From the NCBI GenBank assembly GCA_030428255.1, contig JAUIBT010000008.1, forward strand, positions 26,794-90,793: DNA of 64,000 bases, in the 5' to 3' direction. Source of the DNA: Alphaproteobacteria bacterium (GTDB taxonomy: Bacteria; Pseudomonadota; Alphaproteobacteria; UBA7985; JAUIBT01). The notes beneath the pieces are model-generated. The model made no database searches and was not told the origin of the DNA. It was given only the letters and a program-made list of their open reading frames with translations. The translations under genes were made by a program, and so were the position numbers. This document shows positions 1 to 64,000 of the stretch, one piece after another (the first letter of the stretch is position 1; every line of letters begins with the position of its first letter).

Positions 1-908
1 CGTGCCTCTTGCACGCCTTCACCGGCGCGAAATCCTGCCTCAGCAATGTCTTCCGGGCGCAGGCCCAATATGACATCGCTGGGTAGGTCCGAGTTGGGGT
101 CGGAAAGAACCAGAGGCTCACCCGTATCGCGGGCGATCTCAATTCTTGTGCCACTGCCGTTTTTGTGTGTGCGGGCCGGGATCAGGTTCATGGCTGGCGA
201 GCCCATGAAGTCGGCAACGAACAGGTTTGCTGGACGGTTATAGATCTCCGCCGGCGAGCCGATTTGCTGCACCACGCCGCCCTTCAGCACAACGATCTTG
301 GTCGCCAGCGTCATGGCTTCGATCTGATCGTGGGTCACGTAGACCATGCTGGCCCCCAGGTTAAGGTGCAGCTTTTTGATCTCGCTGCGCATCTCAACTC
401 GCAGTTTGGCGTCCAGGTTGGACAGGGGCTCATCAAACAAGAACAGTTTTGGATCGCGCACCAGAGCCCGGCCCATAGCAACTCTTTGGCGTTGACCGCC
501 TGAGAGCTGGCTGGGACGGCGGTGCAAGAGTTGCTCGATTTGCAACTGCGAGGCCACTTGCTGCAACTTGGCCTCCTGCGTTGCGGCATCGACGCCGCGT
601 ACCTTCATGCCGAAGGTGATGTTCTTGGCTACCGTCATGGTGGGGTAAAGCGCATAGGATTGGAAGACCATGGCGATGTCCCGGTCCTTGGGGCTGACCT
701 GGGTCATATCGCGCCCATCGATCTCAATGCTGCCGCTGGTAATGGGCTCCAGGCCCGCGATGCAGTTCAGCAAGGTGGACTTACCACAGCCCGACGGACC
801 GACCAGGACCAGAAAGTCACCCGGCTCGATGGAGACGTTGATGTCCTTCAGGATCTCGGTTTGGCCGTAGTTCTTATAAAGCGACGTAATATCCAGAATA
901 GGAGCCAT
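1..908 (-). CDS. Sugar ABC transporter ATP-binding protein (MalK/MsmK family), truncated by window edge
   Basis: Manual translation from ATG at 908: MAPILDITSLYKNYG...LVGPSGCGKST (Walker A), MVFQSYALYP, LSGGQRQRVAMGRAL, FLFDEPLSNLD; follows two permeases. Confidence 0.93.
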   Translation of the reverse strand, partial: MAPILDITSLYKNYGQTEILKDINVSIEPGDFLVLVGPSGCGKSTLLNCIAGLEPITSGSIEIDGRDMTQVSPKDRDIAMVFQSYALYPTMTVAKNITFGMKVRGVDAATQEAKLQQVASQLQIEQLLHRRPSQLSGGQRQRVAMGRALVRDPKLFLFDEPLSNLDAKLRVEMRSEIKKLHLNLGASMVYVTHDQIEAMTLATKIVVLKGGVVQQIGSPAEIYNRPANLFVADFMGSPAMNLIPARTHKNGSGTRIEIARDTGEPLVLSDPNSDLPSDVILGLRPEDIAEAGFRAGEGVQEA

Positions 909-912
909 GGTA

Positions 913-1815
913 TTATCCTTTCACGGAGCCCGCAGTCAGGCCGCGGATAAAGTATTTGCCTGCAACGACATAGACCAGAAGGGTCGGCAAGGCGGCGATG
1001 ATAGCCGCTGCCATATCGACGTTGTATTCCTTCACGCCCGTCGTGGAGTTAACGATGTTATTGAGCGCGACCGTTATCGGTTGGGTGCCCGCCTGGCTAA
1101 AGGAGACGCCAAACAGAAAGTCGTTCCAGATCTGGGTGAATTGCCAGATGACCGTCACAACGATGATCGGAAGGCTCAAGGGCAAGAAGATCGACCAAAA
1201 GATGCGAAAGAAACCTGCGCCATCGACTTTGGCCGCTTTGACCAGCTCGCTTGGTACGCTGACGTAGTAGTTGCGGAAGAACAGCGTGGTAAAGCCGATG
1301 CCATAGACCACGTGCACGAAGATCAAGCCGGGAATGCTGCCTGCCAAACCCATCAGGCCCAAGGTGCGTGCCATGGGCAACAGCACCACCTGAAAGGGAA
1401 TGAAGCAGCCGAACAGCATGAGCGAGAAGATCAGGTTTGCGCCGCGAAACTTCCACTGAGCGATGACATAGCCGTTGATGGCCCCCAACAGGGTCGAAAT
1501 CAGCACCGCCGGAATTGCAAGCTGAACCGAATTCCAGAAATATGGGCGCAGGCCCTCGCACTGAATGCCGGTGCAGGCGCTGGACCAGGCGGTCCGCCAG
1601 GCCTCAAAGGTCACTTCGCGCGGCAGGGCCACTAGGCTGCCGGTGCGGATCTCCTCCAGGCTTTTCAGCGAGGTGGTCACCATCACGAACAAGGGCATGA
1701 GGTAGAAGAGGGCGAAGATCACCAAAACGCTGAGCAGGATCAGGCGCAAGATTGCTCTGCGCCATTTGCCCGCGCTACCGGCGTTGAAGGTGGATGCGGG
1801 CGCAAAATTAGTCAT
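913..1815 (-). CDS. Carbohydrate ABC transporter permease (MalG-like)
   Basis: Multiple TM segments, EAA-like ELVKAAKVDGAG, WQFTQIWNDFLFG. Confidence 0.93.
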   Translation of the reverse strand: MTNFAPASTFNAGSAGKWRRAILRLILLSVLVIFALFYLMPLFVMVTTSLKSLEEIRTGSLVALPREVTFEAWRTAWSSACTGIQCEGLRPYFWNSVQLAIPAVLISTLLGAINGYVIAQWKFRGANLIFSLMLFGCFIPFQVVLLPMARTLGLMGLAGSIPGLIFVHVVYGIGFTTLFFRNYYVSVPSELVKAAKVDGAGFFRIFWSIFLPLSLPIIVVTVIWQFTQIWNDFLFGVSFSQAGTQPITVALNNIVNSTTGVKEYNVDMAAAIIAALPTLLVYVVAGKYFIRGLTAGSVKG

Positions 1816-2680
1816 GTTTTGCCCTCAGCTCGGAATACAGATAGGGGACGACAATGGTGAAAACCACCGCCATCATGATCATGGCTGAGCTGGCCGCCTG
1901 ACCGATGTCACCGCGCGAAAAGGCCATGGTGTACATGTAGGTCGCGGGCAAGTCGGTCGCATAGCCAGGACCGCCGCCGGTCAGAGCAATCACCAGGTCA
2001 AAGCTCTTGATGGCCAGGTGCGCCAGCACGATGAAAGCGCTGAGGAAAATCGGAGCCATCGAGGGGATGATGATGGCCGAATAGATGCGCCAGGTCGGGA
2101 TGCCGTCCACTTGCGCGGCCTTGATGATCTCGCCGTCAACGCTGCGAAGGCCCGCCAAAAACAGGGCCATAACGAAGCCGGAGGCCTGCCAGACGCCGGC
2201 AATAACCACGGCGTAGATGGCCATCTTGGGGTCAATGACCCAATCGAAACTGAAGCTCTCAAAGCCCCAACCGCGAACCAGAGCTTCGATGCCAAGGCCG
2301 GGGTTCATGATCCATTTCCAGGCCGTACCAGTCACGATCATCGACAGGGCCATGGGGTAGAGGTAGATGGTGCGCAGCACGCCTTCGGTGCGGATCTTTT
2401 GATCCAGCAAGATCGCGATCAGCAAGCCCAGGATCATCGCGATTACGATAAACAAAAACCCGAAGATAAACAGGTTGTTAAGGGCGGTTTCCCAACGCGG
2501 GGAGGCGAACAGACGCTTGTATTGGATGAAGCCAGCGATGTCGTACTTGGGCAGCAGACGCGAGCGAGTGAAGGAGACCCAAGCCGTCCATCCGATGAAG
2601 CCGTACACAAAGAGCAAGACAGCGGCAAAGGAAGGGGCAAGGACGATCTTGGGGATGTGGCGTTGAAACCAATCAACCAT
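1808..2680 (-). CDS. Carbohydrate ABC transporter permease (MalF-like)
   Basis: TM segments, EIIKAAQVDG EAA loop, IKSFDLVIALTGGGPG. Confidence 0.93.
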   Translation of the reverse strand: MVDWFQRHIPKIVLAPSFAAVLLFVYGFIGWTAWVSFTRSRLLPKYDIAGFIQYKRLFASPRWETALNNLFIFGFLFIVIAMILGLLIAILLDQKIRTEGVLRTIYLYPMALSMIVTGTAWKWIMNPGLGIEALVRGWGFESFSFDWVIDPKMAIYAVVIAGVWQASGFVMALFLAGLRSVDGEIIKAAQVDGIPTWRIYSAIIIPSMAPIFLSAFIVLAHLAIKSFDLVIALTGGGPGYATDLPATYMYTMAFSRGDIGQAASSAMIMMAVVFTIVVPYLYSELRAKHD

Positions 2681-2693
2681 GACTTCGACCTTT

Positions 2694-2734
2694 CAAAAGA
2701 CGACCCTGCAGCCAGTGAGGCTCGCTGCAGGGTC
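2694..2734 (-). terminator. Intergenic stem-loop between SBP and permease genes (terminator or mRNA stabiliser)
   Basis: GACCCTGCAGC...GCTGCAGGGTC 11-bp inverted repeat with a T-rich tail on the minus strand. Confidence 0.6.
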
Positions 2735-2741
2735 TGTCGGC

Positions 2742-3989
2742 TTACATGGAGTTTGCGACGGCCTGAGCCAGCATCTTAACAGCGTCTTCAGACGACATGT
2801 CAGAGTTGAAGTGGGCAGTCACAACGTCAGTGATGGCACCAGACTGAGCGCCACGCAGGGCCATGCCGTGGGCATAGCTGGGCAGCAGCGAACCATTGGC
2901 AGAGCTGTCAGCCATGTCCTGTGCAGACAGGTGCGCACAGCTGTCGAACTCGTCCAGAGCCACGTCGGTGCGGGCAGGGATTGAGCCCTTGTTCAGGTTG
3001 AAGACCTTCTGGAAGTTCTTGCCAACAATCAGCTTAGCCAACAGTTGCTGGCCTGCTTCTTTGTCAGCGCCGCCAACATCGAACATTGCAAAGCTGTCTA
3101 CGTTGTAGAGGAAGCCGTCGCCCGGAGTTGAGGCGCACAAGAAGTCCTGACCTGGTACCTTGCCAGCCGCCAGGAACTCGCCTTTGGCCCAGTCACCCAT
3201 GATTTGGAAGGCTGCTTCGCCGTTCATGACCATCGCGGTTGCCAGGTTCCAGTCACGACCAGAGAAGTTGTCGTCAACGTAGCCACGCAGGGTACGCATC
3301 TGATCAAAGACCTTAACCATGGCGTCAGAGGTCAGCGTGTCAGCGTCCAGCTCAACGAAGGCCTTGTGGAAGCCTTCAGCGCCCAGGATGCCCAGAGCAG
3401 CAGCTTCAAAGACAGTTGCGTCTTGCCAAGCCTGGCCACCATGCGCCAGTGGGATAATGCCCGCTGCCTTCAGCTTTTCAGCTGCAGCGTTGAACTCGTC
3501 CCAAGTGGTGGGCATGTCGATGCCGTTGGCTTTCAGAACGTCGGCGTTGGCCCAAATCCAGTCCACGCGGTGAACGTTCACAGGTGCAGCACACCAGGTG
3601 CCGTCGCACTTCATGTGGCCAGCGATCGACGCCGGCAGTACGTCTGCCCAGCCTTCAGCTTCGGCCACAGCAGAGATGTCAGCCAAAACGCCTTCTTCGT
3701 ACCACTCTTGAATGGCCGGGCCCTTGAGCTGAACGGCTGCCGGGGCATTGCCAGACAGAACACGGGCACGCAGCGCGGTCATGGCAGCATCGCCGCCGCC
3801 GCCTGCTACGGGCATATCAGTCCAGGTGCCGCCGTTAGCGGAAAATTCTTGCTGCAAAACTGCAACGGACTTGGCTTCGCCACCAGACGTCCACCAGTGC
3901 AGGACTTCTGCCTTAGGCTCAGCCCAAGCCGAGCTGGCTGCGGTCAGCGCCACAGCAGAGAGAGTCGCAAGTGCGGTAAATCGGATCAT
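2742..3989 (-). CDS. Sugar ABC transporter substrate-binding protein (glucose/mannose GtsA-like)
   Basis: Signal peptide MIRFTALATL...AWA; EVLHWWTSGGE, APVNVHRVDW, FQIMGDWAKGEF; start chosen at ATG 3989 with GGAGG RBS. Confidence 0.9.
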   Translation of the reverse strand: MIRFTALATLSAVALTAASSAWAEPKAEVLHWWTSGGEAKSVAVLQQEFSANGGTWTDMPVAGGGGDAAMTALRARVLSGNAPAAVQLKGPAIQEWYEEGVLADISAVAEAEGWADVLPASIAGHMKCDGTWCAAPVNVHRVDWIWANADVLKANGIDMPTTWDEFNAAAEKLKAAGIIPLAHGGQAWQDATVFEAAALGILGAEGFHKAFVELDADTLTSDAMVKVFDQMRTLRGYVDDNFSGRDWNLATAMVMNGEAAFQIMGDWAKGEFLAAGKVPGQDFLCASTPGDGFLYNVDSFAMFDVGGADKEAGQQLLAKLIVGKNFQKVFNLNKGSIPARTDVALDEFDSCAHLSAQDMADSSANGSLLPSYAHGMALRGAQSGAITDVVTAHFNSDMSSEDAVKMLAQAVANSM

Positions 3990-4115
3990 ATCATTCCTCC
4001 CAGAAATGTCGGGGCCGGGTGTGGCCGCCGCTGGGCACACGCTGGCTGAATTCGGGCAAATCGCAACAGGAGATCCCATCACATTATCCAAAAAAGATAA
4101 GAAAGTGGCTTGGAT

Positions 4116-4161
4116 TGTTACAGTCTGTTACGCAAGCCTAGATTTTGTTGCACATTGTTAC
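4116..4161. promoter_or_regulatory. Candidate OmpR-family operator: four TGTT(A/G)C direct repeats
   Basis: TGTTAC at 4116, 4126 and 4156 and TGTTGC at 4146, in 10-bp phase, between the SBP gene and the divergent response regulator. Confidence 0.65.
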
Positions 4162-4214
4162 AAACATTCGCGGTTGGCCGCCCAGGTTCGGGCGATTTGA
4201 GGAGGAGAGGCCAC

Positions 4215-4955
4215 ATGACGATCCCGCGCCTGTTGGTGGTGGACGACGACAATGAGACTCGCGAGATGATGAGCGAGTTCTTGCGCCAGCACGGCTATAT
4301 CGCACTGCCCGCCAAGAGTGAGAGCGAAATCCGCCAGCACTTGAGCGCCGGGCGTATCGATCTGATTTTGCTGGATGTTATGCTGGGCGACGAGAACGGA
4401 GTCGAGATTTGCGCTCGACTGCGCAGGGATCAGGACGTACCGATCATATTGGTCTCTGCTTTGTCGGCCGATCATCACCGCATGGCCGGATATCAGGTGG
4501 GAGCCGATGACTATGTGGCCAAACCTTTTAACCCGCAACTGCTTCTGGCTCGGGTGCGGGCAGTGTTGCAGCGCGCTCAACGCAGCTCTTCGCTGGTCTA
4601 TCGCAGGCGCACTGCTAGTTACAGCTTTGCGGGCTGGCATTATGACGGCAAGCGTGATGAGCTGCGCTCGCCCGAAGGCTTCCAGGTCAATCTGTCCAAA
4701 CGCGAATCGGCGCTGTTGAGGGTTTTCTTGGCCAATGCCCACATTCCCCTAACCCGCGACGAGATCGCAGCCGCGCTGGATGTGACCGGCGACGGTGAAG
4801 GTGGCGCAGAAGGCTCCGGGCGGGCGATCGACGTGCTGGTCGGCCGCCTTCGCACCAAGATCGAGGCGCAGCCCAAAGACCCGCGCTTGCTGCGCACTCA
4901 GCGCGGCCTTGGTTATGTGTTCGCGGTTGACGTGACCGAGGAGGAGGGCGCGTGA
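4215..4955 (+). CDS. OmpR-family response regulator
   Basis: LLVVDDD, LILLDVML, GADDYVAKPF, winged-helix RAIDVLVGRLRTKIE...GLGYVF; GAGGAG RBS. Confidence 0.93.
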   Translation: MTIPRLLVVDDDNETREMMSEFLRQHGYIALPAKSESEIRQHLSAGRIDLILLDVMLGDENGVEICARLRRDQDVPIILVSALSADHHRMAGYQVGADDYVAKPFNPQLLLARVRAVLQRAQRSSSLVYRRRTASYSFAGWHYDGKRDELRSPEGFQVNLSKRESALLRVFLANAHIPLTRDEIAAALDVTGDGEGGAEGSGRAIDVLVGRLRTKIEAQPKDPRLLRTQRGLGYVFAVDVTEEEGA

Positions 4956-6394
4956 GCTTGCGTCTGCGCTCGTTGGGCTTGGTCATGATGAGCCTGGCGG
5001 TCGGCCTCAGCTTAAGCGCGGCCTGGATGTGGTTTTCTTCCAATGCGGCCTGGCAGAGCCACTTGACCAAGAACTTCGTTGCGGGCGTATCGCTCTATGA
5101 GTTCTTGCGCAGTGGCAGCGCTTTGGTCGATGGGCTCGGCGCCCAGCCACTAAACCCCGAACAGGCTGATCTGGCAGAGCACGGCGCTTTCACCCGTCTG
5201 CAGGGCAACCCGGTTCCGGCCTATGTCACGCATGTCGCGCTTGCGCAGGGCGGACCAGACCCGACTCTGAGCACCAGCTTGAATTTGGCGATCATATCGG
5301 ACCGGCTGCGCTACTCCTTGGCCGAGTTGGACGCCAGCGGCGGTGGATCGGGCGCGGCAAAGGTGGGGCAAGTCACCCGCCTAATCGCCACCTATTGCAG
5401 TCAGGCCAAGGTGATCGCCCGCTTTGGCGACGGCGCCTGGTGGCAGATTGATGGAACGCAGCTTTGGGGCTGTAAGGCCGGGCCGGCCGATTTGCGGCTG
5501 TGGGCGGTCTTGCTGGGCGCGCTCTGCCTGGCCGTGTGTTCAACCTTGATCGTCGAGACTTCCTCGCACTTTGACACCTTCGCGCGGGCTTTGCGCAACC
5601 GCCGACGCCTGGGTGGGCCGGACAGTTACTCGACCAGCGGCCCGCAAGAGCTGCGCGAGATCGTTGAAGCGGTGAATTCCTATCTGGAAGCCGAGCGCGA
5701 CCAACTGCACAAGCGTGCGATTGTCTTATCTGGTGTCAGCCACGACCTGGGCACGCCCGCGACCCGCCTGCGCTTGCGCACGGCGCTGATTGGCGACACC
5801 GAGCTGCGGGAAAAGCTGGAGCACGATATCGACCGCATGACCGGCATGATCGACAGCGTGTTGACCTATACCAGGGCCGAACTCAACGCAGAGGAACCGC
5901 GTCAAATCTCCTTGACCGCGCTGGTGGAATCCCTGGTGGCGGACTACCAGGACATGGGAAAGCCGGTGGATTTGACGACCACGGGCGGCGCTTGGGTGGA
6001 GGCGGGGCGGTCGGTCTTCGCAGCTCAGGCGGGTCACGCGACCATGCCGGATCGCCAGCGCATTCTGGTGGTGGCGCGGCCCATATCGTTACAACGCGCC
6101 ATCTCGAACCTAATCGACAATGCGCTGAAATATGGCCGCCGGGCCAGAGTTGAAATCCGCGCGACTGCGGATCGGGCGGTGATCAGGGTCCAAGACGAAG
6201 GCTCGGGCATGTCGGTTGAAGACATCGAGGCGGTGATCGCGCCCTTCAAGCGGGGCGACAACACCACGGCGGTCGATGGCTTTGGGCTGGGGCTGACCAT
6301 TGTGGCGGCTGTCGCCGAGCAACACGGCGGGCAGCTCAGCTTTGAAGCCAGTAAGCCCGGACTGGTGGCCTGCCTGGAAATCAGCAGGCAGTAG
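4952..6394 (+). CDS. Sensor histidine kinase
   Basis: Two TM segments, H-box VSHDLGTP, N-box NLIDNALKYG, DEGSG, GFGLGLTIV; overlaps the regulator stop (GTGA). Confidence 0.92.
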   Translation: MSLRLRSLGLVMMSLAVGLSLSAAWMWFSSNAAWQSHLTKNFVAGVSLYEFLRSGSALVDGLGAQPLNPEQADLAEHGAFTRLQGNPVPAYVTHVALAQGGPDPTLSTSLNLAIISDRLRYSLAELDASGGGSGAAKVGQVTRLIATYCSQAKVIARFGDGAWWQIDGTQLWGCKAGPADLRLWAVLLGALCLAVCSTLIVETSSHFDTFARALRNRRRLGGPDSYSTSGPQELREIVEAVNSYLEAERDQLHKRAIVLSGVSHDLGTPATRLRLRTALIGDTELREKLEHDIDRMTGMIDSVLTYTRAELNAEEPRQISLTALVESLVADYQDMGKPVDLTTTGGAWVEAGRSVFAAQAGHATMPDRQRILVVARPISLQRAISNLIDNALKYGRRARVEIRATADRAVIRVQDEGSGMSVEDIEAVIAPFKRGDNTTAVDGFGLGLTIVAAVAEQHGGQLSFEASKPGLVACLEISRQ

Positions 6395-6402
6395 CCACTT
6401 GC

Positions 6403-7413
6403 TTAGCGGAACAGGCGGTCGCCCAAACTGGTCTTGTCGCTATAAAGGCCAGCCACCTGCTCGGCATAGCCGTTGTAGGGCAGGGTTGGGCGCCGCTCGC
6501 CCGTGCCGATGTCTTGCTCGCTGGCTTGCGACCAGCGTGGATGCGGGATCTCAGGGTTGACGTTGGCCCAAAAGCCGTACTCGCGCCGATTGAGCTGCTC
6601 CCAAAAGCTGACGGGCTGCTTGTCGGTGAAGGTGATGCGCACCAATCCCTTGGCGGACTTGAAACCGTATTTCCAGGGCAGGGCCAGGCGCAGAGGCGCG
6701 CCCATCTGTTTGGGCAGCGGTTGGCCATAAACCCCGGTTGCCATGAAGGCCAGGTCGTTGCTGGCTTCGGCGACCGTTAGCCCCTCGATGTAGGGCCAAG
6801 GGTAGCGGGTCTCGCGCTGGCCGATGGCCACTTCTGGATTGTTAAAGGTTTCAAAGCGCAAATACTTGGCGCTAGACAAGGGGGCCGCGCGCTTGACCAG
6901 CGCTGCTAAAGGGAAGCCCGACCAAGGCACCGTCATCGCCCAGGTTTCAACGCAGCGATGGCGATAAATGCGCTCCTCCAGCGGCATGGCGGCCAGCAGG
7001 TCGTCGATTTCAAAGGTCAAAGGCTTTTCGACCATGCCGTCGATTTCCAGCCGCCAAGGCCTCAACGGCAGCGCTTGGGCTTGCTTCCAGATCGACTTGG
7101 AGGTGCCGAATCCTGAGAAGAATTCATAGTAGTTGTTATAGACCGCCGTGATGCGCGAGGGCGTCACCGGGTAGGTTTGCCCCGCCACGTCTGCGCTCGC
7201 ATAGGCTGGATTAACCCGAACGGGATAAAGATGAGCGGAAGGATCGGCCTGCCCCTCTTTTGCCTTGACTGGCGAAGCAGCCAACAAGCCCCCGCCGGCT
7301 AGGCCTGCGCCGAGCCCGGTTAGAGCACCCAAAGCCCGCCGGCGATTGAGAACAATTTTCGCATCGGTGACTTGAGCTTCTGGGATCAACCCTTTGAATC
7401 TTAGTCGTTTCAT
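6403..7413 (-). CDS. msrP: Protein-methionine-sulfoxide reductase catalytic subunit (molybdoenzyme)
   Basis: Tat-like NRRRAL, YNNYYEF, RHRCVETW, PWPYIEGL, GAPLRLALPWKYGFKS, YGFWANVNP, HPRWSQASE. Confidence 0.92.
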   Translation of the reverse strand: MKRLRFKGLIPEAQVTDAKIVLNRRRALGALTGLGAGLAGGGLLAASPVKAKEGQADPSAHLYPVRVNPAYASADVAGQTYPVTPSRITAVYNNYYEFFSGFGTSKSIWKQAQALPLRPWRLEIDGMVEKPLTFEIDDLLAAMPLEERIYRHRCVETWAMTVPWSGFPLAALVKRAAPLSSAKYLRFETFNNPEVAIGQRETRYPWPYIEGLTVAEASNDLAFMATGVYGQPLPKQMGAPLRLALPWKYGFKSAKGLVRITFTDKQPVSFWEQLNRREYGFWANVNPEIPHPRWSQASEQDIGTGERRPTLPYNGYAEQVAGLYSDKTSLGDRLFR

Positions 7414-7635
7414 GTCCGCTCCCCCCGTCATTTAACAACCTACGTGCGAAAGACCTTGGCGGCATACCATGGTAAGGTCAACTCACGCTTTAGGGACGAG
7501 ACATCACAAGCTGTGGATAGCTGGTGAAAATTTTCCCATTTTTGTACTTTTGAGGGGTTGCGAATCACCACGCTCTTGCCCAGAACCTTATGGTCTCAGA
7601 AAAATAACGAACAGCAGACGTGTTTAGGGATCTCT

Positions 7636-7737
7636 ATGTCAATCAACAGCTTGCGCCTAATGACCCTCGTCGGGGCAGCCATCCTATTCGCGCTTTTATC
7701 GAATTCATTCGCCGAGGCTGCGATCTTGCTGGGCTAA
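7636..7737 (+). CDS. Candidate small hydrophobic peptide (33 aa)
   Basis: AGGGA upstream of ATG 7636; MSINSLRLMTLVGAAILFALLSNSFAEAAILLG*; below the ORF-track size cutoff. Confidence 0.35.
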   Translation: MSINSLRLMTLVGAAILFALLSNSFAEAAILLG

Positions 7738-7868
7738 GGCCAAGCGCAAGAGTCATCGTGGGCCAATTCCCCTCAAGTCTTGGTTCAAATCCCCACACCT
7801 TGGGGCCTAGGCGCCCATACATAAGCCTAGGCAGTTTTCGCATTTAGACCCGTGTGCATACGCTGGCG

Positions 7869-8546
7869 CTAGGCTTGATCTAAAGGCTCAGCAAGCAGTT
7901 CGCCCGCGAAATCCGGTAGGCCCGGTTGCCGCCGCCGCTTGAGCCGCTCGGCGGCGATGATGGCTTGAACCGCGCTGACGGTCTCATCCAGATCCCTATT
8001 AATCAAGACATACTCATAGTCTTGCCAGTGGCTGATCTCACCATGCGCGCCTTGCATGCGCCGATTGACGGTCTCGGCGTTGTCTTGATTGCGCGCGCGC
8101 AGGCGAACCCGCAGATCGTCAATCGATGGCGGCAGCAAGAAAATTGACACCACATCATCAGGCGCAGCGGCGCGCAGTTGTTCGGCGCCCTGCCAGTCCA
8201 CGTCGAAGATCACGTCCTTGCCGTCTGCCAGGGCCTCCATAACGGGTGCTTTGGGAGTGCCATAAAGGTTCCCAAAGACCTCGGCGTGCTCGAAAAAGGC
8301 CTGGTCTTGGATCCGCTGCTCGAAATCCGCGCGTTCGATGAAGAAGTAGTCCCGGCCATCGACCTCACCGGGGCGCATGGGCCGGGTGGTTGCGGAGACT
8401 GAGGAGACAATCAGCGCGTCGGCCGACAAAATTCGCCTTGCGGTCGAGGACTTGCCGGCTCCGGACGGCGAGGACAGAATGACCATCAGGCCCCGGCGCG
8501 GGGCGTAACGCTTGGCATCTGCGAGCAGCAGGGAGAGGGTGAGCAT
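7869..8546 (-). CDS. gmk: Guanylate kinase
   Basis: SSPSGAGKS, SVSATTRPMRPGEVDGRDYFF, EHAEVFGNLYGT, DVDWQGA; yicC-gmk synteny. Confidence 0.95.
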   Translation of the reverse strand: MLTLSLLLADAKRYAPRRGLMVILSSPSGAGKSSTARRILSADALIVSSVSATTRPMRPGEVDGRDYFFIERADFEQRIQDQAFFEHAEVFGNLYGTPKAPVMEALADGKDVIFDVDWQGAEQLRAAAPDDVVSIFLLPPSIDDLRVRLRARNQDNAETVNRRMQGAHGEISHWQDYEYVLINRDLDETVSAVQAIIAAERLKRRRQPGLPDFAGELLAEPLDQA

Positions 8547-8550
8547 GGCC

Positions 8551-9423
8551 TTACTCCAGGTTGGCGCATTGTTCGCGAAGTTGATCGACCGACGACTTGA
8601 GGCCAAGGCCCAAGTTGGTCATCGCTATGCTGGTTGATTTTGAGCACAGCGTGTTGCTTTCCCGCACGAATTCTTGGCACAGGTGGTCGAGCGCGCGCCC
8701 CTTGGGGCCAGCGCTGGTCAGCAGCTTGCGGGCAGAGATGATGTGCGAGTCCAGGCGTTGCAACTCCTCAGCGACATCACCTTTGACCGCCAACAGCGCC
8801 GCTTCTTGGGCCAGGCGCTGGGGCTCCAGGCGCTTGTCGCTGCCGAAAAGGTCTTGAATCTGCGCTTCGATCTTGGTGGCGAAGGCCGATGCATCGGTCT
8901 TGGCCTGGTCCTTGGCCGCCTGCAAGCTGGCCTCGATATCCGACAAGATACCGACAAGGGTCTCAGCCAGCAGGGCGCCTTCAGCGCGGCGCGAGGCCAA
9001 GAAGTCGTCGATGCAGCGATCCAGCGAAGCTAGGAACAGCGGCACCAGCGCGGCTTCACCCTCCTCGTTGTGCTGGGTTTGAGGACGCAGCACGCCCGGC
9101 AACGCCAAAAGCTCAACCAGGGTCGGGGCGGGGTCCTGATCGGCGCACAGAGCCTTGAGCCGTGCGAGCCAGTCTTCATCCAGCGAAAAGCTGCTCAGCG
9201 CCGGGCTTTCGACCCGCAGACCCAGGTTGACCGTGCCGCGCTTGATCTTGGCGGCCAGGCGCTTGCGGCACTCGGGCTCCAAGCGGTCGGTCCAAGGGCC
9301 CATGCGGCACTTGAGTTCAAAGCCTTTGGCGTTGACAGAGCGCAACTCCCACGCCCAACTGGTGCCCTCGTGTGACCCCGCATTGCGGGCAAATCCGGTC
9401 ATGGAAAGGGGAGCGCTGGTCAT
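8551..9423 (-). CDS. yicC: YicC/YloC family endoribonuclease
   Basis: SMTGFA, WELRSVN, DVAEELQRL, GRALDHLCQEFVRESNTLCSKS, DQLREQCANLE. Confidence 0.92.
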   Translation of the reverse strand: MTSAPLSMTGFARNAGSHEGTSWAWELRSVNAKGFELKCRMGPWTDRLEPECRKRLAAKIKRGTVNLGLRVESPALSSFSLDEDWLARLKALCADQDPAPTLVELLALPGVLRPQTQHNEEGEAALVPLFLASLDRCIDDFLASRRAEGALLAETLVGILSDIEASLQAAKDQAKTDASAFATKIEAQIQDLFGSDKRLEPQRLAQEAALLAVKGDVAEELQRLDSHIISARKLLTSAGPKGRALDHLCQEFVRESNTLCSKSTSIAMTNLGLGLKSSVDQLREQCANLE

Positions 9424-9459
9424 GGGAGCTTCCTGCAGTTGGGCTGTGGAGAGGGTTTA

Positions 9460-10248
9460 ATGGGCCAAGGGCCGCAATACAAGTGGCGCAGTGTCGTCAT
9501 AACCGGAGCCTCGTCAGGGCTTGGCCGTGCATTAGCGATGGAACTGGCTGCGCCTGGCCGCCACTTGGCCATCACCGGACGCAATGACGCACGCTTAGGC
9601 GCGGTGCGCGCGGATTTGGAGCAACGCGGGGCTGAGGTGTCGGCGGCGGTGCTGGATGCGCGCGATCGTGCGGCCATGGCGACTTGGTTGACACGCCAAG
9701 ATGCGGCCACACCGGTTGACCTGGTGATCGCCAATGCAGGCGTCTCATCGGCCACCTTGAGCGCGGACGATCAGCCCGCCAACGACCTCCAAGCACTGAG
9801 CCATATCTTCGATATCAACGTCACAGGTGTGCTGAATACCATTCAGCCGTTGATTGCGCCCATGCAGGCGCGCGGCACCGGGCAAATCGTGCTGATGGGC
9901 TCGCTGGCAGGCTTTCGCGGCATGCCTTATGCGCCGGGCTATTCGGCGGGCAAAGTTGCGGTGCATGCGCTGGCTGAGGCGCTGCGCGGACGCTTGGCCC
10001 CCGATGGGGTGGGCGTGAGCCTGATTGCGCCTGGCTTTATTCGCTCGCGCATAACCGATGCCAATGATTTTTGGATGCCGCTCTATATGGAGGCCGCACC
10101 GGCTGCGCGCATCATGCTGCAAGGCGCGGCACGCAACGCACGGCTGATCAGCTTCCCTTGGCCCATGAGCCTCGCCAGCCGCCTCATGCCGTTGCTGCCG
10201 GGCGGCCTATATCAAGCGTTGATGCGGCTCAATCCGGCGGAGAAATAG
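9460..10248 (+). CDS. SDR family NAD(P)-dependent oxidoreductase
   Basis: TGASSGLG, IANAG, catalytic YSAGK. Confidence 0.9.
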   Translation: MGQGPQYKWRSVVITGASSGLGRALAMELAAPGRHLAITGRNDARLGAVRADLEQRGAEVSAAVLDARDRAAMATWLTRQDAATPVDLVIANAGVSSATLSADDQPANDLQALSHIFDINVTGVLNTIQPLIAPMQARGTGQIVLMGSLAGFRGMPYAPGYSAGKVAVHALAEALRGRLAPDGVGVSLIAPGFIRSRITDANDFWMPLYMEAAPAARIMLQGAARNARLISFPWPMSLASRLMPLLPGGLYQALMRLNPAEK

Positions 10249-10765
10249 CCGCGCTGTCCTCGGGCTTGAGCGCACGCTGCATGATGACCGAGTCCAGCCA
10301 GCGGCCGAACTTGAAGCCGACGCGTCGCAGGATCCCAACGTGCTCGAAGCCATGGCGGCGGTGCAGAGCGATCGAGCCCGCATTACCACTGTCGCCGATC
10401 ACGGCAATCATCTGATGCCAGGGCCCGGCCTCGCAGCGCGCCAGTAGCTCGGCTAACAGCGCTGAGCCAACCCCTTGGCCTTGGGCGGTGGGCCGCACAT
10501 AGACCGAATTTTCGATGGTAAATTCGTAGGACTTGCGGGGGCGATAGCTTGAGGCATAGGCGTAGCCGAGCACGGTATCTTTGGGGTCCAGCGCGACCAG
10601 ATAGGGCAAACCTGCCTCGCGTGCAGACCGGGAGCGCTCAATCAGGTCGTCGGCGCTGGGCGGGGTCTGCTCGAAACTGGCGGTGCCTTCCAAAACCGCC
10701 TGGGCATAGATGGCTTGGATCTGGTCGAAGTGTCGGGGCTCGGCGTCCCTTATGCGGATGGTCAT
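10229..10765 (-). CDS. GNAT N-acetyltransferase (phosphinothricin acetyltransferase/YncA-like)
   Basis: TASFE, ENSVYV, QGQGVG, GSIALHRRHGF, GFKFGRWLD. Confidence 0.9.
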   Translation of the reverse strand: MTIRIRDAEPRHFDQIQAIYAQAVLEGTASFEQTPPSADDLIERSRSAREAGLPYLVALDPKDTVLGYAYASSYRPRKSYEFTIENSVYVRPTAQGQGVGSALLAELLARCEAGPWHQMIAVIGDSGNAGSIALHRRHGFEHVGILRRVGFKFGRWLDSVIMQRALKPEDSAAISPPD

Positions 10766-10774
10766 GGCGGCTCC

Positions 10775-12112
10775 TTAACCGACAACGGACATGCTGCTTT
10801 GGGCGTTGATGGCCCGAAGACGCGAATAAAAGCCCAGATTTGCTTGCTGGCCAATGCGCTCTAGCGGCAGGTGCAGGGGCGCGGTGTCGTGGTCTTGGCC
10901 CGCCTCGCAGCCCTGGATCAGCGCTGCCATGATCCGCCCGGCCAAGGGTGCGTTCTTGAACTGGTTGCCGCTGGTGCCGCAGGCCATATAGAAACCCGGC
11001 AGGCTGGAGCGGTCATAGATCGGGATCCAGTCGTCGGCTACGTCATAGAGCGCCACCACCCCGCGCATGCGGCTGGGAATGCCCAGCTGAGGCAGGCGTT
11101 GGGCCAGCCGCCAAGCCTGGGTCTGCCATTGCTGGCTGAAGTTGTCGTCCCAATCGTCGGGATCATCGACCCAGATCATGGGATCAACGCTGAAATCTTG
11201 GCTGCCGATCAAGATATCCTCAGCGCCGTGACTGCGAAAATAAACTCCGACATCGCTGTCGGAAAAAATGACGCCCGGCTGGCGGCCTGCAAGAGCGGCA
11301 GGCGCGGGCAGGACGGTCTTTTCTTGCTTTAGGGCACGGGTTTTGATCGCCATTTCCTGCGCGACTCCCGCCAAGGCATTGATCTTGCTGGAGTGCGGGC
11401 CAGTGATGTTGACCACCACCGGCGCACCGATGCGTCTGCCGTCGGCCAGCCGAACGCCAGCGACACGCCCTTGCGCTGTCTCAATGGCTGCCACTTCCGC
11501 AGTGAAGACAAAGCGCGCACCAGCCCGTTTGGCCGCTTCGGCCATGTTGAGGCAGGCCAGTTGCGGGTCCGAGACGTAGCCTGCGGTCTCAAAGAAGATC
11601 GCTTCCTCAATGCTGCCGCCGTTCGGCTCGGCAAAGGCTGGGTCGTCGGGCGCGCGGACTGGGAAAAATCTGGAGAGGTCGGGCGCGCCCAGATAGGCGT
11701 GGATCTGCGCGTGGCCCCAGCGCTGGTAGGCGATGCCCAGTTGGTCGCAATAGGCGAGCTGGGGGGCTAGAAAGTCGTTGGAGCTCGTGGCTGGAACCAA
11801 GCAGCCAGTGTGGTGGAAGGCGGCCAGCTCCTCGTCGAGGGGCGCGGCCAGGAAATCGCGCCATTCCAGCCAATGATGATAGGATTCATAGGCCAGCGCG
11901 GTGCCGTCAAAAGTGGAATAGTGCACGCGAATGGCGCCGGTAGAGGCTGAGGTAGAGCCCAAACCCGGCGCGGCGTTGCGCTCGATATTCAGCGTCTTTA
12001 GACCCGCTTGCGACAAGGCCAGAGCGGTCGAGCAGCCGATGATGCCCGCCCCTATGATAATAACATCAGGGGCCGGTTCAGTGCTGAGAGCAGGCGCGGC
12101 AAGGTCGGTCAT
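10775..12112 (-). CDS. FAD-dependent oxidoreductase (DAO/sarcosine oxidase beta-like)
   Basis: IIGAGIIG, GSTSASTG, YDVADDWIPI, GTSGNQFKNAP. Confidence 0.85.
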   Translation of the reverse strand: MTDLAAPALSTEPAPDVIIIGAGIIGCSTALALSQAGLKTLNIERNAAPGLGSTSASTGAIRVHYSTFDGTALAYESYHHWLEWRDFLAAPLDEELAAFHHTGCLVPATSSNDFLAPQLAYCDQLGIAYQRWGHAQIHAYLGAPDLSRFFPVRAPDDPAFAEPNGGSIEEAIFFETAGYVSDPQLACLNMAEAAKRAGARFVFTAEVAAIETAQGRVAGVRLADGRRIGAPVVVNITGPHSSKINALAGVAQEMAIKTRALKQEKTVLPAPAALAGRQPGVIFSDSDVGVYFRSHGAEDILIGSQDFSVDPMIWVDDPDDWDDNFSQQWQTQAWRLAQRLPQLGIPSRMRGVVALYDVADDWIPIYDRSSLPGFYMACGTSGNQFKNAPLAGRIMAALIQGCEAGQDHDTAPLHLPLERIGQQANLGFYSRLRAINAQSSMSVVG

Positions 12113-12137
12113 CGGAGGCTCGCGAGGTCATGAGAGG

Positions 12138-13712
12138 CTAGCTGACAGCGTCAGCGCCGCCAGCATCTTCGCAGGTCTGCATATAGTCAAGCGCTTGACC
12201 CAAAGCGGCCTGGTCCAATGGCGGCGCTTGGAACTTTTCCAGCGTGTCTTTCCAGATCCCTTGTGCGCGCTGTGTGGCTTGCACGGCGCCCGTTTCCTGC
12301 CACTGGCCGAAGTTGGCCCAGTCGGAGACCAGCGGCTCATAAAACTGGTTGGCGTAACGTTGCATGGTGTGGTCAGCGGCGAAAAAGTGCCCGCCCGGCT
12401 GGACCTCGGCGATAGCATCAAAACCCAGCTCGTCCGCGTCAAAGGCTACGGGCTGGGCCAGCTCGGCCAGGGTCTGAAGCAGCTCTAAATCGGTGATCAG
12501 CTTTTCATACGACAGGGTTAGCCCGCCCTCCAGCCAGCCTGCGGCGTGGTAGACCAAGTTGGCCCCGGCTAGCACCGAACCCCAGACCGACATCTGGGTC
12601 TCATAATCTGCTTGCACATCGGGCCAGGCCGCCGCCGTGCCGCCGCCCGAGCGCCAGGGCAGGCCAGTCAGCCGCGCCAGTTGGCCCGCACCGAAGTTGG
12701 TTTTGATGTGTTCGGGTGTGCCAAAGACGGGCGCGCCAGACTTCATATCGACATTGGAGCTGAAGGCCCCATAGATCACCGGCGCACCGGGACGCACGAT
12801 CTGGGTCAGTGCGATGCCCGCCAGAGCCTCGGCATGCGACAACAGCAAAGCACCTGGAACCGTGATGGGCGCCATGGCACCAGCCAGGCAGAAGGGGGTC
12901 ATGATGCTGACCTGGTTATAGCGCGCGAAGTCGATCAGGCCTTGAGTCATAGGAATGTCGAGCTGTCGCGGCGAGTTGGAGTTGATCACAGTCGTGGCCC
13001 AAACCCCGCTTTCAAAGGCCTCTTGGCTGAGGCCACGGGCCAGCCGGATGGCCTCGAAGCCTTGCTCGACCTGGGCACGGCCGCGGGCAAAGATAAAGGG
13101 CGGCTTGTCGCTGAGCTGGAGTTGGGCGCGCAGCGTCGCATAGTGGCGAAGCTTGAGCGGCACGTCTTGCGGCTCAACGATCGGCACGTTGAGGCCCAGA
13201 ACGTCAAAGCTTTGGGTCAGCTTGGTCAGCTCGATAAAGTCGCGCAAATTGCCGGGCCGGCGGCCGCGCTCTAGGTCGCTGGCGTTGGGACAGCCCGCAC
13301 CAGGGCCAAATACCAACGACCGGTGACCGAAGGGTAGATCGCGGCCCGCACCATGCGCCCCGCGTAGTGTAAAGGACTTGGGTGCAGAAGCCAGGGCGGC
13401 CTCGACGATCTCGCGGCCGATGAAGACCATCTGGCTGTCTTCATCCACGCGCGCACCTGCGGCTCTAAACAGGGCGCGACCTTCGGGCAGCAGCACGCGA
13501 ATGCCCAGCTCTTCCAGGGCCCGCAGGGCCTCTTGGTGGATAGTCTGGATGTGATCGTCTGAAAAGGCGCGACTGAGCGCCAGGGTGTTTTCGATCTGGC
13601 GATAGTTGCAGCGGTGAACGGGCCTGGCCGTGCTCGCGTTCGAGCTCGCGCGGCGACGGCGGCGGCCAGGCGCTGTGCGTTGCGTGTTGGTCTGGCTGTT
13701 GTGCTCGCCCAT
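12138..13712 (-). CDS. Trimethylamine methyltransferase (MttB) superfamily protein, non-pyrrolysine type
   Basis: INSNSPRQLD, PFCLAGAMAPIT, SNVDMKSGAPVFGTPE, HAAGWLEGGL, PGGHFF; no in-frame amber codon. Confidence 0.88.
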   Translation of the reverse strand: MGEHNSQTNTQRTAPGRRRRRASSNASTARPVHRCNYRQIENTLALSRAFSDDHIQTIHQEALRALEELGIRVLLPEGRALFRAAGARVDEDSQMVFIGREIVEAALASAPKSFTLRGAHGAGRDLPFGHRSLVFGPGAGCPNASDLERGRRPGNLRDFIELTKLTQSFDVLGLNVPIVEPQDVPLKLRHYATLRAQLQLSDKPPFIFARGRAQVEQGFEAIRLARGLSQEAFESGVWATTVINSNSPRQLDIPMTQGLIDFARYNQVSIMTPFCLAGAMAPITVPGALLLSHAEALAGIALTQIVRPGAPVIYGAFSSNVDMKSGAPVFGTPEHIKTNFGAGQLARLTGLPWRSGGGTAAAWPDVQADYETQMSVWGSVLAGANLVYHAAGWLEGGLTLSYEKLITDLELLQTLAELAQPVAFDADELGFDAIAEVQPGGHFFAADHTMQRYANQFYEPLVSDWANFGQWQETGAVQATQRAQGIWKDTLEKFQAPPLDQAALGQALDYMQTCEDAGGADAVS

Positions 13713-13931
13713 GTCGTCCGCCTGTCGTGGTTTTGCTTTGCAGCATTGCAGCCTAGCTCGGCAGGTATCGCTCGCCCTTGCGCGACCTTTAGGCAGCAGT
13801 TTCTTGCACGAAATTTTGCCTGTGCCCGATGCGCCGCGCAAATTTGGCTCTAACAGCTCCACTTGGCTGGCAACGATTGAATATAAATCTCCGAAAGTTG
13901 AGAATATCCTCCCTAATCGAAAGCCAGTTCC

Positions 13932-14285
13932 ATGAAAAAGTTCGCAATCATCACTGCAATAGCCGGAATCTTCGCTGTTACAGCAGGATCGGCGCAGGCG
14001 TTTTCAACCCAATACGATCACTATAGCTATGGTGACAACGTATATGCCATCAACAATGCGATACATGCGCAAGATAATTACGGATATCGCTATGATTATG
14101 GTCACGATTTCGGTAATTTTTATTACTATGGCGGCTATACAAGTTACCACAACCCCTACAACAACCCTTATTACGGTCATCAGCCGCACTATAAAGTGAA
14201 GTGGGCGCCCGTATCATGCCAGACCATCAAGGTTAAGCAGGGCTGCGAGTGGGTTTGGAAGAAAGTCTGCCATCGCAAGTGGTAG
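13932..14285 (+). CDS. Secreted Tyr/Gly/Asn/His-rich low-complexity protein
   Basis: Clear signal peptide MKKFAIITAIAGIFAVTAGSAQA; 17 Tyr in the mature part; basic C-terminus with 3 Cys; followed by a terminator. Confidence 0.75.
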   Translation: MKKFAIITAIAGIFAVTAGSAQAFSTQYDHYSYGDNVYAINNAIHAQDNYGYRYDYGHDFGNFYYYGGYTSYHNPYNNPYYGHQPHYKVKWAPVSCQTIKVKQGCEWVWKKVCHRKW

Positions 14286-14358
14286 ATATCGCGAAACGCG
14301 CTGCCTGCCTGTCACTCCCCTTAGTTTTGTCTCCCGCTCTGTCTCCCCATGAGCCCTC

Positions 14359-14394
14359 AGCCGAGCCCGCCCTTGCGCGCTCGGCTCTTTTTTT
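14359..14394 (+). terminator. Rho-independent terminator
   Basis: AGCCGAGC...GCTCGGCT stem followed by a T-run. Confidence 0.7.
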
Positions 14395-14437
14395 GCACCT
14401 TCCTTGTCCACTTCACCCCAAGCACCTAGGAAGCGCT

Positions 14438-15241
14438 ATGATTGGAGTTGCAGGCTGCGGGCGTATGGGCCTGCCCATGCTGGAGGCCTTGGTCGCGGCG
14501 GGCTTTGATGCGCGGGGGTTGGATGTGGTGCCGCGCTCTTCGTCTCAGGCTCAGGTGCTGCTGGACGCAGAGGCCTTTGCCCGGCCGCTGACTACCCTTT
14601 ACAGCGTGGTGCGCGACGTGGCGCAAAGCAACGCCCTGTTGTTCGACGCGCAAGCGGTTTTGGCCAAGGCCCCGAAGCTGGAGACGCTGATCATTTGTTC
14701 GACCCTCTCGCCGCGCTACATAGTCGAGCTGCGCCAGCGCGTGCCCCAACACATCGCCCTGATTGATGCGCCCATGTCGGGCGCGGCCATCGCGGCGCAA
14801 GAGCGTCGGTTGTCCTTCATGCTGGGGGGCACGGCGGAAGTTTTGGACCGCTTGCAGCCGCAGTTGGACGCCATGGGACGCCATTTCCATCGCATGGGGC
14901 CCTTGGGTGCGGGCATGACCGCCAAGGTCCTGAACAACATTTTAGCCGCCAGCAATACCTTGCTGACCCGCCTCGCGTTGCGCCAAGCCAAGCGCGCCGG
15001 GCTTGAGCCCGACCACTTGTTGGCCTTGATGCACACCAGCTCGGGCCAAAACTGGCTGGCCAGCGGGTTTGAGAACATCGAATTTGCCAAGCACGGCTTT
15101 GAGCCGGACAATTCCATTGCCATTTTGGCCAAGGACGTTGAGGCGGGATTGGATGCTTTGGACCCCTGCATGGAGCGCGATTGGCTGACGATCCTGCCGC
15201 ACTTATTGCGCGGGTTGCCAGCCTACGAGCAGGATGACTAG
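14438..15241 (+). CDS. NAD(P)-dependent oxidoreductase (3-hydroxyisobutyrate dehydrogenase family)
   Basis: GCGRMGLPM, IDAPMSG, GAGMTAKVLNN, LAKDV. Confidence 0.88.
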   Translation: MIGVAGCGRMGLPMLEALVAAGFDARGLDVVPRSSSQAQVLLDAEAFARPLTTLYSVVRDVAQSNALLFDAQAVLAKAPKLETLIICSTLSPRYIVELRQRVPQHIALIDAPMSGAAIAAQERRLSFMLGGTAEVLDRLQPQLDAMGRHFHRMGPLGAGMTAKVLNNILAASNTLLTRLALRQAKRAGLEPDHLLALMHTSSGQNWLASGFENIEFAKHGFEPDNSIAILAKDVEAGLDALDPCMERDWLTILPHLLRGLPAYEQDD

Positions 15242-15250
15242 AGGCCGAAC

Positions 15251-15814
15251 ATGCGGACATTTCTTGCGCTGAGTTTGCCCGATGAGACCTGCCGCGAGCT
15301 GGCGCTGATGCAAGGTGGTCTGGCGGGTGCGCGCTGGCTTGCCGCCCACAATTTGCACCTTACCTTGCTGTTTTTGGGCGACTTGGGCCACGACCAAGTG
15401 GAGGAGCTGGATTGGCACCTTCAAGGCCTGGACCTGCCTAGCTTCAACGTCACCTTGGCCGGCCTTGGCTGTTTTGACCGCAAGGGGGTCTGCAAGGCCG
15501 TTTGGGCAGGCGTAGCACCAGAGCCGAGCTTAGAACGGCTTGGCAAAGAGCTGCGCAGACTGGCACGCAACCTAGCGATCCCGCTTGACGGCAAAGGGTT
15601 TCGCCCGCACGTCACCTTGGCCCGATTTTCCTCGCGCCCCAGCGCCGAGGTCATGGCCTGGATTGCACAGCAAGGCCCGCTGGCTTTGCCACCGTTCGCG
15701 GTCCGCGCCTTTCACCTCTATTCCTCGCGCCTTGCGCCCAGCGGCGCCGACTACAGCATCGAAGCGAGCTATCCACTGGCTGGCGAGGAACTCTTTGGCG
15801 ACGCGCGCGGGTAA
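15251..15814 (+). CDS. thpR: RNA 2',3'-cyclic phosphodiesterase
   Basis: MRTFLAL start, two 2H motifs HLTL and PHVTL. Confidence 0.9.
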   Translation: MRTFLALSLPDETCRELALMQGGLAGARWLAAHNLHLTLLFLGDLGHDQVEELDWHLQGLDLPSFNVTLAGLGCFDRKGVCKAVWAGVAPEPSLERLGKELRRLARNLAIPLDGKGFRPHVTLARFSSRPSAEVMAWIAQQGPLALPPFAVRAFHLYSSRLAPSGADYSIEASYPLAGEELFGDARG

Positions 15815-15819
15815 GAGCG

Positions 15820-16743
15820 TCACCCCAGCATGCTGGCCTTGATGCGCCGGCACATGTGATCCACCGCGGCCTCAATGACGGGCGAGCGCACCGGCAAGGA
15901 CAAGAATCCATGAAGCATACCAGAATGGCAGCGATAGTCGGCATCCTGGCCAGCATCTTGCAGGGCCTGGCAGAAGCGCTGGCCCTCGTCGCGCAGCGGG
16001 TCGAACTCGGCGGTGGCTATGCTGGTCGGCGGCAGGCCTGCCAGGTCGGCAAGCTGGCTCGGTAAGACGCTCGGGCCGCTGGGGGGCGTCGGCCCAAGGT
16101 AGCAGTCCCAAAACCAGGCCATCGCTGCCCGGGTCAGCATGTATCCTTCAGCCAAAGCGTGGTGGCTGGGCGTAGAGCAGCTCGGGTCTAAAGCGGGATA
16201 GAACAGCGCCAGATGGCGCAGCGCGATACCTGCCTCGGCAGCCATGGCCGCGACGCTGACACAGATCGCCGCCCCCGCACTGTCGCCGCATAGCGCAATC
16301 GCGCTGGGGTCTATGCCGTAGGCGTCGGCCTGCTGGATCACCAGGCGCAGGACGCCGAACACATCCTCGACCGGTCCTGGAAAGCGCGTCTCAGGGGCCA
16401 AGCGGTAGTCCAGGCTGATGACCGCAAAGCCCGTGTCCGCCGCCAGACGTCGGCACAGCCCGTCGTGGGTGTCCAGGTCGCCCCAGACAAAACCGCCGCC
16501 GTGGCAAAACAGGATAAGCGGCAGGCTCTTGGCATCGCTAGGTCGGTAGTGGCGCGCTGCGATGCTGCGCCGGTCCAGGGCAAAGGCCAAGTCTTCCCGA
16601 AATGGCAGCGTCGGTGCCTCCAGTTGCGCCATGGCCCCATTTGCCACCGCGCGCACCTTGCCGAGCGGTACGTGCGGCGGGGGCGGCTGCACCGCGTTTC
16701 GCGGATCTGCTAAAAAGGCGGAAAAACAAGGATCAACAGGCAT
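15820..16743 (-). CDS. Alpha/beta hydrolase, HSL-family esterase (possible lactonase)
   Basis: HGGGF, DYRLAPE, GDSAG nucleophile, DPLRDEG, HGF. Confidence 0.9.
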   Translation of the reverse strand: MPVDPCFSAFLADPRNAVQPPPPHVPLGKVRAVANGAMAQLEAPTLPFREDLAFALDRRSIAARHYRPSDAKSLPLILFCHGGGFVWGDLDTHDGLCRRLAADTGFAVISLDYRLAPETRFPGPVEDVFGVLRLVIQQADAYGIDPSAIALCGDSAGAAICVSVAAMAAEAGIALRHLALFYPALDPSCSTPSHHALAEGYMLTRAAMAWFWDCYLGPTPPSGPSVLPSQLADLAGLPPTSIATAEFDPLRDEGQRFCQALQDAGQDADYRCHSGMLHGFLSLPVRSPVIEAAVDHMCRRIKASMLG

Positions 16744-16765
16744 GGACAAAGTCTCATCTAGCTAG

Positions 16766-16788
16766 TACAGATTGTTACTGATAAGTAA
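16766..16788. promoter_or_regulatory. Candidate TetR operator (esterase/tetR divergent promoter)
   Basis: Near-palindrome TTACTGATAAGTAA plus TACAGATTGTTAC; matching copies at 17762-17794. Confidence 0.6.
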
Positions 16789-16914
16789 GATGAATGTGCC
16801 ATCCCTGGCAAGAGCGTATCTGCATCAAGGCTGCGGTTCTGTTACCAGACCGCTGCCGATCGGGCTGCGCCTTGCGGGACGCGCAACAACAGACACCGAA
16901 AAGAGCAGGATGAT

Positions 16915-17523
16915 ATGGCGCGCACGGCGAACTCAAACCTACGCGAAGAAGTGGCGGCATTAAAGCGTCAACGGACCTTGGATGCAGCGACCGATCTTTT
17001 CTATGAAAAGGGCTATACCAACACCACTTTGGACGATGTCGCGGCGCGTCTGGGCGTCACCAAGCCCTTTGTTTACACCAATTTTGGCTCGAAATCGGAT
17101 CTGCTGGCTGAGATCTGCCGAATCGGTGTGCGCAGCGCCCTGGCTGAAGTTAACAGCGCCTTGGCGCAGGGCGAACCGACCGCGGAGACACTGCGCAGCT
17201 TTGTGCCGCGCTATGTCGAGTCGGTTCTGAAAAGCCAAAAGAATATCGCGGTCAATATTCGCGAGGAAAAGAATCTGCTGCCCGAGCACGCTCAAGAGCT
17301 GTCGGACCTTCGCCAAACCTTCATGGCACAGATTGAAGCGCTGTTGGTCAAGGCCTGTGCGGCGGCGGATCACCCCTTGCCGGACCCCCGCGTTGCCGCT
17401 TTTGCGATCGTTGGTGCCATCAGTTGGTCGACGTTTTGGTACAATCCCGGTGGCCGTCTCAGCGCGCAAGAGCTGTCCGCACGCATGACTGACACCATTT
17501 TGAACCTGGTTGGTGGTCTGTGA
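16915..17523 (+). CDS. TetR/AcrR family transcriptional regulator
   Basis: LDAATDLFYEKGYTNTTLDDVAARLGVTKPFVY HTH; KstR2-like C-terminus WYNPGGRLS. Confidence 0.92.
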   Translation: MARTANSNLREEVAALKRQRTLDAATDLFYEKGYTNTTLDDVAARLGVTKPFVYTNFGSKSDLLAEICRIGVRSALAEVNSALAQGEPTAETLRSFVPRYVESVLKSQKNIAVNIREEKNLLPEHAQELSDLRQTFMAQIEALLVKACAAADHPLPDPRVAAFAIVGAISWSTFWYNPGGRLSAQELSARMTDTILNLVGGL

Positions 17524-17761
17524 CCCAGGCCCAGTTAACACCCTGATATAAAAGCTGTTTTTAGCGTCTGGCAAATTCGGACTGCGCCTGGCTACGTCCA
17601 GGGTATGAGCGAGTTCGCCACGCTGATGGACCAGCAGCTCCGGCAGTGCGGCCCCAGATTTAGGGCGTCGGCGAGCCACGCGCCCTTGCTGCGTTGCCCA
17701 CAGACGCATTTGGTCAAAAAAAATCACCAACAGCAGAATCAGCAAAAAAATATCTTGAAAT

Positions 17762-17794
17762 ATACTGATCAGTATGATTTGGTAACAATCAGTA
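17762..17794. promoter_or_regulatory. Candidate TetR operator upstream of the BVMO operon
   Basis: Perfect 14-bp palindrome ATACTGATCAGTAT (17762-17775) and GTAACAATCAGTA (17782-17794) in an AT-rich promoter. Confidence 0.65.
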
Positions 17795-17940
17795 AAACGA
17801 AGTTCTAATGGGCACATCTAGAGCAGGCCGCGCCGAGCGCCACCTCGGCGCGACACGGCCTAACGTATTGAATTGACCGCAAACCCCAATCGCGACGACC
17901 CAAGATCGCGCCGGTTTGCATGTGAGGAAAGGAACAGGGG

Positions 17941-19575
17941 ATGGCGTTTGTTGAGACCCTGATTGTTGGTGCCGGCCTGGCCGGTCTGCGCTCGCTCTAT
18001 GCGCTGCGCGAACAAGGCGTGTCGGCGACGGTGCTGGAAGCTTCGGATGAAATTGGCGGTGTTTGGAACCACAACCGCTACCCCGGCGCGCGCTGTGACG
18101 TGGAGAGCTTCGACTATTCGTTCAGCTTCTCCTCAGAGCTGGAACAGGAATGGCGCTGGAGCGAGCGCTATCCCACTCAGCCCGAGATTTTGCGCTACAT
18201 CAACCATGTCGCAGACCGCTTTGATTTGCGCCGCCATGTTGAGCTGAATGCGCGTGTAGAAGAAGCTGCCTACGACGAACAACAAGCGCTCTGGTCTGTT
18301 GTGACCAGCGACGGCCGCCGCTGGACCGCCAAGGTTCTCATGCTCTGCTTGGGTCAGTTATCGGCGCCCAAAACCCCCGCCTATCCTGGTCAAGACAGCT
18401 TCGCGGGCCAGATTATCGTGAGCGCCACTTGGCCGCGTGAGGCCATAGACTTTAGCGGCAAGCGCGTTGGCATCATCGGCACCGGCTCTTCGGGCATGCA
18501 GATGACCCCTGTGATCGCCGAAACCGCTGAGCATTTGACGGTTTTCCAGCGCACCGCCAACTACAGCTTGCCCGCCGCTAACGCGCCCCTGACCGACGAG
18601 GAGGACGCGCGCGTCAAAGCCAACTACGCTGAGCGGCGTGAGCAGATCCGCAACTCCCCCAGCGGCTTGGGCTTTCGTCCAGGCAAGGTGCGCACGCTGG
18701 AGGTCAGCGCCGACGAGCGCGAGGCGGCGTTGGAGAAATCCTATCACCGGCTGGGCTTTGGCTTCGCCTTGACCTTCCCTGATATTCTGCTGGACGAAGA
18801 GGCCAACGCCGTCGCAAGCGAATTCCTGCGCCGAAAAATGGGCGAGCGCATTGCAGACCCTGCGCTGCGCGAAAAGCTGGTGCCCAATGATCACGGCTTT
18901 GGCACCCGCCGCCCGTCGGTTGATGGCGGCTATTTCGAGGCTTTCGCACGCGACAACGTCGATCTGGCGGACATCCGCGAGCATCCCATCCGTGAGTTCA
19001 CTCCCGAAGGCATTCGCACCGATGTGGGCCTGCATCCGCTGGATATCGTGATTTTCGCCACCGGCTTTGACGCCATTACCGGCGCGTTGCTCAAGCCGCG
19101 CATCGTGGGGCGCGACGGTCAAACGCTGGCCGAAAAATGGGCCGATGGGCCTTTGACCCAGCTTGGTCTGGCAACCGCAGGCTTCCCGAACATGGTGATG
19201 GTGGCGGGGCCGGGCAGTCCTTCGGTGCTGTCAAATGTCATCGTGTCGATTGAAGAGCAGGCGGACTGGTATGCGGCCATGATCGCCAAGCTGAAGGCCG
19301 ATGGCATCGCCGAGTTCGAAGCAACTGAGGCAGCCGAGCGGGCCTGGACCGACTACGTGCAACAACGCGCCAAAGAGACGCTCTATATGAAGACCAACAG
19401 CTTCTATAACGGCGGCGAGGTGGCGGGTAAACCACGGGTTTTCATGCCCTATTCGGGCGGTGTGCGGCACTATCGCTTGCAACTGCAACAGTGCGCAGCG
19501 GACGACTACGCGGGCTTCGAGCTGCGCAGCGCGCCCGCCGCTCAGCAGGCAACAAAGCAGGCCGAACATGCCTAG
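17941..19575 (+). CDS. Type I Baeyer-Villiger monooxygenase (cyclohexanone monooxygenase family)
   Basis: GAGLAG, GGVWNHNRYPGARCD, GTGSSG, FATGFD; fingerprint reads FAGQIIVSATWP. Confidence 0.9.
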   Translation: MAFVETLIVGAGLAGLRSLYALREQGVSATVLEASDEIGGVWNHNRYPGARCDVESFDYSFSFSSELEQEWRWSERYPTQPEILRYINHVADRFDLRRHVELNARVEEAAYDEQQALWSVVTSDGRRWTAKVLMLCLGQLSAPKTPAYPGQDSFAGQIIVSATWPREAIDFSGKRVGIIGTGSSGMQMTPVIAETAEHLTVFQRTANYSLPAANAPLTDEEDARVKANYAERREQIRNSPSGLGFRPGKVRTLEVSADEREAALEKSYHRLGFGFALTFPDILLDEEANAVASEFLRRKMGERIADPALREKLVPNDHGFGTRRPSVDGGYFEAFARDNVDLADIREHPIREFTPEGIRTDVGLHPLDIVIFATGFDAITGALLKPRIVGRDGQTLAEKWADGPLTQLGLATAGFPNMVMVAGPGSPSVLSNVIVSIEEQADWYAAMIAKLKADGIAEFEATEAAERAWTDYVQQRAKETLYMKTNSFYNGGEVAGKPRVFMPYSGGVRHYRLQLQQCAADDYAGFELRSAPAAQQATKQAEHA

Positions 19576-20458
19576 GCCAGCCGCAACAGGCCGCGCAGGC
19601 GTCGGCGTGGTCGGTGCGGGCACCATGGGGGCCGGTATCGCCTATGTCTTTGCCATGGCGGACTTCCCGGTCTTCTTGGTCGAGCCTCAGGCAGCCAGCC
19701 TGGCCCGCGCCACAGCCAACCTGGAGGAGGCCGCCGCTGCCGCTGTCTCCCGCAGCAAGATGAGCGCTGATCAAGCCAGGTCACGCTTGGCGGGCATTAC
19801 GTCCGTGGCCGACGCCAAGGGCCTGCCGCTAGGCCTGGATTTGGTGGTCGAAACCGTGCCCGAACGCCTGGCGCTCAAGCAACAGGTTTTGGCGCAGGTG
19901 GCCGACCGGGCGCCTGGCCTGATCGCCAGCAACACCAGCGCTCTGTCGATTGATGCGCTGGCCGACGCGGTAAACGATCCCGCGCGCTTTTTGGGCATGC
20001 ATTTTTTCAACCCGGTTTGGTCGCTGAAGTTGGTCGAGCTGGTGCGCGGTGCCAAGACCAGCGATAAGGCGATTGCAGACGCTCAAGGCTTCGTCGAGGC
20101 TATCGGCAAGGTCAGCGCGCTTGTAACGGATACGCCCGGATTTGCCACCAGCCGTCTGGACCTGGTGCAGGCTTTGGAAGCGATTCGCATGGTCGAAGAT
20201 GGGGTCGCAAGCCCCGCTGACATCGACCGGGCGGTGATGACGGCCTACCGCCACCCGATTGGACCGCTGCGGCTCAGCGACATGGTGGGCTTAGACGTGC
20301 GCTTGGATATTGCGCGGCAGTTGTCGGGCAGCCTTGGGGCGCACTTCGCCCCGCCAAAGCTGCTGCAAGACATGGTTGCGCGCGGCGAGCTTGGACAAAA
20401 AAGCGGCAAAGGCTTCTATGACTGGAGCGCCGAAATCAACACCCAGAAACAGGGATAA
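19568..20458 (+). CDS. 3-hydroxyacyl-CoA dehydrogenase
   Basis: GAGTMGAGIA, ASNTS, GMHFFNP, GQKSGKGFY. Confidence 0.92.
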   Translation: MPRPAATGRAGVGVVGAGTMGAGIAYVFAMADFPVFLVEPQAASLARATANLEEAAAAAVSRSKMSADQARSRLAGITSVADAKGLPLGLDLVVETVPERLALKQQVLAQVADRAPGLIASNTSALSIDALADAVNDPARFLGMHFFNPVWSLKLVELVRGAKTSDKAIADAQGFVEAIGKVSALVTDTPGFATSRLDLVQALEAIRMVEDGVASPADIDRAVMTAYRHPIGPLRLSDMVGLDVRLDIARQLSGSLGAHFAPPKLLQDMVARGELGQKSGKGFYDWSAEINTQKQG

Positions 20459-20467
20459 GCGGCTGAT

Positions 20468-21643
20468 ATGGCAAGCGTTTTCAATTCATCTTTGGTCGAT
20501 ACCGCTGAACATCACGCCATGCTGCGCGAAAGCGTGGGCAAGGTTGCTGGCAGCTTTGGCCGCAAATACTTTCAGGACGTGACCAAGCGGAAGGCCAAGC
20601 CGGTTGAGCTGTGGGATGCGCTGGCCGAAGCGGGCTTCATTGGCGCGCATATCGATGAAGAATTCGGCGGATCTGGTGGCGGCCTGGCCGACTACAACAT
20701 CATCGTCGAAGAAGTGGCCGCGCAGGGCTGCCCGATCCTGTCGCTGGTGATTGGCTCCATCTGTGCACCGATCATCCAGAGCCACGCCAGCGAAGCCATG
20801 AAAGCTGACTGGCTGCCCGGCTTGGCCAGCGGCAAGAAGCGCCTGGCCTTTGCGATTACCGAGCCCAATGCGGGATCGAACACCCACAACGTTTCGACGA
20901 TCGCGCGCAAAGATGGCGACGGCTGGCTGCTGACCGGCAACAAATACTGGACCTCAGCGGTTGACGAGGTTGACGCCATCATGGTTGTGGCGCGCGGGGA
21001 AGAGCTGGACGAGCGCGGGCGCGGCCAACTCTCGCTGTTCTTGGTGCCGACCGACGCGCCGGGGATCAGTAAGACGCCGATTGAAACCGCGCTGTACGTA
21101 CCCGAGACCAGCTTTATGCTGTATTTTGATAACGTGCAGGTACCGCGCGAGGCGCTGGTCGGCATCGAAGGTCAAGGCCTCAAGCACCTGTTCGCGGGCC
21201 TCAATCCAGAGCGGATTTGCGCCTCGGCCATCAACAACGGAATTGCCCGCTATGCGCTGGAAAAAGCGGCAATTCAGGCCGGGGAGCGCAGTGTATGGGG
21301 CGTGCCAATCGGCAGCCATCAGGGCGTATCCCACCCTTTGGCTGCGGCTTATGTTGGCGTGCAGCAGGCGCGCTTGATGACCGCGCGCGCAGCCGAGCTT
21401 TACGACCAGGGCTCGCCGGAATCAGGCGAGGTTTCCAATATGGCAAAGTTTGCGGCAGCCGATTCTTCGCTGGTGGCCTTGGATCAGGCGATCCAGGTGC
21501 ACGGCGGCAACGGCATGGCGCTGGAATACGGCTTGGCCGACCTCTGGTTCATCGCGCGCTTACACAAGACCGCGCCGGTCAGCCGGGAAATGGTCTTGAA
21601 CTACTTTGCACAGCACTCTTTGGGGCTACCAAAGAGCTACTAG
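20468..21643 (+). CDS. Acyl-CoA dehydrogenase
   Basis: FAITEPNAGSN, GNKYWTS, GLNPERI, AIQVHGGNG. Confidence 0.92.
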   Translation: MASVFNSSLVDTAEHHAMLRESVGKVAGSFGRKYFQDVTKRKAKPVELWDALAEAGFIGAHIDEEFGGSGGGLADYNIIVEEVAAQGCPILSLVIGSICAPIIQSHASEAMKADWLPGLASGKKRLAFAITEPNAGSNTHNVSTIARKDGDGWLLTGNKYWTSAVDEVDAIMVVARGEELDERGRGQLSLFLVPTDAPGISKTPIETALYVPETSFMLYFDNVQVPREALVGIEGQGLKHLFAGLNPERICASAINNGIARYALEKAAIQAGERSVWGVPIGSHQGVSHPLAAAYVGVQQARLMTARAAELYDQGSPESGEVSNMAKFAAADSSLVALDQAIQVHGGNGMALEYGLADLWFIARLHKTAPVSREMVLNYFAQHSLGLPKSY

Positions 21644-21769
21644 AGAGCTTCGTGGTGGTGCGAGAGCATTGCTCTCTAACCACATGAAATCGCGCTTAAA
21701 TTCGCCAAGGCAGGTCGGAATACCTGTGCGGATAAAGCGCTAAGACAGCGACCGAGGAGGAGGGGTCTT

Positions 21770-23284
21770 ATGTCTGATACGTTCGCCAGCATTTTGCGCC
21801 GCCACGCGCAGGAACGCCCGGATGCGCCCGCCTTGACCTTTGCGGGGCGCACCCAAAGCTTTGCTGATCTGCACGCGGCCAGTACACGCTTGGCGAACCT
21901 GTTTGCCGCCAAGGGCATTGGGGCCGGGGATCGGGTGGCGGTCTTGTCCAAGAACCGCGCCGAATTCTTCCAAGCCATATTTGCCGCCAATATGATCGGC
22001 GCGAGCCTAGTCTGCTTAAATTGGCGTTTGTCTCAGCGCGAGATTGGCGAAATCCTGCGCGATGCGGAGGCGTCACTGTTGCTGGTTGATGAACAGGGGG
22101 CGGGCCTGTTGGAGAACGGCTTTGATCTTTGCTCCGTTCTGGCTTTTGGCGCTGACTTCGACCAGGCTTGCGCAGCGCAATCAGAACGGGATTCAGGCTA
22201 TGTCGCTGGTCCGCAAGATATCGCGCTCATCCTCTACACCTCTGGCACCACGGGGCTGCCCAAAGGGGTCATGCTGACCAATCAGGGCATGTCCTACACC
22301 GCAGAGTTGGCCAAAGCCTGGGGCATGAGTGCGTCCAGTGTCAACTTGGTGGCCATGCCGTTGTTTCACATCGGCGGCTGTGGTTACGGCAGCAGCACCA
22401 TGCTGGCGGGCGGTCATACAGTGTTGATGGCGGATGTGGACATCGACGTGATTATAGACCTGATCCCGCGCTATGCGGTGACCCATACCTTCATGGTGCC
22501 TGCTGTCGTGCAGGCTCTGCTGAACGCGCCCCGGGTGGATAAGGCCGACATGAGCAGCCTGGAGCTGTTGATGTATGGCGCCTCACCCATGGGCGATGTC
22601 ATGCTGCGCCGCGCAATTGAAACGCTTGGCTGCAACTTTATGCACGCTTATGGCATGACCGAAAGCTCTGGCACTGTGGTGTGTCTGGGCCCCGAATGGC
22701 ACCTGCCTGACGGCCCCGCGAGCCACCTGCTGAAGTCCTGCGGCAAGGCCCTGCCTTGGGTCGAGCTGAAGGTGGTGGACCCCGTGAGCGGCAAGGACCG
22801 TCCAGCGGGCGAGGTCGGCGAGCTGTGGCTGCGCAGCCCTATGCTGATGCAGGGCTATTGGCGCAATCCGGTGGCAACCGCCGAGGCCTTGGTCGATGGC
22901 GGCTGGTTCCGCTCAGGTGATGCGGCCTACCTGGATGAGCAGGGGCACGTTTTCTTGTTCGACCGCTACAAAGACATGATCATTTCCGGCGGCGAAAACA
23001 TCTACCCCGCCGAGATTGAAAACGTGCTGAACGGCCACCCGGCCGTGGCCCAAGTCGGCGTGATCGGCGTTGCGCACGACCGCTGGGGCGAGACGCCCTT
23101 GGCGGTGGTGGTGCTGCGCGACGGCCAGACCGCCACCGAGGCCGAGCTGATCGCCTACACACGCGCCGACTTGGCGCATTACAAATGCCCAACGCGGGTT
23201 GTCTTTGCGGACGCTCTGCCGCGCAACGCCTCTGGCAAGCTGTTGAAGCCTGCAATGCGTCGCCTGTACGGGGAAAAGCCATGA
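21770..23284 (+). CDS. Acyl-CoA synthetase (long-chain fatty acid-CoA ligase family)
   Basis: YTSGTTGLPKG, AYGMTE, GWFRSGD, DMIISGGENIYPAEIE, PRNASGK. Confidence 0.93.
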   Translation: MSDTFASILRRHAQERPDAPALTFAGRTQSFADLHAASTRLANLFAAKGIGAGDRVAVLSKNRAEFFQAIFAANMIGASLVCLNWRLSQREIGEILRDAEASLLLVDEQGAGLLENGFDLCSVLAFGADFDQACAAQSERDSGYVAGPQDIALILYTSGTTGLPKGVMLTNQGMSYTAELAKAWGMSASSVNLVAMPLFHIGGCGYGSSTMLAGGHTVLMADVDIDVIIDLIPRYAVTHTFMVPAVVQALLNAPRVDKADMSSLELLMYGASPMGDVMLRRAIETLGCNFMHAYGMTESSGTVVCLGPEWHLPDGPASHLLKSCGKALPWVELKVVDPVSGKDRPAGEVGELWLRSPMLMQGYWRNPVATAEALVDGGWFRSGDAAYLDEQGHVFLFDRYKDMIISGGENIYPAEIENVLNGHPAVAQVGVIGVAHDRWGETPLAVVVLRDGQTATEAELIAYTRADLAHYKCPTRVVFADALPRNASGKLLKPAMRRLYGEKP

Positions 23285-24069
23285 GCACGGCCCCCTCCAC
23301 AGCTCTGCCGCTGTTGCGGCGCTGGGTGGTGGATTACTTCAACGCCCATGATGCGGATGCCGCGCGCAGCTTCATTGCGCCAGACTACGCGCTGTCCATT
23401 GGTGATGTCGTCTTTGCCGGGCGCGACGAGTCTTGGCTACCCGCGGTGGACCAGCAGATGACGGCTTTCCCGGGCCTGGGCATGACGGTGCACCAAACGC
23501 TCTGCGGTGCGGACTGGGCGGCGGTCTGGTTCAGCGAGCACGGTATGAGCAACGGTTGTGCGGCGGCCTGGTCGGGCGTCGGCATCTATCGCAGCGATGG
23601 GCAGGTTTTGACCGGCTGCGTGGCGCAAGAGGACTACATGACCCGCCGTCGCCAGTTGAAATCGGGCGTTAGCGATGCGGTTGACCCGCCAGCGGTTGCG
23701 CCCTGGGACACCAAGCCAGGCACGCGCAGCCCGGAAGCAGAAGCAACGGTCTTGGCCTGGCTTGAACATGGCTGGCCCTGCGCTGAGACCGCCGTGCGCT
23801 GTGACGACGACTACATCACGGGGACGCCGTTGCGGTTCGGGGTGTCTGGGACCCAGGTTGGGGAGCTGCTGTCGTCCGGCGATCTGGTGGCCTTTAACGT
23901 GCGGCAAACGGGACGGTATCACGATGGACTCCCAGCCCCTGCGCAGGGGCCGCGCGCCGAGACGTTGGACTGCAACGGCATTGTGCGCGTTACAGGCGGT
24001 CATGTGGTCGAAGGCCGGGTGATCCGTGACCGCATGGGGCTTTGGAGCCGTTTGAGGAGCGCGGCATGA
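23281..24069 (+). CDS. NTF2/SnoaL-like (ester cyclase-like) protein, probably two tandem domains
   Basis: VVDYFNAHDADAARSFIAPDY...AFPGL...WFSEHG pattern; translationally coupled (ATGA) on both sides. Confidence 0.6.
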   Translation: MSTAPSTALPLLRRWVVDYFNAHDADAARSFIAPDYALSIGDVVFAGRDESWLPAVDQQMTAFPGLGMTVHQTLCGADWAAVWFSEHGMSNGCAAAWSGVGIYRSDGQVLTGCVAQEDYMTRRRQLKSGVSDAVDPPAVAPWDTKPGTRSPEAEATVLAWLEHGWPCAETAVRCDDDYITGTPLRFGVSGTQVGELLSSGDLVAFNVRQTGRYHDGLPAPAQGPRAETLDCNGIVRVTGGHVVEGRVIRDRMGLWSRLRSAA

Positions 24070-24857
24070 GCCAGACGCCCCAAACCCAAACCGATGCACC
24101 AAAAGTCATGCTGAGCCGCGACGGTGCTGTGCTGGTGGTGACCATCAATCGCCCTCAGCGCCGCAATGCCATCGACCGCGAGACCTCAGAGGCCTTAGCC
24201 GCGGCTCTGGATCTGTTGGACGCGGACGCGGGTCTGTCGGTGGCGATCCTGACCGGCGCGGGCGAGCATTTTTGCGCTGGTATGGACCTGAAAGCCTTTG
24301 TGGCGGGTGAGCGGGTCGAGCTGCCTGGGCGGGGTCTGGCGGGCCTCACCCAGCGCCCGCCGCGCAAGCCCCTGATTGCGGCGGTTGAAGGTTACGCTCT
24401 GGCGGGTGGGTTCGAAATTGCGCTGGCCTGCGATCTGATCGTGGCCTCGCAAAGCGCGCAGTTCGGCCTGCCCGAAGCCAAGCGCGGCTTGATTGCGGGC
24501 TCTGGTGGCCTGGTGCGCTTGCCCGAGCGCATGCCGCGCCAGATCGCCATGGAGTGCGTGCTAACCGGGCGCACGATCGACGCCAAGGAGGCCGAGCGCT
24601 GGGGCTTGTTGAACCGGCTGTGTGCGCCGGGCGAGGCGCTGGCGACCGCCAAGTCTCTGGCGCAGGACATCGCGCAAAACGCGCCCCTTTCGCTGATCGC
24701 CAGTAAAGACATCGTTGCCCATGCGGGCCGCTGGTCAGAGGCCGATCTGTGGCCGCGCCAGAACGAAATTCTTGAGAGGATCATCGCCTCTGAAGATGCG
24801 CGCGAGGGCGCTGTTGCCTTCGCGGAGAAACGAGCACCGGTCTGGAGAGGTCGGTAA
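24066..24857 (+). CDS. Enoyl-CoA hydratase/crotonase
   Basis: FCAGMDLK, ALAGGFEIALACD, FGLPE, AFAEKR. Confidence 0.93.
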   Translation: MSQTPQTQTDAPKVMLSRDGAVLVVTINRPQRRNAIDRETSEALAAALDLLDADAGLSVAILTGAGEHFCAGMDLKAFVAGERVELPGRGLAGLTQRPPRKPLIAAVEGYALAGGFEIALACDLIVASQSAQFGLPEAKRGLIAGSGGLVRLPERMPRQIAMECVLTGRTIDAKEAERWGLLNRLCAPGEALATAKSLAQDIAQNAPLSLIASKDIVAHAGRWSEADLWPRQNEILERIIASEDAREGAVAFAEKRAPVWRGR

Positions 24858-24918
24858 AGGCCGCCAGGCTGCTCAGGACATACCCGTGTCATCCCGACAC
24901 GTGGAGGAGGAAAGAACC

Positions 24919-26046
24919 ATGAAAGTGAAACACATTCTTCGCACCACTTGTGCGGCAGCAGCGCTTGCGCTGGTCGCCGCTAGCGCTCACGCCCGTGACG
25001 TCAAAATCGTCGTTGGTGTTCCCCCTGGAAGCGGCGCGCACTACGGCGTTGACGCCTTTTCAGCGGACCTGGCCGCGCGCACCGATGGCGAACTGAAGGT
25101 TCGCGTCTACCCCGCCTCCTTGCTGAACCTGGTTCAGACCTTTGGCGGTATCAAAGATGGCGTCGTTAACGGCGGTTATCTGGTGCTGAACTACTTCCCT
25201 TCAGAGCTGCCCGAGGCCATGTTGCCGATCGAGCTGGCCATGCTGGGCAAAAACCCCTTCGCCATGGCTGGCGCGATGAGCGAATACATCCTGACCTGTG
25301 AGCCCTGCGTCGCTGAGCGCCTGGCCAACAATCAAGTGCCACTGGGCAATGCGTCAACCGGTTCCTATGCGATCATCGGCACCAAGCCCATGACCAACAA
25401 GGCCGAACTGGCTGGCAAGAAAATCCGCGCTGCGGGTGGATCTTGGACCCGCTGGGCCGCCGCTATGGGTGCGGTTGGCGTCAGCCTGCCGGGTAACGAA
25501 ATCTTCGAAGCCATGTCGCAAGGCACAATCGACGGTGCCTTCAACGCACCGTCAGAGCTGAGCTCCATCCGCTTGATCGACGTTGCCAGCGATGTCACCG
25601 TCAACATGCCGGGCGGCACCGTACACGGCTTGGACGTGATGAGCGTCAACCGTGACTTCTGGAAGTCGCTCAGCACTGAGCAGCGCCGCGCCTATATGGA
25701 TGCCGCCGCGTTGGGCAACGCTGCAACGACCTGGAAGTTCGCCAATGACGTGGCTGAGAACCTGAAGCTGGCCAAGGAAAAGGGCATCAATGTCCACCAA
25801 GCTTCGGCCGACATGGCGTCTTTGTCGGACGAGGCGATTGCTGCCGATTTGGCAAATATTGCTAAGATCGCCACAGAAACCCACGGCATCCAGGACGCCG
25901 AGGCCAAGATCCAGCGCTTCCGCGATTTGGTCGCCAAGTGGGAAGGCTTGCTGCCCATGGACCGTGACTGGAGCGCCGAAGCGGTGGCCGACGTCTATCG
26001 CGCTGAGATCTTCTCTAAGATCGACGCGGCGTCTTACGGCCTCTAA
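24919..26046 (+). CDS. dctP: TRAP transporter substrate-binding protein
   Basis: Signal peptide, LAGKKIRA, EIFEAMSQGTIDG; followed by small and large permeases. Confidence 0.88.
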   Translation: MKVKHILRTTCAAAALALVAASAHARDVKIVVGVPPGSGAHYGVDAFSADLAARTDGELKVRVYPASLLNLVQTFGGIKDGVVNGGYLVLNYFPSELPEAMLPIELAMLGKNPFAMAGAMSEYILTCEPCVAERLANNQVPLGNASTGSYAIIGTKPMTNKAELAGKKIRAAGGSWTRWAAAMGAVGVSLPGNEIFEAMSQGTIDGAFNAPSELSSIRLIDVASDVTVNMPGGTVHGLDVMSVNRDFWKSLSTEQRRAYMDAAALGNAATTWKFANDVAENLKLAKEKGINVHQASADMASLSDEAIAADLANIAKIATETHGIQDAEAKIQRFRDLVAKWEGLLPMDRDWSAEAVADVYRAEIFSKIDAASYGL

Positions 26047-26073
26047 GCGAGGCTGGCTCAAAAAGGAGGGCCT

Positions 26074-26649
26074 GTGACCATGATACGAAACCGGGCAGCG
26101 CGCCTTGTCTGTCTCTTGGACCGGGCCCTGAACATCATCGCCGCCCTTGGGTTGGTGGCGATGATGCTTCACATCAGTTTGGATATTCTCTCCAGCCTGA
26201 TCTTCAATGCGCCAATCGCCATCACGTCGGCGATTGTCACCAATTACTACATGATCGCGGTGGCCTTTCTGCCGATTTTGGCAGCAGAGTACCGCGGCAG
26301 CCATATCAGCGTTCGCTTGGCCACAGACCGCCTGCCAGCGCGCCTGCGGCGGCTGGTTGAGCTGCTGGTGATGGTCATGACCGCAGGGGTCTATGGGCTC
26401 TTGACCCTGCAATCCTGGCAGCAGGCCATGGAAAAGTTAGAGATTTCGGCTTTTGTGATCGAGCAAACCAGCAAGATTTATGTCTGGCCGTCCTATTTCA
26501 TGCTGCCGCTGGCCTTTGGCGCCATGACCCTGTTGCTGGCGCTCAAGGTGCTGGCGCGGGTGCTCACTGGCAGCGACGCCGCGCTGGGTGAGCCAAGCCT
26601 CAACGCCGAGGCGCATCTGGCCGCGACCTTGGAGGTGGATCATGACTGA
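26074..26649 (+). CDS. dctQ: TRAP transporter small permease
   Basis: Four TM segments, HISV motif, position in operon. Confidence 0.85.
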   Translation: MTMIRNRAARLVCLLDRALNIIAALGLVAMMLHISLDILSSLIFNAPIAITSAIVTNYYMIAVAFLPILAAEYRGSHISVRLATDRLPARLRRLVELLVMVMTAGVYGLLTLQSWQQAMEKLEISAFVIEQTSKIYVWPSYFMLPLAFGAMTLLLALKVLARVLTGSDAALGEPSLNAEAHLAATLEVDHD

Positions 26650-27946
26650 CGCAGGCATCGGTTTGCTGGGCATCTTGGCGCTGTTGGTGCTGATTGCCGC
26701 CAACATGCACATCGGGATCGCCTTGATCCTGGTCTCCTATGTGGGTTTGGTCGCCTTGGTTGGCAGCCAGGCCGCTTGGGGCATGCTTGAGGTGGTGCCC
26801 TACACCTTCATTTCGAACTGGACCCTGTCGTCGGTGCCCATGTTCGTCTTTATGGGCTACATTTGCTTTAAGGCCGACTTGACCCGCGGCTTGTTCGACG
26901 CCGCCCGCCTGTGGCTGGCGCGCTTGCCCGGCGGATTGGCAATCGCCTCGATCTTTGGCTGTTCGGGCTTTGCAGCAGTTACCGGCTCCAGCGTTGCTTG
27001 TGCGGCGGCCATGGGCAAGGTCGCGGTGCCAGAGATGTTGCGCCACGGCTATAACGCGCAACTGGCCACGGGCACGGTCGCAGCCGCCGGTACGATAGGG
27101 GCTCTGATCCCGCCCAGCATTTTGTTGATTGTGTTTGGCGTGGTCGCTCAGGTCTCGATCAACGACCTGTTTTTGGGCGGGATTGGCGCAGGCATCGCAA
27201 CGGCGGTGATCTATGTCGCGGTGGTCCTGTTGCGCGTGACACTGAAGCCCTCCTTGGCACCCAGCGTCACAGAGCGCGTGTCTTGGCGCGAAAAATTCAT
27301 GGCGCTCAAAGGCGCGCTGCCGGTTATGTTGCTGATTGTCGGCGTGCTGGGCGGACTGTTCGGCGGCCTGTTTACAGCCACTCAAGCCGGAGCCGTGGGC
27401 GCGCTGTTGTCGATGGGCGTTGCGGCCTGCCAGCGCCGACTGACCTGGACGGCATTCAGCTCTGCGGTGGTGGATACCCTGGCGACCTGCGGCAGCCTGT
27501 TCATCGTTACCATTGGTGCCAGCATGCTGACGCGCTTTTTGACTATGTCCGGCGTCGGTTTCATGATCTCGGACGCTGTCGGCTGGCTTGGGGCCTCGCC
27601 GGTGCTGCTGTTGCTTGCAATTGCGCTGGTCTATCTGGTGCTGGGCATGTTCTTAGAGCCCATTGGGGCCATGCTGATTACCCTGCCTATCTTCCTGCCG
27701 CTGGTTGGCGCGGCTGATATCAGCATGATCTGGTTCGGGGTCTTCGTCGCCAAGCTGCTGGAGGTGGGCATGATCACACCGCCCATAGGCATGAACGTCT
27801 TCGTTCTCAGCACCACGGTGGGCCGTGCTGCACCCGCTGATGTGGTGTTCCGCGGCGTCATGTGGTTCTTCGTTGCTGACATTCTTTTGTTGGGGCTGCT
27901 GATCTGGCTCCCTGGCATCATCACTTTCATCCCGTCGCTGTTTTGA
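26642..27946 (+). CDS. dctM: TRAP transporter large permease
   Basis: GSSVA, GTIGALIPPS, GMITPPIGMN. Confidence 0.92.
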   Translation: MTDAGIGLLGILALLVLIAANMHIGIALILVSYVGLVALVGSQAAWGMLEVVPYTFISNWTLSSVPMFVFMGYICFKADLTRGLFDAARLWLARLPGGLAIASIFGCSGFAAVTGSSVACAAAMGKVAVPEMLRHGYNAQLATGTVAAAGTIGALIPPSILLIVFGVVAQVSINDLFLGGIGAGIATAVIYVAVVLLRVTLKPSLAPSVTERVSWREKFMALKGALPVMLLIVGVLGGLFGGLFTATQAGAVGALLSMGVAACQRRLTWTAFSSAVVDTLATCGSLFIVTIGASMLTRFLTMSGVGFMISDAVGWLGASPVLLLLAIALVYLVLGMFLEPIGAMLITLPIFLPLVGAADISMIWFGVFVAKLLEVGMITPPIGMNVFVLSTTVGRAAPADVVFRGVMWFFVADILLLGLLIWLPGIITFIPSLF

Positions 27947-27974
27947 TGGGTCTTGCTGAAAAGGAGCTCTTTAG

Positions 27975-29159
27975 ATGAAAGACGCCGTTATCGTTTCCAC
28001 CGCGCGCACGGGCATTGGCCGCGCGTTCAAGGGGGCCTTCAACGCCACCAAGTCGCCGACCATGATGGGCCACGCCATCAGCCATGCGGTTCAGCGCGCG
28101 GGCATCGACCCGGCCGAGATCGATGACGCTGTGATCGGCAGCGTCTTGACCTCTGGCACCGCGGGCATGAACCTGGCGCGCAACGCAGTGTTCGCAGCCG
28201 GCCTGCCGCTGTCGGTCTCTGCGCAGACGCTGGACCGTCAGTGTGCTTCGGGCCTGATGGCGGTGGCGACGGCTGCCAAGCAGATTATCGTTGACGGCAT
28301 GCAGGTCGTGCTGGCGGGCGGGCAGGACAACATCAGTGCCGAGCAAGCCTCCTATTTCCAGGGCGTGATGGCTGCGGTTGATCCCAACGTGACCGCCAAA
28401 GTTGCCCATGCCTACATGCCCATGCTGAAGACCGCCGAGTTCGTGGCTGACAAGTACAAGGTCAGCCGCGAGGCCCAGGACGAATACGCGCTCAGCTCTC
28501 AACAGCGCACAGCGGCGGCGCAAGAAGCGGGCCGTTTTGATGCGGAGATCGTGCCCTTCGCGACCCAGATGGCGGTGAAGGACAAGGCGACTGGCGAGGT
28601 CACTATGCAGGATATCACGCTGGCCAAAGACGAGGGCAACCGCCCGACCACTACGCTTGAGTCACTGAACGGCCTGAACCCAGTGATCGAGGGCGGCTGC
28701 GTGACGGCGGGCAATGCCAGCCAACTGTCGGACGGTGCCAGTGCGCTGGTGCTGATGGAAGGCGGCGAGGCCTCGCGCCGGGGCCTGGAGCCGCTGGGCA
28801 TCTATCGCGGCATGGCGGTGGCTGGCTGCGCGCCTGAGGAAATGGGCATCGGCCCGATTTATGCCGTGCCCAAGCTGCTCAAGCAGCACGGCTTGAAGGT
28901 GTCGGACATCGGCCTGTGGGAGCTGAACGAAGCCTTCGCCTGCCAAGCGCTGTATTGCCGGGACCACCTGGGTATTGATCCCGAGATCTACAACGTCAAC
29001 GGCGGCGCGATCTCGGTCGGTCACCCCTATGGCATGACCGGCGCGCGTCTGACCGGCCACGCGCTGATCGAGGGCAAGCGTCGCGGCGCGAAGTACGTGG
29101 TGGTGACCATGTGCGTTGGCGGAGGCATGGGCGCTGCGGGCCTGTTCGAAGTCGCCTAG
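27975..29159 (+). CDS. Acetyl-CoA C-acyltransferase (thiolase)
   Basis: [26 protein letters not shown]. Confidence 0.95.
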
Positions 29160-29308
29160 CGCAAACCGCGAGAAAGCTGCACCACTTTCGAGCATGGATT
29201 TGCGCTTAAAAAACAAAGAGCTAGAGCGACCGGTGCTGGCGCCATGCCAGGCCCCGACGCTCTAGCGTCCTAGGCTGGCACACAGCAGCGCAAGAACTCA
29301 ACAAAATC

Positions 29309-29343
29309 AACCGCTTGCGGCTCAGGCTGCGGGCGGTTTTTTT
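29309..29343 (+). terminator. Rho-independent terminator closing the catabolic operon
   Basis: AACCGCTTGCGGC-TCAG-GCTGCGGGCGGTT followed by a T-run. Confidence 0.75.
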
Positions 29344-29731
29344 GTGGTTGGTTTGCGGCCTCCCCGGAGCGGGCCCCTTGGTGCCAACAGCGCCGCCGCT
29401 TGGCCTGACCTGATCTGGCCTGGCCTGGCAGTTATTCTGGGCTGATCTATCTTGGCGGTCTTGAGGGCGAGGAGGGGGGAGGGGGCGGCGAATCGGGGCG
29501 CCACCATTAAGCTCGCAGCTTTTCCAGAAGTCGTTAATGATCGAGATCAGCATGAAAAGTGGCAAGAAAATGGGCAAAGTCTGGCCTGAAAAGCGACTAA
29601 GCAAGCGTTTTATTAGAAATTTTCACGCCCATTGGTGTAGCTTGGCCGCCAAACGAGTAGATCGTGGGGATGAGCTGCTCGAGCAAGTTGGGGTGATGCG
29701 CGGGGCGTGTCGTGATGCTGTGGATTTTCAA

Positions 29732-32293
29732 ATGGATCGATTTCAAAGATCACAAGCAGCGCACGCGAAAGCAAAGCGCGACTGTGCCCTATGGCGTTGG
29801 CTGCGGTGGGGCCTGGTAGGCCTGTTGCTGGCGCTGCCGGGCGTTGCAGCTGCTGCCTGTTCTGGTGCTGCAGGGGACATCGGTAAGGCGGGCGAAACCT
29901 ACACCCTTGGCGATGGCACAGTCGTGCCCTGTGACGGATTGTTGATTGTCACCGAAGGCATGATGCGCAAAGTCGTAGTAGCTGGCGGAGGTAGCAGAAC
30001 TTTTCGTTTTGACAGTGGTGACACATACGATGGTGTCCTGGTAGGTGGCAGCGGCAGCTATGACTTTAGCCAGATCTACACCGGCCGTGTCACCGACTTG
30101 AGCTATATGCTGCAAGGTGCCAATGGATTTGACGTGGATATTGGTAACTGGGACACCAGCAACGTTACAACGCTGGAGAGAACGTTCGATCACGCCCTTG
30201 TGTTTAACAAAGATATTGGACGATGGGACACTTCGAAAGTCACCACAATGGAAGGCATGTTCAGCTATGCCGAAGTCTTTAACCAAGACATCGGCGGCTG
30301 GGATACCAGCAACGTCACGTCTCTACGATATATGTTCTATAGAGCCTACGAGTTCAACGCGGATATTGGCGGCTGGGACACCAGGAAGGTAACGGAGATG
30401 GACGGAACCTTCGTAATCGCTCTGAAATTTAACCAAGATATCAGTGGTTGGGACACCAGCGCGGTAATCGACATGGACTCGATGTTCGACACTGCCCAAG
30501 CCTTCGACCAAGACATCAGCACCTGGAACACCGCCAACGTTCAGAATATGAGGCGCATGTTTGCTGATGCCTCTAGATTCTCCCAAGACCTAAGCGGTTG
30601 GAACGTCTGCAGCGTCACCTCGTCATCAGAATTTGGTGTGCGAGCTGTTTCTCTGCCCGTCACCTCGTACCCGAAATTCGGTGCCGCACCCGACTGTGAA
30701 GGCGGGCAAAGGGTGATCGAGGTCACGGGCCCGACAGGCGCGCCTATCCCCAGCGGCGGTACTTTGGCACTGAGCCAGGTGCCAGCTTCCGGCCAGGCCA
30801 ATACCCTGGTGCTGACGGTGAAGAACAGCGGCGTCGACCCGCTGGCGCTTGGCAACGTGTTTACCCGCAATCTGACCAATGTGACCCTCCAGTCGTTTGT
30901 GTTGGGCTCGACCCGCGTGCCCGGCGGCGGTTCGACCAGGTTAACCATCACCTATACCCCAAGCGCTGATGGCGCGCTGGGCTTTGACCTGGCCATCACC
31001 AACAACGATCCCAAATCGGGCTCCTACCTCATCTCGGTCGCCTGGTCAGCCGCAAAGGAGCAGGCCCAGATCTTGTCCGCTGCCTCGCAGATCATAGGCA
31101 GTTTTTTTGCCAGCAGCATGCAGTCCAACGCCAGCAATCGCTTTGCCCAGGCCCAAGGGGGTGCTGGGCGCGTGTTCCAGAACAACCTGAGCCAGTTCCA
31201 AGATCAAGCCGGCGCTGAGCACGCGCCCGGCGATGCTGTTGCTCTGAGCACGGATCAGGCAAGCGCTACCACCGATCCCAGCGAAGCTTTGGAGCTCATC
31301 GGTCAGCGCTTGGGCCTGGTGGATTCTAACGGCTGGGTCTCCGTGACTACGGACGACCTGATGATGGCGGCCACCGAACTCAGCGGCTTCCAGTCGGCTG
31401 CGCAAGTGGCCCAGCTCGATCCTAGCTTGGCAGCCTCGCTGGGTGCTTGGGATAAGGCAGGCTCGCCTTTTGATGGCCTTCTGCCGGGCGACGGCCTGGA
31501 CCTCTACGCCGCTTATTCGGGCGGGGCCTACTTCAAGAAGGGCAAGGAGGCCTACGTCGGCTCCTCGCGTGACATCATGGTCGGCCTGGATGGCTTTGTG
31601 ACCTCAGAATTGTTCATGGGCCTGGCCTTGGGCCGCGAGACCTCAGAGATCAAGTTTGAGGGTACGCTTGCGGGCAAGCTGGCCCAGCAGGGTTGGCGCG
31701 CCGATGCCTATTCCGCTTGGCAGGCCTTTGACGCCTTCAACCTGGAGGGCCTGGTCTCCTACGCAGGCTTTGCCAATAGGGTGTCTGCTTTTGGAGAGAC
31801 TGGCACCCCTGACAGCCAGCGCTGGATCGCCTCGGGCAAGGCCAGCCTGGAGCTGGATTGGGACCGCTATAGCGTCAGCCCCTATGGTTCGATCAACTAC
31901 AGCCACGAGACCTTTGATGCCTACACCACCAACCTGGGCACCGCTGTTGGGAAAGTCGGGGTCGAGCAGGGCCAGTGGAGCACGGGCCTGCGCGTCCAGG
32001 GCCATCAGCCGATAATCTATGGCCTGACAGGCTATGCTGCGGCGTCGGCCAATGGCACCTGGCTGAACCGCGATACGGTGGTCGGGGCTCTGCCGCTGGA
32101 TGTGTTGGACGAGAACCAGCTTACCGCTGCTTGGCAAGCTGGGCTGACCGGCAGCCTGGCGGGCTTTGCCGAGGGCACCTGGCTGGGCGCGGTGTTGGAA
32201 AGCGCAGACGCCAGCTTGACCTACGGCCAGAGCGGGATCTTTGGTGCCAACCGCGCATCTAGCTGGTCCATCGGCCTGGCTTGGCAGTACTAA
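29732..32293 (+). CDS. DUF285/BspA-repeat surface protein with Ig-like domain and C-terminal autotransporter-like beta-barrel (start uncertain)
   Basis: Signal-like LVGLLLALPGVAAA; 25-aa FNxDIxxWDTSxVxxMxxMF repeats; TVKNSG..PL.L Ig-like module; amphipathic strands ending IGLAWQY. Confidence 0.8.
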   Translation: MDRFQRSQAAHAKAKRDCALWRWLRWGLVGLLLALPGVAAAACSGAAGDIGKAGETYTLGDGTVVPCDGLLIVTEGMMRKVVVAGGGSRTFRFDSGDTYDGVLVGGSGSYDFSQIYTGRVTDLSYMLQGANGFDVDIGNWDTSNVTTLERTFDHALVFNKDIGRWDTSKVTTMEGMFSYAEVFNQDIGGWDTSNVTSLRYMFYRAYEFNADIGGWDTRKVTEMDGTFVIALKFNQDISGWDTSAVIDMDSMFDTAQAFDQDISTWNTANVQNMRRMFADASRFSQDLSGWNVCSVTSSSEFGVRAVSLPVTSYPKFGAAPDCEGGQRVIEVTGPTGAPIPSGGTLALSQVPASGQANTLVLTVKNSGVDPLALGNVFTRNLTNVTLQSFVLGSTRVPGGGSTRLTITYTPSADGALGFDLAITNNDPKSGSYLISVAWSAAKEQAQILSAASQIIGSFFASSMQSNASNRFAQAQGGAGRVFQNNLSQFQDQAGAEHAPGDAVALSTDQASATTDPSEALELIGQRLGLVDSNGWVSVTTDDLMMAATELSGFQSAAQVAQLDPSLAASLGAWDKAGSPFDGLLPGDGLDLYAAYSGGAYFKKGKEAYVGSSRDIMVGLDGFVTSELFMGLALGRETSEIKFEGTLAGKLAQQGWRADAYSAWQAFDAFNLEGLVSYAGFANRVSAFGETGTPDSQRWIASGKASLELDWDRYSVSPYGSINYSHETFDAYTTNLGTAVGKVGVEQGQWSTGLRVQGHQPIIYGLTGYAAASANGTWLNRDTVVGALPLDVLDENQLTAAWQAGLTGSLAGFAEGTWLGAVLESADASLTYGQSGIFGANRASSWSIGLAWQY
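30128..30620 (+). repeat. DUF285-type coding tandem repeats, 75-bp/25-aa unit, about 6.5 copies
   Basis: Recurrent FNQDIGGWDTSNV-like units in the translation; GACATCGGCGGCTGGGA-like units in DNA. Confidence 0.9.
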
Positions 32294-33120
32294 TCCGCGA
32301 AACAGGCGAGGTCTGAAAACGCTCTCAAAGAAGGCAGCACCAGTTGTGCGCGCTGGTCTTCGGGAAAGCTGGCAAAGCCCTTTGCGTCAACAACGCCCGT
32401 CGTAACGCCGACGCAAAATGCGCCTGCCTTGCGGCCCATGCGGATCTCCAGCTTGGGATCATCGCCGACGATCATCATTTCTTCCGGTCTGACCCCGGTG
32501 ATCTGTGCGACCTGCGCAAGGCCCTTGGTCTCCGGCTTGCCAAACACCGTCACCTCCACCCCGGTGGCGTTGGTCAGCGCCGCAGCGACAGCGCCAGAGA
32601 TGCCCAGCAGCTTTTTGCCGCCAGCGCCCGCAAAAAAGGGTGCAACCGAGCCTGCAAAGGGCCGCGCACCATCCCACACCGCCTGCACCACGGTTTCAAG
32701 CTGCTCGGCGTCGAAATCCCTGGTCCAGCCCAGCAAGACCGCATCGACCTTGGGTGCGTCTTTGCTGGGAGCAATGACCTCAATTCCGACCTCGCGCATG
32801 GGGGCCTGGGTGCCTTCAGCGCCCATGACCATGACCCGCTGATAACCCATGTCCTTCAGCGCTCGTGCAGCCACAGCAGCAGGGGTCAGGATGTGTCCGG
32901 GCTCCAGAACCAGGCCCGCGTCGGCCAACAGCGGATAGTAGTGCGCGGGTGGAAAGAAGGTGCCGTTGGTATAGGCCACGGCAGGCAGCCCCCGCTCACG
33001 GCACAGCGCCAGAGCTTCGCGCGCACCGGGCAGCGCGGTGTAGCTGTGGGTCTCCTTGTCCATCAGCGCCAGCGTGCCGTCGATGTCAAAGACTAGCGCA
33101 CGGATGGGGTGGGTGTGCAT
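32290..33120 (-). CDS. HAD-IIA family hydrolase (NagD-like)
   Basis: FDIDGT, YTNG, FGKP, IVGDD. Confidence 0.88.
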   Translation of the reverse strand: MHTHPIRALVFDIDGTLALMDKETHSYTALPGAREALALCRERGLPAVAYTNGTFFPPAHYYPLLADAGLVLEPGHILTPAAVAARALKDMGYQRVMVMGAEGTQAPMREVGIEVIAPSKDAPKVDAVLLGWTRDFDAEQLETVVQAVWDGARPFAGSVAPFFAGAGGKKLLGISGAVAAALTNATGVEVTVFGKPETKGLAQVAQITGVRPEEMMIVGDDPKLEIRMGRKAGAFCVGVTTGVVDAKGFASFPEDQRAQLVLPSLRAFSDLACFAD

Positions 33121-33294
33121 GCTGCGGGTCCTGTCGTTGGTGAAATCTGATTGCGATTGACTTGGCCCAGCGGTCGGGCGCAGATATCGGGTGACCAAGC
33201 TGGCGCGGTTCGGCATCTTTACGACTGATGGCACAGGCTGCAAGTCTTGATTGGTATAAATGGATGTGCGCGCTGCTCACGGCCCGGTCAGGGC

Positions 33295-33774
33295 TCAAAA
33301 TGGCCCATCGGGGTCCAGCGCCCCCATGTGGCGACGCGCGGCCAGACCCGCAAAGCGCAGCATCAGGGCTTTGCGGCGGGCCGGGGCCAGAGGAGCGTGG
33401 TGATAGGGGCGCTCTTGAAAGGCCTCATAGGCGTCGGCCAACAGCAAGCCGACTTCCTCGGGGATGACCTCGCGCGGGAACTCGGGCGCGACGCCAAAGC
33501 CGAAATAGTCGCAAAAATCCAAGTAGTCCTGCCACTTGCTGTCGGCGCGATAGTCCGCCAGCCCTGACTTAATCTCGATGATCAGGAAGTGGCCCTTGGG
33601 GTCCATGGCCAAAAGGTCGGCGCGCCGCTTGTTGGGTAGGGGAACTTCGGGCAGCCAGACCCAGCCTTGGTGCGCTAAGAAGCGCCCCAGCCCACGCCGG
33701 ATGCGCAAAGCTTCCAGGCTGAGGCCGTCGGTGCCCGCCGGTGGAAGGCGGTCCATGTCGCTGCCGCTGGTCAT
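33295..33774 (-). CDS. mmcB: MmcB family DNA repair protein (PD-(D/E)xK nuclease)
   Basis: EVPLPNKRRADL, IIEIKS, DSKWQDYLDFCD, GLLLADAY. Confidence 0.85.
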   Translation of the reverse strand: MTSGSDMDRLPPAGTDGLSLEALRIRRGLGRFLAHQGWVWLPEVPLPNKRRADLLAMDPKGHFLIIEIKSGLADYRADSKWQDYLDFCDYFGFGVAPEFPREVIPEEVGLLLADAYEAFQERPYHHAPLAPARRKALMLRFAGLAARRHMGALDPDGPF

Positions 33775-33803
33775 CTCTGCTTTGCTTTTCCTGTCAAAGA
33801 CCC

Positions 33804-33839
33804 AAAAAAAGGCGAGGTCGCAGATGGCAACCTCGCCTT
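33804..33839 (-). terminator. Rho-independent terminator downstream of the Fe3+ SBP gene
   Basis: AAGGCGAGGT...ACCTCGCCTT stem with an A7 run on its left (U-tail on minus strand). Confidence 0.75.
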
Positions 33840-33934
33840 GATCTTAGCCAGCAATGGGGCGCGCGCGCAAGCGGTGCTGGCGACTGGACTTGCCCCGCTC
33901 CAAGTCCTTGGCGCTGTTGGCGTTGGACCGAACG

Positions 33935-34993
33935 CTAGTTGTTGAAGCGCAGCTTTTCCACCAGTTTTGAGGCGGTGCTTCGCTCAGCGGCCATGGCGCT
34001 CAGTGGCAGCTCCTCGGCCTTGAAGTCACCCCAAGACTGCAGCAGCTCTGAAGGCTCAACGCCCGGAACGACGGGGTATTCATAGTTCTCTGCCGAATAA
34101 ATGGCCTGGGCCTTGTCGCTCAACAAGAAGCGCATGAAGCTCAAGGCAGCCTCGCGGTTGGGCGCATGCTTGGCCAGGGCCATGCCCGAGATATTCACGT
34201 GCGCGCCGCGATCATCTTGGTTGGGGAAGATCAGATTGACGGCCTGGGCCCAAGCGACCTGCTCGGGATTGTTGAGCATTTTGCCCATGTAATAGGTGTT
34301 GCCGATCGCCAGGCTGCACTCGCCCTCTTTGATGGCCTTGACCTGTGCGCGGTCGTTGCCTTGTGGGCGGCGTGCCAGATTGGCTTTGATGCCGGTCAAC
34401 CAGGCCTCGGTCGCCTCTACGCCTTGCGAGGCAATCATGGCCGCGAACAAACCGATGTTATAGTTGTGGGTGCCCGAGCGGATGCAGATCTGGCCCTTGA
34501 ACTCGGGCTTGGTTAGATCTTCATAGCGCTGGACGCTGGCGGGATCGATGCGGTCCTTGGCGGCGTAAATCACGCGCGCGCGGCGGGTCAGGCCGAACCA
34601 GTGTCCCTCGCTGTCACGATACTGAGCGGGCAGGGCAGCGTTGATGGCCTCATCGTCCAAGGCTTGGGTCAAGCCCATAGATTTTGCGTCCTGCAGGCGC
34701 CCAAAATCCGAGGTCAAGAAGACATCAACCGGCGACAGGCTGCCTTCTGCGCGCGCGCGCTCCAACAGGCCCTTGCTGGCATAAAGAAAGTTGACCTTGA
34801 GTCCAGTTTCTTCCTCGAACGCTTCGAACAGCGGCTCCATCAGGAAGGTTTGGCGATAGGAGTAGACGTTGACGCTCTGGGCCTGAGCGGCGGTGCCCAG
34901 GTCGCTGGCCAGCAGGCCGACCGCAGCCAAGCTGGCGGTGGTAAGGGCGGCAAAGCTCCGGCGACCAAAGAATTTTTGAAAGACAGGAAACAT
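33935..34993 (-). CDS. futA: Fe(3+) ABC transporter substrate-binding protein (FutA/FbpA family)
   Basis: VNVYSYR, WFGLTRRARVI, ICIRSG, GNDRAQVKAI, iron-liganding NTYY, NYEYPV. Confidence 0.88.
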   Translation of the reverse strand: MFPVFQKFFGRRSFAALTTASLAAVGLLASDLGTAAQAQSVNVYSYRQTFLMEPLFEAFEEETGLKVNFLYASKGLLERARAEGSLSPVDVFLTSDFGRLQDAKSMGLTQALDDEAINAALPAQYRDSEGHWFGLTRRARVIYAAKDRIDPASVQRYEDLTKPEFKGQICIRSGTHNYNIGLFAAMIASQGVEATEAWLTGIKANLARRPQGNDRAQVKAIKEGECSLAIGNTYYMGKMLNNPEQVAWAQAVNLIFPNQDDRGAHVNISGMALAKHAPNREAALSFMRFLLSDKAQAIYSAENYEYPVVPGVEPSELLQSWGDFKAEELPLSAMAAERSTASKLVEKLRFNN

Positions 34994-35061
34994 AAGGGCT
35001 CCTAAATGGGACGAATTCGGTCCTCTTACTAGCGAGGCTTGGATGAGCCTACAAGAGAAAA

Positions 35062-35084
35062 AATAGGACTAATTTGGTCTGCAT
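35062..35084. promoter_or_regulatory. Candidate IscR/Rrf2-type iron-responsive box upstream of futA
   Basis: GACTAATTTGGTC (35067-35079) differs at one position from the IscR type-1 core GACTRWWWYAGTC; about 75 bp upstream of an iron-uptake gene. Confidence 0.45.
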
Positions 35085-36055
35085 CAAATTGTCGCCGAAT
35101 ATCCTGCGAAAACGAGGCATAAAAGGGCAATGAGCGCCGTGGCGGTCCAATAGACGCGAAATGCGCGGGTCAAATCTTGGCCCCTGGCGTGCCCGCAGCC
35201 GTCGCCGATCCAGGGATCTTCAATCTGATAGTCGCCGTAGTCGCGCGGGCCCGCCAGCTTTATGCCCAACGCGGCGGCCATGGCCGACTCGGGCCATCCT
35301 GCGTTGATCGAGCGGTGCTTGCCCGCATCGCGCCTGATGATGGCTAAGCTTTTGCCGAGGCGCGCCGCCAACACCAGCCGGGCAGACAGCGCGAACAGCA
35401 GCCCGGTCAGGCGGGCAGGCAGCCAGTTGGCCGCGTCGTCGATGCGCGCCGCCAGCTTACCAAAGGCCTCATAGCGCTGGGAGCGGTGGCCGATCATCGA
35501 ATCCAGCGTGTTGATGGTTTTGTAGGCCAACAGCCCCGGCAGCCCGGCGAGGGCGTACCAAAACAGCGGTGCCACCGCGCCATCGGAATAATTTTCAGCC
35601 AGACTCTCGATGGCCGCGCGCGCTACGCCCGCCTCGTCCAAGCGTTGAGGATCGCGGCCCACGACATGGGCCACGCCAGCCCTGGCGGCGCTGAGATCGC
35701 CGGCTAGCAAAGCGCGCTCGACCGGCTTGATGAATCGATACAGACCGTTGAAGGCCAACAGGCTGGAGGCCAAAGCCAGCTCGATCAACCAGCCATAGGC
35801 CAGAGCGCGCGCCCACGTTTGGATCAGCCAGCCCAGCGCGGCGGCCAACAGGATCAGGACCAGCGCCAACAGCCCACCACTGATCAGCCGACCTAGGCGC
35901 CCGCCGCGATTGAGCCAGGCCTCGCCCAGCGCGATGATCTTGCCGATCACCACCACCGGGTGCCAGACGCGCGCATAGAGCCAGGCCGGGTCGCCCATGG
36001 CCAGGTCGGCCAGCAGCGCCAAAAAAACCAACCAGGCCGGGGGTAAAAAAGCCAT
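35084..36055 (-). CDS. cbiB: Adenosylcobinamide-phosphate synthase CbiB/CobD
   Basis: GDP..HPV, VGRD, ESLAENYSDG, NTLDSMIGH, DDAANWLPARLT, NAGWPE. Confidence 0.93.
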   Translation of the reverse strand: MAFLPPAWLVFLALLADLAMGDPAWLYARVWHPVVVIGKIIALGEAWLNRGGRLGRLISGGLLALVLILLAAALGWLIQTWARALAYGWLIELALASSLLAFNGLYRFIKPVERALLAGDLSAARAGVAHVVGRDPQRLDEAGVARAAIESLAENYSDGAVAPLFWYALAGLPGLLAYKTINTLDSMIGHRSQRYEAFGKLAARIDDAANWLPARLTGLLFALSARLVLAARLGKSLAIIRRDAGKHRSINAGWPESAMAAALGIKLAGPRDYGDYQIEDPWIGDGCGHARGQDLTRAFRVYWTATALIALLCLVFAGYSATI

Positions 36056-36246
36056 AAGCTGCCGCTTTCGCTCTTGAGATTTTGCTCTAAGTGGTTGACA
36101 CCAAGGCCACTTGGGTTGCGCCGTAAATTTGGCGCTTTGTCAATCGTTTCTCTGTTCAGGGCCTGCGGCAGGTCTGCCGACACCCTGAGCCTCGCACTTA
36201 TAGAGCCCGTCGGCGCTAGCCCAGCGGGCCGCAGGAAGGTCGTTTT

Positions 36247-37356
36247 ATGAGCAAAGTTGGAATTATGGTCTGCGGGCATGGCTCGCGTTCGGTCGATGCG
36301 GTCGCCCAGTTCAATAGCCTGGCCGAGCACATCAAAAAGAGCCACCCCGATTTGCCCGTTGAAAGCGGTTTTCTGGAGTTTGCGACGCCGGTCATTCGCG
36401 ACGGCCTCAACAAGCTGAAGGATCAGGGCGTCGATCATATCCTGGCCATTCCCGGTATGTTGTTCGCTGCGGGCCACGCCAAGAACGACATTCCCTCGGT
36501 GCTGAACACCTATGCTGCCGAAAGCGGTATCAAGGTCGATTATGGTCGCGAGCTGGGCATCGACAACAAACTGATCCGCGCGGCAGGCGAGCGCATCATG
36601 GCCGCTATGGCCGCCGCAGATGCCGAGCATGGCCCCGTTGATAAGCACGATACGCTGTTGGTGGTGGTTGGCCGGGGGGCTTCAGATCCTGACGCCAACG
36701 GCAACGTGGCCAAGGTCACACGCTTGCTGTGGGAAGGGCTGGGCTTTGGGCACGCCATGACCGCCTATTCGGGCGTCACCTTCCCGCTGGTCGATCCAGG
36801 GCTAGAGATGGCGCACAAGCTGGGTTTCAAGCGGATCGTGACCTTTCCCTATTTCTTGTTCACTGGCATCTTGGTGGACCGCATTTACGACAGCATGGAG
36901 GCTGTGGCCGCGCGCCATCCTGAGACGCAGTTTGTCAAGGCGGGCTATTTGAATGATCATCCGCTGGTGATCGAGGCCTTTGGCGACCGCATTCGCGAAA
37001 TTGGCGAGGGCGCCAACGTCATGAACTGCCTCAACTGTAAGTACCGCGAGCAGGTTTTGGGCTTTGAGGCTGAGGTGGGCTTGGCGCAAGAGAGCCACCA
37101 CCACCACGTTGAGGGCATCGGCACGGGCGATGCCGCCGACGCGGCCAGCGACTCTGGGCATCACCATCACCACCATGGTCACGGGCATGATCACGGGCAT
37201 GATCAGGGCCACAGCCACGATCACGGGCATGACCACCACCATCACCCCTATCCGCACAACGATCACCCGATGGGGCCGCGCTCTTTGCCGGGCAAGCGTG
37301 AGGGCGATGTCCTGGTGTGTCCCTGCGGGCGTTGGGCAGCGCCCGCTTGCGATTAA
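36247..37356 (+). CDS. cbiX: Sirohydrochlorin cobaltochelatase (long CbiX) with MxCxxC motif and His-rich tail
   Basis: GHGSR, GFLEF, AGHAKNDIP, GRGASDPDAN, PYFLFTG, MNCLNC, poly-His/Gly/Asp tail. Confidence 0.9.
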   Translation: MSKVGIMVCGHGSRSVDAVAQFNSLAEHIKKSHPDLPVESGFLEFATPVIRDGLNKLKDQGVDHILAIPGMLFAAGHAKNDIPSVLNTYAAESGIKVDYGRELGIDNKLIRAAGERIMAAMAAADAEHGPVDKHDTLLVVVGRGASDPDANGNVAKVTRLLWEGLGFGHAMTAYSGVTFPLVDPGLEMAHKLGFKRIVTFPYFLFTGILVDRIYDSMEAVAARHPETQFVKAGYLNDHPLVIEAFGDRIREIGEGANVMNCLNCKYREQVLGFEAEVGLAQESHHHHVEGIGTGDAADAASDSGHHHHHHGHGHDHGHDQGHSHDHGHDHHHHPYPHNDHPMGPRSLPGKREGDVLVCPCGRWAAPACD

Positions 37357-37514
37357 GGTCTGGGCGCTGGACAGCGCCCGCCTGCGATTAAGGTCTGGGC
37401 GCTGGGCGGCGCCCGCCTGCGATTAAGGTCTGGGCGCTGGGCGGCGCCCGCCTGCGATTAAGGTCTGGGCGCTGGGCAGCACCGGCCTGCGACTAAGACC
37501 TGGGCGCTGGCCAG
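37327..37514. repeat. 35-bp tandem repeat, 5 full copies plus a partial, starting inside the cbiX 3' end
   Basis: Unit GGGCGCTGGGCRGCGCCCGCCTGCGATTAAGGTCT at 37327, 37362, 37397, 37432, 37467; no spacers. Confidence 0.95.
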
Positions 37515-37559
37515 AGCTTTGGCCCAACGACGGCAGACAAGCGGAAAGGACCCGAACCT

Positions 37560-37976
37560 ATGATTGCCTACGTCACCGTTGGCGTTGACGACATAAGCCG
37601 CGCCAAACGCTTCTATTCGGCTTTCCTGCCAGCCCTTGGCTACGCGCTTGAAGAATATCAGGGCGATTTGAGCTACGTGCTCCCCGTGGCAGCGGGGCAA
37701 GCACCTCAGCAGCCCGATTTCTACGTCAAGGCTCCCTTCGACGGAGGCCCGGCCTCGGCGGGCAACGGGTCCATGGTCGCCTTTCAAGCGAGCAGTCAAA
37801 GCCAGGTCCGCGACCTGCACGCCGCTGCGCTGGCTGCTGGCGGCACTGACGAAGGCCAGCCCGGCTTTCGCGCGGCCTATGGCGCGCACTTTTATGTCGG
37901 CTATCTTCGCGACCCCCAAGGCAACAAAATCGCACTGTTTTCAAGCAATCCCGACGAGCCCGGCCGCGACGGATAG
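37560..37976 (+). CDS. VOC (glyoxalase/bleomycin resistance) family protein
   Basis: YVTVGVDD, GNGSMVAF, GGTDEGQPG, YLRDPQGNKI. Confidence 0.9.
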   Translation: MIAYVTVGVDDISRAKRFYSAFLPALGYALEEYQGDLSYVLPVAAGQAPQQPDFYVKAPFDGGPASAGNGSMVAFQASSQSQVRDLHAAALAAGGTDEGQPGFRAAYGAHFYVGYLRDPQGNKIALFSSNPDEPGRDG

Positions 37977-38213
37977 CGCGACCAAGACCGGGACCTGCGC
38001 CAAATCGAGCAGCGCAAAATCGAGCAGCGACAGTCTTTCCGGTGGCGGGTTGGCCATCGCCTCGCTAAAGTCGTCCCAACAAGCCAATCGCGCGCGCAGT
38101 TCAGCGCGTCCGCGCGGTTGGCTCGATCACAACAGACGAGCATCCAACGAGCCGTCTGCCCGGGCGCGGGCGGCCTGCGGAGCCTCGGCGTGCAACGAAG
38201 AAGAGACACGACC

Positions 38214-40874
38214 ATGACGCAATGGGTCTACGCATTCGGGCCAAGCCTTTCTGAAGGCGATGCCAGCCAGCGCAATCTCTTGGGCGGTAAAGGCGCCAAC
38301 TTGGCTGAGATGGCCAAGCTGGGCTTGCCTGTGCCTCCGGGCTTTACGCTCTCGACCGAGGTCTGCACCTACTTTTATGGCCACGGCAAGTCGTATCCGC
38401 CCGAGCTGGAAGCGCAAGTTGACGCCGCCCTGACCCGCCTTGAGGGCGACATGGGGGCCCGCTTTGGTGATCCTGAAAACCCCTTGCTGGTCTCGGTCCG
38501 TTCGGGCGCGCGGGCTTCCATGCCGGGCATGATGGACACGGTCTTGAACCTGGGCCTCAGCGATGTGACCGCCGACGGCCTGGCCAAGCGGTCAGGCGAT
38601 GCACGCTTTGCTTACGATTCTTACCGCCGCTTCATCACCATGTACTCTGACGTGGTGCTGGGCGTGGATCACTACCTGTTCGAAGAGCAGCTTGAGAACT
38701 ACAAGCTCGAAAAGGGCTATTACCTGGATACCGAACTGGAAGCCGACGACTGGAAGCACCTGGTTGATGTCTATAAACAGATCGTGCGCGACGAGCTGGA
38801 CGAGGACTTCCCGCAAGATCCCAAGGCCCAGCTTTGGGGCGCGATTGGTGCGGTTTTCGGCTCATGGATGAACATGCGTGCCGACGTGTATCGCAAGCTG
38901 CACAACATCCCGGCAAGCTGGGGTACTGCAGTCAACATTCAGGCCATGGTGTTTGGCAACATGGGCGATGATTGCGCGACCGGTGTTGCCTTCACGCGCG
39001 ACCCCTCTACGGGCGAGAACGTCTTTTACGGCGAGTACCTGGTCAATGCTCAGGGTGAAGACGTGGTGGCGGGCATCCGCACGCCTCAGCAAATTTCGAT
39101 CGCGGGCAAGGAGCAGCAGGAAAGCGACCAACCCGCCATGGAAGAGGTCATGCCGGAGGTCTACAGCCAGCTCGACGCAATCCGCAGCAAGCTGGAGCGC
39201 CACTACGCCGACATGCAGGACATCGAGTTCACCGTTCAGGGCGGCAAGCTGTTCATGCTGCAAACCCGCAACGGAAAGCGCACCGCGCAAGCGGCGCTGA
39301 AGATCGCGGTGGAAATGGTTGATGAAGGGCTGATCTCCCCAGAACAAGCCGTCATGCGGGTCAATCCGGCCTCGCTGGACCAATTGTTGCACCCGACGCT
39401 GGACCCCAAGGCCGAGCGTAACGTGCTGACCAAAGGCTTGCCCGCCTCGCCGGGCGCGGCGTCTGGCATTTTGTGCTTCTCCTCCGACGCCGCCGTAGAT
39501 CTGCACGCCCGGGGTGAGAAGATCATCTTGGCACGCATTGAAACCTCGCCTGAGGACATTCAGGGCATGCACGCCGCCGAAGGCATCTTGACTGCGCGCG
39601 GCGGTATGACCTCGCACGCCGCAGTGGTGGCGCGCGGCATGGGCCGACCCTGCGTTTCTGGCGCGGGCGATATCGAGATTCTGGGCGACACCATGCGCAT
39701 TGGCCGCATCGAGGTCAAAGCAGGCGAGCGCCTGACCCTGGATGGCAGCACCGGTGAGGTCATGCTGGGCGATGTGCCCACCATCCGCCCCAACTTGTCG
39801 GGCGATTTCGCCAAGCTGATGACCTGGGCCGACCAGCAGCGCAGCATGGCGGTTCGTACCAATGCCGAGACCCCCGCAGACTGCGAGACGGCCGTTGAAT
39901 TCGGCGCTGAGGGCATCGGCCTTTGCCGGACCGAGCATATGTTCTTTGACGCCGATCGCATCGGTGTTGTGCGGCAGATGATCTTGGCGGACTCGGTCGC
40001 CGAACGCCAAACTGCCTTGGACAAGTTGCTGCCCATGCAGCGCTCTGACTTTGCAGCCATTTTCACCATAATGGGCGCGCGACCGGTGACCATCCGCTTG
40101 CTCGATCCCCCGCTGCACGAGTTCTTGCCCCACCAGCAAAGCGAATTAGAAGAGGTGGCACAGCTCTCTGGCACGCCGGTTGAAATCCTGGCCTCGCGCG
40201 CCAAGAAACTGACCGAAGCCAACCCCATGCTGGGCCATCGCGGCTGCCGTTTGGGCATCACCTTCCCAGAGATCTACGCCATGCAGGCGCGGGCGATTTT
40301 CGAAGCAGCAGCAGCGGTCCAGAGCAAGAGCGGCCAAGCGGTTAAGCCCGAAATCATGATCCCGCTGGTGTCTATGGCGGGCGAATTGGAGCAGCTTAAG
40401 CGTTTGGTGGATGACACCGCAGCGGCGGTTGGAAAAGAGTCCGGGGTTGAGGTGGCCTATAGCGTTGGCACGATGATCGAGCTGCCGCGCGCCGCGCTGC
40501 AGGCGGGCAAGATTGCTGAGCATGCAGACTTTTTCTCGTTTGGTACCAACGATTTGACCCAGACGACCTACGGTTTGTCGCGCGACGATGCGGGTAATTT
40601 CCTGGGTCACTACGAAAAGCAAGGCCTGATCGAGCGCGACCCCTTCTTGAGCCTGGACCCCGACGGCGTGGGCGAGTTGGTGCAAATTGCCAGCGACCGT
40701 GGTCGTGCGACTCGCGCAGACATCAAGTTGGGCATTTGTGGTGAACACGGCGGTGATCCGGCCTCGATCGAATTCTGCCAAGGGGTGGGGCTGGACTATG
40801 TGTCTTGCTCGCCCTTCCGCGTGCCGATTGCCCGTTTGGCCGCCGCGCAAGCCGCGCTGAAAGCCAAGGGGTAA
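38214..40874 (+). CDS. ppdK: Pyruvate, phosphate dikinase
   Basis: LLGGKGANLAEM, SVRSGAR, GGMTSHAAVVARG, GIGLCRTEHMF, FSFGTNDLTQ, GICGEHGG. Confidence 0.97.
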   Translation: MTQWVYAFGPSLSEGDASQRNLLGGKGANLAEMAKLGLPVPPGFTLSTEVCTYFYGHGKSYPPELEAQVDAALTRLEGDMGARFGDPENPLLVSVRSGARASMPGMMDTVLNLGLSDVTADGLAKRSGDARFAYDSYRRFITMYSDVVLGVDHYLFEEQLENYKLEKGYYLDTELEADDWKHLVDVYKQIVRDELDEDFPQDPKAQLWGAIGAVFGSWMNMRADVYRKLHNIPASWGTAVNIQAMVFGNMGDDCATGVAFTRDPSTGENVFYGEYLVNAQGEDVVAGIRTPQQISIAGKEQQESDQPAMEEVMPEVYSQLDAIRSKLERHYADMQDIEFTVQGGKLFMLQTRNGKRTAQAALKIAVEMVDEGLISPEQAVMRVNPASLDQLLHPTLDPKAERNVLTKGLPASPGAASGILCFSSDAAVDLHARGEKIILARIETSPEDIQGMHAAEGILTARGGMTSHAAVVARGMGRPCVSGAGDIEILGDTMRIGRIEVKAGERLTLDGSTGEVMLGDVPTIRPNLSGDFAKLMTWADQQRSMAVRTNAETPADCETAVEFGAEGIGLCRTEHMFFDADRIGVVRQMILADSVAERQTALDKLLPMQRSDFAAIFTIMGARPVTIRLLDPPLHEFLPHQQSELEEVAQLSGTPVEILASRAKKLTEANPMLGHRGCRLGITFPEIYAMQARAIFEAAAAVQSKSGQAVKPEIMIPLVSMAGELEQLKRLVDDTAAAVGKESGVEVAYSVGTMIELPRAALQAGKIAEHADFFSFGTNDLTQTTYGLSRDDAGNFLGHYEKQGLIERDPFLSLDPDGVGELVQIASDRGRATRADIKLGICGEHGGDPASIEFCQGVGLDYVSCSPFRVPIARLAAAQAALKAKG

Positions 40875-40910
40875 GCGCAGTCTGTGCTAAGCGCAGGCTG
40901 TGCTAAGCGC
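40872..40910. repeat. 16-bp tandem repeat starting at the ppdK stop codon
   Basis: TAAGCGCAGTCTGTGC TAAGCGCAGGCTGTGC TAAGCGC. Confidence 0.85.
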
Positions 40911-41009
40911 GATAGGGGCGGGGCTGCGCGCAACTGCCCTTCTTGCTTGCATCTTTTGCCGCTCCTGGCTTAAATCAGGGCCGCTCTAGCTCTTATCATT
41001 GGAACCGTC

Positions 41010-41246
41010 ATGACCTGTGTTTTCGTTCAAATTCAATGCGCGCCGGGAACAGCATACCAAGTGGCGGACGAAATCTGCGAGCGTGAGTTTCACTCCGAGC
41101 TCTATTCGACCAGCGGCCACTATGATTTGTTGGTGAAGATCTATGTCCCGGAAAGCGAGGATGTCGGGCGCTACATCAATGATAAGCTGCTGGATATCGC
41201 GGGCGTGCAGCGCACCCTGACGACCCTGACATTTAAGGCGTTTTAG
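41010..41246 (+). CDS. Stand-alone Lrp/AsnC ligand-binding domain protein
   Basis: ELYSTSGHYDLLVKI...GVQRTLT; 78 aa with no HTH. Confidence 0.8.
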   Translation: MTCVFVQIQCAPGTAYQVADEICEREFHSELYSTSGHYDLLVKIYVPESEDVGRYINDKLLDIAGVQRTLTTLTFKAF

Positions 41247-41432
41247 AGCGCTTCCGTAACGCTATGGCGCCGCCACAGCGTCCGCCGACGACAGGCTCGG
41301 ACTAGCCGAAGCACCCCAACGATCACGATCACTGGTGCCATGACTACACCGCTAGTCAGGGCCTTTGCAAGTCCGGGCCACAGCTTCCGAGTTGAACATG
41401 CCCCAGTTTAGGCCTTGATCATAGCAAAAGCC

Positions 41433-42896
41433 CTAAGCGTCCGCCAAAAGCGTTGCGTAGTGTTGTTGCAAAATTTCCAAGAACACAGCGAGATCTTGCT
41501 CGAAATCGTCGTCCAGGCGCGCCAAGTGCGGGCGCAACAGGCGCGTATAGCCTTCCAGGCTTTCGCGGGCCAGGAGCAAGGCTGGCTCCATGGCTTCAAA
41601 TTCCGACGCCAGTTCCGCGCGCGGACGATCTAGACTCTTCAAGCGCTCCTTGGACAGAATCTTTAAGCCCTCTTGCGCCATGGGATCGCCACCAGCAGCA
41701 TCTGCGCGGCGCAGGCCATAGGCGACCGTCAGCCATTTGCGCAGCTTGTCGCTCAGTTTGTCCAAGGCGGCTACCAGCGCACTGTAGGCCAGGGCGTCGC
41801 GCCCGTCCATGCGGTCGGCGGGGTTAGCGTGGGTTTTGGCAGTGAAGCGCAAGTCGTTGGAGATGCCCGCTTGGATCGGATGAAAGCAGGTCATTTTCAA
41901 CCAACTTGGCCAGAGCACTGGCAGGCAAGTGTTGCATGCCAAAAGCGACTCTATGGTATCGAGGTCGGCCTTGTTGAACAGCTTAATATCCGAATGCAAA
42001 ACTCGCGCCTGGAACCGCTCCAGCTCGCTTTCTTCGCTGTTGGTCTCCAAGACTTGGCTGGATTGGGCATAGCCCATGACCGACTGCTGGTCGGCTAAGG
42101 CGGCGCTGGCGGCCTCGACCACGTGATCCTCGCGCGCCTCGGCACCGGTCAACCCATCGAGCAGGCGGGCTTGTCGCTTGGTCTCCAACGATTGCACGCA
42201 GGCCCAAAAGCAAGATTTGTAGGTGGTCAAACGGGTGTTGCTGGGGTGTTGCCACAGCTCCAGAACGGGGTCAAAACCCTGGTGGGCGCTGAAATCTTGG
42301 GGCAGGCAGGAATCCACCAGCTTGAGGGTCTCGGCCGCAGCGCCTTCCTTGAAATGCGCCGCGCGGTAGCGGTACCACAGCTTAGATAAATCGCGCACCA
42401 ATCCGTTGAATCCATTGGCGTCACCTCGATCTAGCACGGTGACTTTGCTTAATAAATCGAGAATTTCGGGTGTGTGCTTGTAAGCATCACAGCCCAAGAT
42501 AAATTGCGCAATCTTGGCAATTTGTTGCACTTTGTATCGGGTCAGCCGCAGCCGCTGTGCGCCGACATCCAGCATGAGGCTGCCATCCTTGTCGGCTTGG
42601 CAAGCCGGGCTGCCATCGTCTGAGAGTGCGCGCAGGGCGTGCCACAAATCGCGGCCATCGCGCAAAATGGCCATGGGTCCATCGCTGGCCAACGGCGCAC
42701 CCGGCGTAACGCACAGAGCCCATTGCACCCGCAGCCAGGCCCAAATCGGCTTGTCTTTATTGTTGGACCAGCCGGCCATAAGCGCGCGAGCGACGTCACG
42801 CTTAAACTGCCTTGAGTAATCGGCGTCGTGAAACAAGGCTTGGAATTCGGATCGCGCCGTATCCGACCAAAGCGTCATGAGACTGCCTTGCACCAT
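41433..42896 (-). CDS. Hypothetical protein (487 aa, helical, no signal peptide)
   Basis: Long ORF filling the gap with an AT-rich upstream region; no motif recognised. Confidence 0.7.
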   Translation of the reverse strand: MVQGSLMTLWSDTARSEFQALFHDADYSRQFKRDVARALMAGWSNNKDKPIWAWLRVQWALCVTPGAPLASDGPMAILRDGRDLWHALRALSDDGSPACQADKDGSLMLDVGAQRLRLTRYKVQQIAKIAQFILGCDAYKHTPEILDLLSKVTVLDRGDANGFNGLVRDLSKLWYRYRAAHFKEGAAAETLKLVDSCLPQDFSAHQGFDPVLELWQHPSNTRLTTYKSCFWACVQSLETKRQARLLDGLTGAEAREDHVVEAASAALADQQSVMGYAQSSQVLETNSEESELERFQARVLHSDIKLFNKADLDTIESLLACNTCLPVLWPSWLKMTCFHPIQAGISNDLRFTAKTHANPADRMDGRDALAYSALVAALDKLSDKLRKWLTVAYGLRRADAAGGDPMAQEGLKILSKERLKSLDRPRAELASEFEAMEPALLLARESLEGYTRLLRPHLARLDDDFEQDLAVFLEILQQHYATLLADA

Positions 42897-43001
42897 TGTC
42901 GTTTTCCCTTATGGGTTATTCTTATTTCAACTAAACTCTCTTGTTGCCTCAATAACAACCTCAAAGCTGACCAAAATAAGACCGTTGCCCTGAAAATGGC
43001 C

Positions 43002-43034
43002 AAAAAAAGAGGCCGCGCTGGGAGCACGGCCTCT
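43002..43034 (-). terminator. Rho-independent terminator
   Basis: Minus strand reads AGAGGCCGTGCT-CCC-AGCGCGGCCTCT then a T-run. Confidence 0.8.
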
Positions 43035-43076
43035 GTTGGCGCTGCATAACTGTTTGGTTGTGCGAAAGTTTTGTCC

Positions 43077-44141
43077 TTAGTAGGAGCGAACCTGCAGGAT
43101 TTCCACAATGATCTCATTCTGACCATTGGTGCGAACCGAACCGACAACTCCCATCGCGTCAAGCATGAGGCGCAGGTTGCGGACCAGGCGACCTTGGTCG
43201 GCAGAGGTCTTGTAGTCGTAAGTCGCGCTAGAGAAGTTAGACTGTACGATGTCCACGTCGAACGCACATGACCAAGAGGACAAGAACTGCTCGACAGCGG
43301 TGATGCGGTAGTTATCGAAGCCGGTGAAGGTCAGCGAGAAGTTGGTCGGCAGGTTGCGACACTCGGGGTTCGGGTAGCGCGGAGCCAGTTGGCCGCCAGT
43401 GCCGTTTTGATTGTTGCCAACAACGGGTTGGGTCGGCTGAACGGGCTGGGTCGGCTGAGTGGGAACAATCACCTGTTGGTGTCCACCGAAGGCCAGACCA
43501 AGGGGGCCAGCCAGTTGGATCGCCATTTGGTTGGCAGCATCGCGGGCCAGTACGTCGAAGTTATCCGATACAAAGCGCTTCACGCACTCTTGCGAGGGTT
43601 GGCCGTTGTTGCCAGTGCCCGCCGCACAGCCGGTGAAGGGAACGCCAGCGGTGTTCAGCGTCAGGCGGTCGCCGCCCAGGAACTGATTATCCAGCATATT
43701 CAACGCTTGGTACTCCAAGGTGCCTTGCAGTTTGGCGATGCCAGTGTAGGGATCCTTTACCGCTTCAGCGTAGGCCGAGTAGGTGATCACCACATCCAGC
43801 TTGGGGTTGGTGAAGTTGCGGGCGAAAGAGATGACCTCTTGTTCGCCGCGGCGGTGGTTGTCCTGGTTATAGTTGGGGAACTGAATGGCCAGGGCTGCTT
43901 CGTTGTACACGTCAAAACCGCCGATGTTGTATTGTGCCATGAGGCGCTGGTAGTCGGGCGAGCGGACGGTGTTCTGGAAGACGCGCAGAATTGAGTTCTG
44001 GATGCGGTTGCCGGCCTTAAGTGAGGAGGTGTCGCCATCGACTTGCATGACCATGACCTTCACGGTCTGGGCAGAGGCAGCGGTTGCAGCACCGAGGAGT
44101 GTGAGGCTGGCCAAGCCAGCAGCGGCGAGAAGGCGTTTCAT
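43077..44141 (-). CDS. Secreted hypothetical protein, two domains joined by a PTQP linker
   Basis: Signal peptide MKRLLAAAGLASLTLLGAATAASA; AAGGA RBS; two Cys pairs; own terminator. Confidence 0.8.
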   Translation of the reverse strand: MKRLLAAAGLASLTLLGAATAASAQTVKVMVMQVDGDTSSLKAGNRIQNSILRVFQNTVRSPDYQRLMAQYNIGGFDVYNEAALAIQFPNYNQDNHRRGEQEVISFARNFTNPKLDVVITYSAYAEAVKDPYTGIAKLQGTLEYQALNMLDNQFLGGDRLTLNTAGVPFTGCAAGTGNNGQPSQECVKRFVSDNFDVLARDAANQMAIQLAGPLGLAFGGHQQVIVPTQPTQPVQPTQPVVGNNQNGTGGQLAPRYPNPECRNLPTNFSLTFTGFDNYRITAVEQFLSSWSCAFDVDIVQSNFSSATYDYKTSADQGRLVRNLRLMLDAMGVVGSVRTNGQNEIIVEILQVRSY

Positions 44142-44340
44142 GACGTTGTCCTTTTATGTCAGTGAAGGTGATCGCTTGATGAACAGGGGGTGGGATAGGC
44201 AGGTGCAAAAATGCGTCGCTTTTGCAAAAATGGCCGATGTTCTTGGATACATCCCTGTTTTTCCGGGGCTTGCCGCTCCCGCGTTTGGTGGCTGTTGTGA
44301 TCCGCGCCAGACCCCGGCGCGCGCACTACGCCAACAGGAC

Positions 44341-44368
44341 AAAACCCCGGCTCTTGTGAGAGCCGGGG
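44341..44368 (-). terminator. Rho-independent terminator after the di-haem oxidoreductase gene
   Basis: CCCCGGCTCT-TGTG-AGAGCCGGGG perfect 10-bp stem with AAAA on its left. Confidence 0.75.
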
Positions 44369-44426
44369 AGTGTTGAAATCGGACCAGCGCTGGGCTGGCA
44401 TCGGACGGATGGCGAGTGCCAATGGA

Positions 44427-46649
44427 TTAGGGGCGTCCTTGCACAGCCGGTGCTAGGCTGGGCTCGACCGGGATGCGCAACGACTTCAAAAAGGTGATCA
44501 GGGCGGCTTGGTCCTGATCGCTCAGCCGCCGGAACGCTGCAACCGAAGCGTTGGCTTCAGATGGTGCCAGGTTCTGGTTGCCATGCGGCGCCCGGCAGGT
44601 GTCGTCGGCATGAGCCAAAATCGCATCGCGCAGGCTCAAGGCGCGACCGTCGTGCATATAGGGCGCTGTGTTGGCCACGCCCCACAAGGGCCGGGTCAGG
44701 TAGAGATCGCGCTCGACCAGCAAGCCTTCACGATCAACCTGTTGGCCAAAGGGATCGGCCAGGCACGCGCCCATGCGGTGGCGCTTTAAGTCGCTGAACA
44801 GCGGCACGTCCACCTGGCCATCGGCATAGAACGGCAGACGTGGGAAAGAGGCAGGCAAGGCATCGACGCTGGGATCTTCCATGTTGAGATCAAAGGCGTA
44901 GGAGCCGACCAGCTCGCGCACCGCAGTCGTCAGGCTTTCTTGGGCAGCCTTTTCGCTCTGCACGTCTGCTTTGCGGGCTTCAGCCGCCAACAGGTCGATG
45001 GGCAGCGGGCGATCTTTGGGGCTCGCAACGCCCAGGCCGACCCCATCGTCAACCACCACGGGGCCGTCGCGCAGGCTCTCCTTGGCGGCCGCCACCTCGT
45101 TGCCCAGCAGCTCAGGATTGTGAATCCCGACCCAGGGGCTTTCCAGGCGCAGGCTGGACTTATGGCAGCTTGCACATTGGGCGTCTTGTTCGAAAACTTG
45201 CTGCCCACGCGCCAACAAACTGGCTTCGATTTGGTTCGATGCAGGGCGTTGGATTGGCGGGCGATTGGCTAGGGCAAACAGGGTTAGAGCGGTGACTTCG
45301 CCGACGCTCACCTCGTTGTGGACACCGTCTTGGTCCGCGTCGCTGGCACTTGGGAAGGCCTCGACAGGTTGCATACCAAAGTGGAAGTTCAGCGCATCAC
45401 GCACGAAATTGCGCATGTTAGATGCGATGCCTTTCCATTGGAAGGGTCGCACCACGAAGTCTTGGGAGACCCCCTCGATGCCCGAGCAATCTTCTTCAAA
45501 GCCGGGCAACGCGCCACAAACTCCCTCGACGCTGTTGCCGCCGTTGGGACGCTTGAGCGCGGCATAGATGCCAAAATCCACGCCCTTCGAGGTGAGGCGC
45601 GCTTCGTACCAATTGCCGGGGTCGCCCTCGGCGGCTTGCAAGACCAGCTCGCGCAGATACAGAAGATCGACGGTCATCTCTTGCGCCAGCTTTTGGCTAT
45701 AGCCCGCGCCCATGACGTGCGGTGGGTTGCGTAGATAGATGAAGGTGGCTGCGTGGTTGGCCGAATGGCCGCGCGCTTGCATCTCGGCCAGCAGCCAACC
45801 GGGAGGATTGGCTTGCAGCAAGGGGTTGATCATGGCGTTGACGGAGATGCCACCGGAGCCCGCAACGCGGTCGGGGCGGGCACTGAGCGCATTGGTCTGG
45901 GTGTCGGTCAATTGATCGACACCGGTCAGGTTGTGGCACTCTAGGCAATTCTGGCTGTCGAGGCCATGGACGCGCAAATATTGCACGTCAGGGAAAAATT
46001 CGAATGAGGAGCCTGGTGTGTTGCGCAATTGCTCCAGGCGGCTCATGCGCGGCCCTCCGGGGCCCTCGCCAAACCCGTCTTTGTTGGTGAAGGGTTGGGT
46101 GAACAGGTGGCGTCCGATTTCTTGGATCTCACGAAAGCTGAGCGCTCCGGTCTCAATATCAACCTGGCTCACACGCACGCCAGGCACCAGCGATTGGTCG
46201 GCATCGGCTGGACGCGGAAAGGCAGGCACATTGTGGTTGGCCGGACTGGGGGTCGCATTGGCCGTAGGACTGGGCGGCGGCGTGCCGGAGCGCCGCTTGA
46301 CCACCGTCGGCTGAGCCGCGTTATCGCTGGGCGGCTGGTTGTTCGCCTGCCCGTTATTTTGGGCATCGGCAGGCGGAGCCGGTGGGGCGGGCGGCGCAGG
46401 CGGTGTTGGCGGCGTGGGAATGTTGGTCGGTTGCTGTGGTGGGCTCGGCGGCGTTGGTTGCAGCAAGCCGCCGCCAGAGCAGCCAGGCGCATCGGGGTTG
46501 AAAATGCAGTTGAGATTTTGGCTCATGGCCGGGCTCGACAAAGCCAAGAGGCCGACGGTGAGAAGCCCAAGCTTGAGGCTGGTGACGCGCGAGGGGTGGC
46601 GCGCAGATCGCGGGTCGCTTTGGCCGAGCAGAGGAGAGGTGCCGTGCAT
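44427..46649 (-). CDS. Secreted di-haem oxidoreductase (DHOR/putative peroxidase family) with Pro-rich N-terminal linker
   Basis: Two CxxCH motifs (CLECH, CASCH), RPFQWKG, LFSDLKRH, TRPLWG, YMHDGRA..L.DAILAH, FLKSL; signal LGLLTVGLLALSSPAMS. Confidence 0.82.
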   Translation of the reverse strand: MHGTSPLLGQSDPRSARHPSRVTSLKLGLLTVGLLALSSPAMSQNLNCIFNPDAPGCSGGGLLQPTPPSPPQQPTNIPTPPTPPAPPAPPAPPADAQNNGQANNQPPSDNAAQPTVVKRRSGTPPPSPTANATPSPANHNVPAFPRPADADQSLVPGVRVSQVDIETGALSFREIQEIGRHLFTQPFTNKDGFGEGPGGPRMSRLEQLRNTPGSSFEFFPDVQYLRVHGLDSQNCLECHNLTGVDQLTDTQTNALSARPDRVAGSGGISVNAMINPLLQANPPGWLLAEMQARGHSANHAATFIYLRNPPHVMGAGYSQKLAQEMTVDLLYLRELVLQAAEGDPGNWYEARLTSKGVDFGIYAALKRPNGGNSVEGVCGALPGFEEDCSGIEGVSQDFVVRPFQWKGIASNMRNFVRDALNFHFGMQPVEAFPSASDADQDGVHNEVSVGEVTALTLFALANRPPIQRPASNQIEASLLARGQQVFEQDAQCASCHKSSLRLESPWVGIHNPELLGNEVAAAKESLRDGPVVVDDGVGLGVASPKDRPLPIDLLAAEARKADVQSEKAAQESLTTAVRELVGSYAFDLNMEDPSVDALPASFPRLPFYADGQVDVPLFSDLKRHRMGACLADPFGQQVDREGLLVERDLYLTRPLWGVANTAPYMHDGRALSLRDAILAHADDTCRAPHGNQNLAPSEANASVAAFRRLSDQDQAALITFLKSLRIPVEPSLAPAVQGRP

Positions 46650-46966
46650 AAGTGGTGCTCCGTGGCTGTGGTGGCGATGCGCGCTGGGGCGCGGGCGACG
46701 CGGCGCTTGGAATGCAGTGTCTGCAAGGCCCAGGATCGCGCGTGGTCGGCCCACCAGATGGGGGGATGCAGGACAGCAAGTGGGTTAGAGAGGGCAAAAA
46801 ATGCGGTGGACCAGGGCAATTTTCTGGCCGTCCTAGCGGCCATGCTGACCCCTGATCCAGCAAGGGGATGGCAAGCCTTGGCGCGTTGCCTGGCAGATGC
46901 GTACGGCATCTCCACCTCGGTGGCTGCGGGACTAGGTGCCGCAAAGCCACCTTCGGGGTTTGCGGG

Positions 46967-48733
46967 TTAGCGCACCTCGACCAAGAACAGCATCTCACCG
47001 AAGCCATCGACGCGGCGCAAGTTTGCCAACAGGGTCTCGGTGACCTCGCTCGGTTGGTACTGATAGGGTTCGTTATTCTCGTCCAGTTGCAGATTGAAGG
47101 CCTTCTGCCAAGCGGTCAGCGCCTCGGGCGACCAGCTTGCATGGGTGACGCATTGAACGAAGAAGTCATATTCGCCGCTTTGGCCGATCTGGCCGACGGC
47201 GAAATCGAAGGCCGCCGCCTGACCGGGGTAGAACAGCTCGCCGGGGGTGCCGTCTTTGCCCTTCAGAGCCATTGGCGCTTCGCTGAGCAAGAAAGACTCG
47301 TTGCTGTCATCGTTGGCCAGGCAAAGCGCGGCTTGCGGCTGTTCGGACTCGTTGAGCAACGTGAAGCGCAGCGTATCGCCCCAGCGCAGCTTGACCACAT
47401 CGCTGGCTCCTTTGACTGGTGACGGGTTGCGCAAGGCTATGATTTGGCTGAGGTCTTGCGGCGAGGCTTGGTCATCGCTCTTGCTCAGTGGATCAAGGCC
47501 CAACTCCAACTCGCGTTTGTCGGTCATGCCGCCGTTGTCGCTGTCGGCCAGCAGGGGATCGGTTTGGAACAGCTTGATTTCATCGCCGTCGTTCAGGCCG
47601 TCGCCGTCGCTATCGGCGGTATTGGGATCAGTGCCGTGCTGGCGCTCCTCTTTGTCGAACAAGCCGTCTTCATCGCTGTCGCGAGGGTTGGCGGTCAAAT
47701 CACACTTGAAGGCCTTCACACGGGTGGCCGCGGTCGAGATCAGTTCGACCACGCCATCTTTGACCAGCGTGTACTTGGTGGCATAGATCACCTCGCCTTC
47801 AGGGCTGGGGGTGTTGCCATCGCTGCTGGCATCGACTTGGATGTGCAGATGTAAGGGCACCGTTTCAGAGCGGCTAACGCCCAGGCTGTGCTCGGTCTGA
47901 AGGGTGCTGACCAGGGTGTTGCGGAAGCTTTGGCCGCAGGAGCCGCGAACGTTGCTCAGGATTTCGCCGCTAAAATTCTCAACCGGGGCAATATAGACGA
48001 TCTGATCCTGCTGGGCGCGAATGAGCTGGGCCAGTAGGCGCGCCTGGCTGGCGGCGTAGTCACGCAACCAGGGTTCGTCGATGCGCACCTGGTATTGGCC
48101 GACCACCTCAAGACACAGGAGGCCGCGATCATAGAGCTCAATCTTGATGTCGGCACGATTGCGCGCTGAGCTTAGAACCTCGATCTTCGCCATCACGCCA
48201 AAGGCCGCTTCAATCTGCTTGATAATCCGTCGGCCTTCTTCAGCGGTGGCCCCGCGCACGCTGACCAGAGAGGCAACATCACCACCTTCGCTCAGCGAGG
48301 CGAGGGGCAAATAGGCCTTGGTCACCGAGTCCTGCACAATCGATTTCACCCGGTCGAGCTGAAAGCTGGAAAGATCAGATGTGGCGCGGCTGAGGGCGAT
48401 GGGGTTGAGAACCGCCACCTGATAGTCACGGTCAATGCAGCTTGGTTTTTGCAGCATGCGCACAAAGGCAAAGGCAACATCGGCGGCGATGCGTTGGGAA
48501 AGGTCAAATTGCGGGCCCGCGCCAGGTCGCGCGGCGCGTTGTCCGGGGACCACTTGCGGTACAGGTTGACCAGCGCCAGGCTGCAAGATCTGGGCCTGGC
48601 TGGGGCCAGCCATCGAAGCGCCGCCGCCAATCGCCAGCAAGCAGGCTAGTGCGAGCAGCCTTGGGCGTGCTGCGGCGGTGGCTCGAGCGAGCAAGGCGGG
48701 AGGCAGGGCTGATAACTTTGAAGAAAGGCGCAT
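46967..48733 (-). CDS. Secreted protein with TSP3-like Ca-binding repeats and a C-terminal DUF4384-like domain
   Basis: Signal-like LLALACLLAIGGGASMA; DSDEDGLFDKEE, DSDGDGLNDGDE, DSDNGGMTDKRE each followed by a G/QxDP motif; LRWGDTLRFTL...LFYP...GEYDFFV resembles DUF4384. Confidence 0.7.
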   Translation of the reverse strand: MRLSSKLSALPPALLARATAAARPRLLALACLLAIGGGASMAGPSQAQILQPGAGQPVPQVVPGQRAARPGAGPQFDLSQRIAADVAFAFVRMLQKPSCIDRDYQVAVLNPIALSRATSDLSSFQLDRVKSIVQDSVTKAYLPLASLSEGGDVASLVSVRGATAEEGRRIIKQIEAAFGVMAKIEVLSSARNRADIKIELYDRGLLCLEVVGQYQVRIDEPWLRDYAASQARLLAQLIRAQQDQIVYIAPVENFSGEILSNVRGSCGQSFRNTLVSTLQTEHSLGVSRSETVPLHLHIQVDASSDGNTPSPEGEVIYATKYTLVKDGVVELISTAATRVKAFKCDLTANPRDSDEDGLFDKEERQHGTDPNTADSDGDGLNDGDEIKLFQTDPLLADSDNGGMTDKRELELGLDPLSKSDDQASPQDLSQIIALRNPSPVKGASDVVKLRWGDTLRFTLLNESEQPQAALCLANDDSNESFLLSEAPMALKGKDGTPGELFYPGQAAAFDFAVGQIGQSGEYDFFVQCVTHASWSPEALTAWQKAFNLQLDENNEPYQYQPSEVTETLLANLRRVDGFGEMLFLVEVR

Positions 48734-48848
48734 CTTGTGATCTGTTTTCGCTTATATGTGAGCCGACGCGCACAGGGCGCGAACGCGTTTTGAGGTCAGT
48801 GGAAACGCCAGGGGCGGGTTGCGGACAGGTCAAGCACGGACCAACGCC

Positions 48849-51413
48849 CTAATCACAACGCGCATTGGTGTCGATAATGCTCAAATATTTGCCATACGAG
48901 CAGCCCGAAGGCGTGGCGCGGCCCCACAAAGGCGTCTGGCAGCGTCCCTCTATGCAGGAAACACGATACCAGGAGCCTTCTTTGCCCGTGATTTCAACAA
49001 TGTCTCCACGATAGAGCTCGCCGACTTGCGAAAATCGCGTGCTGCAGCCATTCCGCACGGCCAGGAAGCCGCGCCCAGAGCTGTGGTTATAGCTGGATAT
49101 GGAAGCAATATTGGTGTTGACCCGCGCAATGGTGCAGCGCCGTTGGGTTTGTTCGGGTGGGCAGATTTGAAAGCCAGCATTGCGCTCAACTGACAAGACG
49201 GCGTTTGCGAGCTGCTTGGCCGAACTTGCGCTCAGATCTTGGCCTGTGACCTTAGAGAAGGTGCCCAGCGCCTTACGGGTCGCGCTGTTAAAGCTGCCGT
49301 CCAGGCTGCCGGCGTAGCAGGCGGTGTTGTAGAGCGCCAATTGCAGGCGGCGATAGGCTTGCTCTTTGCTGACGCAGATACCGTTGATGGTCACGCCTGA
49401 GCAGCTCAAGCTCTTAATCAGGCGCGCCGCTTCTTGAGAGACGCCCGGCACCTGTTCATAGCGCAAGGCGCAGCGCCGCAACATGGAGACTTGATTGGAT
49501 GACGAGGCCTTGGCTGCGTCCAAGCAGTCTTGCGCGGCCTGCCTGTCTTCGCGTTCGCAGGCCTGCTCACCGTATAGCTCGGCGCGGCGCAGTTCGGCGT
49601 CAATGTCGAGGAGTAGAGCGCCCGAATGACGACGCGCGCTCCACTCGGCTTGGAAATGTTCCCACTCTTGGCAGGAGCCAGTCGAGCGAAGTAGGGCAAG
49701 CTCTGAGAGAAATGTTTCCTGCATGACCTGCTGTTCAACCTCGCAAATCGCGTGGCGCTTGGCCTGATAGGGGCTCATGTCGTCGGGGGCTTTGGGGTGG
49801 TTTTGCCATTGGCCCAAGAAGGCATCCCAGTCCCGACAGGTCGAAGGATTAGGCATGAGGTCGAGTGCCGCCAGGAAGGCCGGTGAGGGTTGGTTTGGAT
49901 CGACTTCAGGCGTCGCGATGGTGTCCGGGGTGGTGCCCTGGGCTGGGTCGGGCGTGCTGGTTTGGCCGTCGGCGCTGTTGGTGGCGCCATCGCCGGTCGT
50001 CGCTAGATCGCTGCCGGGCGTTGGGCAAGTGCCGTCCAAAAGGCACTGACAAGAGGCTCCCGCCGCGTCGTTGCTATCGACGCAGGCTTGGACGGAGGCC
50101 TTTTGCGGGCAGCACTCACAGCGATTGAGCAAGAAGCTCATGCGGGTCAGCGCGCCAGAGCGGACAAAACTTTGCAGCAAATCGCTCTCGACTTTACAGG
50201 CGCTGGCCCGCGCCGACAGCAGGTTGATTTGGGTTTGCAGGGCTGCGCGTTGCTGCTCTTCTTCGCAGAACTCGCAGGTTAATGAGAAGCCGCGCAGCAG
50301 CTCCAAGGTCTCGGTGATGGTCTGCGGGTCGCTCGACGCCAAGGCTGTGTTGGCGGCGGCCATCAGCTCGTCGTTACGAAAGGCCTCGATAAAGGCACGC
50401 TCCTGATTGAGGCTGTAGCTGGGGTAGACCTCGCCGTCATAGCGGATCACCACCTCGTCGTCGTTCATACCGGTAAAGCTTGGGCGTTGTTGAAAGGCCG
50501 AGGTTTGGCCGCTGGCGGCCAGGCGTGCGAGGCGTTTGGCGATGGTTGCGGTGACGCTGGAGCGCATCTCGGCCGCGGTGATCTGGAAATCGCCGTTGGC
50601 ATCGGCCTTGCCGTCGTGCAATGCGGACATCAGCGCGTCGGTGAAGATGCCGCGCTGAAACTCGGTGTCCCAGACGGCAAAATCGGTATCGGGTGAGGTG
50701 GCGGCCCACAGGCGAATATCGGGCAATTCAACCGCCGCAGCCCGGCCCAAGGGCGGCGCGGAGACACCGCGCACCAGGCCGCCGGACTGCTGACCGTCGG
50801 CGCTGGGGTTCAGACCTGAGAAGCAGGATTCCAGCACCAGCGTAATACGACCGGTCTTCAGGCGACGGGCTTGCAATGTACGCAAGGCCGCCTCAAGGTC
50901 ACTCAGGCTAAGCGCTTGATCTGCCAGAAATTTTTGATCCGGATTGGCGTCAGTGGGCAGCAGGTAATTTTGAGTAAGGCTCGGGTCTTGCGGCGAATCG
51001 TGGGTGCCGTGTCCAACGTAGTAAATATAAAGATCGGTGTCTTGGGTCAGCACGAAATTGGCCAAGCTGCCGAGCCTCTGGCTGTCGCCAATCAGCTCTC
51101 GCATGCGGTTGGTGCCCAAATTATCGAAGCGGTGGACTTGGGCGCCCAGCACCTCGCTGGCGAACAGTGCGAAGGCGTTTGCGTCTTGGGTCGCGTAGGC
51201 GATGTCATCGGTTTGCAAGTAGTCCTGGTTGGCGATGATCAGGGCCACGGTCTGGCTGTAGGATTTGGGGCCGGTTGCTGGCGTTTCATCGCCGCGCGCT
51301 GTGCCAGCAAAGCCGCCAATCACCAAGACGATCCACAATCCGACGGCCACCAGTGCGCGCCGCGCCGGGTACTTTGAGAGGTAGGAGCAAGATGGGGCGA
51401 TGGCGCGTGTCAT
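48849..51413 (-). CDS. Secreted caspase-family (peptidase C14) protein with peptidoglycan-binding-like and SH3b-like C-terminal domains
   Basis: Signal/TM; ALIIANQDY, YYVGHG, YLLPTDA, LESCFSG, GIFTDAL; LQLAL..ACYAGSLDG.F...TRKAL; LAVRNGCST.F..VGEL..GD.V.ITG.EGSWYRV. Confidence 0.85.
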   Translation of the reverse strand: MTRAIAPSCSYLSKYPARRALVAVGLWIVLVIGGFAGTARGDETPATGPKSYSQTVALIIANQDYLQTDDIAYATQDANAFALFASEVLGAQVHRFDNLGTNRMRELIGDSQRLGSLANFVLTQDTDLYIYYVGHGTHDSPQDPSLTQNYLLPTDANPDQKFLADQALSLSDLEAALRTLQARRLKTGRITLVLESCFSGLNPSADGQQSGGLVRGVSAPPLGRAAAVELPDIRLWAATSPDTDFAVWDTEFQRGIFTDALMSALHDGKADANGDFQITAAEMRSSVTATIAKRLARLAASGQTSAFQQRPSFTGMNDDEVVIRYDGEVYPSYSLNQERAFIEAFRNDELMAAANTALASSDPQTITETLELLRGFSLTCEFCEEEQQRAALQTQINLLSARASACKVESDLLQSFVRSGALTRMSFLLNRCECCPQKASVQACVDSNDAAGASCQCLLDGTCPTPGSDLATTGDGATNSADGQTSTPDPAQGTTPDTIATPEVDPNQPSPAFLAALDLMPNPSTCRDWDAFLGQWQNHPKAPDDMSPYQAKRHAICEVEQQVMQETFLSELALLRSTGSCQEWEHFQAEWSARRHSGALLLDIDAELRRAELYGEQACEREDRQAAQDCLDAAKASSSNQVSMLRRCALRYEQVPGVSQEAARLIKSLSCSGVTINGICVSKEQAYRRLQLALYNTACYAGSLDGSFNSATRKALGTFSKVTGQDLSASSAKQLANAVLSVERNAGFQICPPEQTQRRCTIARVNTNIASISSYNHSSGRGFLAVRNGCSTRFSQVGELYRGDIVEITGKEGSWYRVSCIEGRCQTPLWGRATPSGCSYGKYLSIIDTNARCD

Positions 51414-51841
51414 TCAAAAGGCTTCTTTGGTCAGACGTGAGCGGTTGGGGCGAAGCTCAGCGTGTTGCGCGGTCCACGCAGGCACGAAACCGGGCTTGGC
51501 CCATGGATGGTGGAAACCTTTGGACCGGTTTCGGCCTGGTTCAGGAGCAGGTCCGGTTGCCGAGCTGGTTGGGCTTGTGTCATTCGAGCACTTTTGCCCC
51601 GGTCCTCACGCCCTCGTGAGTGCTTTGCTGGCCTTATGGCAGATTTGATCCAAATTTTTCCACGCTCGGGCTATAGTCTTACAACTGGAGACCAGGTGCA
51701 AGTCGCAGCTGGCCCAACACGTCGAGACGCCGGAGACCGGTGACGCGCAGCAGGACCAAGTCGGTCAGCCATCCGCGCGCAGGCACTAGATGCCACGAGA
51801 CCTTTCGGTGGACTTGCTGCGACGGAACAGAGGAAAGTAAC

Positions 51842-54592
51842 ATGGCAATCCAGACCACAGACGCTCCAGAGCGTTGGCTTCAACGCTCCCTGATTCTGGG
51901 CTCCCTGATTCTGGGCCTCCTGAACTTGCGTCTCTTGAATCTGCGATTCGGCGGTGTGCGCCTGATGATCCTTGCCGCCTTGGCCGGGCTCGCCAGCCTG
52001 TCTATGGCCAGTGCCGCTCACGCCCTGGGCAAGCCGGTGGTGGTGATCATTTCCAACAGCGACTATCAGCAAACCGACGATGTGGCCTACGCCGAGCGCG
52101 ATGCTCAGGCCTTTGCAGACTTTGCCAGCGACGTGCTGCAAGCACGCGTCGTTCAGTTATCGAACCTTGGCACCAACGCCATGAACGAGCTGTTTGGCGA
52201 TGGCCAGCGCCTGGGCTCCATTCGCAATTATATCACCACGCCCGATACCGACCTTTACGTCTATTACGCCGGCCACGGTACCCACGATGCGCCAGCACAG
52301 GGCCCAGCGCACAACTATTTGCTGCCCGTCGATGCCAACCCAGATCAATCCTTCTTGGCCCGCCAGGCCTATTCCGTTGAGGATCTGCGCGCCAGCTTGC
52401 AGCGCCTGCAGCAAGAGGCCATGCCCGATGGCCGCATTACGCTGGTCCTGGAATCCTGCTTCTCAGGTCTGAACCCCAGCGCGGATGGCAGCGCCAAAGG
52501 CTTGCTGCCCGGCGTGTCGGCACCGCCGCTTGGAAAGGCAGTTGATCTGGACCTACCGGACATTCGCCTTTGGGCCGCCACCTCTCCTGACACCGACTTT
52601 GCCGTCTGGGACGATCGCTTTGAGCGCGGGGTCTTCACCGACGCCCTGCTGTCAGCGCTCTATGGCGGCGCGGCTGACCGGGACAAAGATTTCCAAGTCA
52701 CCGCCCAGGAGATGCAGGCCTATGTCGCGCGCCGCATCAACCAGCAGGTCGCGAGCCTGACCCAGGCCGGGCTGGGTTTCCGCCAGCGCCCGACCTTCAG
52801 CGGTATGGCGGGTGATGAAGTGATTGTCACCTATCCCGCAGGCATCTACCCGACCTATGCCACCGACGAGCAGCGCCGCTATGAAGAAGATTTCGTAGCC
52901 TTCGAGCTGTTGGACAAGACCATGGGCGTCGTCGCGAGCGCTGACCCGCAAACCCTCAGCCAGTCGGTTGAGGAGGTGCGCGATTTCACCTCGACCTGCC
53001 AGTTCTGTCAGGACAATCAAAAGCTGTACCAGCGTATGAATGAGCTGCGCCAGCGCCTGCAAACCTGCCGCGCTGAGCAGCGCCTTTTGACTCGCATCGT
53101 TGAGCAGCAGCGCATGCAAAGTCTGCAACGCCTGGCCAGCCGCATGGAGTGCGGCTATGGCGCGACAGCCATTCAGGCTTGCGTATCAACCGGTGACTTT
53201 ACCTCAAGCGCCTGCCAGTGCTTGAGCGATGAGGACTGCGTGGCTCAATCCGAAGACCTAACCCCTCGCTGTGACGCGGCGCTGGCCAAAATTGGTGACC
53301 AACCGCTGGGCCAGCAAGGCGCGCTCTACGCCAGCTTTACTCAAGACAACCCGGACTGCGCCATTATCGACAGCAAGGCTAAGACCGCTCTGGCTGCTTA
53401 CTGCCAAGATCAAGCCAGCGCGGCTGGCGTCGGCCAGCAAACGGCGAGCCTGTCGGAGTTGACCGGCTTTGTCATCGCCCACCCCTATTGTCAGCGCGCC
53501 GTCGATCAGGCAGAGCAGCAAATCGCCGCTTTGGAGGTTGATGTTGCCAATCAGGCCTGCGAGCAGGCCTTTCAGGCCGCTGCGGATATGCAAGACCCAC
53601 AGCTCTTGACCAGCTTTATCCAAGCTATGCCCGAATGTACGCAGCAAGTCACACAGGCCGAAAACCTGCTGTCTGATCTGCAAGAACGAGTGGGCCAGTG
53701 CCAGCAGGCCTATTTCCAAGCCAGCGCCGCCGATGATTTGGAAAGCCTTGAGAGTTTCGCGCGCGACTACAGCGTTTGCGAGATCGAATTGGGCTTGGCA
53801 GAACAACGGATCGGTGAATTGCGGCAAGAACAGCAGCACATCCAAGAGGCCAGCGCCTGCATGGCCATCGCCGAAGAGCGCTTGCCGGTCAATACCGAAG
53901 AAGGTTTGGCTGTTCTCGAAGAGTGTTCGGTGGTGTTCGCCGATGTCGAAGGCATCACAGACCGCGCAGAACAACTGCGCTTGGATTATGCCAATCGCTG
54001 CGATCAGATCGACCTGGGCACCGACTGTTTGAGCCCGCACGAGGCCTACCTATCAGTGCAGAGTCAGCTCAAGCTTGCGGGCTGCTATACTGGCGGGCTG
54101 GACGGTGATTTCGGTCCCAAGTCGCGCGCGGCACTGGCGGCCTATAACAAGGCGACCGGCAGCAGCCTGCGTGTCGATAGCGAAGCGGGATTGATCGACG
54201 CCATCCACTGGCTGGCCTCTGTCTCTGGCCGGGTCTGCACCCGCCAGGCGCATTTGGACTACACCCGCCGCAAGGACATCGACCTGTCACGTCATGCCAA
54301 CGATATGTACAAAGATGGCCTGCGCCTGAGCGTATCCGAGTGTGCCGAACAGTGCAATGCGCTCAGCGGTTGCGTTGGCTTTGCCTACGTTACCAAGAAG
54401 AGCACCAAGTACGCCCGCTGTTGGCCCAAGTCGGATTTCGGCAACCGTTACAAAATCTCGGTCGTGGATTTCTATATCAAGCCGGGCGTCAAGGACACCA
54501 GCGTGTGGCCTAAGGCCAGCTCGCCTAAGATCAAGGGCACCTTCAATCTTGGCACCGGTAAGGGCACCATCACCTTTGGGACCAAGAACTAG
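51842..54592 (+). CDS. Secreted caspase-family (peptidase C14) protein with peptidoglycan-binding-like and PAN/Apple-like C-terminal domains
   Basis: GAGGA RBS; signal ...LAALAGLASLSMASAAHA; YYAGHG, LESCFSG, GVFTDAL; VQSQLKLAGCYTGGLDGDFGPKSRAAL; ECAEQC...GCVGFAY...RCWPK. Confidence 0.85.
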   Translation: MAIQTTDAPERWLQRSLILGSLILGLLNLRLLNLRFGGVRLMILAALAGLASLSMASAAHALGKPVVVIISNSDYQQTDDVAYAERDAQAFADFASDVLQARVVQLSNLGTNAMNELFGDGQRLGSIRNYITTPDTDLYVYYAGHGTHDAPAQGPAHNYLLPVDANPDQSFLARQAYSVEDLRASLQRLQQEAMPDGRITLVLESCFSGLNPSADGSAKGLLPGVSAPPLGKAVDLDLPDIRLWAATSPDTDFAVWDDRFERGVFTDALLSALYGGAADRDKDFQVTAQEMQAYVARRINQQVASLTQAGLGFRQRPTFSGMAGDEVIVTYPAGIYPTYATDEQRRYEEDFVAFELLDKTMGVVASADPQTLSQSVEEVRDFTSTCQFCQDNQKLYQRMNELRQRLQTCRAEQRLLTRIVEQQRMQSLQRLASRMECGYGATAIQACVSTGDFTSSACQCLSDEDCVAQSEDLTPRCDAALAKIGDQPLGQQGALYASFTQDNPDCAIIDSKAKTALAAYCQDQASAAGVGQQTASLSELTGFVIAHPYCQRAVDQAEQQIAALEVDVANQACEQAFQAAADMQDPQLLTSFIQAMPECTQQVTQAENLLSDLQERVGQCQQAYFQASAADDLESLESFARDYSVCEIELGLAEQRIGELRQEQQHIQEASACMAIAEERLPVNTEEGLAVLEECSVVFADVEGITDRAEQLRLDYANRCDQIDLGTDCLSPHEAYLSVQSQLKLAGCYTGGLDGDFGPKSRAALAAYNKATGSSLRVDSEAGLIDAIHWLASVSGRVCTRQAHLDYTRRKDIDLSRHANDMYKDGLRLSVSECAEQCNALSGCVGFAYVTKKSTKYARCWPKSDFGNRYKISVVDFYIKPGVKDTSVWPKASSPKIKGTFNLGTGKGTITFGTKN
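51886..51945 (+). repeat. 15-bp in-frame tandem repeat (4 copies, progressively diverged) in the caspase N-terminus
   Basis: CTCCCTGATTCTGGG x2, CCTCCTGAACTTGCG, TCTCTTGAATCTGCG. Confidence 0.8.
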
Positions 54593-54771
54593 CCGCGCGT
54601 CGGTCCTTCCGCTCCCTGGTTTTTCACTCTTGGGCCTTTGCGCTGATCGCGACCCCAAGTGTCTGTCCTTGAGCAAGACCCAGCTACGAAGCTGAGGCAA
54701 GCTCTGCCAAACAACACCGGATCGCAGGTCGTGCCGCTGGGCAGGGCCTGCCGGTTCTCAGGGAGGCAGGC

Positions 54772-56124
54772 ATGGGCCAGAGTGACAACCGACGCAGCTA
54801 TCAATCGCGGGTCCACCCCGACAATTTCCGCCATCGACCGACCGCGAATGACGCTCAAGGCGATCCCTTGGGTTTGGGTTCCTTTGGCGACCTGGGGCCT
54901 GGTGACCCGGCGCTCAGCGAGTGGCAAGCGGCCGGTCTCGAGCTGCCAGATGTGCCCAGCATGCGCGCCCATCGCTTGCAACGCTTGCGCAGCAAGTTGG
55001 CCGAGCACGGCTGTGCCGCCGGGCTGTTCTATGATCCCATGAACGTGCGCTATGCCACCGACAGCACCAACATGCAGATTTGGTGCCTGCACAACGCGGT
55101 GCGCTATACGTTGGTGTTTGTCGATGGCCCGGTGCTGGTCTGGGATTTCCACGGCTGCGAGCACCTCAACACCCACCTGCCGCTGGTCGACGAAGTGCGC
55201 AACGCCACGGCCTACTACTACTTTGCCACCGGCGAGCGATCTGAGGAGACGGCGGCGCGCTGGGCCACTGAAGTCGATGAGGTGCTGCGCCGCCACATGG
55301 GCAGCTCCAAACGCATCGCGGTGGACAAGCTGGAGCTGCACGGCAGCAAGGCACTGGAGGCTAAGGGCTGGCAGCTCTATGACGGGCAGATGGTGGCCGA
55401 GCAAGCCCGCGTGATAAAGGGCAGCGAGGAGATCAAAGCGCTGCGTTGTGTCACCCATGCTACCGAGGTTGCCATGCGCCACATGCAAGACGCGCTGGTG
55501 CCGGGCATCTCTGAACAAGAGCTGTGGGCTGTGTTGCACCGCGAGAACATCGCGCGCGGCGGCGAGTGGATTGAAACCCGCCTGCTGGCCTCAGGCCCGC
55601 GCTCCAATCCTTGGTTCCAGGAGTGCTCCTCGCGCCGGGTCGAGGACGGTGATATCGTGGCCTTTGATACCGATCTGGTCGGTGCCTGGGGTTATATGTG
55701 CGATATCTCGCGCACCTGGTTGGCGGGCGACCGCGAGGCGACGGGCGAACAGCGCGAACTCTATAAAATGGCGCGCGAGCAGATCGCCTATAACCTTGAC
55801 GTGATCAGGCCGGGCCTGTCCTTCTTGGAGTACAGCCAGCAAGCCTTTGTTTTGCCTGAAGACTTTCAAGCCAACCGCTATTCGGTCATCACCCACGGCG
55901 TAGGCCAGTGCGATGAATACCCCAGCATTTACTACCCAACGGACGTGGCCGCGGTCGGCTATGACGGCATGATCGAGCCCGGCATGTGCCTGACGGTTGA
56001 AAGCCTAATCGGCAAGGTAGGCGGGCGCGAGTGCGTTAAGCTGGAGGAACAACTCATGGTGACCGAAACCGGCGTTGAGGTCATGTCGCGCTATCCGTTT
56101 GAGGACGCACGCTTCGGGCTGTAA
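54772..56124 (+). CDS. dddP: M24 metallopeptidase-fold protein, DMSP lyase DddP-like
   Basis: Motifs I recall from Roseobacter DddP: EW..AGL.LPD, RYATDSTNMQ.W, RGGEWIETRLLASGPR.NPWFQEC, FDTD, DISRTW, HGVG.CDE, KLE.Q. Confidence 0.8.
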   Translation: MGQSDNRRSYQSRVHPDNFRHRPTANDAQGDPLGLGSFGDLGPGDPALSEWQAAGLELPDVPSMRAHRLQRLRSKLAEHGCAAGLFYDPMNVRYATDSTNMQIWCLHNAVRYTLVFVDGPVLVWDFHGCEHLNTHLPLVDEVRNATAYYYFATGERSEETAARWATEVDEVLRRHMGSSKRIAVDKLELHGSKALEAKGWQLYDGQMVAEQARVIKGSEEIKALRCVTHATEVAMRHMQDALVPGISEQELWAVLHRENIARGGEWIETRLLASGPRSNPWFQECSSRRVEDGDIVAFDTDLVGAWGYMCDISRTWLAGDREATGEQRELYKMAREQIAYNLDVIRPGLSFLEYSQQAFVLPEDFQANRYSVITHGVGQCDEYPSIYYPTDVAAVGYDGMIEPGMCLTVESLIGKVGGRECVKLEEQLMVTETGVEVMSRYPFEDARFGL

Positions 56125-56149
56125 GGAGGCGTTCAGCGCGAGCCGAGCG

Positions 56150-56782
56150 CTATTTCAACCCTGAGCCCACCGCCAGATTGTGCTGCTCACAGTGGTTGTC
56201 GCCTTCGGGATTGGTGAAGTTGAAGTCGGTGAAAGCCAGGCACTTCAACTCCAGCTCGGCCTCTTCCAGATAGCGCATGACTGGGCTGCCTTCGCTGGGG
56301 TTGCCTGCCACGTAATCATAGACCTGCTCGGTTGACAAGATCGCCCGCGGATTGATGGACTCGGCGTCGTGGGTCTTCACCCCATTGCGGGTCAGGACAT
56401 CGGTGACCGCGAGCCACTGTGCGCGGCTGGTGGTCTCAAAATCGTAGAGAATGGTATCGCGCACCAGCGCCATGATCGCAACAATACGGGCGTACTCGCG
56501 TGTGTTGGCGTCGTCTTGATAGCTGTCGGTGGCCGAGAGCTGTTCGCCGCCAGCCAGAGGCGCACCGCTCGGTCTCAGAACCGCGCCGCTTGAGGACACG
56601 ACCTGCACAAAGCCATAGGTAAAGGCGGATGGATCGATGTTGTGGCGGCCGCCCTCGTCGATCAGAGGCTCACCCGTCCGCCGACTGGTCAGGCCATAGG
56701 ACCACTTGCCGGTCAGGTCTTCAGCCCATGCGGCTTGGGTCAGCAGGCCCAAGGCCGTTGCTAAGAGGATGAGTGTTCGCAT
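56150..56782 (-). CDS. Secreted hypothetical protein
   Basis: GGGAG RBS; signal MRTLILLATALGLLTQAAWA; C-terminal Cys pair; no family recognised. Confidence 0.7.
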   Translation of the reverse strand: MRTLILLATALGLLTQAAWAEDLTGKWSYGLTSRRTGEPLIDEGGRHNIDPSAFTYGFVQVVSSSGAVLRPSGAPLAGGEQLSATDSYQDDANTREYARIVAIMALVRDTILYDFETTSRAQWLAVTDVLTRNGVKTHDAESINPRAILSTEQVYDYVAGNPSEGSPVMRYLEEAELELKCLAFTDFNFTNPEGDNHCEQHNLAVGSGLK

Positions 56783-56992
56783 GGCGCGTCTCCCTGGCTC
56801 AGTGGTGCGCGCCTGGCGGGTAAGCCCCCTGCGCACAAAGCACCATACTAGAGCGTTTGACTAGCAAAGCGCCAGCCCCCCCCGATGTGGCCATGCGCCT
56901 GTTGGCGCAAATTCATGGCTTTTTGACAGGCGGCGGCGCAGCTCAAGTCAAGGAGTGGCGCGGCTTTCGCGCGGTCTGCGCCGGGTGCAAGT

Positions 56993-57937
56993 CTAGCCAA
57001 CAAAGGCCTTTTCGATGACAAAATCAGCCGGCCGCGCGTTCGAACCTTCTTCCAGCCCATAGTCCTCGCACATGGCTTTGCAGTCCTGCAGCATGGCCAT
57101 GGAGCCGCAGATCATCACGCGGTCGGTCTCAGGATTGAGCGCCGGAAGCCCGGTCAGCTCGGCAAAGCGGCCAGAGCGCATGAGGTCGGTGATGCGGCCT
57201 TGCACGGGGTAGTCCTCGCGCGTGACCGAGGTGAAGTGCAGCAGCTTATCGCCAACAATCTCGCTCAGGATCTCGTCGGTCTTGATCTGCTCGGCCAGTT
57301 CAAAGCCGTACTGCAGCTCGGCGGCGGTGCGGCAGGTGTGCGTCAGCACGATGCGCTCGAACTTCTCGTAGGCTTCGGGCTCGCGGATCATCGAGGCAAA
57401 GGGCGCAATGCCGGTGCCGGTGGACAGCAAATACAGCGTTTTGCCCGGGCGCAGCGCATCCAACACCAGCGTGCCGGTGGGCTTGCGGTTGAGCAGCACC
57501 TCGTCGCCGGGCTGAATCTTTTGCAGGCGCGAGGTCAAAGGGCCGTCGGGCACCTTGATCGAATAGAACTCCAGCTCGTCGTGCCAAGCCGGGCTGGCCA
57601 CCGAATAGGCGCGCAGCAAGGGCTTGCCGTCGTCCTTGGTCAAACCGATCATGACGAATTCACCTGAGCGGAAGCGGAAGCCGTCCGGGCGGGTCATGGT
57701 GAAGCGGAACAGGTGATCAGTGTAGTGCTGGGTCGCGGTGACCGTACAGGTGTACATATTGGGGTTCGTTGACTTCTGTTTGGCGCGGGCCTCTGGCTTG
57801 GGGGCAGGCGCGCTGCTTGCTTGCTCGAGCACGTCCGCAACCAGCCCACCGCGGTGGGCCTGCGTCGCGCCGAGGGCGTCTAGGCCTAGGTCTTGGCCCC
57901 TTGTAGAGGCGGAGTCAAAAGAGGTCAATTCGGTCAT
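56993..57937 (-). CDS. fpr: Ferredoxin--NADP+ reductase
   Basis: RFRSGEFVMIG, RAYSVAS, GPLTSRLQ, TGTGIAPF, MICGS, EKAFVG; start uncertain (low-complexity N-terminal extension). Confidence 0.93.
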   Translation of the reverse strand: MTELTSFDSASTRGQDLGLDALGATQAHRGGLVADVLEQASSAPAPKPEARAKQKSTNPNMYTCTVTATQHYTDHLFRFTMTRPDGFRFRSGEFVMIGLTKDDGKPLLRAYSVASPAWHDELEFYSIKVPDGPLTSRLQKIQPGDEVLLNRKPTGTLVLDALRPGKTLYLLSTGTGIAPFASMIREPEAYEKFERIVLTHTCRTAAELQYGFELAEQIKTDEILSEIVGDKLLHFTSVTREDYPVQGRITDLMRSGRFAELTGLPALNPETDRVMICGSMAMLQDCKAMCEDYGLEEGSNARPADFVIEKAFVG

Positions 57938-58075
57938 GTCGTCATAGGTCTTGTCTTGGAGGAGAGCGGCGATCAGGCGCGCGCTTCTAAGCTAAGGGCG
58001 CAGGTGGCGCCTGTCAGGCTCGGGAAATTGCGGAGGGCGGCCCGCACTTTGTCGCGGTGTTGGTGGCGTGGCGCC

Positions 58076-58558
58076 CTACTGTCCCTGGCTGCGTTGCTGC
58101 CAGATATCCGGTCCGGCTAGGCGGCCAGCCAAAGATGCCGGCAAGCGCTGCTGGCTATAGAGGCGGGCGACCACTACATCCAAGGCGGCACGCCAGGCGG
58201 CCTCGTTGTGCCGTTCGACCAGGTCTTGTTCCAGCCACAGGCCATCAAAGCCAGACTGCATGGCGTGGCGCGCTTGGTCAGGCATCAGCCTGCCCAGTGC
58301 CACCAGCCTGCCGTCAAAGCCAGCGTTGCGCAGACGGCGGGCGAGCGAGAAACTGCGCCCGTCGTGCGGGGTTTTAAACACCAAGCCGATGCTTTGCAAA
58401 GGCAAAAGGTTGGCAAGCCCCAGGTCCTGAACCGCTTCGGGTTCCAACAGCAGGTCGAGCGTCGGCATGGGAGCGGCGGTAAAGCTGCCGTCGCCATCCA
58501 GCCGCCAGCCCTCGCCAGCGCCTTGTTCTGCGGGCTGAAGGTCCAGAGTGTCAGACAT
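58076..58558 (-). CDS. DUF934 domain protein
   Basis: DGRSFSLARRLR..GFDG.L.A.G..MPDQ....QSGFD; usual position after sulfite reductase. Confidence 0.85.
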   Translation of the reverse strand: MSDTLDLQPAEQGAGEGWRLDGDGSFTAAPMPTLDLLLEPEAVQDLGLANLLPLQSIGLVFKTPHDGRSFSLARRLRNAGFDGRLVALGRLMPDQARHAMQSGFDGLWLEQDLVERHNEAAWRAALDVVVARLYSQQRLPASLAGRLAGPDIWQQRSQGQ

Positions 58559-60185
58559 AGACCGCCTCCTTAAAGGGCTGTTTGCCGACGCGGGCATAGG
58601 TTGTTGCAAAGTCCTCGCCATCCGCACGCAGGGCCTGCCAAGTGTCGATCAGTGTTTCAATGACCTCGGGCACTTGGTCTTGCGAGAAACCTGGGCCCAG
58701 GATGTCGCCGACCTTGGCGTCCTCATCGGCGCGCCCGCCCAAAGAAATCTGGTAGGTCTCGGTCTCGGTGCGATTGAGGCCCAAGATGCCGATGTTGGCC
58801 GCGTGATGATGGCCACAGGCGTTGATACAGCCCGAAATGTTGAGGCTCAAATCCAGCGGGCCTTGCAGGCGCTCACGCTCGCGCAGCCGGTGGCTCAGGG
58901 CTTGGGCGACAGGGATCGAGCGGGCGGTTGCCAGCGCACAGTAGTCCAAGCCGGGGCAGGCAATGATGTCCGAGGCAAGGCCGATGTTGGCCTCGGCCAA
59001 ATCCTGTTCCAACAGCGCGTGATACAGCTCCTCAAGGTCGTTAAGTTTGACCCAAGGCAGCACCAGGTTTTGGCGGTGCGAGACGCGCAGCTCGCTCGCT
59101 GAGTAGCGCTCAGCCAGGGCCGCGACGGCCCGCATTTGCGCGCCGCTGGCGTCGCCAGGAATGGCGCCCTTGGCTTTCAAGGAAATGGCGATCGCCGCAT
59201 AGCCTGGCACCTTGTGGGCCATGCCATTTTGCTGCAACCAAGCCTGGAAAGCGGGCGAGCCTTGCGGCAGCTTTTGGCCCTGTAATGCTGGCCGCTGCGC
59301 GGTTTCAAACTGGGCTGCGATGCGGCGATACTCGCCCAAGGCAGGCGCAAACACGCTGCGATCAATCTGGCCCAGCTCCTCAGCCACAGCGGCGCGATAG
59401 GGCTCCAGGCCCATTTCGTCAATCAAGATCTTGATGCGTGCCTTGTACTTGTTGTCTCGGCGTCCTGCCAGGTTATAGACCCGCAACATGGCGTCGAGTG
59501 TTGGCAGCAGATCCGCCAGCGGCACGGCCTTTTGGAACAAGCGCGCGACGCGCGGCGTGCGGCCCTGGCCTCCGCCGACCCAAATGTCATAGATCGGCTG
59601 CCCGGCGTCATCCAGCTTGGCCCACAGACCGATGTCGTGAAACTTCATGGCGGCGCGGTCTTGCGCTGCGCCCAGCACGGCAATCTTAAACTTGCGCGGC
59701 AAAAAGGCGAACTCAGGGTGCAAAGAGGACCATTGACGCAGCAGCTCGGCGGTAGGGCGCGGGTCCAGCCATTCGTCGCCAGCAACCCCGGCATAGGCGT
59801 CGGTGGTGACGTTGCGAATACAGTTGCCCGAGGTCTGGATAGCGTGCATTTGCACGCTGGCCAGGGCGTCGATCATGTCGGCCACATCGCTCAACTTGGT
59901 CCAGTTGTACTGGATGTTCTGGCGGGTGGTGAAGTGTCCATAGCCTTTATCGTAGCGATCTGCCAGATCGCCGAGCATCTGCAACTGGCGCGCATTGAGC
60001 ACGCCATAAGGAATGGCGACGCGCAGCATGTAGGCGTGAAGCTGCAAATATAGGCCGTTTTGCAAGCGCAGCGGCTTGAACTCGTCCTCGCTCAGGGCTC
60101 CGGACAAGCGGCGGTTGATCTGATCGCGGAATTCGGCCGCGCGCTGATCGACGAAGGTCTGGTCGAAAGTGTCGTAGGCGTACAT
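58551..60185 (-). CDS. cysI: Nitrite/sulfite reductase hemoprotein (ferredoxin-dependent CysI type)
   Basis: RLQNGLYLQLHAYMLRVAIPYG, HFTTRQNIQ, LPRKFKIA, CPGLDYC, ISGCINACGHH. Confidence 0.92.
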   Translation of the reverse strand: MYAYDTFDQTFVDQRAAEFRDQINRRLSGALSEDEFKPLRLQNGLYLQLHAYMLRVAIPYGVLNARQLQMLGDLADRYDKGYGHFTTRQNIQYNWTKLSDVADMIDALASVQMHAIQTSGNCIRNVTTDAYAGVAGDEWLDPRPTAELLRQWSSLHPEFAFLPRKFKIAVLGAAQDRAAMKFHDIGLWAKLDDAGQPIYDIWVGGGQGRTPRVARLFQKAVPLADLLPTLDAMLRVYNLAGRRDNKYKARIKILIDEMGLEPYRAAVAEELGQIDRSVFAPALGEYRRIAAQFETAQRPALQGQKLPQGSPAFQAWLQQNGMAHKVPGYAAIAISLKAKGAIPGDASGAQMRAVAALAERYSASELRVSHRQNLVLPWVKLNDLEELYHALLEQDLAEANIGLASDIIACPGLDYCALATARSIPVAQALSHRLRERERLQGPLDLSLNISGCINACGHHHAANIGILGLNRTETETYQISLGGRADEDAKVGDILGPGFSQDQVPEVIETLIDTWQALRADGEDFATTYARVGKQPFKEAVYV

Positions 60186-60211
60186 GCGGTGGTCCTAAAA
60201 TAGCTAGGCGG

Positions 60212-60250
60212 CAAGACTGGTCATCAAGACTGGTCAGCAAGACCGGTCGG
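60212..60250. repeat. 13-bp tandem repeat (3 copies) next to the DUF2849 stop codon
   Basis: CAAGACTGGTCAT CAAGACTGGTCAG CAAGACCGGTCGG. Confidence 0.85.
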
Positions 60251-60255
60251 CAAAG

Positions 60256-60567
60256 CTAGGCAGCTTTGGCGAAATCCTGCTGGCTCTCGCTGGCGGTGGT
60301 GCGCAGCGCCAATGTCACGCCCTGCAAGCGGCGCTGGTCGCGCAGCTCGATGGGCTGGTGGGCGGCGTTGACCGGGATCAGCGCGGCACCAACGATGCGA
60401 TTGGCGGCCTCTTCAGCGCTGCCCAGTGGCTCAAGGGTGGCGGGGTCGCTGGCAAACAAGGCCGCGGTGAAATCTGAGCACCAGCCTGCCTCCTGGCTCC
60501 AGAAAACCAGAGCGCCGGTCAGAAGGTCATTGGCGGCCAAAGCGTAGGCAGAAGCAGAACGAGCCAT
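60256..60567 (-). CDS. DUF2849 domain protein
   Basis: ANDLLTGALVF..W, position between cysG and cysI. Confidence 0.8.
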   Translation of the reverse strand: MARSASAYALAANDLLTGALVFWSQEAGWCSDFTAALFASDPATLEPLGSAEEAANRIVGAALIPVNAAHQPIELRDQRRLQGVTLALRTTASESQQDFAKAA

Positions 60568-60590
60568 GAGAGTATCCTTTATGGGCAGGG

Positions 60591-61580
60591 TTAAACCTGG
60601 TGGGCGAAACGGGCTTGGCGCGGTTGAACTGGGGTCAAGGCGGCCAAGCCAGGGATGATGTCGAGGTGGCTTTGCGGCAACTGTGAGCCAGCCAGCAGCG
60701 CGCGGGGATCCGCTTGGCGCGAAACCAGGGCCAGGGCCTGACCTGCGGCCAGGCGGACTTGCACTTCTTCGTCCAGCGAACGGCTGAGCGCGCTAATCGG
60801 CAGCAACTCGGCCTCGCGGCGGGCCAACTCTAGCAAGGGCAACGGTAGGCCGGGCTCGAAGATGACGGCGTCAGCTTCGTCAAGCGCGCGCCGGGCTTTG
60901 AGGGGCAGCAATTCGGGGTCAGCGCTGCCGGTGCCAATGAGGCTGAGGTGAGCGTTCGGCTTGGCGTTCTGCACCAGCGCTTGCGCCAAGGCCTGGGCCT
61001 GGCGAGGGGACTGGGGCGCGGGGGCAGCAAAAAAGGCTTGCCAAAAGCTGCGGCGGGCGCGACCGGGTGCTAAGGTTTCAGCGACCCATGGACGCAAACC
61101 GCGCGCCAAGCGAGCCACGTCACCCAGAGCGCTGGGCAACAGAGCCTCTACCTGGGCTTTAATCTTGCGGGCCAGCATGGGCGCACTGCCCTCAGTGCCG
61201 ATGGCGATGACCACGGGGTCGCGATCAACCAAGGCCGGGGTGATGAAGTCGCTGACCTCGGGCTGATCGGCGGCGCAAACCAGGATGCCTAGGGCGCGCA
61301 TGCGTTGCGCGATGGCGGCGTCTTGCGCGCGATCACCGGTGGCGGCATAGGCGAAGAGGGCGTCGCTGGGCAAGGGCGCGCTGAGAGGGTCGGCGGCGAT
61401 GTGCTTGACCTGGGGCTGGCCAGCCAAGTCGATCTCAGCGCTCTCGATCTCAGGAGCGATCAGCCAAATGCTTGCCTGGGTCTTGACAAGCAAGCGCAGC
61501 TTGGCCGCAGCCTCTGAGCCTGCGCCAAAAATTAAAACCGAGCGTCCAGTGGTGGACAAAAACAGGGGAAAGGCCTGCAT
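60591..61580 (-). CDS. cysG: Siroheme synthase CysG-like: dehydrogenase/ferrochelatase module intact, methyltransferase module degenerate
   Basis: FPLF, GAGSEAAAK, DFITPALVDR, IGTEGSAPMLAR; C-terminal IGTGSADPELL present but no RLKGGDP. Confidence 0.8.
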   Translation of the reverse strand: MQAFPLFLSTTGRSVLIFGAGSEAAAKLRLLVKTQASIWLIAPEIESAEIDLAGQPQVKHIAADPLSAPLPSDALFAYAATGDRAQDAAIAQRMRALGILVCAADQPEVSDFITPALVDRDPVVIAIGTEGSAPMLARKIKAQVEALLPSALGDVARLARGLRPWVAETLAPGRARRSFWQAFFAAPAPQSPRQAQALAQALVQNAKPNAHLSLIGTGSADPELLPLKARRALDEADAVIFEPGLPLPLLELARREAELLPISALSRSLDEEVQVRLAAGQALALVSRQADPRALLAGSQLPQSHLDIIPGLAALTPVQPRQARFAHQV

Positions 61581-61734
61581 GGCCGGGTGCTCCCATAGCT
61601 TGACAACTGCCAATAATATGGGAATATTTCTTGCAATTGGTCAATATGCGGGAAAAAATAGAAACCGTATCGCGCTTAGGGCCCATCAGTTCAGTATTTT
61701 GTCCCATGTGACGCGACAGTTTGGTAAAAGAATC

Positions 61735-62196
61735 ATGCTTGATAATCTTGATAAGAAAATTCTCTCGGTCTTGCAGCGCGATGCCAGCTTGCCGCTGGAG
61801 AAAATCGCCAGCGAAGTCGGCTCTTCTAAGTCGCCGGTGTGGAACCGGATCCGCAAAATGAAGGAAGCGGGCATCATTCTGCGCGAGGTTGCGATCTTGG
61901 ACCCAGAGAAGATCGGCCAGCAGGAGACCTTTTTTGTGCAAATTCAGACCGACCAGCACTCAACCGAGTGGCTGGCCGAGTTTACGCGCGTGGTCAACGA
62001 TATGCCGGAGATTCAAGAGGTTCACCGCCTGGCCGGGCAGATCGACTATCTGCTGAAGGTGCGGGTGGGATCAACCAAGCAGTTCGACACCTTTTATAAG
62101 AAGTTCGTCAGCCGTTTGAGCCTGTTTAATGTCAACTCCAGCCTGTCGATGGAGCGGATCAAGGAGACAACCGCCTTCGGCCTAGATCTGGACTAG
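61735..62196 (+). CDS. Lrp/AsnC family transcriptional regulator
   Basis: LDNLDKKIL..LQRDA, WNRIRKMKEAGII, HRLAGQIDYLLKV; divergent from cysG. Confidence 0.92.
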   Translation: MLDNLDKKILSVLQRDASLPLEKIASEVGSSKSPVWNRIRKMKEAGIILREVAILDPEKIGQQETFFVQIQTDQHSTEWLAEFTRVVNDMPEIQEVHRLAGQIDYLLKVRVGSTKQFDTFYKKFVSRLSLFNVNSSLSMERIKETTAFGLDLD

Positions 62197-62272
62197 GCTA
62201 GATCTGGACTGGCCTAGATTTGGACCGGCGCGGCCTGAAGCTCGCTCGGCCTGAAGCCCGCTCGGCCTAAAG
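62182..62272. repeat. Two adjacent 16-bp tandem repeats; the first copies the end of the lrp gene
   Basis: CTAGATCTGGACTAGG CTAGATCTGGACTGGC CTAGATTTGGACCGGC (62182-62229); CGGCCTGAAGCTCGCT CGGCCTGAAGCCCGCT CGGCCTAAAG (62231-62272). Confidence 0.85.
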
Positions 62273-62289
62273 TTTGTGCTAGCGCCGGT

Positions 62290-62925
62290 TCAGCACTTGC
62301 GCCAAGCCGCCATCATGCCGCTGGCGTGCTCGGCGGGAAGGTACTCACAAGCACGCATCACCAGGCCGGTAATCTGCCCTTGTTGAACCAGGGTGCCCAA
62401 ATAGTCCTCAACGCTGCGCAGGCCCCAGGCTCTGGCATTGGTGCAGAGCACAAAGGTGCCGTCCGGCTCCAGCGCGGGCATCAGGTGATCCACCAGTTCG
62501 ACGCCCAAGAAGTCATAGGTTAGCGTGCCAACGGTGACGATGGCAGCGTAGGGCGCTTGCGCCAGGGATTGCGGCTGGCTGAGATCCGCGAGTGCCAGAT
62601 GCCGGTAGAGCCCCTTGTTCGCGGCCTGATCCAGCATGCCCTGGGAATAATCAAGGCCATCCATGACCTGAAAGCCCTCGTTGCGCAGCGCTTGCCCGGA
62701 TAGGCCGGTGCCGCAGCCTGCGTCCAGAACAGGGCGATCACGCCAGTCCACCAGCCCCGCCAACATGCGTGCGGCCTGCTGAGGCGCTGGGTAGCTGAGC
62801 GCGGTGAGGTCCGCGTCATAGCACCCGGCCCACTGGTCGTAATAGGTGCGGTTCTCCTGATCGCTGCCCACTTGGAACAGCGCCTTGAGCCGCTGCTCGG
62901 CGCCCGGAGCGTCTGGCTGTGTCAT
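62290..62925 (-). CDS. Class I SAM-dependent methyltransferase
   Basis: YDQWA..YD, VLDAGCGTGLSG, GLDYSQGML; GGGAGG RBS. Confidence 0.88.
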   Translation of the reverse strand: MTQPDAPGAEQRLKALFQVGSDQENRTYYDQWAGCYDADLTALSYPAPQQAARMLAGLVDWRDRPVLDAGCGTGLSGQALRNEGFQVMDGLDYSQGMLDQAANKGLYRHLALADLSQPQSLAQAPYAAIVTVGTLTYDFLGVELVDHLMPALEPDGTFVLCTNARAWGLRSVEDYLGTLVQQGQITGLVMRACEYLPAEHASGMMAAWRKC

Positions 62926-63117
62926 GTTTCCCTCCCACCTTACACATAAGCTAGTTTGCGCGCGCTTCAGATCGAGGTCAAGTCGCAAGTATTTGATAGT
63001 TCAGTGATTTTACGGGTGATTTGACCAGCAAATTCGACATTGAGATATGATTTAAAACAGTTTAATGAATTTAAACCCTATAAAATCTTTACAGCAGTGC
63101 TGGAGTTTGATAAGAGA

Positions 63118-63132
63118 GAACATAGATAGAAC
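63118..63132. promoter_or_regulatory. Alphaproteobacterial LexA (SOS) box
   Basis: GAAC-ATAGATA-GAAC is an exact GAAC-N7-GAAC, 20 bp before the TIGR02594 start, in an AT-rich promoter. Confidence 0.7.
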
Positions 63133-63152
63133 AAACAGGGCTAAAATGCAAG

Positions 63153-63587
63153 ATGTCTTCCTCACTTTCTCCCCTCCATCTCCTTGCGGCCGAGCGCGAG
63201 CTGGGCGTTCAAGAGATCAAGGGCGATCAACACAATCCGCGGATCCTGGCCTATCACGCCGCCACCAGCCTGGCCGCCAGCGATGACGAAACCCCTTGGT
63301 GCGCCTCCTTCGTCAACTGGTGCCTCGAGGTGACCGGCGAACACGGCACTCGTTCTGCGACTGCACGCTCCTTTTTGACCTGGGGCCAGGCGGTCGAGCC
63401 CTCGGCTGCCCAGCCCGGCGATGTTGCTGTCTTCAAACGAGGAAGTAGCCCCTGGCAGGGCCACGTCGGCTTCTTTGTTGGATGGGACGGCGATGATATT
63501 TGCCTGCTGGGAGGCAATCAAAACGACAGGGTCAGCATCACCCGCTATCCCGGTACGAAATTGCTCGGCCTGCGGCGAGCGGCCTGA
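63153..63587 (+). CDS. TIGR02594 family protein (NlpC/P60/CHAP-like putative cell-wall hydrolase)
   Basis: ELGVQE..G...NPRI..Y, DETPWCASFVNWCL, ARSF..WG, GHVGFF, LGGNQ. Confidence 0.88.
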   Translation: MSSSLSPLHLLAAERELGVQEIKGDQHNPRILAYHAATSLAASDDETPWCASFVNWCLEVTGEHGTRSATARSFLTWGQAVEPSAAQPGDVAVFKRGSSPWQGHVGFFVGWDGDDICLLGGNQNDRVSITRYPGTKLLGLRRAA

Positions 63588-64000
63588 TGTCAAAGGCTCG
63601 TCCTTGCGCCTTTGTTGGCATGGTGTTTGCCGTGCTGGTGGCGGGCTTTTCAGCTCGCAGTGAGCCGCTGTATCCCGGTCCCATCGTGGCTGAGGTCAAA
63701 CGGGTGATCGACGGCGATACGCTGGTTGTGGACGCCTTCATCTGGCCCAACACCCGCGCCAGCGATGTTGCAATCCGCATTCGCGGCATCGACACGCCCG
63801 AGCGGCGCGGCAAGTGCGAGCAAGAGCGTCTGCTGGCCGAACAAGCCACGGCCATCATGGCCCAGACCTTTGTGCCAGGTCAGCAAGTTTACATCACCCA
63901 GGTCGAGACCGGCAAATACGGCGGGCGCTACATCGCCAGCGTTCGCACGCTTGCGGGCCTTGACTGGGCCGCCTTCATCCAGCGCCAAGGTCTGGCCGCC
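63587..64000 (+). CDS. Thermonuclease (SNase-like) family protein with N-terminal signal/anchor, truncated by window edge
   Basis: Manual translation from ATG 63587 (TGATG overlap): MSKARPCAFVGMVFAVLVAG...VKRVIDGDTL...IRIRGIDTPE...GKYGGRYIA. Confidence 0.87.
   Translation, partial: MSKARPCAFVGMVFAVLVAGFSARSEPLYPGPIVAEVKRVIDGDTLVVDAFIWPNTRASDVAIRIRGIDTPERRGKCEQERLLAEQATAIMAQTFVPGQQVYITQVETGKYGGRYIASVRTLAGLDWAAFIQRQGLAA

Follow-up and report, generated by a model that had tools for sequence, protein, structure and literature searches.

Exported caspase-like proteases and a two-domain exported protein as parts of a candidate envelope-spanning system in uncultured Alphaproteobacteria

Results

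Gene layout and transcription units

Five consecutive ORFs lie within the window (the whole 64,000-nucleotide stretch of DNA that was analysed), four of them co-oriented on the minus strand and one divergent on the plus strand, as a preliminary description of this DNA had noted. They encode P354 (43077-44141, minus strand), a 354-aa exported two-domain protein; DHOR775 (44427-46754, minus strand), a 775-aa exported di-haem protein of the DHOR/MauG/MbnH type with two CxxCH motifs; TSP3_588 (46967-48733, minus strand), a 588-aa exported protein with three TSP3 repeats; CaspA (48849-51413, minus strand), an exported caspase-like C14 protease; and its divergent paralogue CaspB (51740-54592, plus strand). 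All five begin with a hydrophobic segment followed by small-x-small sites, which bears out the signal-like N-termini reported earlier. The flanking genes encode a pyruvate phosphate dikinase (PPDK), an M24 peptidase and, outside the range originally flagged (43077-54592), g487 (41433-42896, minus strand), a 487-aa predicted cytoplasmic all-alpha protein. A Pfam scan of eight proteins (the five plus flanks) detected no mobile-element family, in agreement with the reported lack of a flanking transposase or integrase. The annotated starts of DHOR775 and CaspB are probably too far upstream, because conservation within the genus begins only at residues 59-136 and 31-73, respectively; the true CaspB start is probably near codon 76. 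The order of the five genes is kept in all four genomes of the genus, but synteny there also takes in the flanking housekeeping genes and is therefore little informative.

A terminator-like hairpin (43008..43034, minus strand; 12-bp stem with 8 GC pairs, T7 tail) directly follows the P354 stop codon, and a hairpin with a T-run recurs at this place in 4/4 genus members with differing stem sequences. Another (44345..44368, minus strand; 10-bp stem with 8 GC pairs, T-rich tail) follows the stop codon of DHOR775 and has a comparable counterpart in three of the four. With conserved terminators on both sides of the P354 gene the four co-oriented genes are not one operon; at least three transcription units result from the division by terminators. 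No shared upstream motif was found beyond chance. Gaps of 115-300 bp and the terminators separate the genes, so that any co-regulation within the window would be conjectural.

The caspases

CaspA matches Pfam Peptidase_C14 (45.6 bits, cut-off 21.4) and also SH3_3. CaspB gave no Pfam C14 match at E<=0.01. Over 433 aa it shares 51% identity with CaspA, and the best NCBIfam match of both proteins is caspase_w_EACC1 (1.6e-10), at about 41 bits and thus far under the model cut-off of 140. The catalytic motifs are present in both, GHG at 134 (CaspA) and 178 (CaspB) and ESCFSG at 195 and 238, confirming the His-Gly and Cys dyad as H135 and C197 in CaspA and H179 and C240 in CaspB; across the aligned caspase modules the His is kept in 9/9 and the Cys in 8/9. 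Each caspase domain also holds an EF-hand-like 12-residue loop (271-282 in CaspA, 313-324 in CaspB) that profile comparison relates to EF-hand proteins (E 1e-4 to 1e-3), a hint in favour of the Ca-dependence suggested previously. The peptidoglycan-binding-like domain that had been ascribed to both caspases is weakly indicated: the CaspB match to PG_binding_1 is sub-threshold (18 bits vs a cut-off of 23), as is its match to PAN_4 (24.5 vs 27), and the corresponding stretch of CaspA (~685-745), which lacks a Pfam match, aligns with the PG_binding_1 part of CaspB and weakly matches HxsA at 685-724. CaspA further comprises a Cys-rich helical region and ends in its SH3_3 domain. Caspase paralogues number three in this genome, and the genomes G208 and G281 have nine and five matches, respectively.

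P354

The AF2 model of P354 (pLDDT 88.5) consists of an N-domain (25-219), a PTQP-type linker and a ferredoxin-like C-domain (265-350). The modelled N-domain is assigned to the CsgG/PelC/HpaA/LptE/TolB-N-like fold through distant fold matches only, with VIA Z scores of 9-11 to HpaA, PelC, DUF330, LPHT ring, CsgG and TolB (rmsd 3.0-4.4 Å over 122-158 residues) and Foldseek E values of 5e-5 to 1e-3. Four Cys residues (C172, C186, C261, C292) are invariant in 11 sequences, and no lipobox Cys stands at the end of the signal peptide. P354 is 94-98% identical within the genus, and its relatives amount to 149 cluster representatives at E<=1e-3.

DHOR775 and TSP3_588 are local additions

The two CxxCH motifs of DHOR775 (at 270 and 527) and a Pfam DHOR match of 36.9 bits, which covers the last 93 profile positions only, uphold its description as a di-haem enzyme. 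It carries a Pro-rich N-terminal linker of ~120 aa and an insert of ~100 aa, and its core (191-765) aligns with ~500-aa proteins of other genomes. TSP3_588 combines an orphan N-domain, three Ca-type TSP3 repeats (352-408; Pfam TSP3_bac 2.9e-15), which had been correctly recognised, and an orphan C-domain. Its earlier label 'DUF4384-like' was not sustained: there was no Pfam DUF4384 match at E<=0.01, hhalign against the DUF4384-bearing proteins of related loci gave a probability of 0.25%, and against the DUF4384, P354 and E families it stayed at or below 1%. Full-length relatives of TSP3_588 are only four, all from the genus, the other listed matches spanning 5-32% of the protein; identity within the genus is 60-83%, vs 94-98% for P354.

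Twenty loci from outside the genus, each holding a relative of P354, had their ORFs searched with iterated HMMs, and neither DHOR775 nor TSP3_588 had a homologue at any of the 20. Relatives of DHOR775 in the class occur in seven genomes, none of which has P354. There is therefore no evidence for the di-haem enzyme as a redox partner, as had been supposed, and from these sequence comparisons both proteins appear to be genus-specific insertions between caspase and P354, outside the conserved system.

A recurrent set of partners

What recurs around P354 is a different set of genes. In 14/20 loci the gene immediately upstream of P354 belongs to the OmpA family, and in the close subfamily such a gene always adjoins P354. 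The protein E is encoded in eight of the 20 loci, g487 in seven, a caspase, G and a trypsin-like protein in six each, and H in five; five of the loci are shorter than 4 kb, so that partners cannot show there. Two metagenomic loci (L067 and L073) hold a single operon in the order caspase, g487, H, E, G, trypsin-like, OmpA-like, P354; the order is the same in the truncated L068 and rearranged in L042, L043 and L044, the last of which also has a YkuD L,D-transpeptidase in its neighbourhood. Within the close subfamily, caspase and P354 are found together in all five loci that reach at least 9 kb upstream. The co-occurrence expected of the five genes in other genomes was thus seen for caspase with P354 and failed for DHOR775 and TSP3_588, and the proposal of an undescribed envelope module around exported caspases is upheld to the extent that caspase and P354 co-occur far outside the genus (6/20 loci). 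Seven loci of at least 13 kb have no caspase. The close loci look partly non-independent, L067, L068 and L073 seeming to form a related group and one genus accounting for both L036 and L037, which leaves about eight lineages.

Among 401 sampled genomes of the class, the P354 profile was found in 15, the E profile in 12 and both in 10 (Fisher p = 7e-15, a value overstated since related genomes are not independent). The caspase module had no match in two genomes (G108 and G273), though both have P354 and E.

Homologues of g487 adjoin caspase, H and E genes in 7/20 related loci. In this genome the genes for H, E, G, the trypsin-like and the OmpA-like protein lie, in that order, on another contig (C42:47138-51861). 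The membership of the module consequently differs from the five genes first proposed, the conserved partners being g487 next door and the locus on C42. The g487 protein has no hydrophobic segment and no Pfam, NCBIfam or PADLOC match, and its AF2 model (pLDDT 77) gave a best Foldseek E of 0.18 and a best VIA Z of 5.5. E has a single TM segment (234-252) and conserved Cys pairs, as in P354; its sequence reads as that of a protein crossing the membrane once, whose N-domain is cytoplasmic and conserved and whose periplasmic domain is akin to that of G. On the same basis g487 and H are predicted to be cytoplasmic, and G, the trypsin-like protein (Trypsin_2, 1.3e-12), the OmpA-like protein (OmpA family match), P354 and the caspases to be exported. 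No Pfam, NCBIfam or PADLOC family was found for H, E, G or P354, nor PDB relatives by sequence for g487, E and P354, and the cytoplasmic domain of E bears no recognised fold or enzyme signature.

Discussion

On balance, we favour the view that CaspA, CaspB, P354 and g487 are the window's share of a conserved multi-gene system spanning the cell envelope. The system is found in rare uncultured bacteria, namely other uncultured Alphaproteobacteria and Pseudomonadota, where it forms one operon; in this genome it is split, the H-E-G-trypsin-OmpA half being on another contig. We found no published description of it. As to function, we tentatively suggest that peptidoglycan-anchored periplasmic proteases may signal across the inner membrane. 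The caspases would be tethered to peptidoglycan near a P354/OmpA-like scaffold under the outer membrane and activated by an envelope cue, for which Ca2+ binding to the EF-hand-like loop, or a ligand recognised by the variable C-termini of SH3/PAN type, could serve. Together with the trypsin-like protease they might then cleave E or G, the presumed substrate, in its periplasmic domain, and this cleavage could relay a signal via E to cytoplasmic g487 and H, presumably in that direction. If true, this would constitute a form of regulated proteolysis that acts across the inner membrane and serves to defend the envelope or keep watch over it.

Single-pass regulators undergo regulated proteolysis within the membrane or in the periplasm, DegS-RseA-RseB of the sigma-E response being one example. 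The likeness to the proposed system is a working analogy and no more: in each, a cue at the envelope would reach cytoplasmic partners by way of a trypsin-fold protease in the periplasm and a membrane protein with one TM pass. The present proteins are unrelated in sequence to RseA, RseB, RseP or sigma factors, a caspase takes part as well, and the cytoplasmic partners are of unclassified type. CaspA and CaspB share the C14 domain and His/Cys dyad of metacaspase/orthocaspase-type peptidases. In the parts of the C14 survey available to us (Asplund-Samuelsson et al. 2012, PMC3501461), a possible signal-peptide N-terminal helix is listed for 46 sequences, a PG-binding domain for 11 and OmpA in 14 metacaspase operons; those parts give architectures only, and describe neither a function nor a multi-gene system with g487, H, E, G or P354. 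P354 resembles the CsgG/PelC/LptE/LpoB/HpaA/TolB-N fold proteins and TolB-Pal in the fold of its N-domain and in its constant OmpA/Pal-like peptidoglycan-binding neighbour, but no sequence similarity to these fold proteins was found, and unlike them it lacks a lipobox and a TolB beta-propeller and has the extra ferredoxin-like C-domain. DHOR775 is like DHOR/MbnH/MauG-type enzymes in its two CxxCH motifs and weak NCBIfam matches to di-haem peroxidase, MbnH and MauG-like models, all far under cut-offs, and unlike them in its extension and insert; no imelysin or MbnP-type partner occurs among its scanned neighbours, in line with the imelysin absence noted earlier.

The same genes could instead provide envelope-level immunity against phages or competitors, the variable caspase C-termini sensing foreign surface ligands or an envelope breach and setting off a protease cascade that leads to growth arrest or death via the cytoplasmic partners. 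We regard this as unlikely, although the pairing of an unvarying N-terminal caspase with C-terminal domains that vary, the expansion of paralogues, the company of caspase and trypsin-like proteases and the fast divergence of TSP3_588 beside a nearly invariant P354 would all suit it. The same design principle, as far as the accessible part of the source goes, has been described for the EACC1-caspase conflict system (Kaur et al. 2020, PMC7159879). Those systems also have a single-TM-helix partner; they differ from the present one, in which the co-directional 5' small TM gene is absent, the caspases are exported and the partners form a different and far larger set. Against immunity, the 16 proteins scanned with PADLOC gave no meaningful match, the weak similarities to MotB/OmpA, Avs-trypsin and caspase being generic; none of the domains could be recognised as a toxic effector; and a defence-island or mobile-element context is absent, the flanks being housekeeping genes syntenic in the genus. 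We give a rather small chance to a structural or maturation machine. In that reading P354 and its OmpA-like neighbour would tie the outer membrane to peptidoglycan as a Tol-Pal-like or ring-like tether, the caspase and the trypsin-like protease would serve in the maturation or turnover of envelope proteins, and no signal would reach the cytoplasm. The fold that P354 has in common with TolB-N, LptE, PelC, CsgG and flagellar ring proteins, its extreme conservation in the genus, the constancy of its OmpA-like neighbour and the YkuD enzyme encoded at L044 speak for such a tether; yet a purely periplasmic machine leaves the cytoplasmic g487, H and E N-domain unexplained, P354 lacks the lipobox Cys of CsgG, PelC and LptE, and motor or transporter genes are absent.

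The self-contained five-gene periplasmic proteolytic/redox module of the preliminary description, with caspases processing the Pro-rich linker of DHOR775 or the PTQP linker of P354, now seems improbable. Its genes are adjacent, exported and kept in order throughout the genus, and the two linkers are real, with disorder predicted for each, their cleavage being conjecture; the synteny of the housekeeping flanks, the absence of DHOR775 and TSP3_588 from all related loci, the P354-free genomes that hold DHOR relatives and the division into transcription units nonetheless argue against it. It is very improbable that unrelated envelope genes have become neighbours by chance. The intergenic gaps, the terminators and the lack of a shared upstream motif would fit such an arrangement, but some eight distant lineages have caspase, g487, E, OmpA and P354 close together, in changing order, and this recurrence, with the phyletic coupling of P354 and E, already disfavours the chance reading.

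A probable conserved system around P354

A conserved multi-gene system very probably exists around P354, a 354-aa protein encoded in the window. Relatives of this protein are rare. An exhaustive search at E<=1e-3 recovered 149 cluster representatives related to it, mostly of ~300 aa and with the same two domains, and those looked up were nameless or annotated 'hypothetical protein'. Exhaustive searching of representatives was needed for P354, a word-index search being so insensitive that it returned 2 relatives of this protein and, for the neighbouring 487-aa protein g487, 3 matches confined to itself and the genus (the window's genome and three others). From sampled class genomes, GTDB genome contigs and metagenome contigs we assembled 20 loci outside the genus that carry a P354 relative, and their ORFs were searched by iterated profiles seeded with the window and the fullest loci. 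At these loci, which are not all independent but represent roughly eight lineages, an OmpA-family gene lay directly upstream of the P354 relative in 14/20. Three types of system protein that lack a Pfam family, E (~400-530 aa), G and H, were encoded at 8, 6 and 5 of the 20, respectively, a g487 relative at 7/20, a caspase sharing the extended module of ~440 aa, its Cys-rich part included, at 6/20 and a trypsin-like protease at 6/20; five loci are <4 kb and could show no further partners, and L043 and L068 end where the caspase gene is expected. Gene orders included the tightly packed caspase–g487–H–E–G–trypsin–OmpA–P354–I1–YceI-like of loci L067 and L073, and that of L042, in which a divergent caspase gene is followed by OmpA–P354–DUF4384 protein–g487–H–E–G–trypsin–OmpA.

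The other half of the system in the window's own genome (G000) is on another contig, C42, where genes for H, E, G, the trypsin-like protein and the OmpA-like protein follow in that order (G000:C42:47138-51861; L075 7138-11861, plus strand). The last four were found by tblastn of the genome, whereas H, the first, came to light in the profile map. This half sits among housekeeping genes, between those for an aminotransferase and a GH3 glycosidase; farther out are lon and a DEAD-box helicase gene on the upstream side and fabMG on the downstream side. Among 401 sampled class genomes, the P354 profile matched 15, the E profile 12 and both profiles 10, the five P354-only genomes having partial, single-domain matches; in G157 and G328 the P354 and E genes are ~4 kb apart. 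When five P354-positive genomes were tested, g487 and the caspase module were each found in three, and G108 and G273 had neither. On the strength of the locus counts and the genome sample, we take the core to be E and P354, usually with the OmpA-like protein and G, while four others, the caspase, the trypsin-like protease, g487 and H, often belong to the system but not always. The preliminary description had proposed a module of the cell envelope, so far undescribed and built around exported caspases, and the survey of the 20 neighbourhoods partly supports it, but with a different membership.

Genes of the window

Five long ORFs, each with a hydrophobic N-terminal segment followed by small-x-small sites, encode P354 (43077-44141, minus strand), the 775-aa di-haem protein DHOR775 (44427-46754, minus), the 588-aa protein TSP3_588 (46967-48733, minus), the caspase CaspA (48849-51413, minus) and, divergently, the caspase CaspB (51740-54592, plus). 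The next gene downstream, g487 (41433-42896, minus), lacks such a segment in its product. Pfam matches identify ordinary flanking genes for a pyruvate phosphate dikinase (38118-40874, plus) and an M24 (creatinase/prolidase-type) peptidase (54772-56124, plus). Long ORFs on the opposite strand, for example 46029-46970 (plus) and 54589-55539 (minus), resemble shadow frames of GC-rich genes. The preliminary description had listed five exported proteins, among them two caspases with peptidoglycan-binding-like domains, a DUF4384-like protein and a di-haem enzyme; the five ORFs, their signal-like N-termini, the GHG and ESCFSG motifs and the two CxxCH sites all stand, whereas the label 'DUF4384-like' does not, and peptidoglycan binding comes down to weak matches.

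DHOR775 and TSP3_588 fit the conserved system poorly. DHOR775 matches DHOR (PF06537) with 36.9 bits (cut-off 22) at profile positions 407-499 of 499 only, the C-terminal end of DHOR, and Pfam also reports cytochrome-c signatures; a Pro-rich linker precedes its haem sites, CLECH (270) and CASCH (527). Its homologues are ~500 aa long and align over residues 191-765; DHOR775 itself gave 0 matches at E<=0.01 among PDB sequences. Relatives occurred in 7 genomes of the class, P354 in 0/7 of these. A redox arm of the module had been suggested, yet neither di-haem homologues nor TSP3 proteins were encoded at any of the 20 P354 loci, and nothing points to a redox partner. The remark that the usual DHOR partner, an imelysin-type protein, is absent holds for the Pfam matches of 8 window proteins. 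TSP3_588 carries TSP3_bac repeats (Pfam). For DUF4384 it had no Pfam match at E<=0.01, and hhalign against four DUF4384 (PF14326)-bearing proteins of related loci gave a probability of 0.25%; as a candidate relative of DUF4384, P354 or E it was rejected at hhalign probabilities <=1% against each. The DUF4384 proteins themselves reached hhalign probabilities of <=1% against the P354 and E families. Among the TSP3_588 matches listed (305 in total), full-length relatives were found in the genus only, the rest aligning with no more than the TSP3 repeats (5-32% of the query). Because relatives are restricted to the genus (TSP3_588) or occur in genomes without P354 (DHOR775), the two genes are best read, from their distribution, as lineage-specific insertions. 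Local gene order should be read with caution, since of the five flagged genes two appear to be inserts specific to the lineage, and another contig holds half of the system.

There were also weak NCBIfam matches to proteins of the His-Xaa-Ser system, namely its MauG-like protein at the C-terminus of DHOR775 (5.5e-5) and HxsA at CaspA 685-724 (0.0014). In PMC13128918, a paper of 2026, HXS is reportedly presented as a periplasmic anti-phage system; the matches are probably generic domain similarities.

The exported caspases

CaspA has a Peptidase_C14 domain (PF00656; 45.6 bits, cut-off 21.4) and an SH3_3 domain (Pfam). CaspB shares 51% identity with CaspA across 433 aa; it did not match Pfam C14 at E<=0.01, and its Pfam matches to PAN_4 and PG_binding_1 were both sub-threshold. 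NCBIfam caspase_w_EACC1 was matched by both proteins at 1.6e-10, far under the model cut-off. The predicted catalytic residues are H135/C197 in CaspA and H179/C240 in CaspB, with the His in GHG and the Cys in ESCFSG, and across the aligned caspase modules the His is kept in 9/9 and the Cys in 8/9. The exception is an 864-aa fusion of a Cys-less caspase-like domain with SH3, PDZ and peptidase S41 domains in genome G208 (L035 6359-8953, minus), divergent from and adjoining a P354 relative; in this genome the caspase module is matched 9 times. A profile search of the PDB with the caspase modules returned no caspase among its matches, and CaspA gave 0 matches to PDB sequences at E<=0.01. The same nine-module profile found EF-hand Ca-binding proteins in the PDB (E 1e-4 to 1e-3), and a canonical 12-residue EF-hand-type loop lies inside the caspase domain at CaspA 271-282 (window 49600-50600) and CaspB 313-324 (52676-52711) and is kept in the family consensus. 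This adds some weight to the suggested Ca2+ dependence.

The helical middle regions, as judged by eye, contain about five 'hydrophobic-x-x-F…P-x-C … C' units, each with a Cys pair, at ~500-760 of CaspB (window 52300-54000) and ~515-680 of CaspA, and they are reminiscent of the 'F..YP.S' repeats of the BamD/YbgF type. Self-BLAST of CaspA and CaspB detected no significant internal repeat; the caspase of L073 has a weak YfiO match (E 0.007). In L067 (501-3614) and L073 (667-3684) the caspase bears a long N-terminal extension that matches the DUF4384-bearing proteins encoded separately at L042 and L043 and is thus a fused form of two components. A third paralogue of 869 aa (G000:C6:197455-198708; L020 8241-10850, minus), with ~50% identity to CaspA across the module, is solitary, no other system gene lying within 19 kb, and is kept, unlinked, in 4/4 genomes of the genus.

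P354, g487, E and G

Pfam detected nothing in P354 or g487. The AF2 model of P354 (pLDDT 88.5) suggests an N-domain (25-219) resembling HpaA, PelC, DUF330, a flagellar LPHT-ring protein, CsgG, TolB-N and LptE (Foldseek E 5e-5 to 1e-3; VIA Z 9-11 for the set, with 11.0 for HpaA, 10.2 for PelC, 9.9 for CsgG, 9.6 for TolB and 8.5 for LptE), a match that denotes a common fold, from which a common function does not follow. Beyond it the model has a disordered PTQP-type linker and a ferredoxin-like C-domain. P354 shares its alpha/beta fold with outer-membrane lipoproteins of the CsgG/PelC/LptE/LpoB type but lacks their lipobox Cys: of its residues, which include four invariant Cys, the first Cys is at position 172, and small-x-small sites end the signal region at 17-24.

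E opens with a conserved, ~230-aa N-domain that lacks a signal peptide; a single TM segment (234-252) leads from it to a C-terminal domain in which two Cys are invariant. G, which is also recovered by the E profile, starts with a membrane anchor or a signal, and a low-complexity linker then connects to the same C-terminal domain. A Lon-type Ser-Lys protease reading of the cytoplasmic domain of E, prompted by a motif resemblance, drew no support from alignment with this genome's Lon, a single sequence (hhalign probability 0.15%), or from an E profile search of the PDB (0 matches at E<=10). The g487 model is all-alpha (pLDDT 77), and at the whole length of 487 aa it had no Foldseek match at E<=0.001 (best 0.18; best VIA wide Z 5.5), while phmmer against the PDB returned 0 matches at E<=1.

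Possible function and relation to described systems

To our knowledge, the cytoplasm is where the experimentally studied bacterial caspase-like systems (gasdermin activation, Craspase and orthocaspases) operate. In the present system the caspases are exported and probably wall-tethered, and both gene order and phyletic pattern tie them to a fixed set of partners extending from the cytoplasm as far as the space below the outer membrane; five of these conserved partners (g487, H, E, G and P354) belong to no family in Pfam, NCBIfam or PADLOC. If real, the system poses the question of what a periplasmic caspase does, and supplies candidates for the substrates, for a scaffold and for the output in the cytoplasm. 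From membership, topology and kept catalytic residues we infer a device linking periplasm to cytoplasm, in which wall-tethered caspases and the trypsin-like protease would work on the outside, P354 and the OmpA-like protein might form a scaffold, the single-pass protein E would be the likely conduit from periplasm to cytoplasm, and g487 and H could be the cytoplasmic output. Regulated proteolysis of E or G is a possible mechanism, which we put forward tentatively. It may even be, though we consider this doubtful, that the device belongs to a new class of trans-envelope surveillance, with peptidoglycan-anchored periplasmic caspases and the trypsin-like protease forming an extracytoplasmic cascade, variable C-termini and the Ca-binding loop sensing a cue, and cleavage of E switching on g487 and H. 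If true, a caspase would here be at work outside the cytoplasm, and bacteria would have their own equivalent of the protease cascades that operate extracellularly in eukaryotic immunity.

Two rivals to regulated proteolysis are live and differ from it mainly in purpose. A structural or maturation role strikes us as quite improbable. Prediction of a complex between P354 and the OmpA-like protein of C42 carries no weight either way (run scores 0.50, 0.00 and 0.00). Envelope immunity seems an unlikely purpose. The conflict system of EACC1 and caspase, as outlined in PMC7159879, joins a constant caspase to a variable C-terminus, as in CaspA and CaspB. Compared with that system, however, CaspA and CaspB score 40.8 and 40.9 bits with NF047832 (cut-off 140), and in place of its 5' co-directional small single-TM gene the two caspase genes are divergent with no ORF >=100 aa between them. 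PADLOC-DB 2.0 assigned 0 families to 6 window proteins and, for 10 further system proteins, weak generic matches only: ZorB/MotB (OmpA domain), Avs1b (0.002, trypsin domain) and caspase (0.0014). Surveys of metacaspases in prokaryotes have recorded N-terminal helices, PG-binding domains and operonic OmpA genes (passages of PMC3501461), and neither these passages nor those of PMC7159879 describe the gene set of caspase, g487, H, E, G and P354. Searches of the literature on DUF4384, on bacterial or periplasmic caspases and on OmpA/trypsin-like operons yielded no description of the operon, although supplementary tables of these two papers may list related operons. As a system, it falls outside all described kinds that were testable.

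Transcription units and conservation within the genus

Two strong terminator-like hairpins split the four co-oriented genes of the flagged stretch and argue against one operon. The first directly follows the P354 stop (43034-43008, minus; 12-bp stem, T7 tail) and the second lies after the DHOR775 stop (44368-44345, minus), its stem within the intergenic gap. Terminator-like matches in the region are at chance level in total (14 vs 14.5 in shuffles); these two have the longest stems, and both are in intergenic gaps. The hairpin after P354 is present in 4/4 genus members, with a changed stem sequence, and that after DHOR775 in 3/4. Because both recur in this way, P354 is most likely monocistronic, with g487 a separate predicted unit. 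Comparison of seven upstream regions (two loci and the third caspase paralogue) gave no regulon signal, the best shared 12-mer (<=2 mismatches) occurring in 3/7 against 3-4 in shuffled controls.

In each of the genus's three other genomes the five-gene block keeps its synteny, which says little because the flanking M24 peptidase and g487 keep theirs too. Identity to the window proteins within the genus was 94-98% for P354, 83-88% for the M24 peptidase (the 83% match covering the first 121 residues only, at a contig end), 75-87% for DHOR775, 70-82% for CaspA and CaspB, and 60-83% for TSP3_588. P354 is thus more conserved across the genus than the M24 peptidase, and far more than TSP3_588.

Follow-up and report, generated by a model that had tools for sequence, protein, structure and literature searches.

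Two caspase homologs lie back to back in this genome with one catalytic core and two different ends, which raises the question of what the arrangement is for and how it arose. The window we analysed is a 64,000-nt stretch from an Alphaproteobacteria bacterium (UBA7985; JAUIBT01; assembly GCA_030428255.1, contig JAUIBT010000008.1, positions 26,794-90,793, forward strand). The host is an uncultured marine-type alphaproteobacterium. Gene A (48849..51413, minus strand) encodes a predicted exported C14 orthocaspase-type peptidase of 854 aa with 28 Cys, and gene B (51842..54592, plus strand) a predicted exported C14 peptidase of 916 aa with 27 Cys. The two genes are divergent. An alternative GTG start at 51740 would extend B to 950 aa (51740..54592, plus strand), but ATG 51842 is the likelier start, since GAGGAAAG lies immediately upstream of it and the database gene call (P0010) agrees.

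The reading that we favour, and think rather probable as a whole, is that A and B belong to an ancient set of three paralogs (the third, C, lies on another contig), and that all three are Sec-exported, disulfide-rich, wall-tethered peptidases of the orthocaspase type. Such a protein would run from a signal peptide through a C14 domain with a His-Cys dyad, a Cys-rich helical domain and a variable helical spacer to a targeting end. A PG_binding_1 domain would open this end in A and B and tether the enzyme to the cell wall, in the periplasm or at the cell surface. The last domains, SH3b-like in A and PAN in B, would then direct a common protease chemistry to envelope ligands or substrates that differ from one paralog to the other, and the paralogs would be sub-functionalised by localisation and not by catalysis.

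Gene pair and catalytic core

BLASTP aligned A with B at 51% identity over 433 aa (E 3e-141), and aligned a second segment, which includes the PG-binding-like part, at 31% over about 200 aa (E 5e-15). Along A, identity to B in windows was 62-78% at residues 59-257, 28-50% at 258-457, at most 20% at about 458-540, and 30-42% at about 544-610 and at 665-724 (PG_binding). The alignment places the drop in likeness just past the PG_binding_1-like domain, with identity of at most 20% from about residue 745 of A to its end. The earlier note had described divergent paralogs with a common core, identical peptides and a common Cys scaffold, and all of these were recovered. The four quoted peptides (GHGTHD, (G)RITLVLESCFSGLNPSADG, GVSAPPLG and LPDIRLWAATSPDTDFAVWD) are identical in both proteins, and the Cys of the C.FC, QAC and C.CL motifs stand in columns that do not vary across an alignment of 14 family members. 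At the DNA level, the pair contains inverted repeats of 217 nt at 70% and of 59 nt at 92% over the active-site Cys block.

The C14 domain of A (residues 56-318; 50460..51248, minus strand) matched Peptidase_C14 (PF00656) at 8.9e-12 and 45.6 bits against a cut-off of 21.4, over model positions 3-229 of 233, and the cut-off was passed by all five A and all four C orthologues. The corresponding domain of B (residues 66-326; 52037..52819, plus strand) is 63% identical to the A core. Pfam did not list Peptidase_C14 for B of the window (E up to 0.1) or for three of the five B orthologues (E up to 0.05-0.1); the B orthologues P0007 and P0008 scored 57.6 and 53.9 bits. B also matched the NCBIfam caspase_w_EACC1 domain at 1.6e-10, but with 41 bits against a cut-off of 140.

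A histidine in GHG (His135 in A, 51009..51011; His145 in B, 52274..52276) and a cysteine in ESCFSG (Cys197 in A, 50823..50825; Cys206 in B, 52457..52459) occur in every one of the 14 family members. Their columns line up with GHG and AC in P0029, a strong C14 protein (103 bits), and in two other C14 proteins; from known C14 motifs, we take them to be the columns of the catalytic dyad. The core sequence matched no solved structure, either as a family profile (E up to 1) or as a single core (E up to 10), so the dyad assignment comes from the alignment. Judged by that alignment, A and B are true C14 members with an intact His-Cys dyad, not pseudo-orthocaspases.

Three acidic residues, D77, D242 and D244, are also invariant in the family, and presumably lie in the S1 pocket. 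These residues and the precedent of the family (PMC6426788) suggest that the enzymes are probably endopeptidases that prefer Arg or Lys at P1, as are other ortho- and metacaspases. The surroundings of the active site are identical in A and B, which fits the single catalytic specificity that had been proposed for them, and the specificity itself is an extrapolation from that identity.

Residues 1 to about 41 of A (51291..51413, minus strand) were read from the sequence and the alignment as a signal peptide or anchor, with A-x-A followed by Q in the orthologues. In B, a long candidate signal peptide or anchor (51842..52024, plus strand) ends in AHA followed by LGKP, and the region holds a 15-nt tandem duplication at 51885-51923 (Tandem Repeats Finder). 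A hydrophobic core and A-x-A motifs appear at the N-termini of all three groups in the alignment, and proteins of the family have 25-28 Cys. Both features, together with the PG_binding_1, SH3b and PAN domains, argue against A and B being cytoplasmic cell-death or anti-phage effectors. That role, which we regard as extremely improbable, is suggested by the general reputation of bacterial caspase homologs and by one weak PADLOC caspase match for A (E 0.012, 12.8 bits); PADLOC returned no match for B, and defence genes are absent among the neighbours.

Behind the core, A, B and C have a Cys-rich helical middle domain of no known family (A residues 321-465, 50019..50453, minus strand; B residues 327-468, 52820..53245, plus strand, placed by alignment). 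It is 34-37% identical between paralogs (34% for A and B) and, between positions 380 and 463, holds eight Cys that never vary. Pfam gave no match to it in the window proteins and the orthologues scanned, and its Atlas score of 0.80 was uninformative. A low-complexity linker and helical region follows in A (residues 466-674; 49392..50018, minus strand); it is the least conserved part of the protein, with a mean identity of 61% among A orthologues and 18% to B. In B, residues 469-728 (53246..54025, plus strand) take the same place; here an F..(P).C motif recurs in helical repeats that are closer to C than to A.

Putative targeting ends and neighbouring genes

A PG-binding-like domain had been suggested for both proteins, and it was found in both, in B by fold and in A by likeness to B. 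The B domain (residues 731-795; 54032..54226, plus strand) scored 18.0 bits with PG_binding_1 (PF01471), below the cut-off of 23, and all five B orthologues were likewise below it (18.1-22.8 bits). A profile of the domain matched the SleB N-terminal domain in the PDB (E 0.0032). The model of the domain, with pLDDT 93-97, has the three-helix PG_binding_1 fold, and VIA matched it to the SltB3 domain (Z 8.4, rmsd 1.9, 58 aligned) and the SleB N-terminal domain (Z 8.0, rmsd 2.3, 61 aligned). For A (residues 675-745; 49179..49391, minus strand), the putative assignment follows from 32% identity to the B domain, inside the second BLASTP segment; among the five A orthologues, PG_binding_1 was listed for one, at a sub-cut-off 16.9 bits.

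PG_binding_1 combined with SH3b is typical of wall hydrolases, and the structural comparison brings up SltB3, SleB, L,D-transpeptidases and endolysins. Paralog C also adjoins a gene that we take, from its motif, to encode an undecaprenyl-diphosphatase. These observations could point to a wall-directed or non-proteolytic role, in which the C14 fold acts on peptidoglycan-linked peptides in the manner of a transpeptidase or amidase, or serves as a scaffold or pseudo-enzyme. The dyad that is intact in every family member speaks against a pseudo-orthocaspase, no C14 enzyme is known to us to act on peptidoglycan, and we consider this role improbable next to that of a wall-tethered peptidase.

The C-terminal Cys-rich domain of A (residues 760-854; 48852..49136, minus strand) seems to be SH3b-like. 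It matched SH3_3 (PF08239) at 27.9 bits against a cut-off of 27, with positions 3-38 of 54 aligned. The other A orthologues scored 25.4, 29.1, 27.5 and 27.1 bits, so that the cut-off was reached in four of five, A of the window included. In a six-frame search of its own genome, the same domain scored 32.5 bits, over the cut-off and seventh of 15 matches, and hhalign against a profile of eight SH3_3 domains of that genome gave 93.25% (E 2.8e-7, 39 columns). A profile of the A end found the SH3b NMR structures 2kt8 and 2kyb in the PDB at E 0.089 and 0.22, and a search for further relatives of this module found none. The AlphaFold2 model of the end, built from a four-sequence alignment, had a mean pLDDT of 41.2 and was unusable for the fold. 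The proposal that A ends in an SH3b domain is thus borne out by the Pfam and hhalign matches, with the fold left unconfirmed by the model.

That B ends in a PAN/apple domain (residues 800-884; 54239..54493, plus strand) is better documented. PAN_4 (PF14295) itself fell short of its cut-off of 27 in B, at 24.5 bits, and did so in all B orthologues (24.6, 26.8 and 22.1 bits, with two of the five unlisted at E up to 0.05). A phmmer search with the last 136 aa of B against 1.84 billion representatives gave 65 proteins at E up to 0.001. Thirty of them were scanned, and 28 had PAN_4 at 27 bits or more; the others were P0023, at 25.9 bits, and P0038, with no match. Four Cys columns of the B end align with those of the PAN relatives. 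The model of the end had an overall pLDDT of 86, and VIA matched its PAN domain to the plasminogen PAN (Z 10.3, rmsd 2.1, 75 aligned), the HGF N domain (Z 10.2, rmsd 2.1, 78 aligned) and the TgMIC4 apple domain (Z 8.9, rmsd 2.0, 69 aligned). With the same model, the top rows of Foldseek were overwhelmingly PAN/apple proteins; the best E was 0.02, and none reached 0.001. A basic, Gly/Lys-rich tail that is predicted to be disordered closes the protein (54494..54589, plus strand; pLDDT 49-64 in the last 30 residues).

Downstream of A lies a gene for a secreted protein with bacterial TSP3 repeats of the calcium-binding type (46967..48733, minus strand; Pfam TSP3_bac 2.9e-15), which is possibly co-transcribed with A across a gap of 115 nt. 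Beyond it is a gene for a protein that resembles di-haem cytochrome c peroxidases (DHOR / MbnH-MauG-like) and has an N-terminus rich in Pro (44427..46754, minus strand; Pfam DHOR 2e-9, NCBIfam CytoC_perox 6.4e-10, the latter sub-cut-off). The order M24-B-A-TSP3-dihaem occurs in the window and at three further loci (L005, L006 and L007). Between A and B, the divergent intergenic region (51414..51841) contains a stretch of some 110 nt (about 51600-51710) that is conserved in four genomes, with the palindrome TCACGcccTCGTGA inside it at 51606-51619. No Rfam family reached threshold in this region, and it showed no sigma-70-like site.

The PAN domain and its neighbours also bear on whether the proteins might be released. 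PAN binds glycans or proteins, and a secreted effector or adhesin-protease could use PAN and SH3b to attach to algae, protists, other bacteria or particles. Structurally, the PAN domain has neighbours among the domains of apicomplexan adhesins and blood proteases that bind glycans or proteins, the TSP3-repeat protein directly downstream of A, syntenic in four genomes, may belong to the same extracellular toolkit, and the DNA is present in biofloc metagenome runs, which are possibly the source samples. PG_binding_1, in turn, suggests retention on the producer's own wall, and dedicated secretion-system genes were not seen beside the pair. We consider release unlikely.

Age of the family and possible pairing of its members

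The earlier note had explained the pair by an inverted duplication followed by exchange of the terminal module, which would have given a small polymorphic family of receptor-proteases whose two members act as a heterodimer. The head-to-head layout with its inverted repeats fits this, as does a PG_binding_1 domain in both proteins with a different domain after it. Against it stands the third paralog, C, on another contig. C has neither the SH3b-like nor the PAN end and carries an unrelated beta-rich domain. B is 42-44% identical to C orthologue loci over about 650 aa (tblastn), and the core tree groups B with C and not with A, at moderate support (84/76). Because of the third paralog and this grouping, a plain inverted duplication and swap is not demonstrated.

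A, B and C are each present once in four of four genomes of one genus, and A and B are head-to-head in all four; A has five orthologues at 70-100% identity. The identical peptides of A and B differ synonymously in 26 of 60 codons, which argues for selection and against recent gene conversion, and, together with the orthologues of all three in every genome, indicates that the split of A and B is old. Each orthologous group keeps its own terminal module in the four genomes and on one further contig. Identity among orthologues is 84-85% in the terminal modules, 88-89% in the core and 51-69% in the spacers. Since conservation of the modules comes close to that of the core, the family seems old and fixed, not polymorphic. 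Homologs do differ in architecture, as had been expected of them: besides C with its own C-terminal domain, distant relatives have CARDB or PAN repeats. Among the genomes searched, the lineage itself is confined to the one genus, and the nearest outsiders are 29-36% identical.

The heterodimer proposal was supported in part. The A/B model scored 0.61, and the best of three controls scored 0.00; 116 of 157 solved complexes and 2 of 215 mismatched pairs come up to the mark for a dimer, a calibration that holds only roughly here because the test used our own alignments. Runs agreed in 100% of contacts, and the partner pLDDT was at least 81. Chain 1 contributes 14 residues to the interface, of which about 10 vary little or not at all across A, B and C; homodimers (A-A, B-B) would therefore fit as well as A-B, and the interface cannot tell the two apart. 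The model suggests that the cores may dimerise by way of a surface whose residues are for the most part conserved across the trio, among them the GTN and DANPDQ motifs. Given the age of the split, the place of C and the stable modules, duplication and exchange into a polymorphic heterodimeric family seems to us an unlikely account, though somewhat less so than release, and we prefer three ancient, wall-tethered paralogs. A more speculative idea, which we hold doubtful, is that A, B and C form both homo- and heterodimers through the GTN/DANPDQ surface. One protease particle could then bear two targeting ends, for example SH3b and PAN, and give combinatorial addressing of an envelope protease, possibly with the TSP3-repeat protein and the di-haem enzyme.

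Comparison with known systems

Bacterial caspase homologs are abundant, especially in Alphaproteobacteria, and a substrate or cellular role is known for almost none. The trio of A, B and C, with a near-identical active-site region and well-defined, conserved targeting domains, offers a clean natural system for studying the roles of exported orthocaspases and how accessory domains direct them. It is no new kind of system, and A and B are a neat but rather unremarkable instance of domain shuffling among bacterial caspase homologs.

With orthocaspases, or prokaryotic metacaspases, which are frequent in Alphaproteobacteria, A and B share a His-Cys dyad in a C14 domain that appears to be of the p20 type. 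An optional N-terminal helix or signal peptide and variable C-terminal domains, including a putative peptidoglycan-binding one, are features of these proteins as well (PMC3501461, PMC6426788). PMC3501461 gives a putative peptidoglycan-binding domain in 11 of 671 prokaryotic metacaspases, and its main text contains no occurrence of SH3 or of PAN; PMC6426788 describes extra C-terminal domains in orthocaspases and cleavage after basic residues. The lineage of A, B and C differs from these proteins in its own Cys-rich middle domain and in its low identity to the nearest outsiders.

Wall enzymes such as SleB, SltB3, L,D-transpeptidases and endolysins have PG_binding_1 and/or SH3b as targeting modules too, but the catalytic domain of A and B is a caspase-fold peptidase and not a glycosidase, amidase or transpeptidase. 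Among single proteins, P0023 (185 aa) has the same two-domain end as B, PG_binding_1 and PAN, and is 40% identical to it (E 3e-13). P0029, with C14 and PAN repeats, is of the same enzyme class as B, but its C14 domain is only about 23% identical to that of A. P0025, with Trypsin_2 and PAN, has the same PAN_4-type domain on a different core.

The apple/PAN proteases and their relatives (plasma prekallikrein, factor XI, plasminogen and HGF) join a PAN/apple recognition part to a protease or protease-like domain, as B appears to do. The PAN domain of B matches theirs at VIA Z 8.6-10.3, with a sequence identity of only 12-21%. Their folds are those of eukaryotic serine proteases, with PAN at the N-terminus, whereas B is a bacterial cysteine peptidase of clan CD with a single PAN domain at its C-terminus. 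The likeness is one of analogous design, not of membership, and B adds, with structural support, a bacterial case of a protease fused to a PAN/apple domain.

A divergent gene pair with a common catalytic core

The window contains two divergent open reading frames for caspase-like (C14) peptidases, at exactly the coordinates where the earlier note had placed them. Gene A lies on the minus strand at 48849..51413 and encodes 854 amino acids. Gene B lies on the plus strand, where the frame is open from a GTG at 51740 to 54592. The ATG at 51842 was taken as its start because it is preceded by GAGGAAAG, because the resulting 916-residue product is the public gene call P0010, and because B orthologues start at the same place in an alignment. 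The signal-peptide coding part of B contains a 15-nt tandem duplication (2.1-2.4 copies, 51885-51923), which encodes LILGSLILG and makes the N-terminus of B longer than in its orthologues.

The two genes are separated by a spacer of 428 nt. Within it, a block of about 110 nt (51600-51710) is far better conserved among four genomes than the rest, and includes the palindrome TCACGcccTCGTGA at 51606-51619 and a near-invariant stretch at 51638-51684. The block may be a shared operator or promoter of both genes. A sigma-70 scan of 46500-55000 returned 0 promoter-like sites, and the 9 terminator-like sites in the same interval are no more than expected from shuffles (7.7). An Rfam search of the intergenic region gave only sub-threshold chance matches to animal lncRNA families, and the 13 runs from 6 studies in which this DNA occurs include no RNA data.

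A matches Pfam Peptidase_C14 over nearly the whole model, at 45.6 bits against a cut-off of 21.4. Two B orthologues score 57.6 and 53.9 bits, and for the window's B and the other three of the five B orthologues no match to that model is listed. The B core is 63% identical to the A core. All 14 family members have an invariant His (GHG) and Cys (ESCFSG), which align with the corresponding columns of an unrelated C14 protein that scores strongly. Solved relatives of the core were found neither with the 14-sequence profile (PDB, E up to 1) nor with a single core sequence (E up to 10). PADLOC gave one weak caspase match for A (E 0.012) and no match for B or for the neighbouring TSP3-repeat protein; a defence-system reading was rejected.

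BLASTP aligns A and B at 51% identity over 433 amino acids (E 3e-141), and in a second segment at 31% over about 200 amino acids (E 5e-15) that includes the PG-binding-like part. The four peptides quoted in the earlier note are all exact identical runs in A and B, and its Cys motifs are invariant columns in the 14 family members. The catalytic domain (A residues 59-257) is 62-78% identical, and the values are then 28-50% to about A residue 457, 20% or less in the spacer and 30-42% around the PG-binding domain. The final drop maps to about A residue 745, from which identity is 20% or less to the end.

At the DNA level the two genes form inverted repeats of 217 nt at 70% identity and of 59 nt at 92%, the latter around the catalytic Cys codon. 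Despite this 59-nt block, recent gene conversion was rejected as the source of the identical peptides. Synonymous differences occur in 26 of the 60 codons within them, so it is selection on the protein that accounts for the identical peptides, and not recent copying or conversion.

Terminal domains and the wider family

B ends in a peptidoglycan-binding-like domain followed by a PAN domain. Pfam PG_binding_1 scores 18.0 bits, below the cut-off of 23, and a profile of the B C-terminus matches the peptidoglycan-binding domain of SleB in the PDB (E 0.0032). Superposition of the model of this part (pLDDT 93-97) gives Z 8.4 with the SltB3 PG-binding domain (rmsd 1.9, 58 aligned) and Z 8.0 with that of SleB (rmsd 2.3, 61 aligned). 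PAN_4 scores 24.5 bits in B, below the cut-off of 27, and is below cut-off in the B orthologues too. The last 136 residues of B retrieved 65 proteins at E up to 0.001 from 1.84 billion representatives (phmmer). Thirty of these were scanned, and 28 carry PAN_4 above cut-off; one more is just below it and one has no match. The PAN model superposes on the plasminogen PAN with Z 10.3 (rmsd 2.1, 75 aligned) and on the HGF N domain with Z 10.2 (rmsd 2.1, 78 aligned). Apple domains of apicomplexan proteins and of coagulation factors follow at Z 8.6-8.9. The top rows of a Foldseek search with it are overwhelmingly PAN/apple proteins, with a best E of 0.02 and none at 0.001.

The end of A is SH3b-like, as judged from sequence matches. 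SH3_3 scores 27.9 bits against a cut-off of 27 (32.5 bits in a six-frame search of its own genome), and four of the five A orthologues reach or exceed that cut-off. In hhalign this end matches, with 93% probability, a profile built from eight SH3_3 domains of the same genome. The SH3_3 alignment does not extend past position 38 of the 54 in the profile, and a Cys-rich insertion stands before the last strand. An AlphaFold2 model of this C-terminus (180 residues, 4 sequences) reached a pLDDT of only 41.2, too low for use in fold searches, so the SH3b fold itself is putative. Relatives of the module among proteins of 469-1495 amino acids are the five orthologues alone, and there are none among proteins of 30-468 amino acids. 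The outcome by which the earlier note would have been refuted, C-termini that neither match nor fold as SH3b and PAN, was thus not observed.

The same core occurs with yet another C-terminal domain in this genome, in a third paralog, C (contig G000:C6, 196240-198849; locus L003, 280..2889; minus strand; 869 amino acids). Its core is 60-62% identical to A and B. It is followed by the same Cys-rich middle domain, by long helical repeats of FIRSNPSC type, and by a beta-rich domain of about 105 amino acids that differs from the ends of A and B; C has no PG-binding domain. For this last domain the only Pfam match is DUF7154, seen in two orthologues with E 0.04. Its best Atlas score (0.85) and that of the Cys-rich middle domain (0.80) are both within the range reached by shuffled sequences. 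C stands between what we take to be uvrB-like and undecaprenyl-diphosphatase-like genes. A distant fourth C14 protein, 28% identical (contig G000:C36; locus L004, 205..2244; minus strand; 679 amino acids), combines a PG_binding_1-like domain (21.3 bits) with a beta tail rich in Lys and Gly. Upstream of its gene lies an ORF of 459 amino acids that carries no annotation.

Database proteins fall into three orthologous groups of 5 A, 5 B and 4 C, and their records are MAGs labelled Alphaproteobacteria or uncultured Rhodospirillaceae. All 4 reference genomes of the genus carry A and B head to head on one contig and C elsewhere. The other 18 genomes of the order gave one weak match (E 5e-10). Matches at E up to 1e-15 occur in 6 of 401 sampled genomes of the class: the close family is present only in the sample's two genomes of the genus (the window's own and G003), and the matches in the remaining four are 31-36% identical. 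In the window and in three other genomes the genes are arranged as M24 peptidase, B, A, TSP3-repeat protein, di-haem peroxidase-like protein. The secreted TSP3-repeat protein and the di-haem protein are encoded downstream of A (44427-48733, minus strand); the latter has weak DHOR / MbnH-MauG-like matches and a Pro-rich N-terminus.

Possible inverted duplication, module replacement and dimerisation

The earlier note proposed that an inverted duplication followed by exchange of the terminal module had produced two proteases that resemble a small polymorphic receptor-protease family. The inverted repeats in the DNA favour the first step, and a local inverted duplication is a possible origin of A and B. 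The pair does not simply represent the youngest duplication, because B groups with C in a maximum-likelihood tree with moderate support (84/76), and because B and C are similar over about 650 amino acids and A to either over about 430. The tree was built from the core and middle domain with four 29-30% identical outsiders and the fourth C14 protein of the same genome; its root is a midpoint only, and one row is on a very long branch.

That the last module was replaced can fairly be concluded, since the PG-binding domain is common to A and B and what follows it is not. The PG_binding_1 and PAN unit also exists on its own, in a stand-alone protein of 185 amino acids (P0023) that is 40% identical to the B end. 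In other bacterial proteins PAN_4 adjoins Trypsin_2 (P0025) or Peptidase_C14 (P0029), and judging by these architectures PAN seems to serve exported bacterial proteases as a reusable module for targeting. The idea of a polymorphic family fails. In every genome each orthologous group retains its own module. Among orthologues the terminal modules are 84-85% identical, which is close to the catalytic domain (88-89%) and far above the spacers (51-69%). Such a pattern speaks for fixed functions under selection and against an exchange of cassettes. The earlier note's observation stands, and its interpretation does so only in part.

The earlier note also suggested that A and B form a heterodimer. A model of the complex of their catalytic domains scored 0.61, and the best of 3 controls scored 0.00. 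The score passes the mark of this test, as do those of 116 of 157 solved complexes and 2 of 215 mismatched pairs, a calibration that is only rough here because custom alignments were used. The runs agree in 100% of contacts, with a partner pLDDT of at least 81. The predicted interface is symmetric and small (27-29 contacts). It consists of the GTN and DANPDQ motifs, which are invariant in the family and to which no catalytic role is assigned; they lie at residues 100-113 and 155-166 in A, and at 110-123 and 164-175 in B. Of the 14 residues of chain 1 that make contacts, about 10 are fully or almost invariant across A, B and C. The model supports a dimerising core, with which A-B, A-A, B-B or pairs with C would be alike compatible; it cannot distinguish a preference for A-B over homodimers.

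Proposed action and known caspase homologues

The N-termini of all three groups, read by eye, have a hydrophobic segment ending in A-x-A motifs, and the proteins contain 25-28 Cys, eight of them invariant in the middle domain. Together with the putative wall-binding domains of A and B, these features lead us to read the three paralogs as Sec-exported, disulfide-bonded envelope peptidases. A and B would be tethered to peptidoglycan through their putative wall-binding domains, and the last domain would select the ligand or substrate neighbourhood. Since the paralogs do not differ around the active site, they probably have one specificity in common. By analogy with ortho- and metacaspases, which are described as cleaving after Arg/Lys (PMC6426788), this may be cleavage after the same residues.

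Caspase homologues of prokaryotes have been well surveyed, including those that have an N-terminal helix or signal peptide and various additional domains. In one survey, 11 of 671 sequences are reported to have a putative peptidoglycan-binding domain, and its main text makes no mention of SH3 or PAN (PMC3501461). Orthocaspases are described as having optional C-terminal domains, with Alphaproteobacteria rich in them (PMC6426788). The combination of C14 and PAN is also found in P0029, and a limited literature search for a bacterial C14-PAN fusion returned oomycete, fungal and plant papers only. A, B and C are a genus-restricted lineage that has a domain combination for which we found no description and that lies within a known kind of protein.
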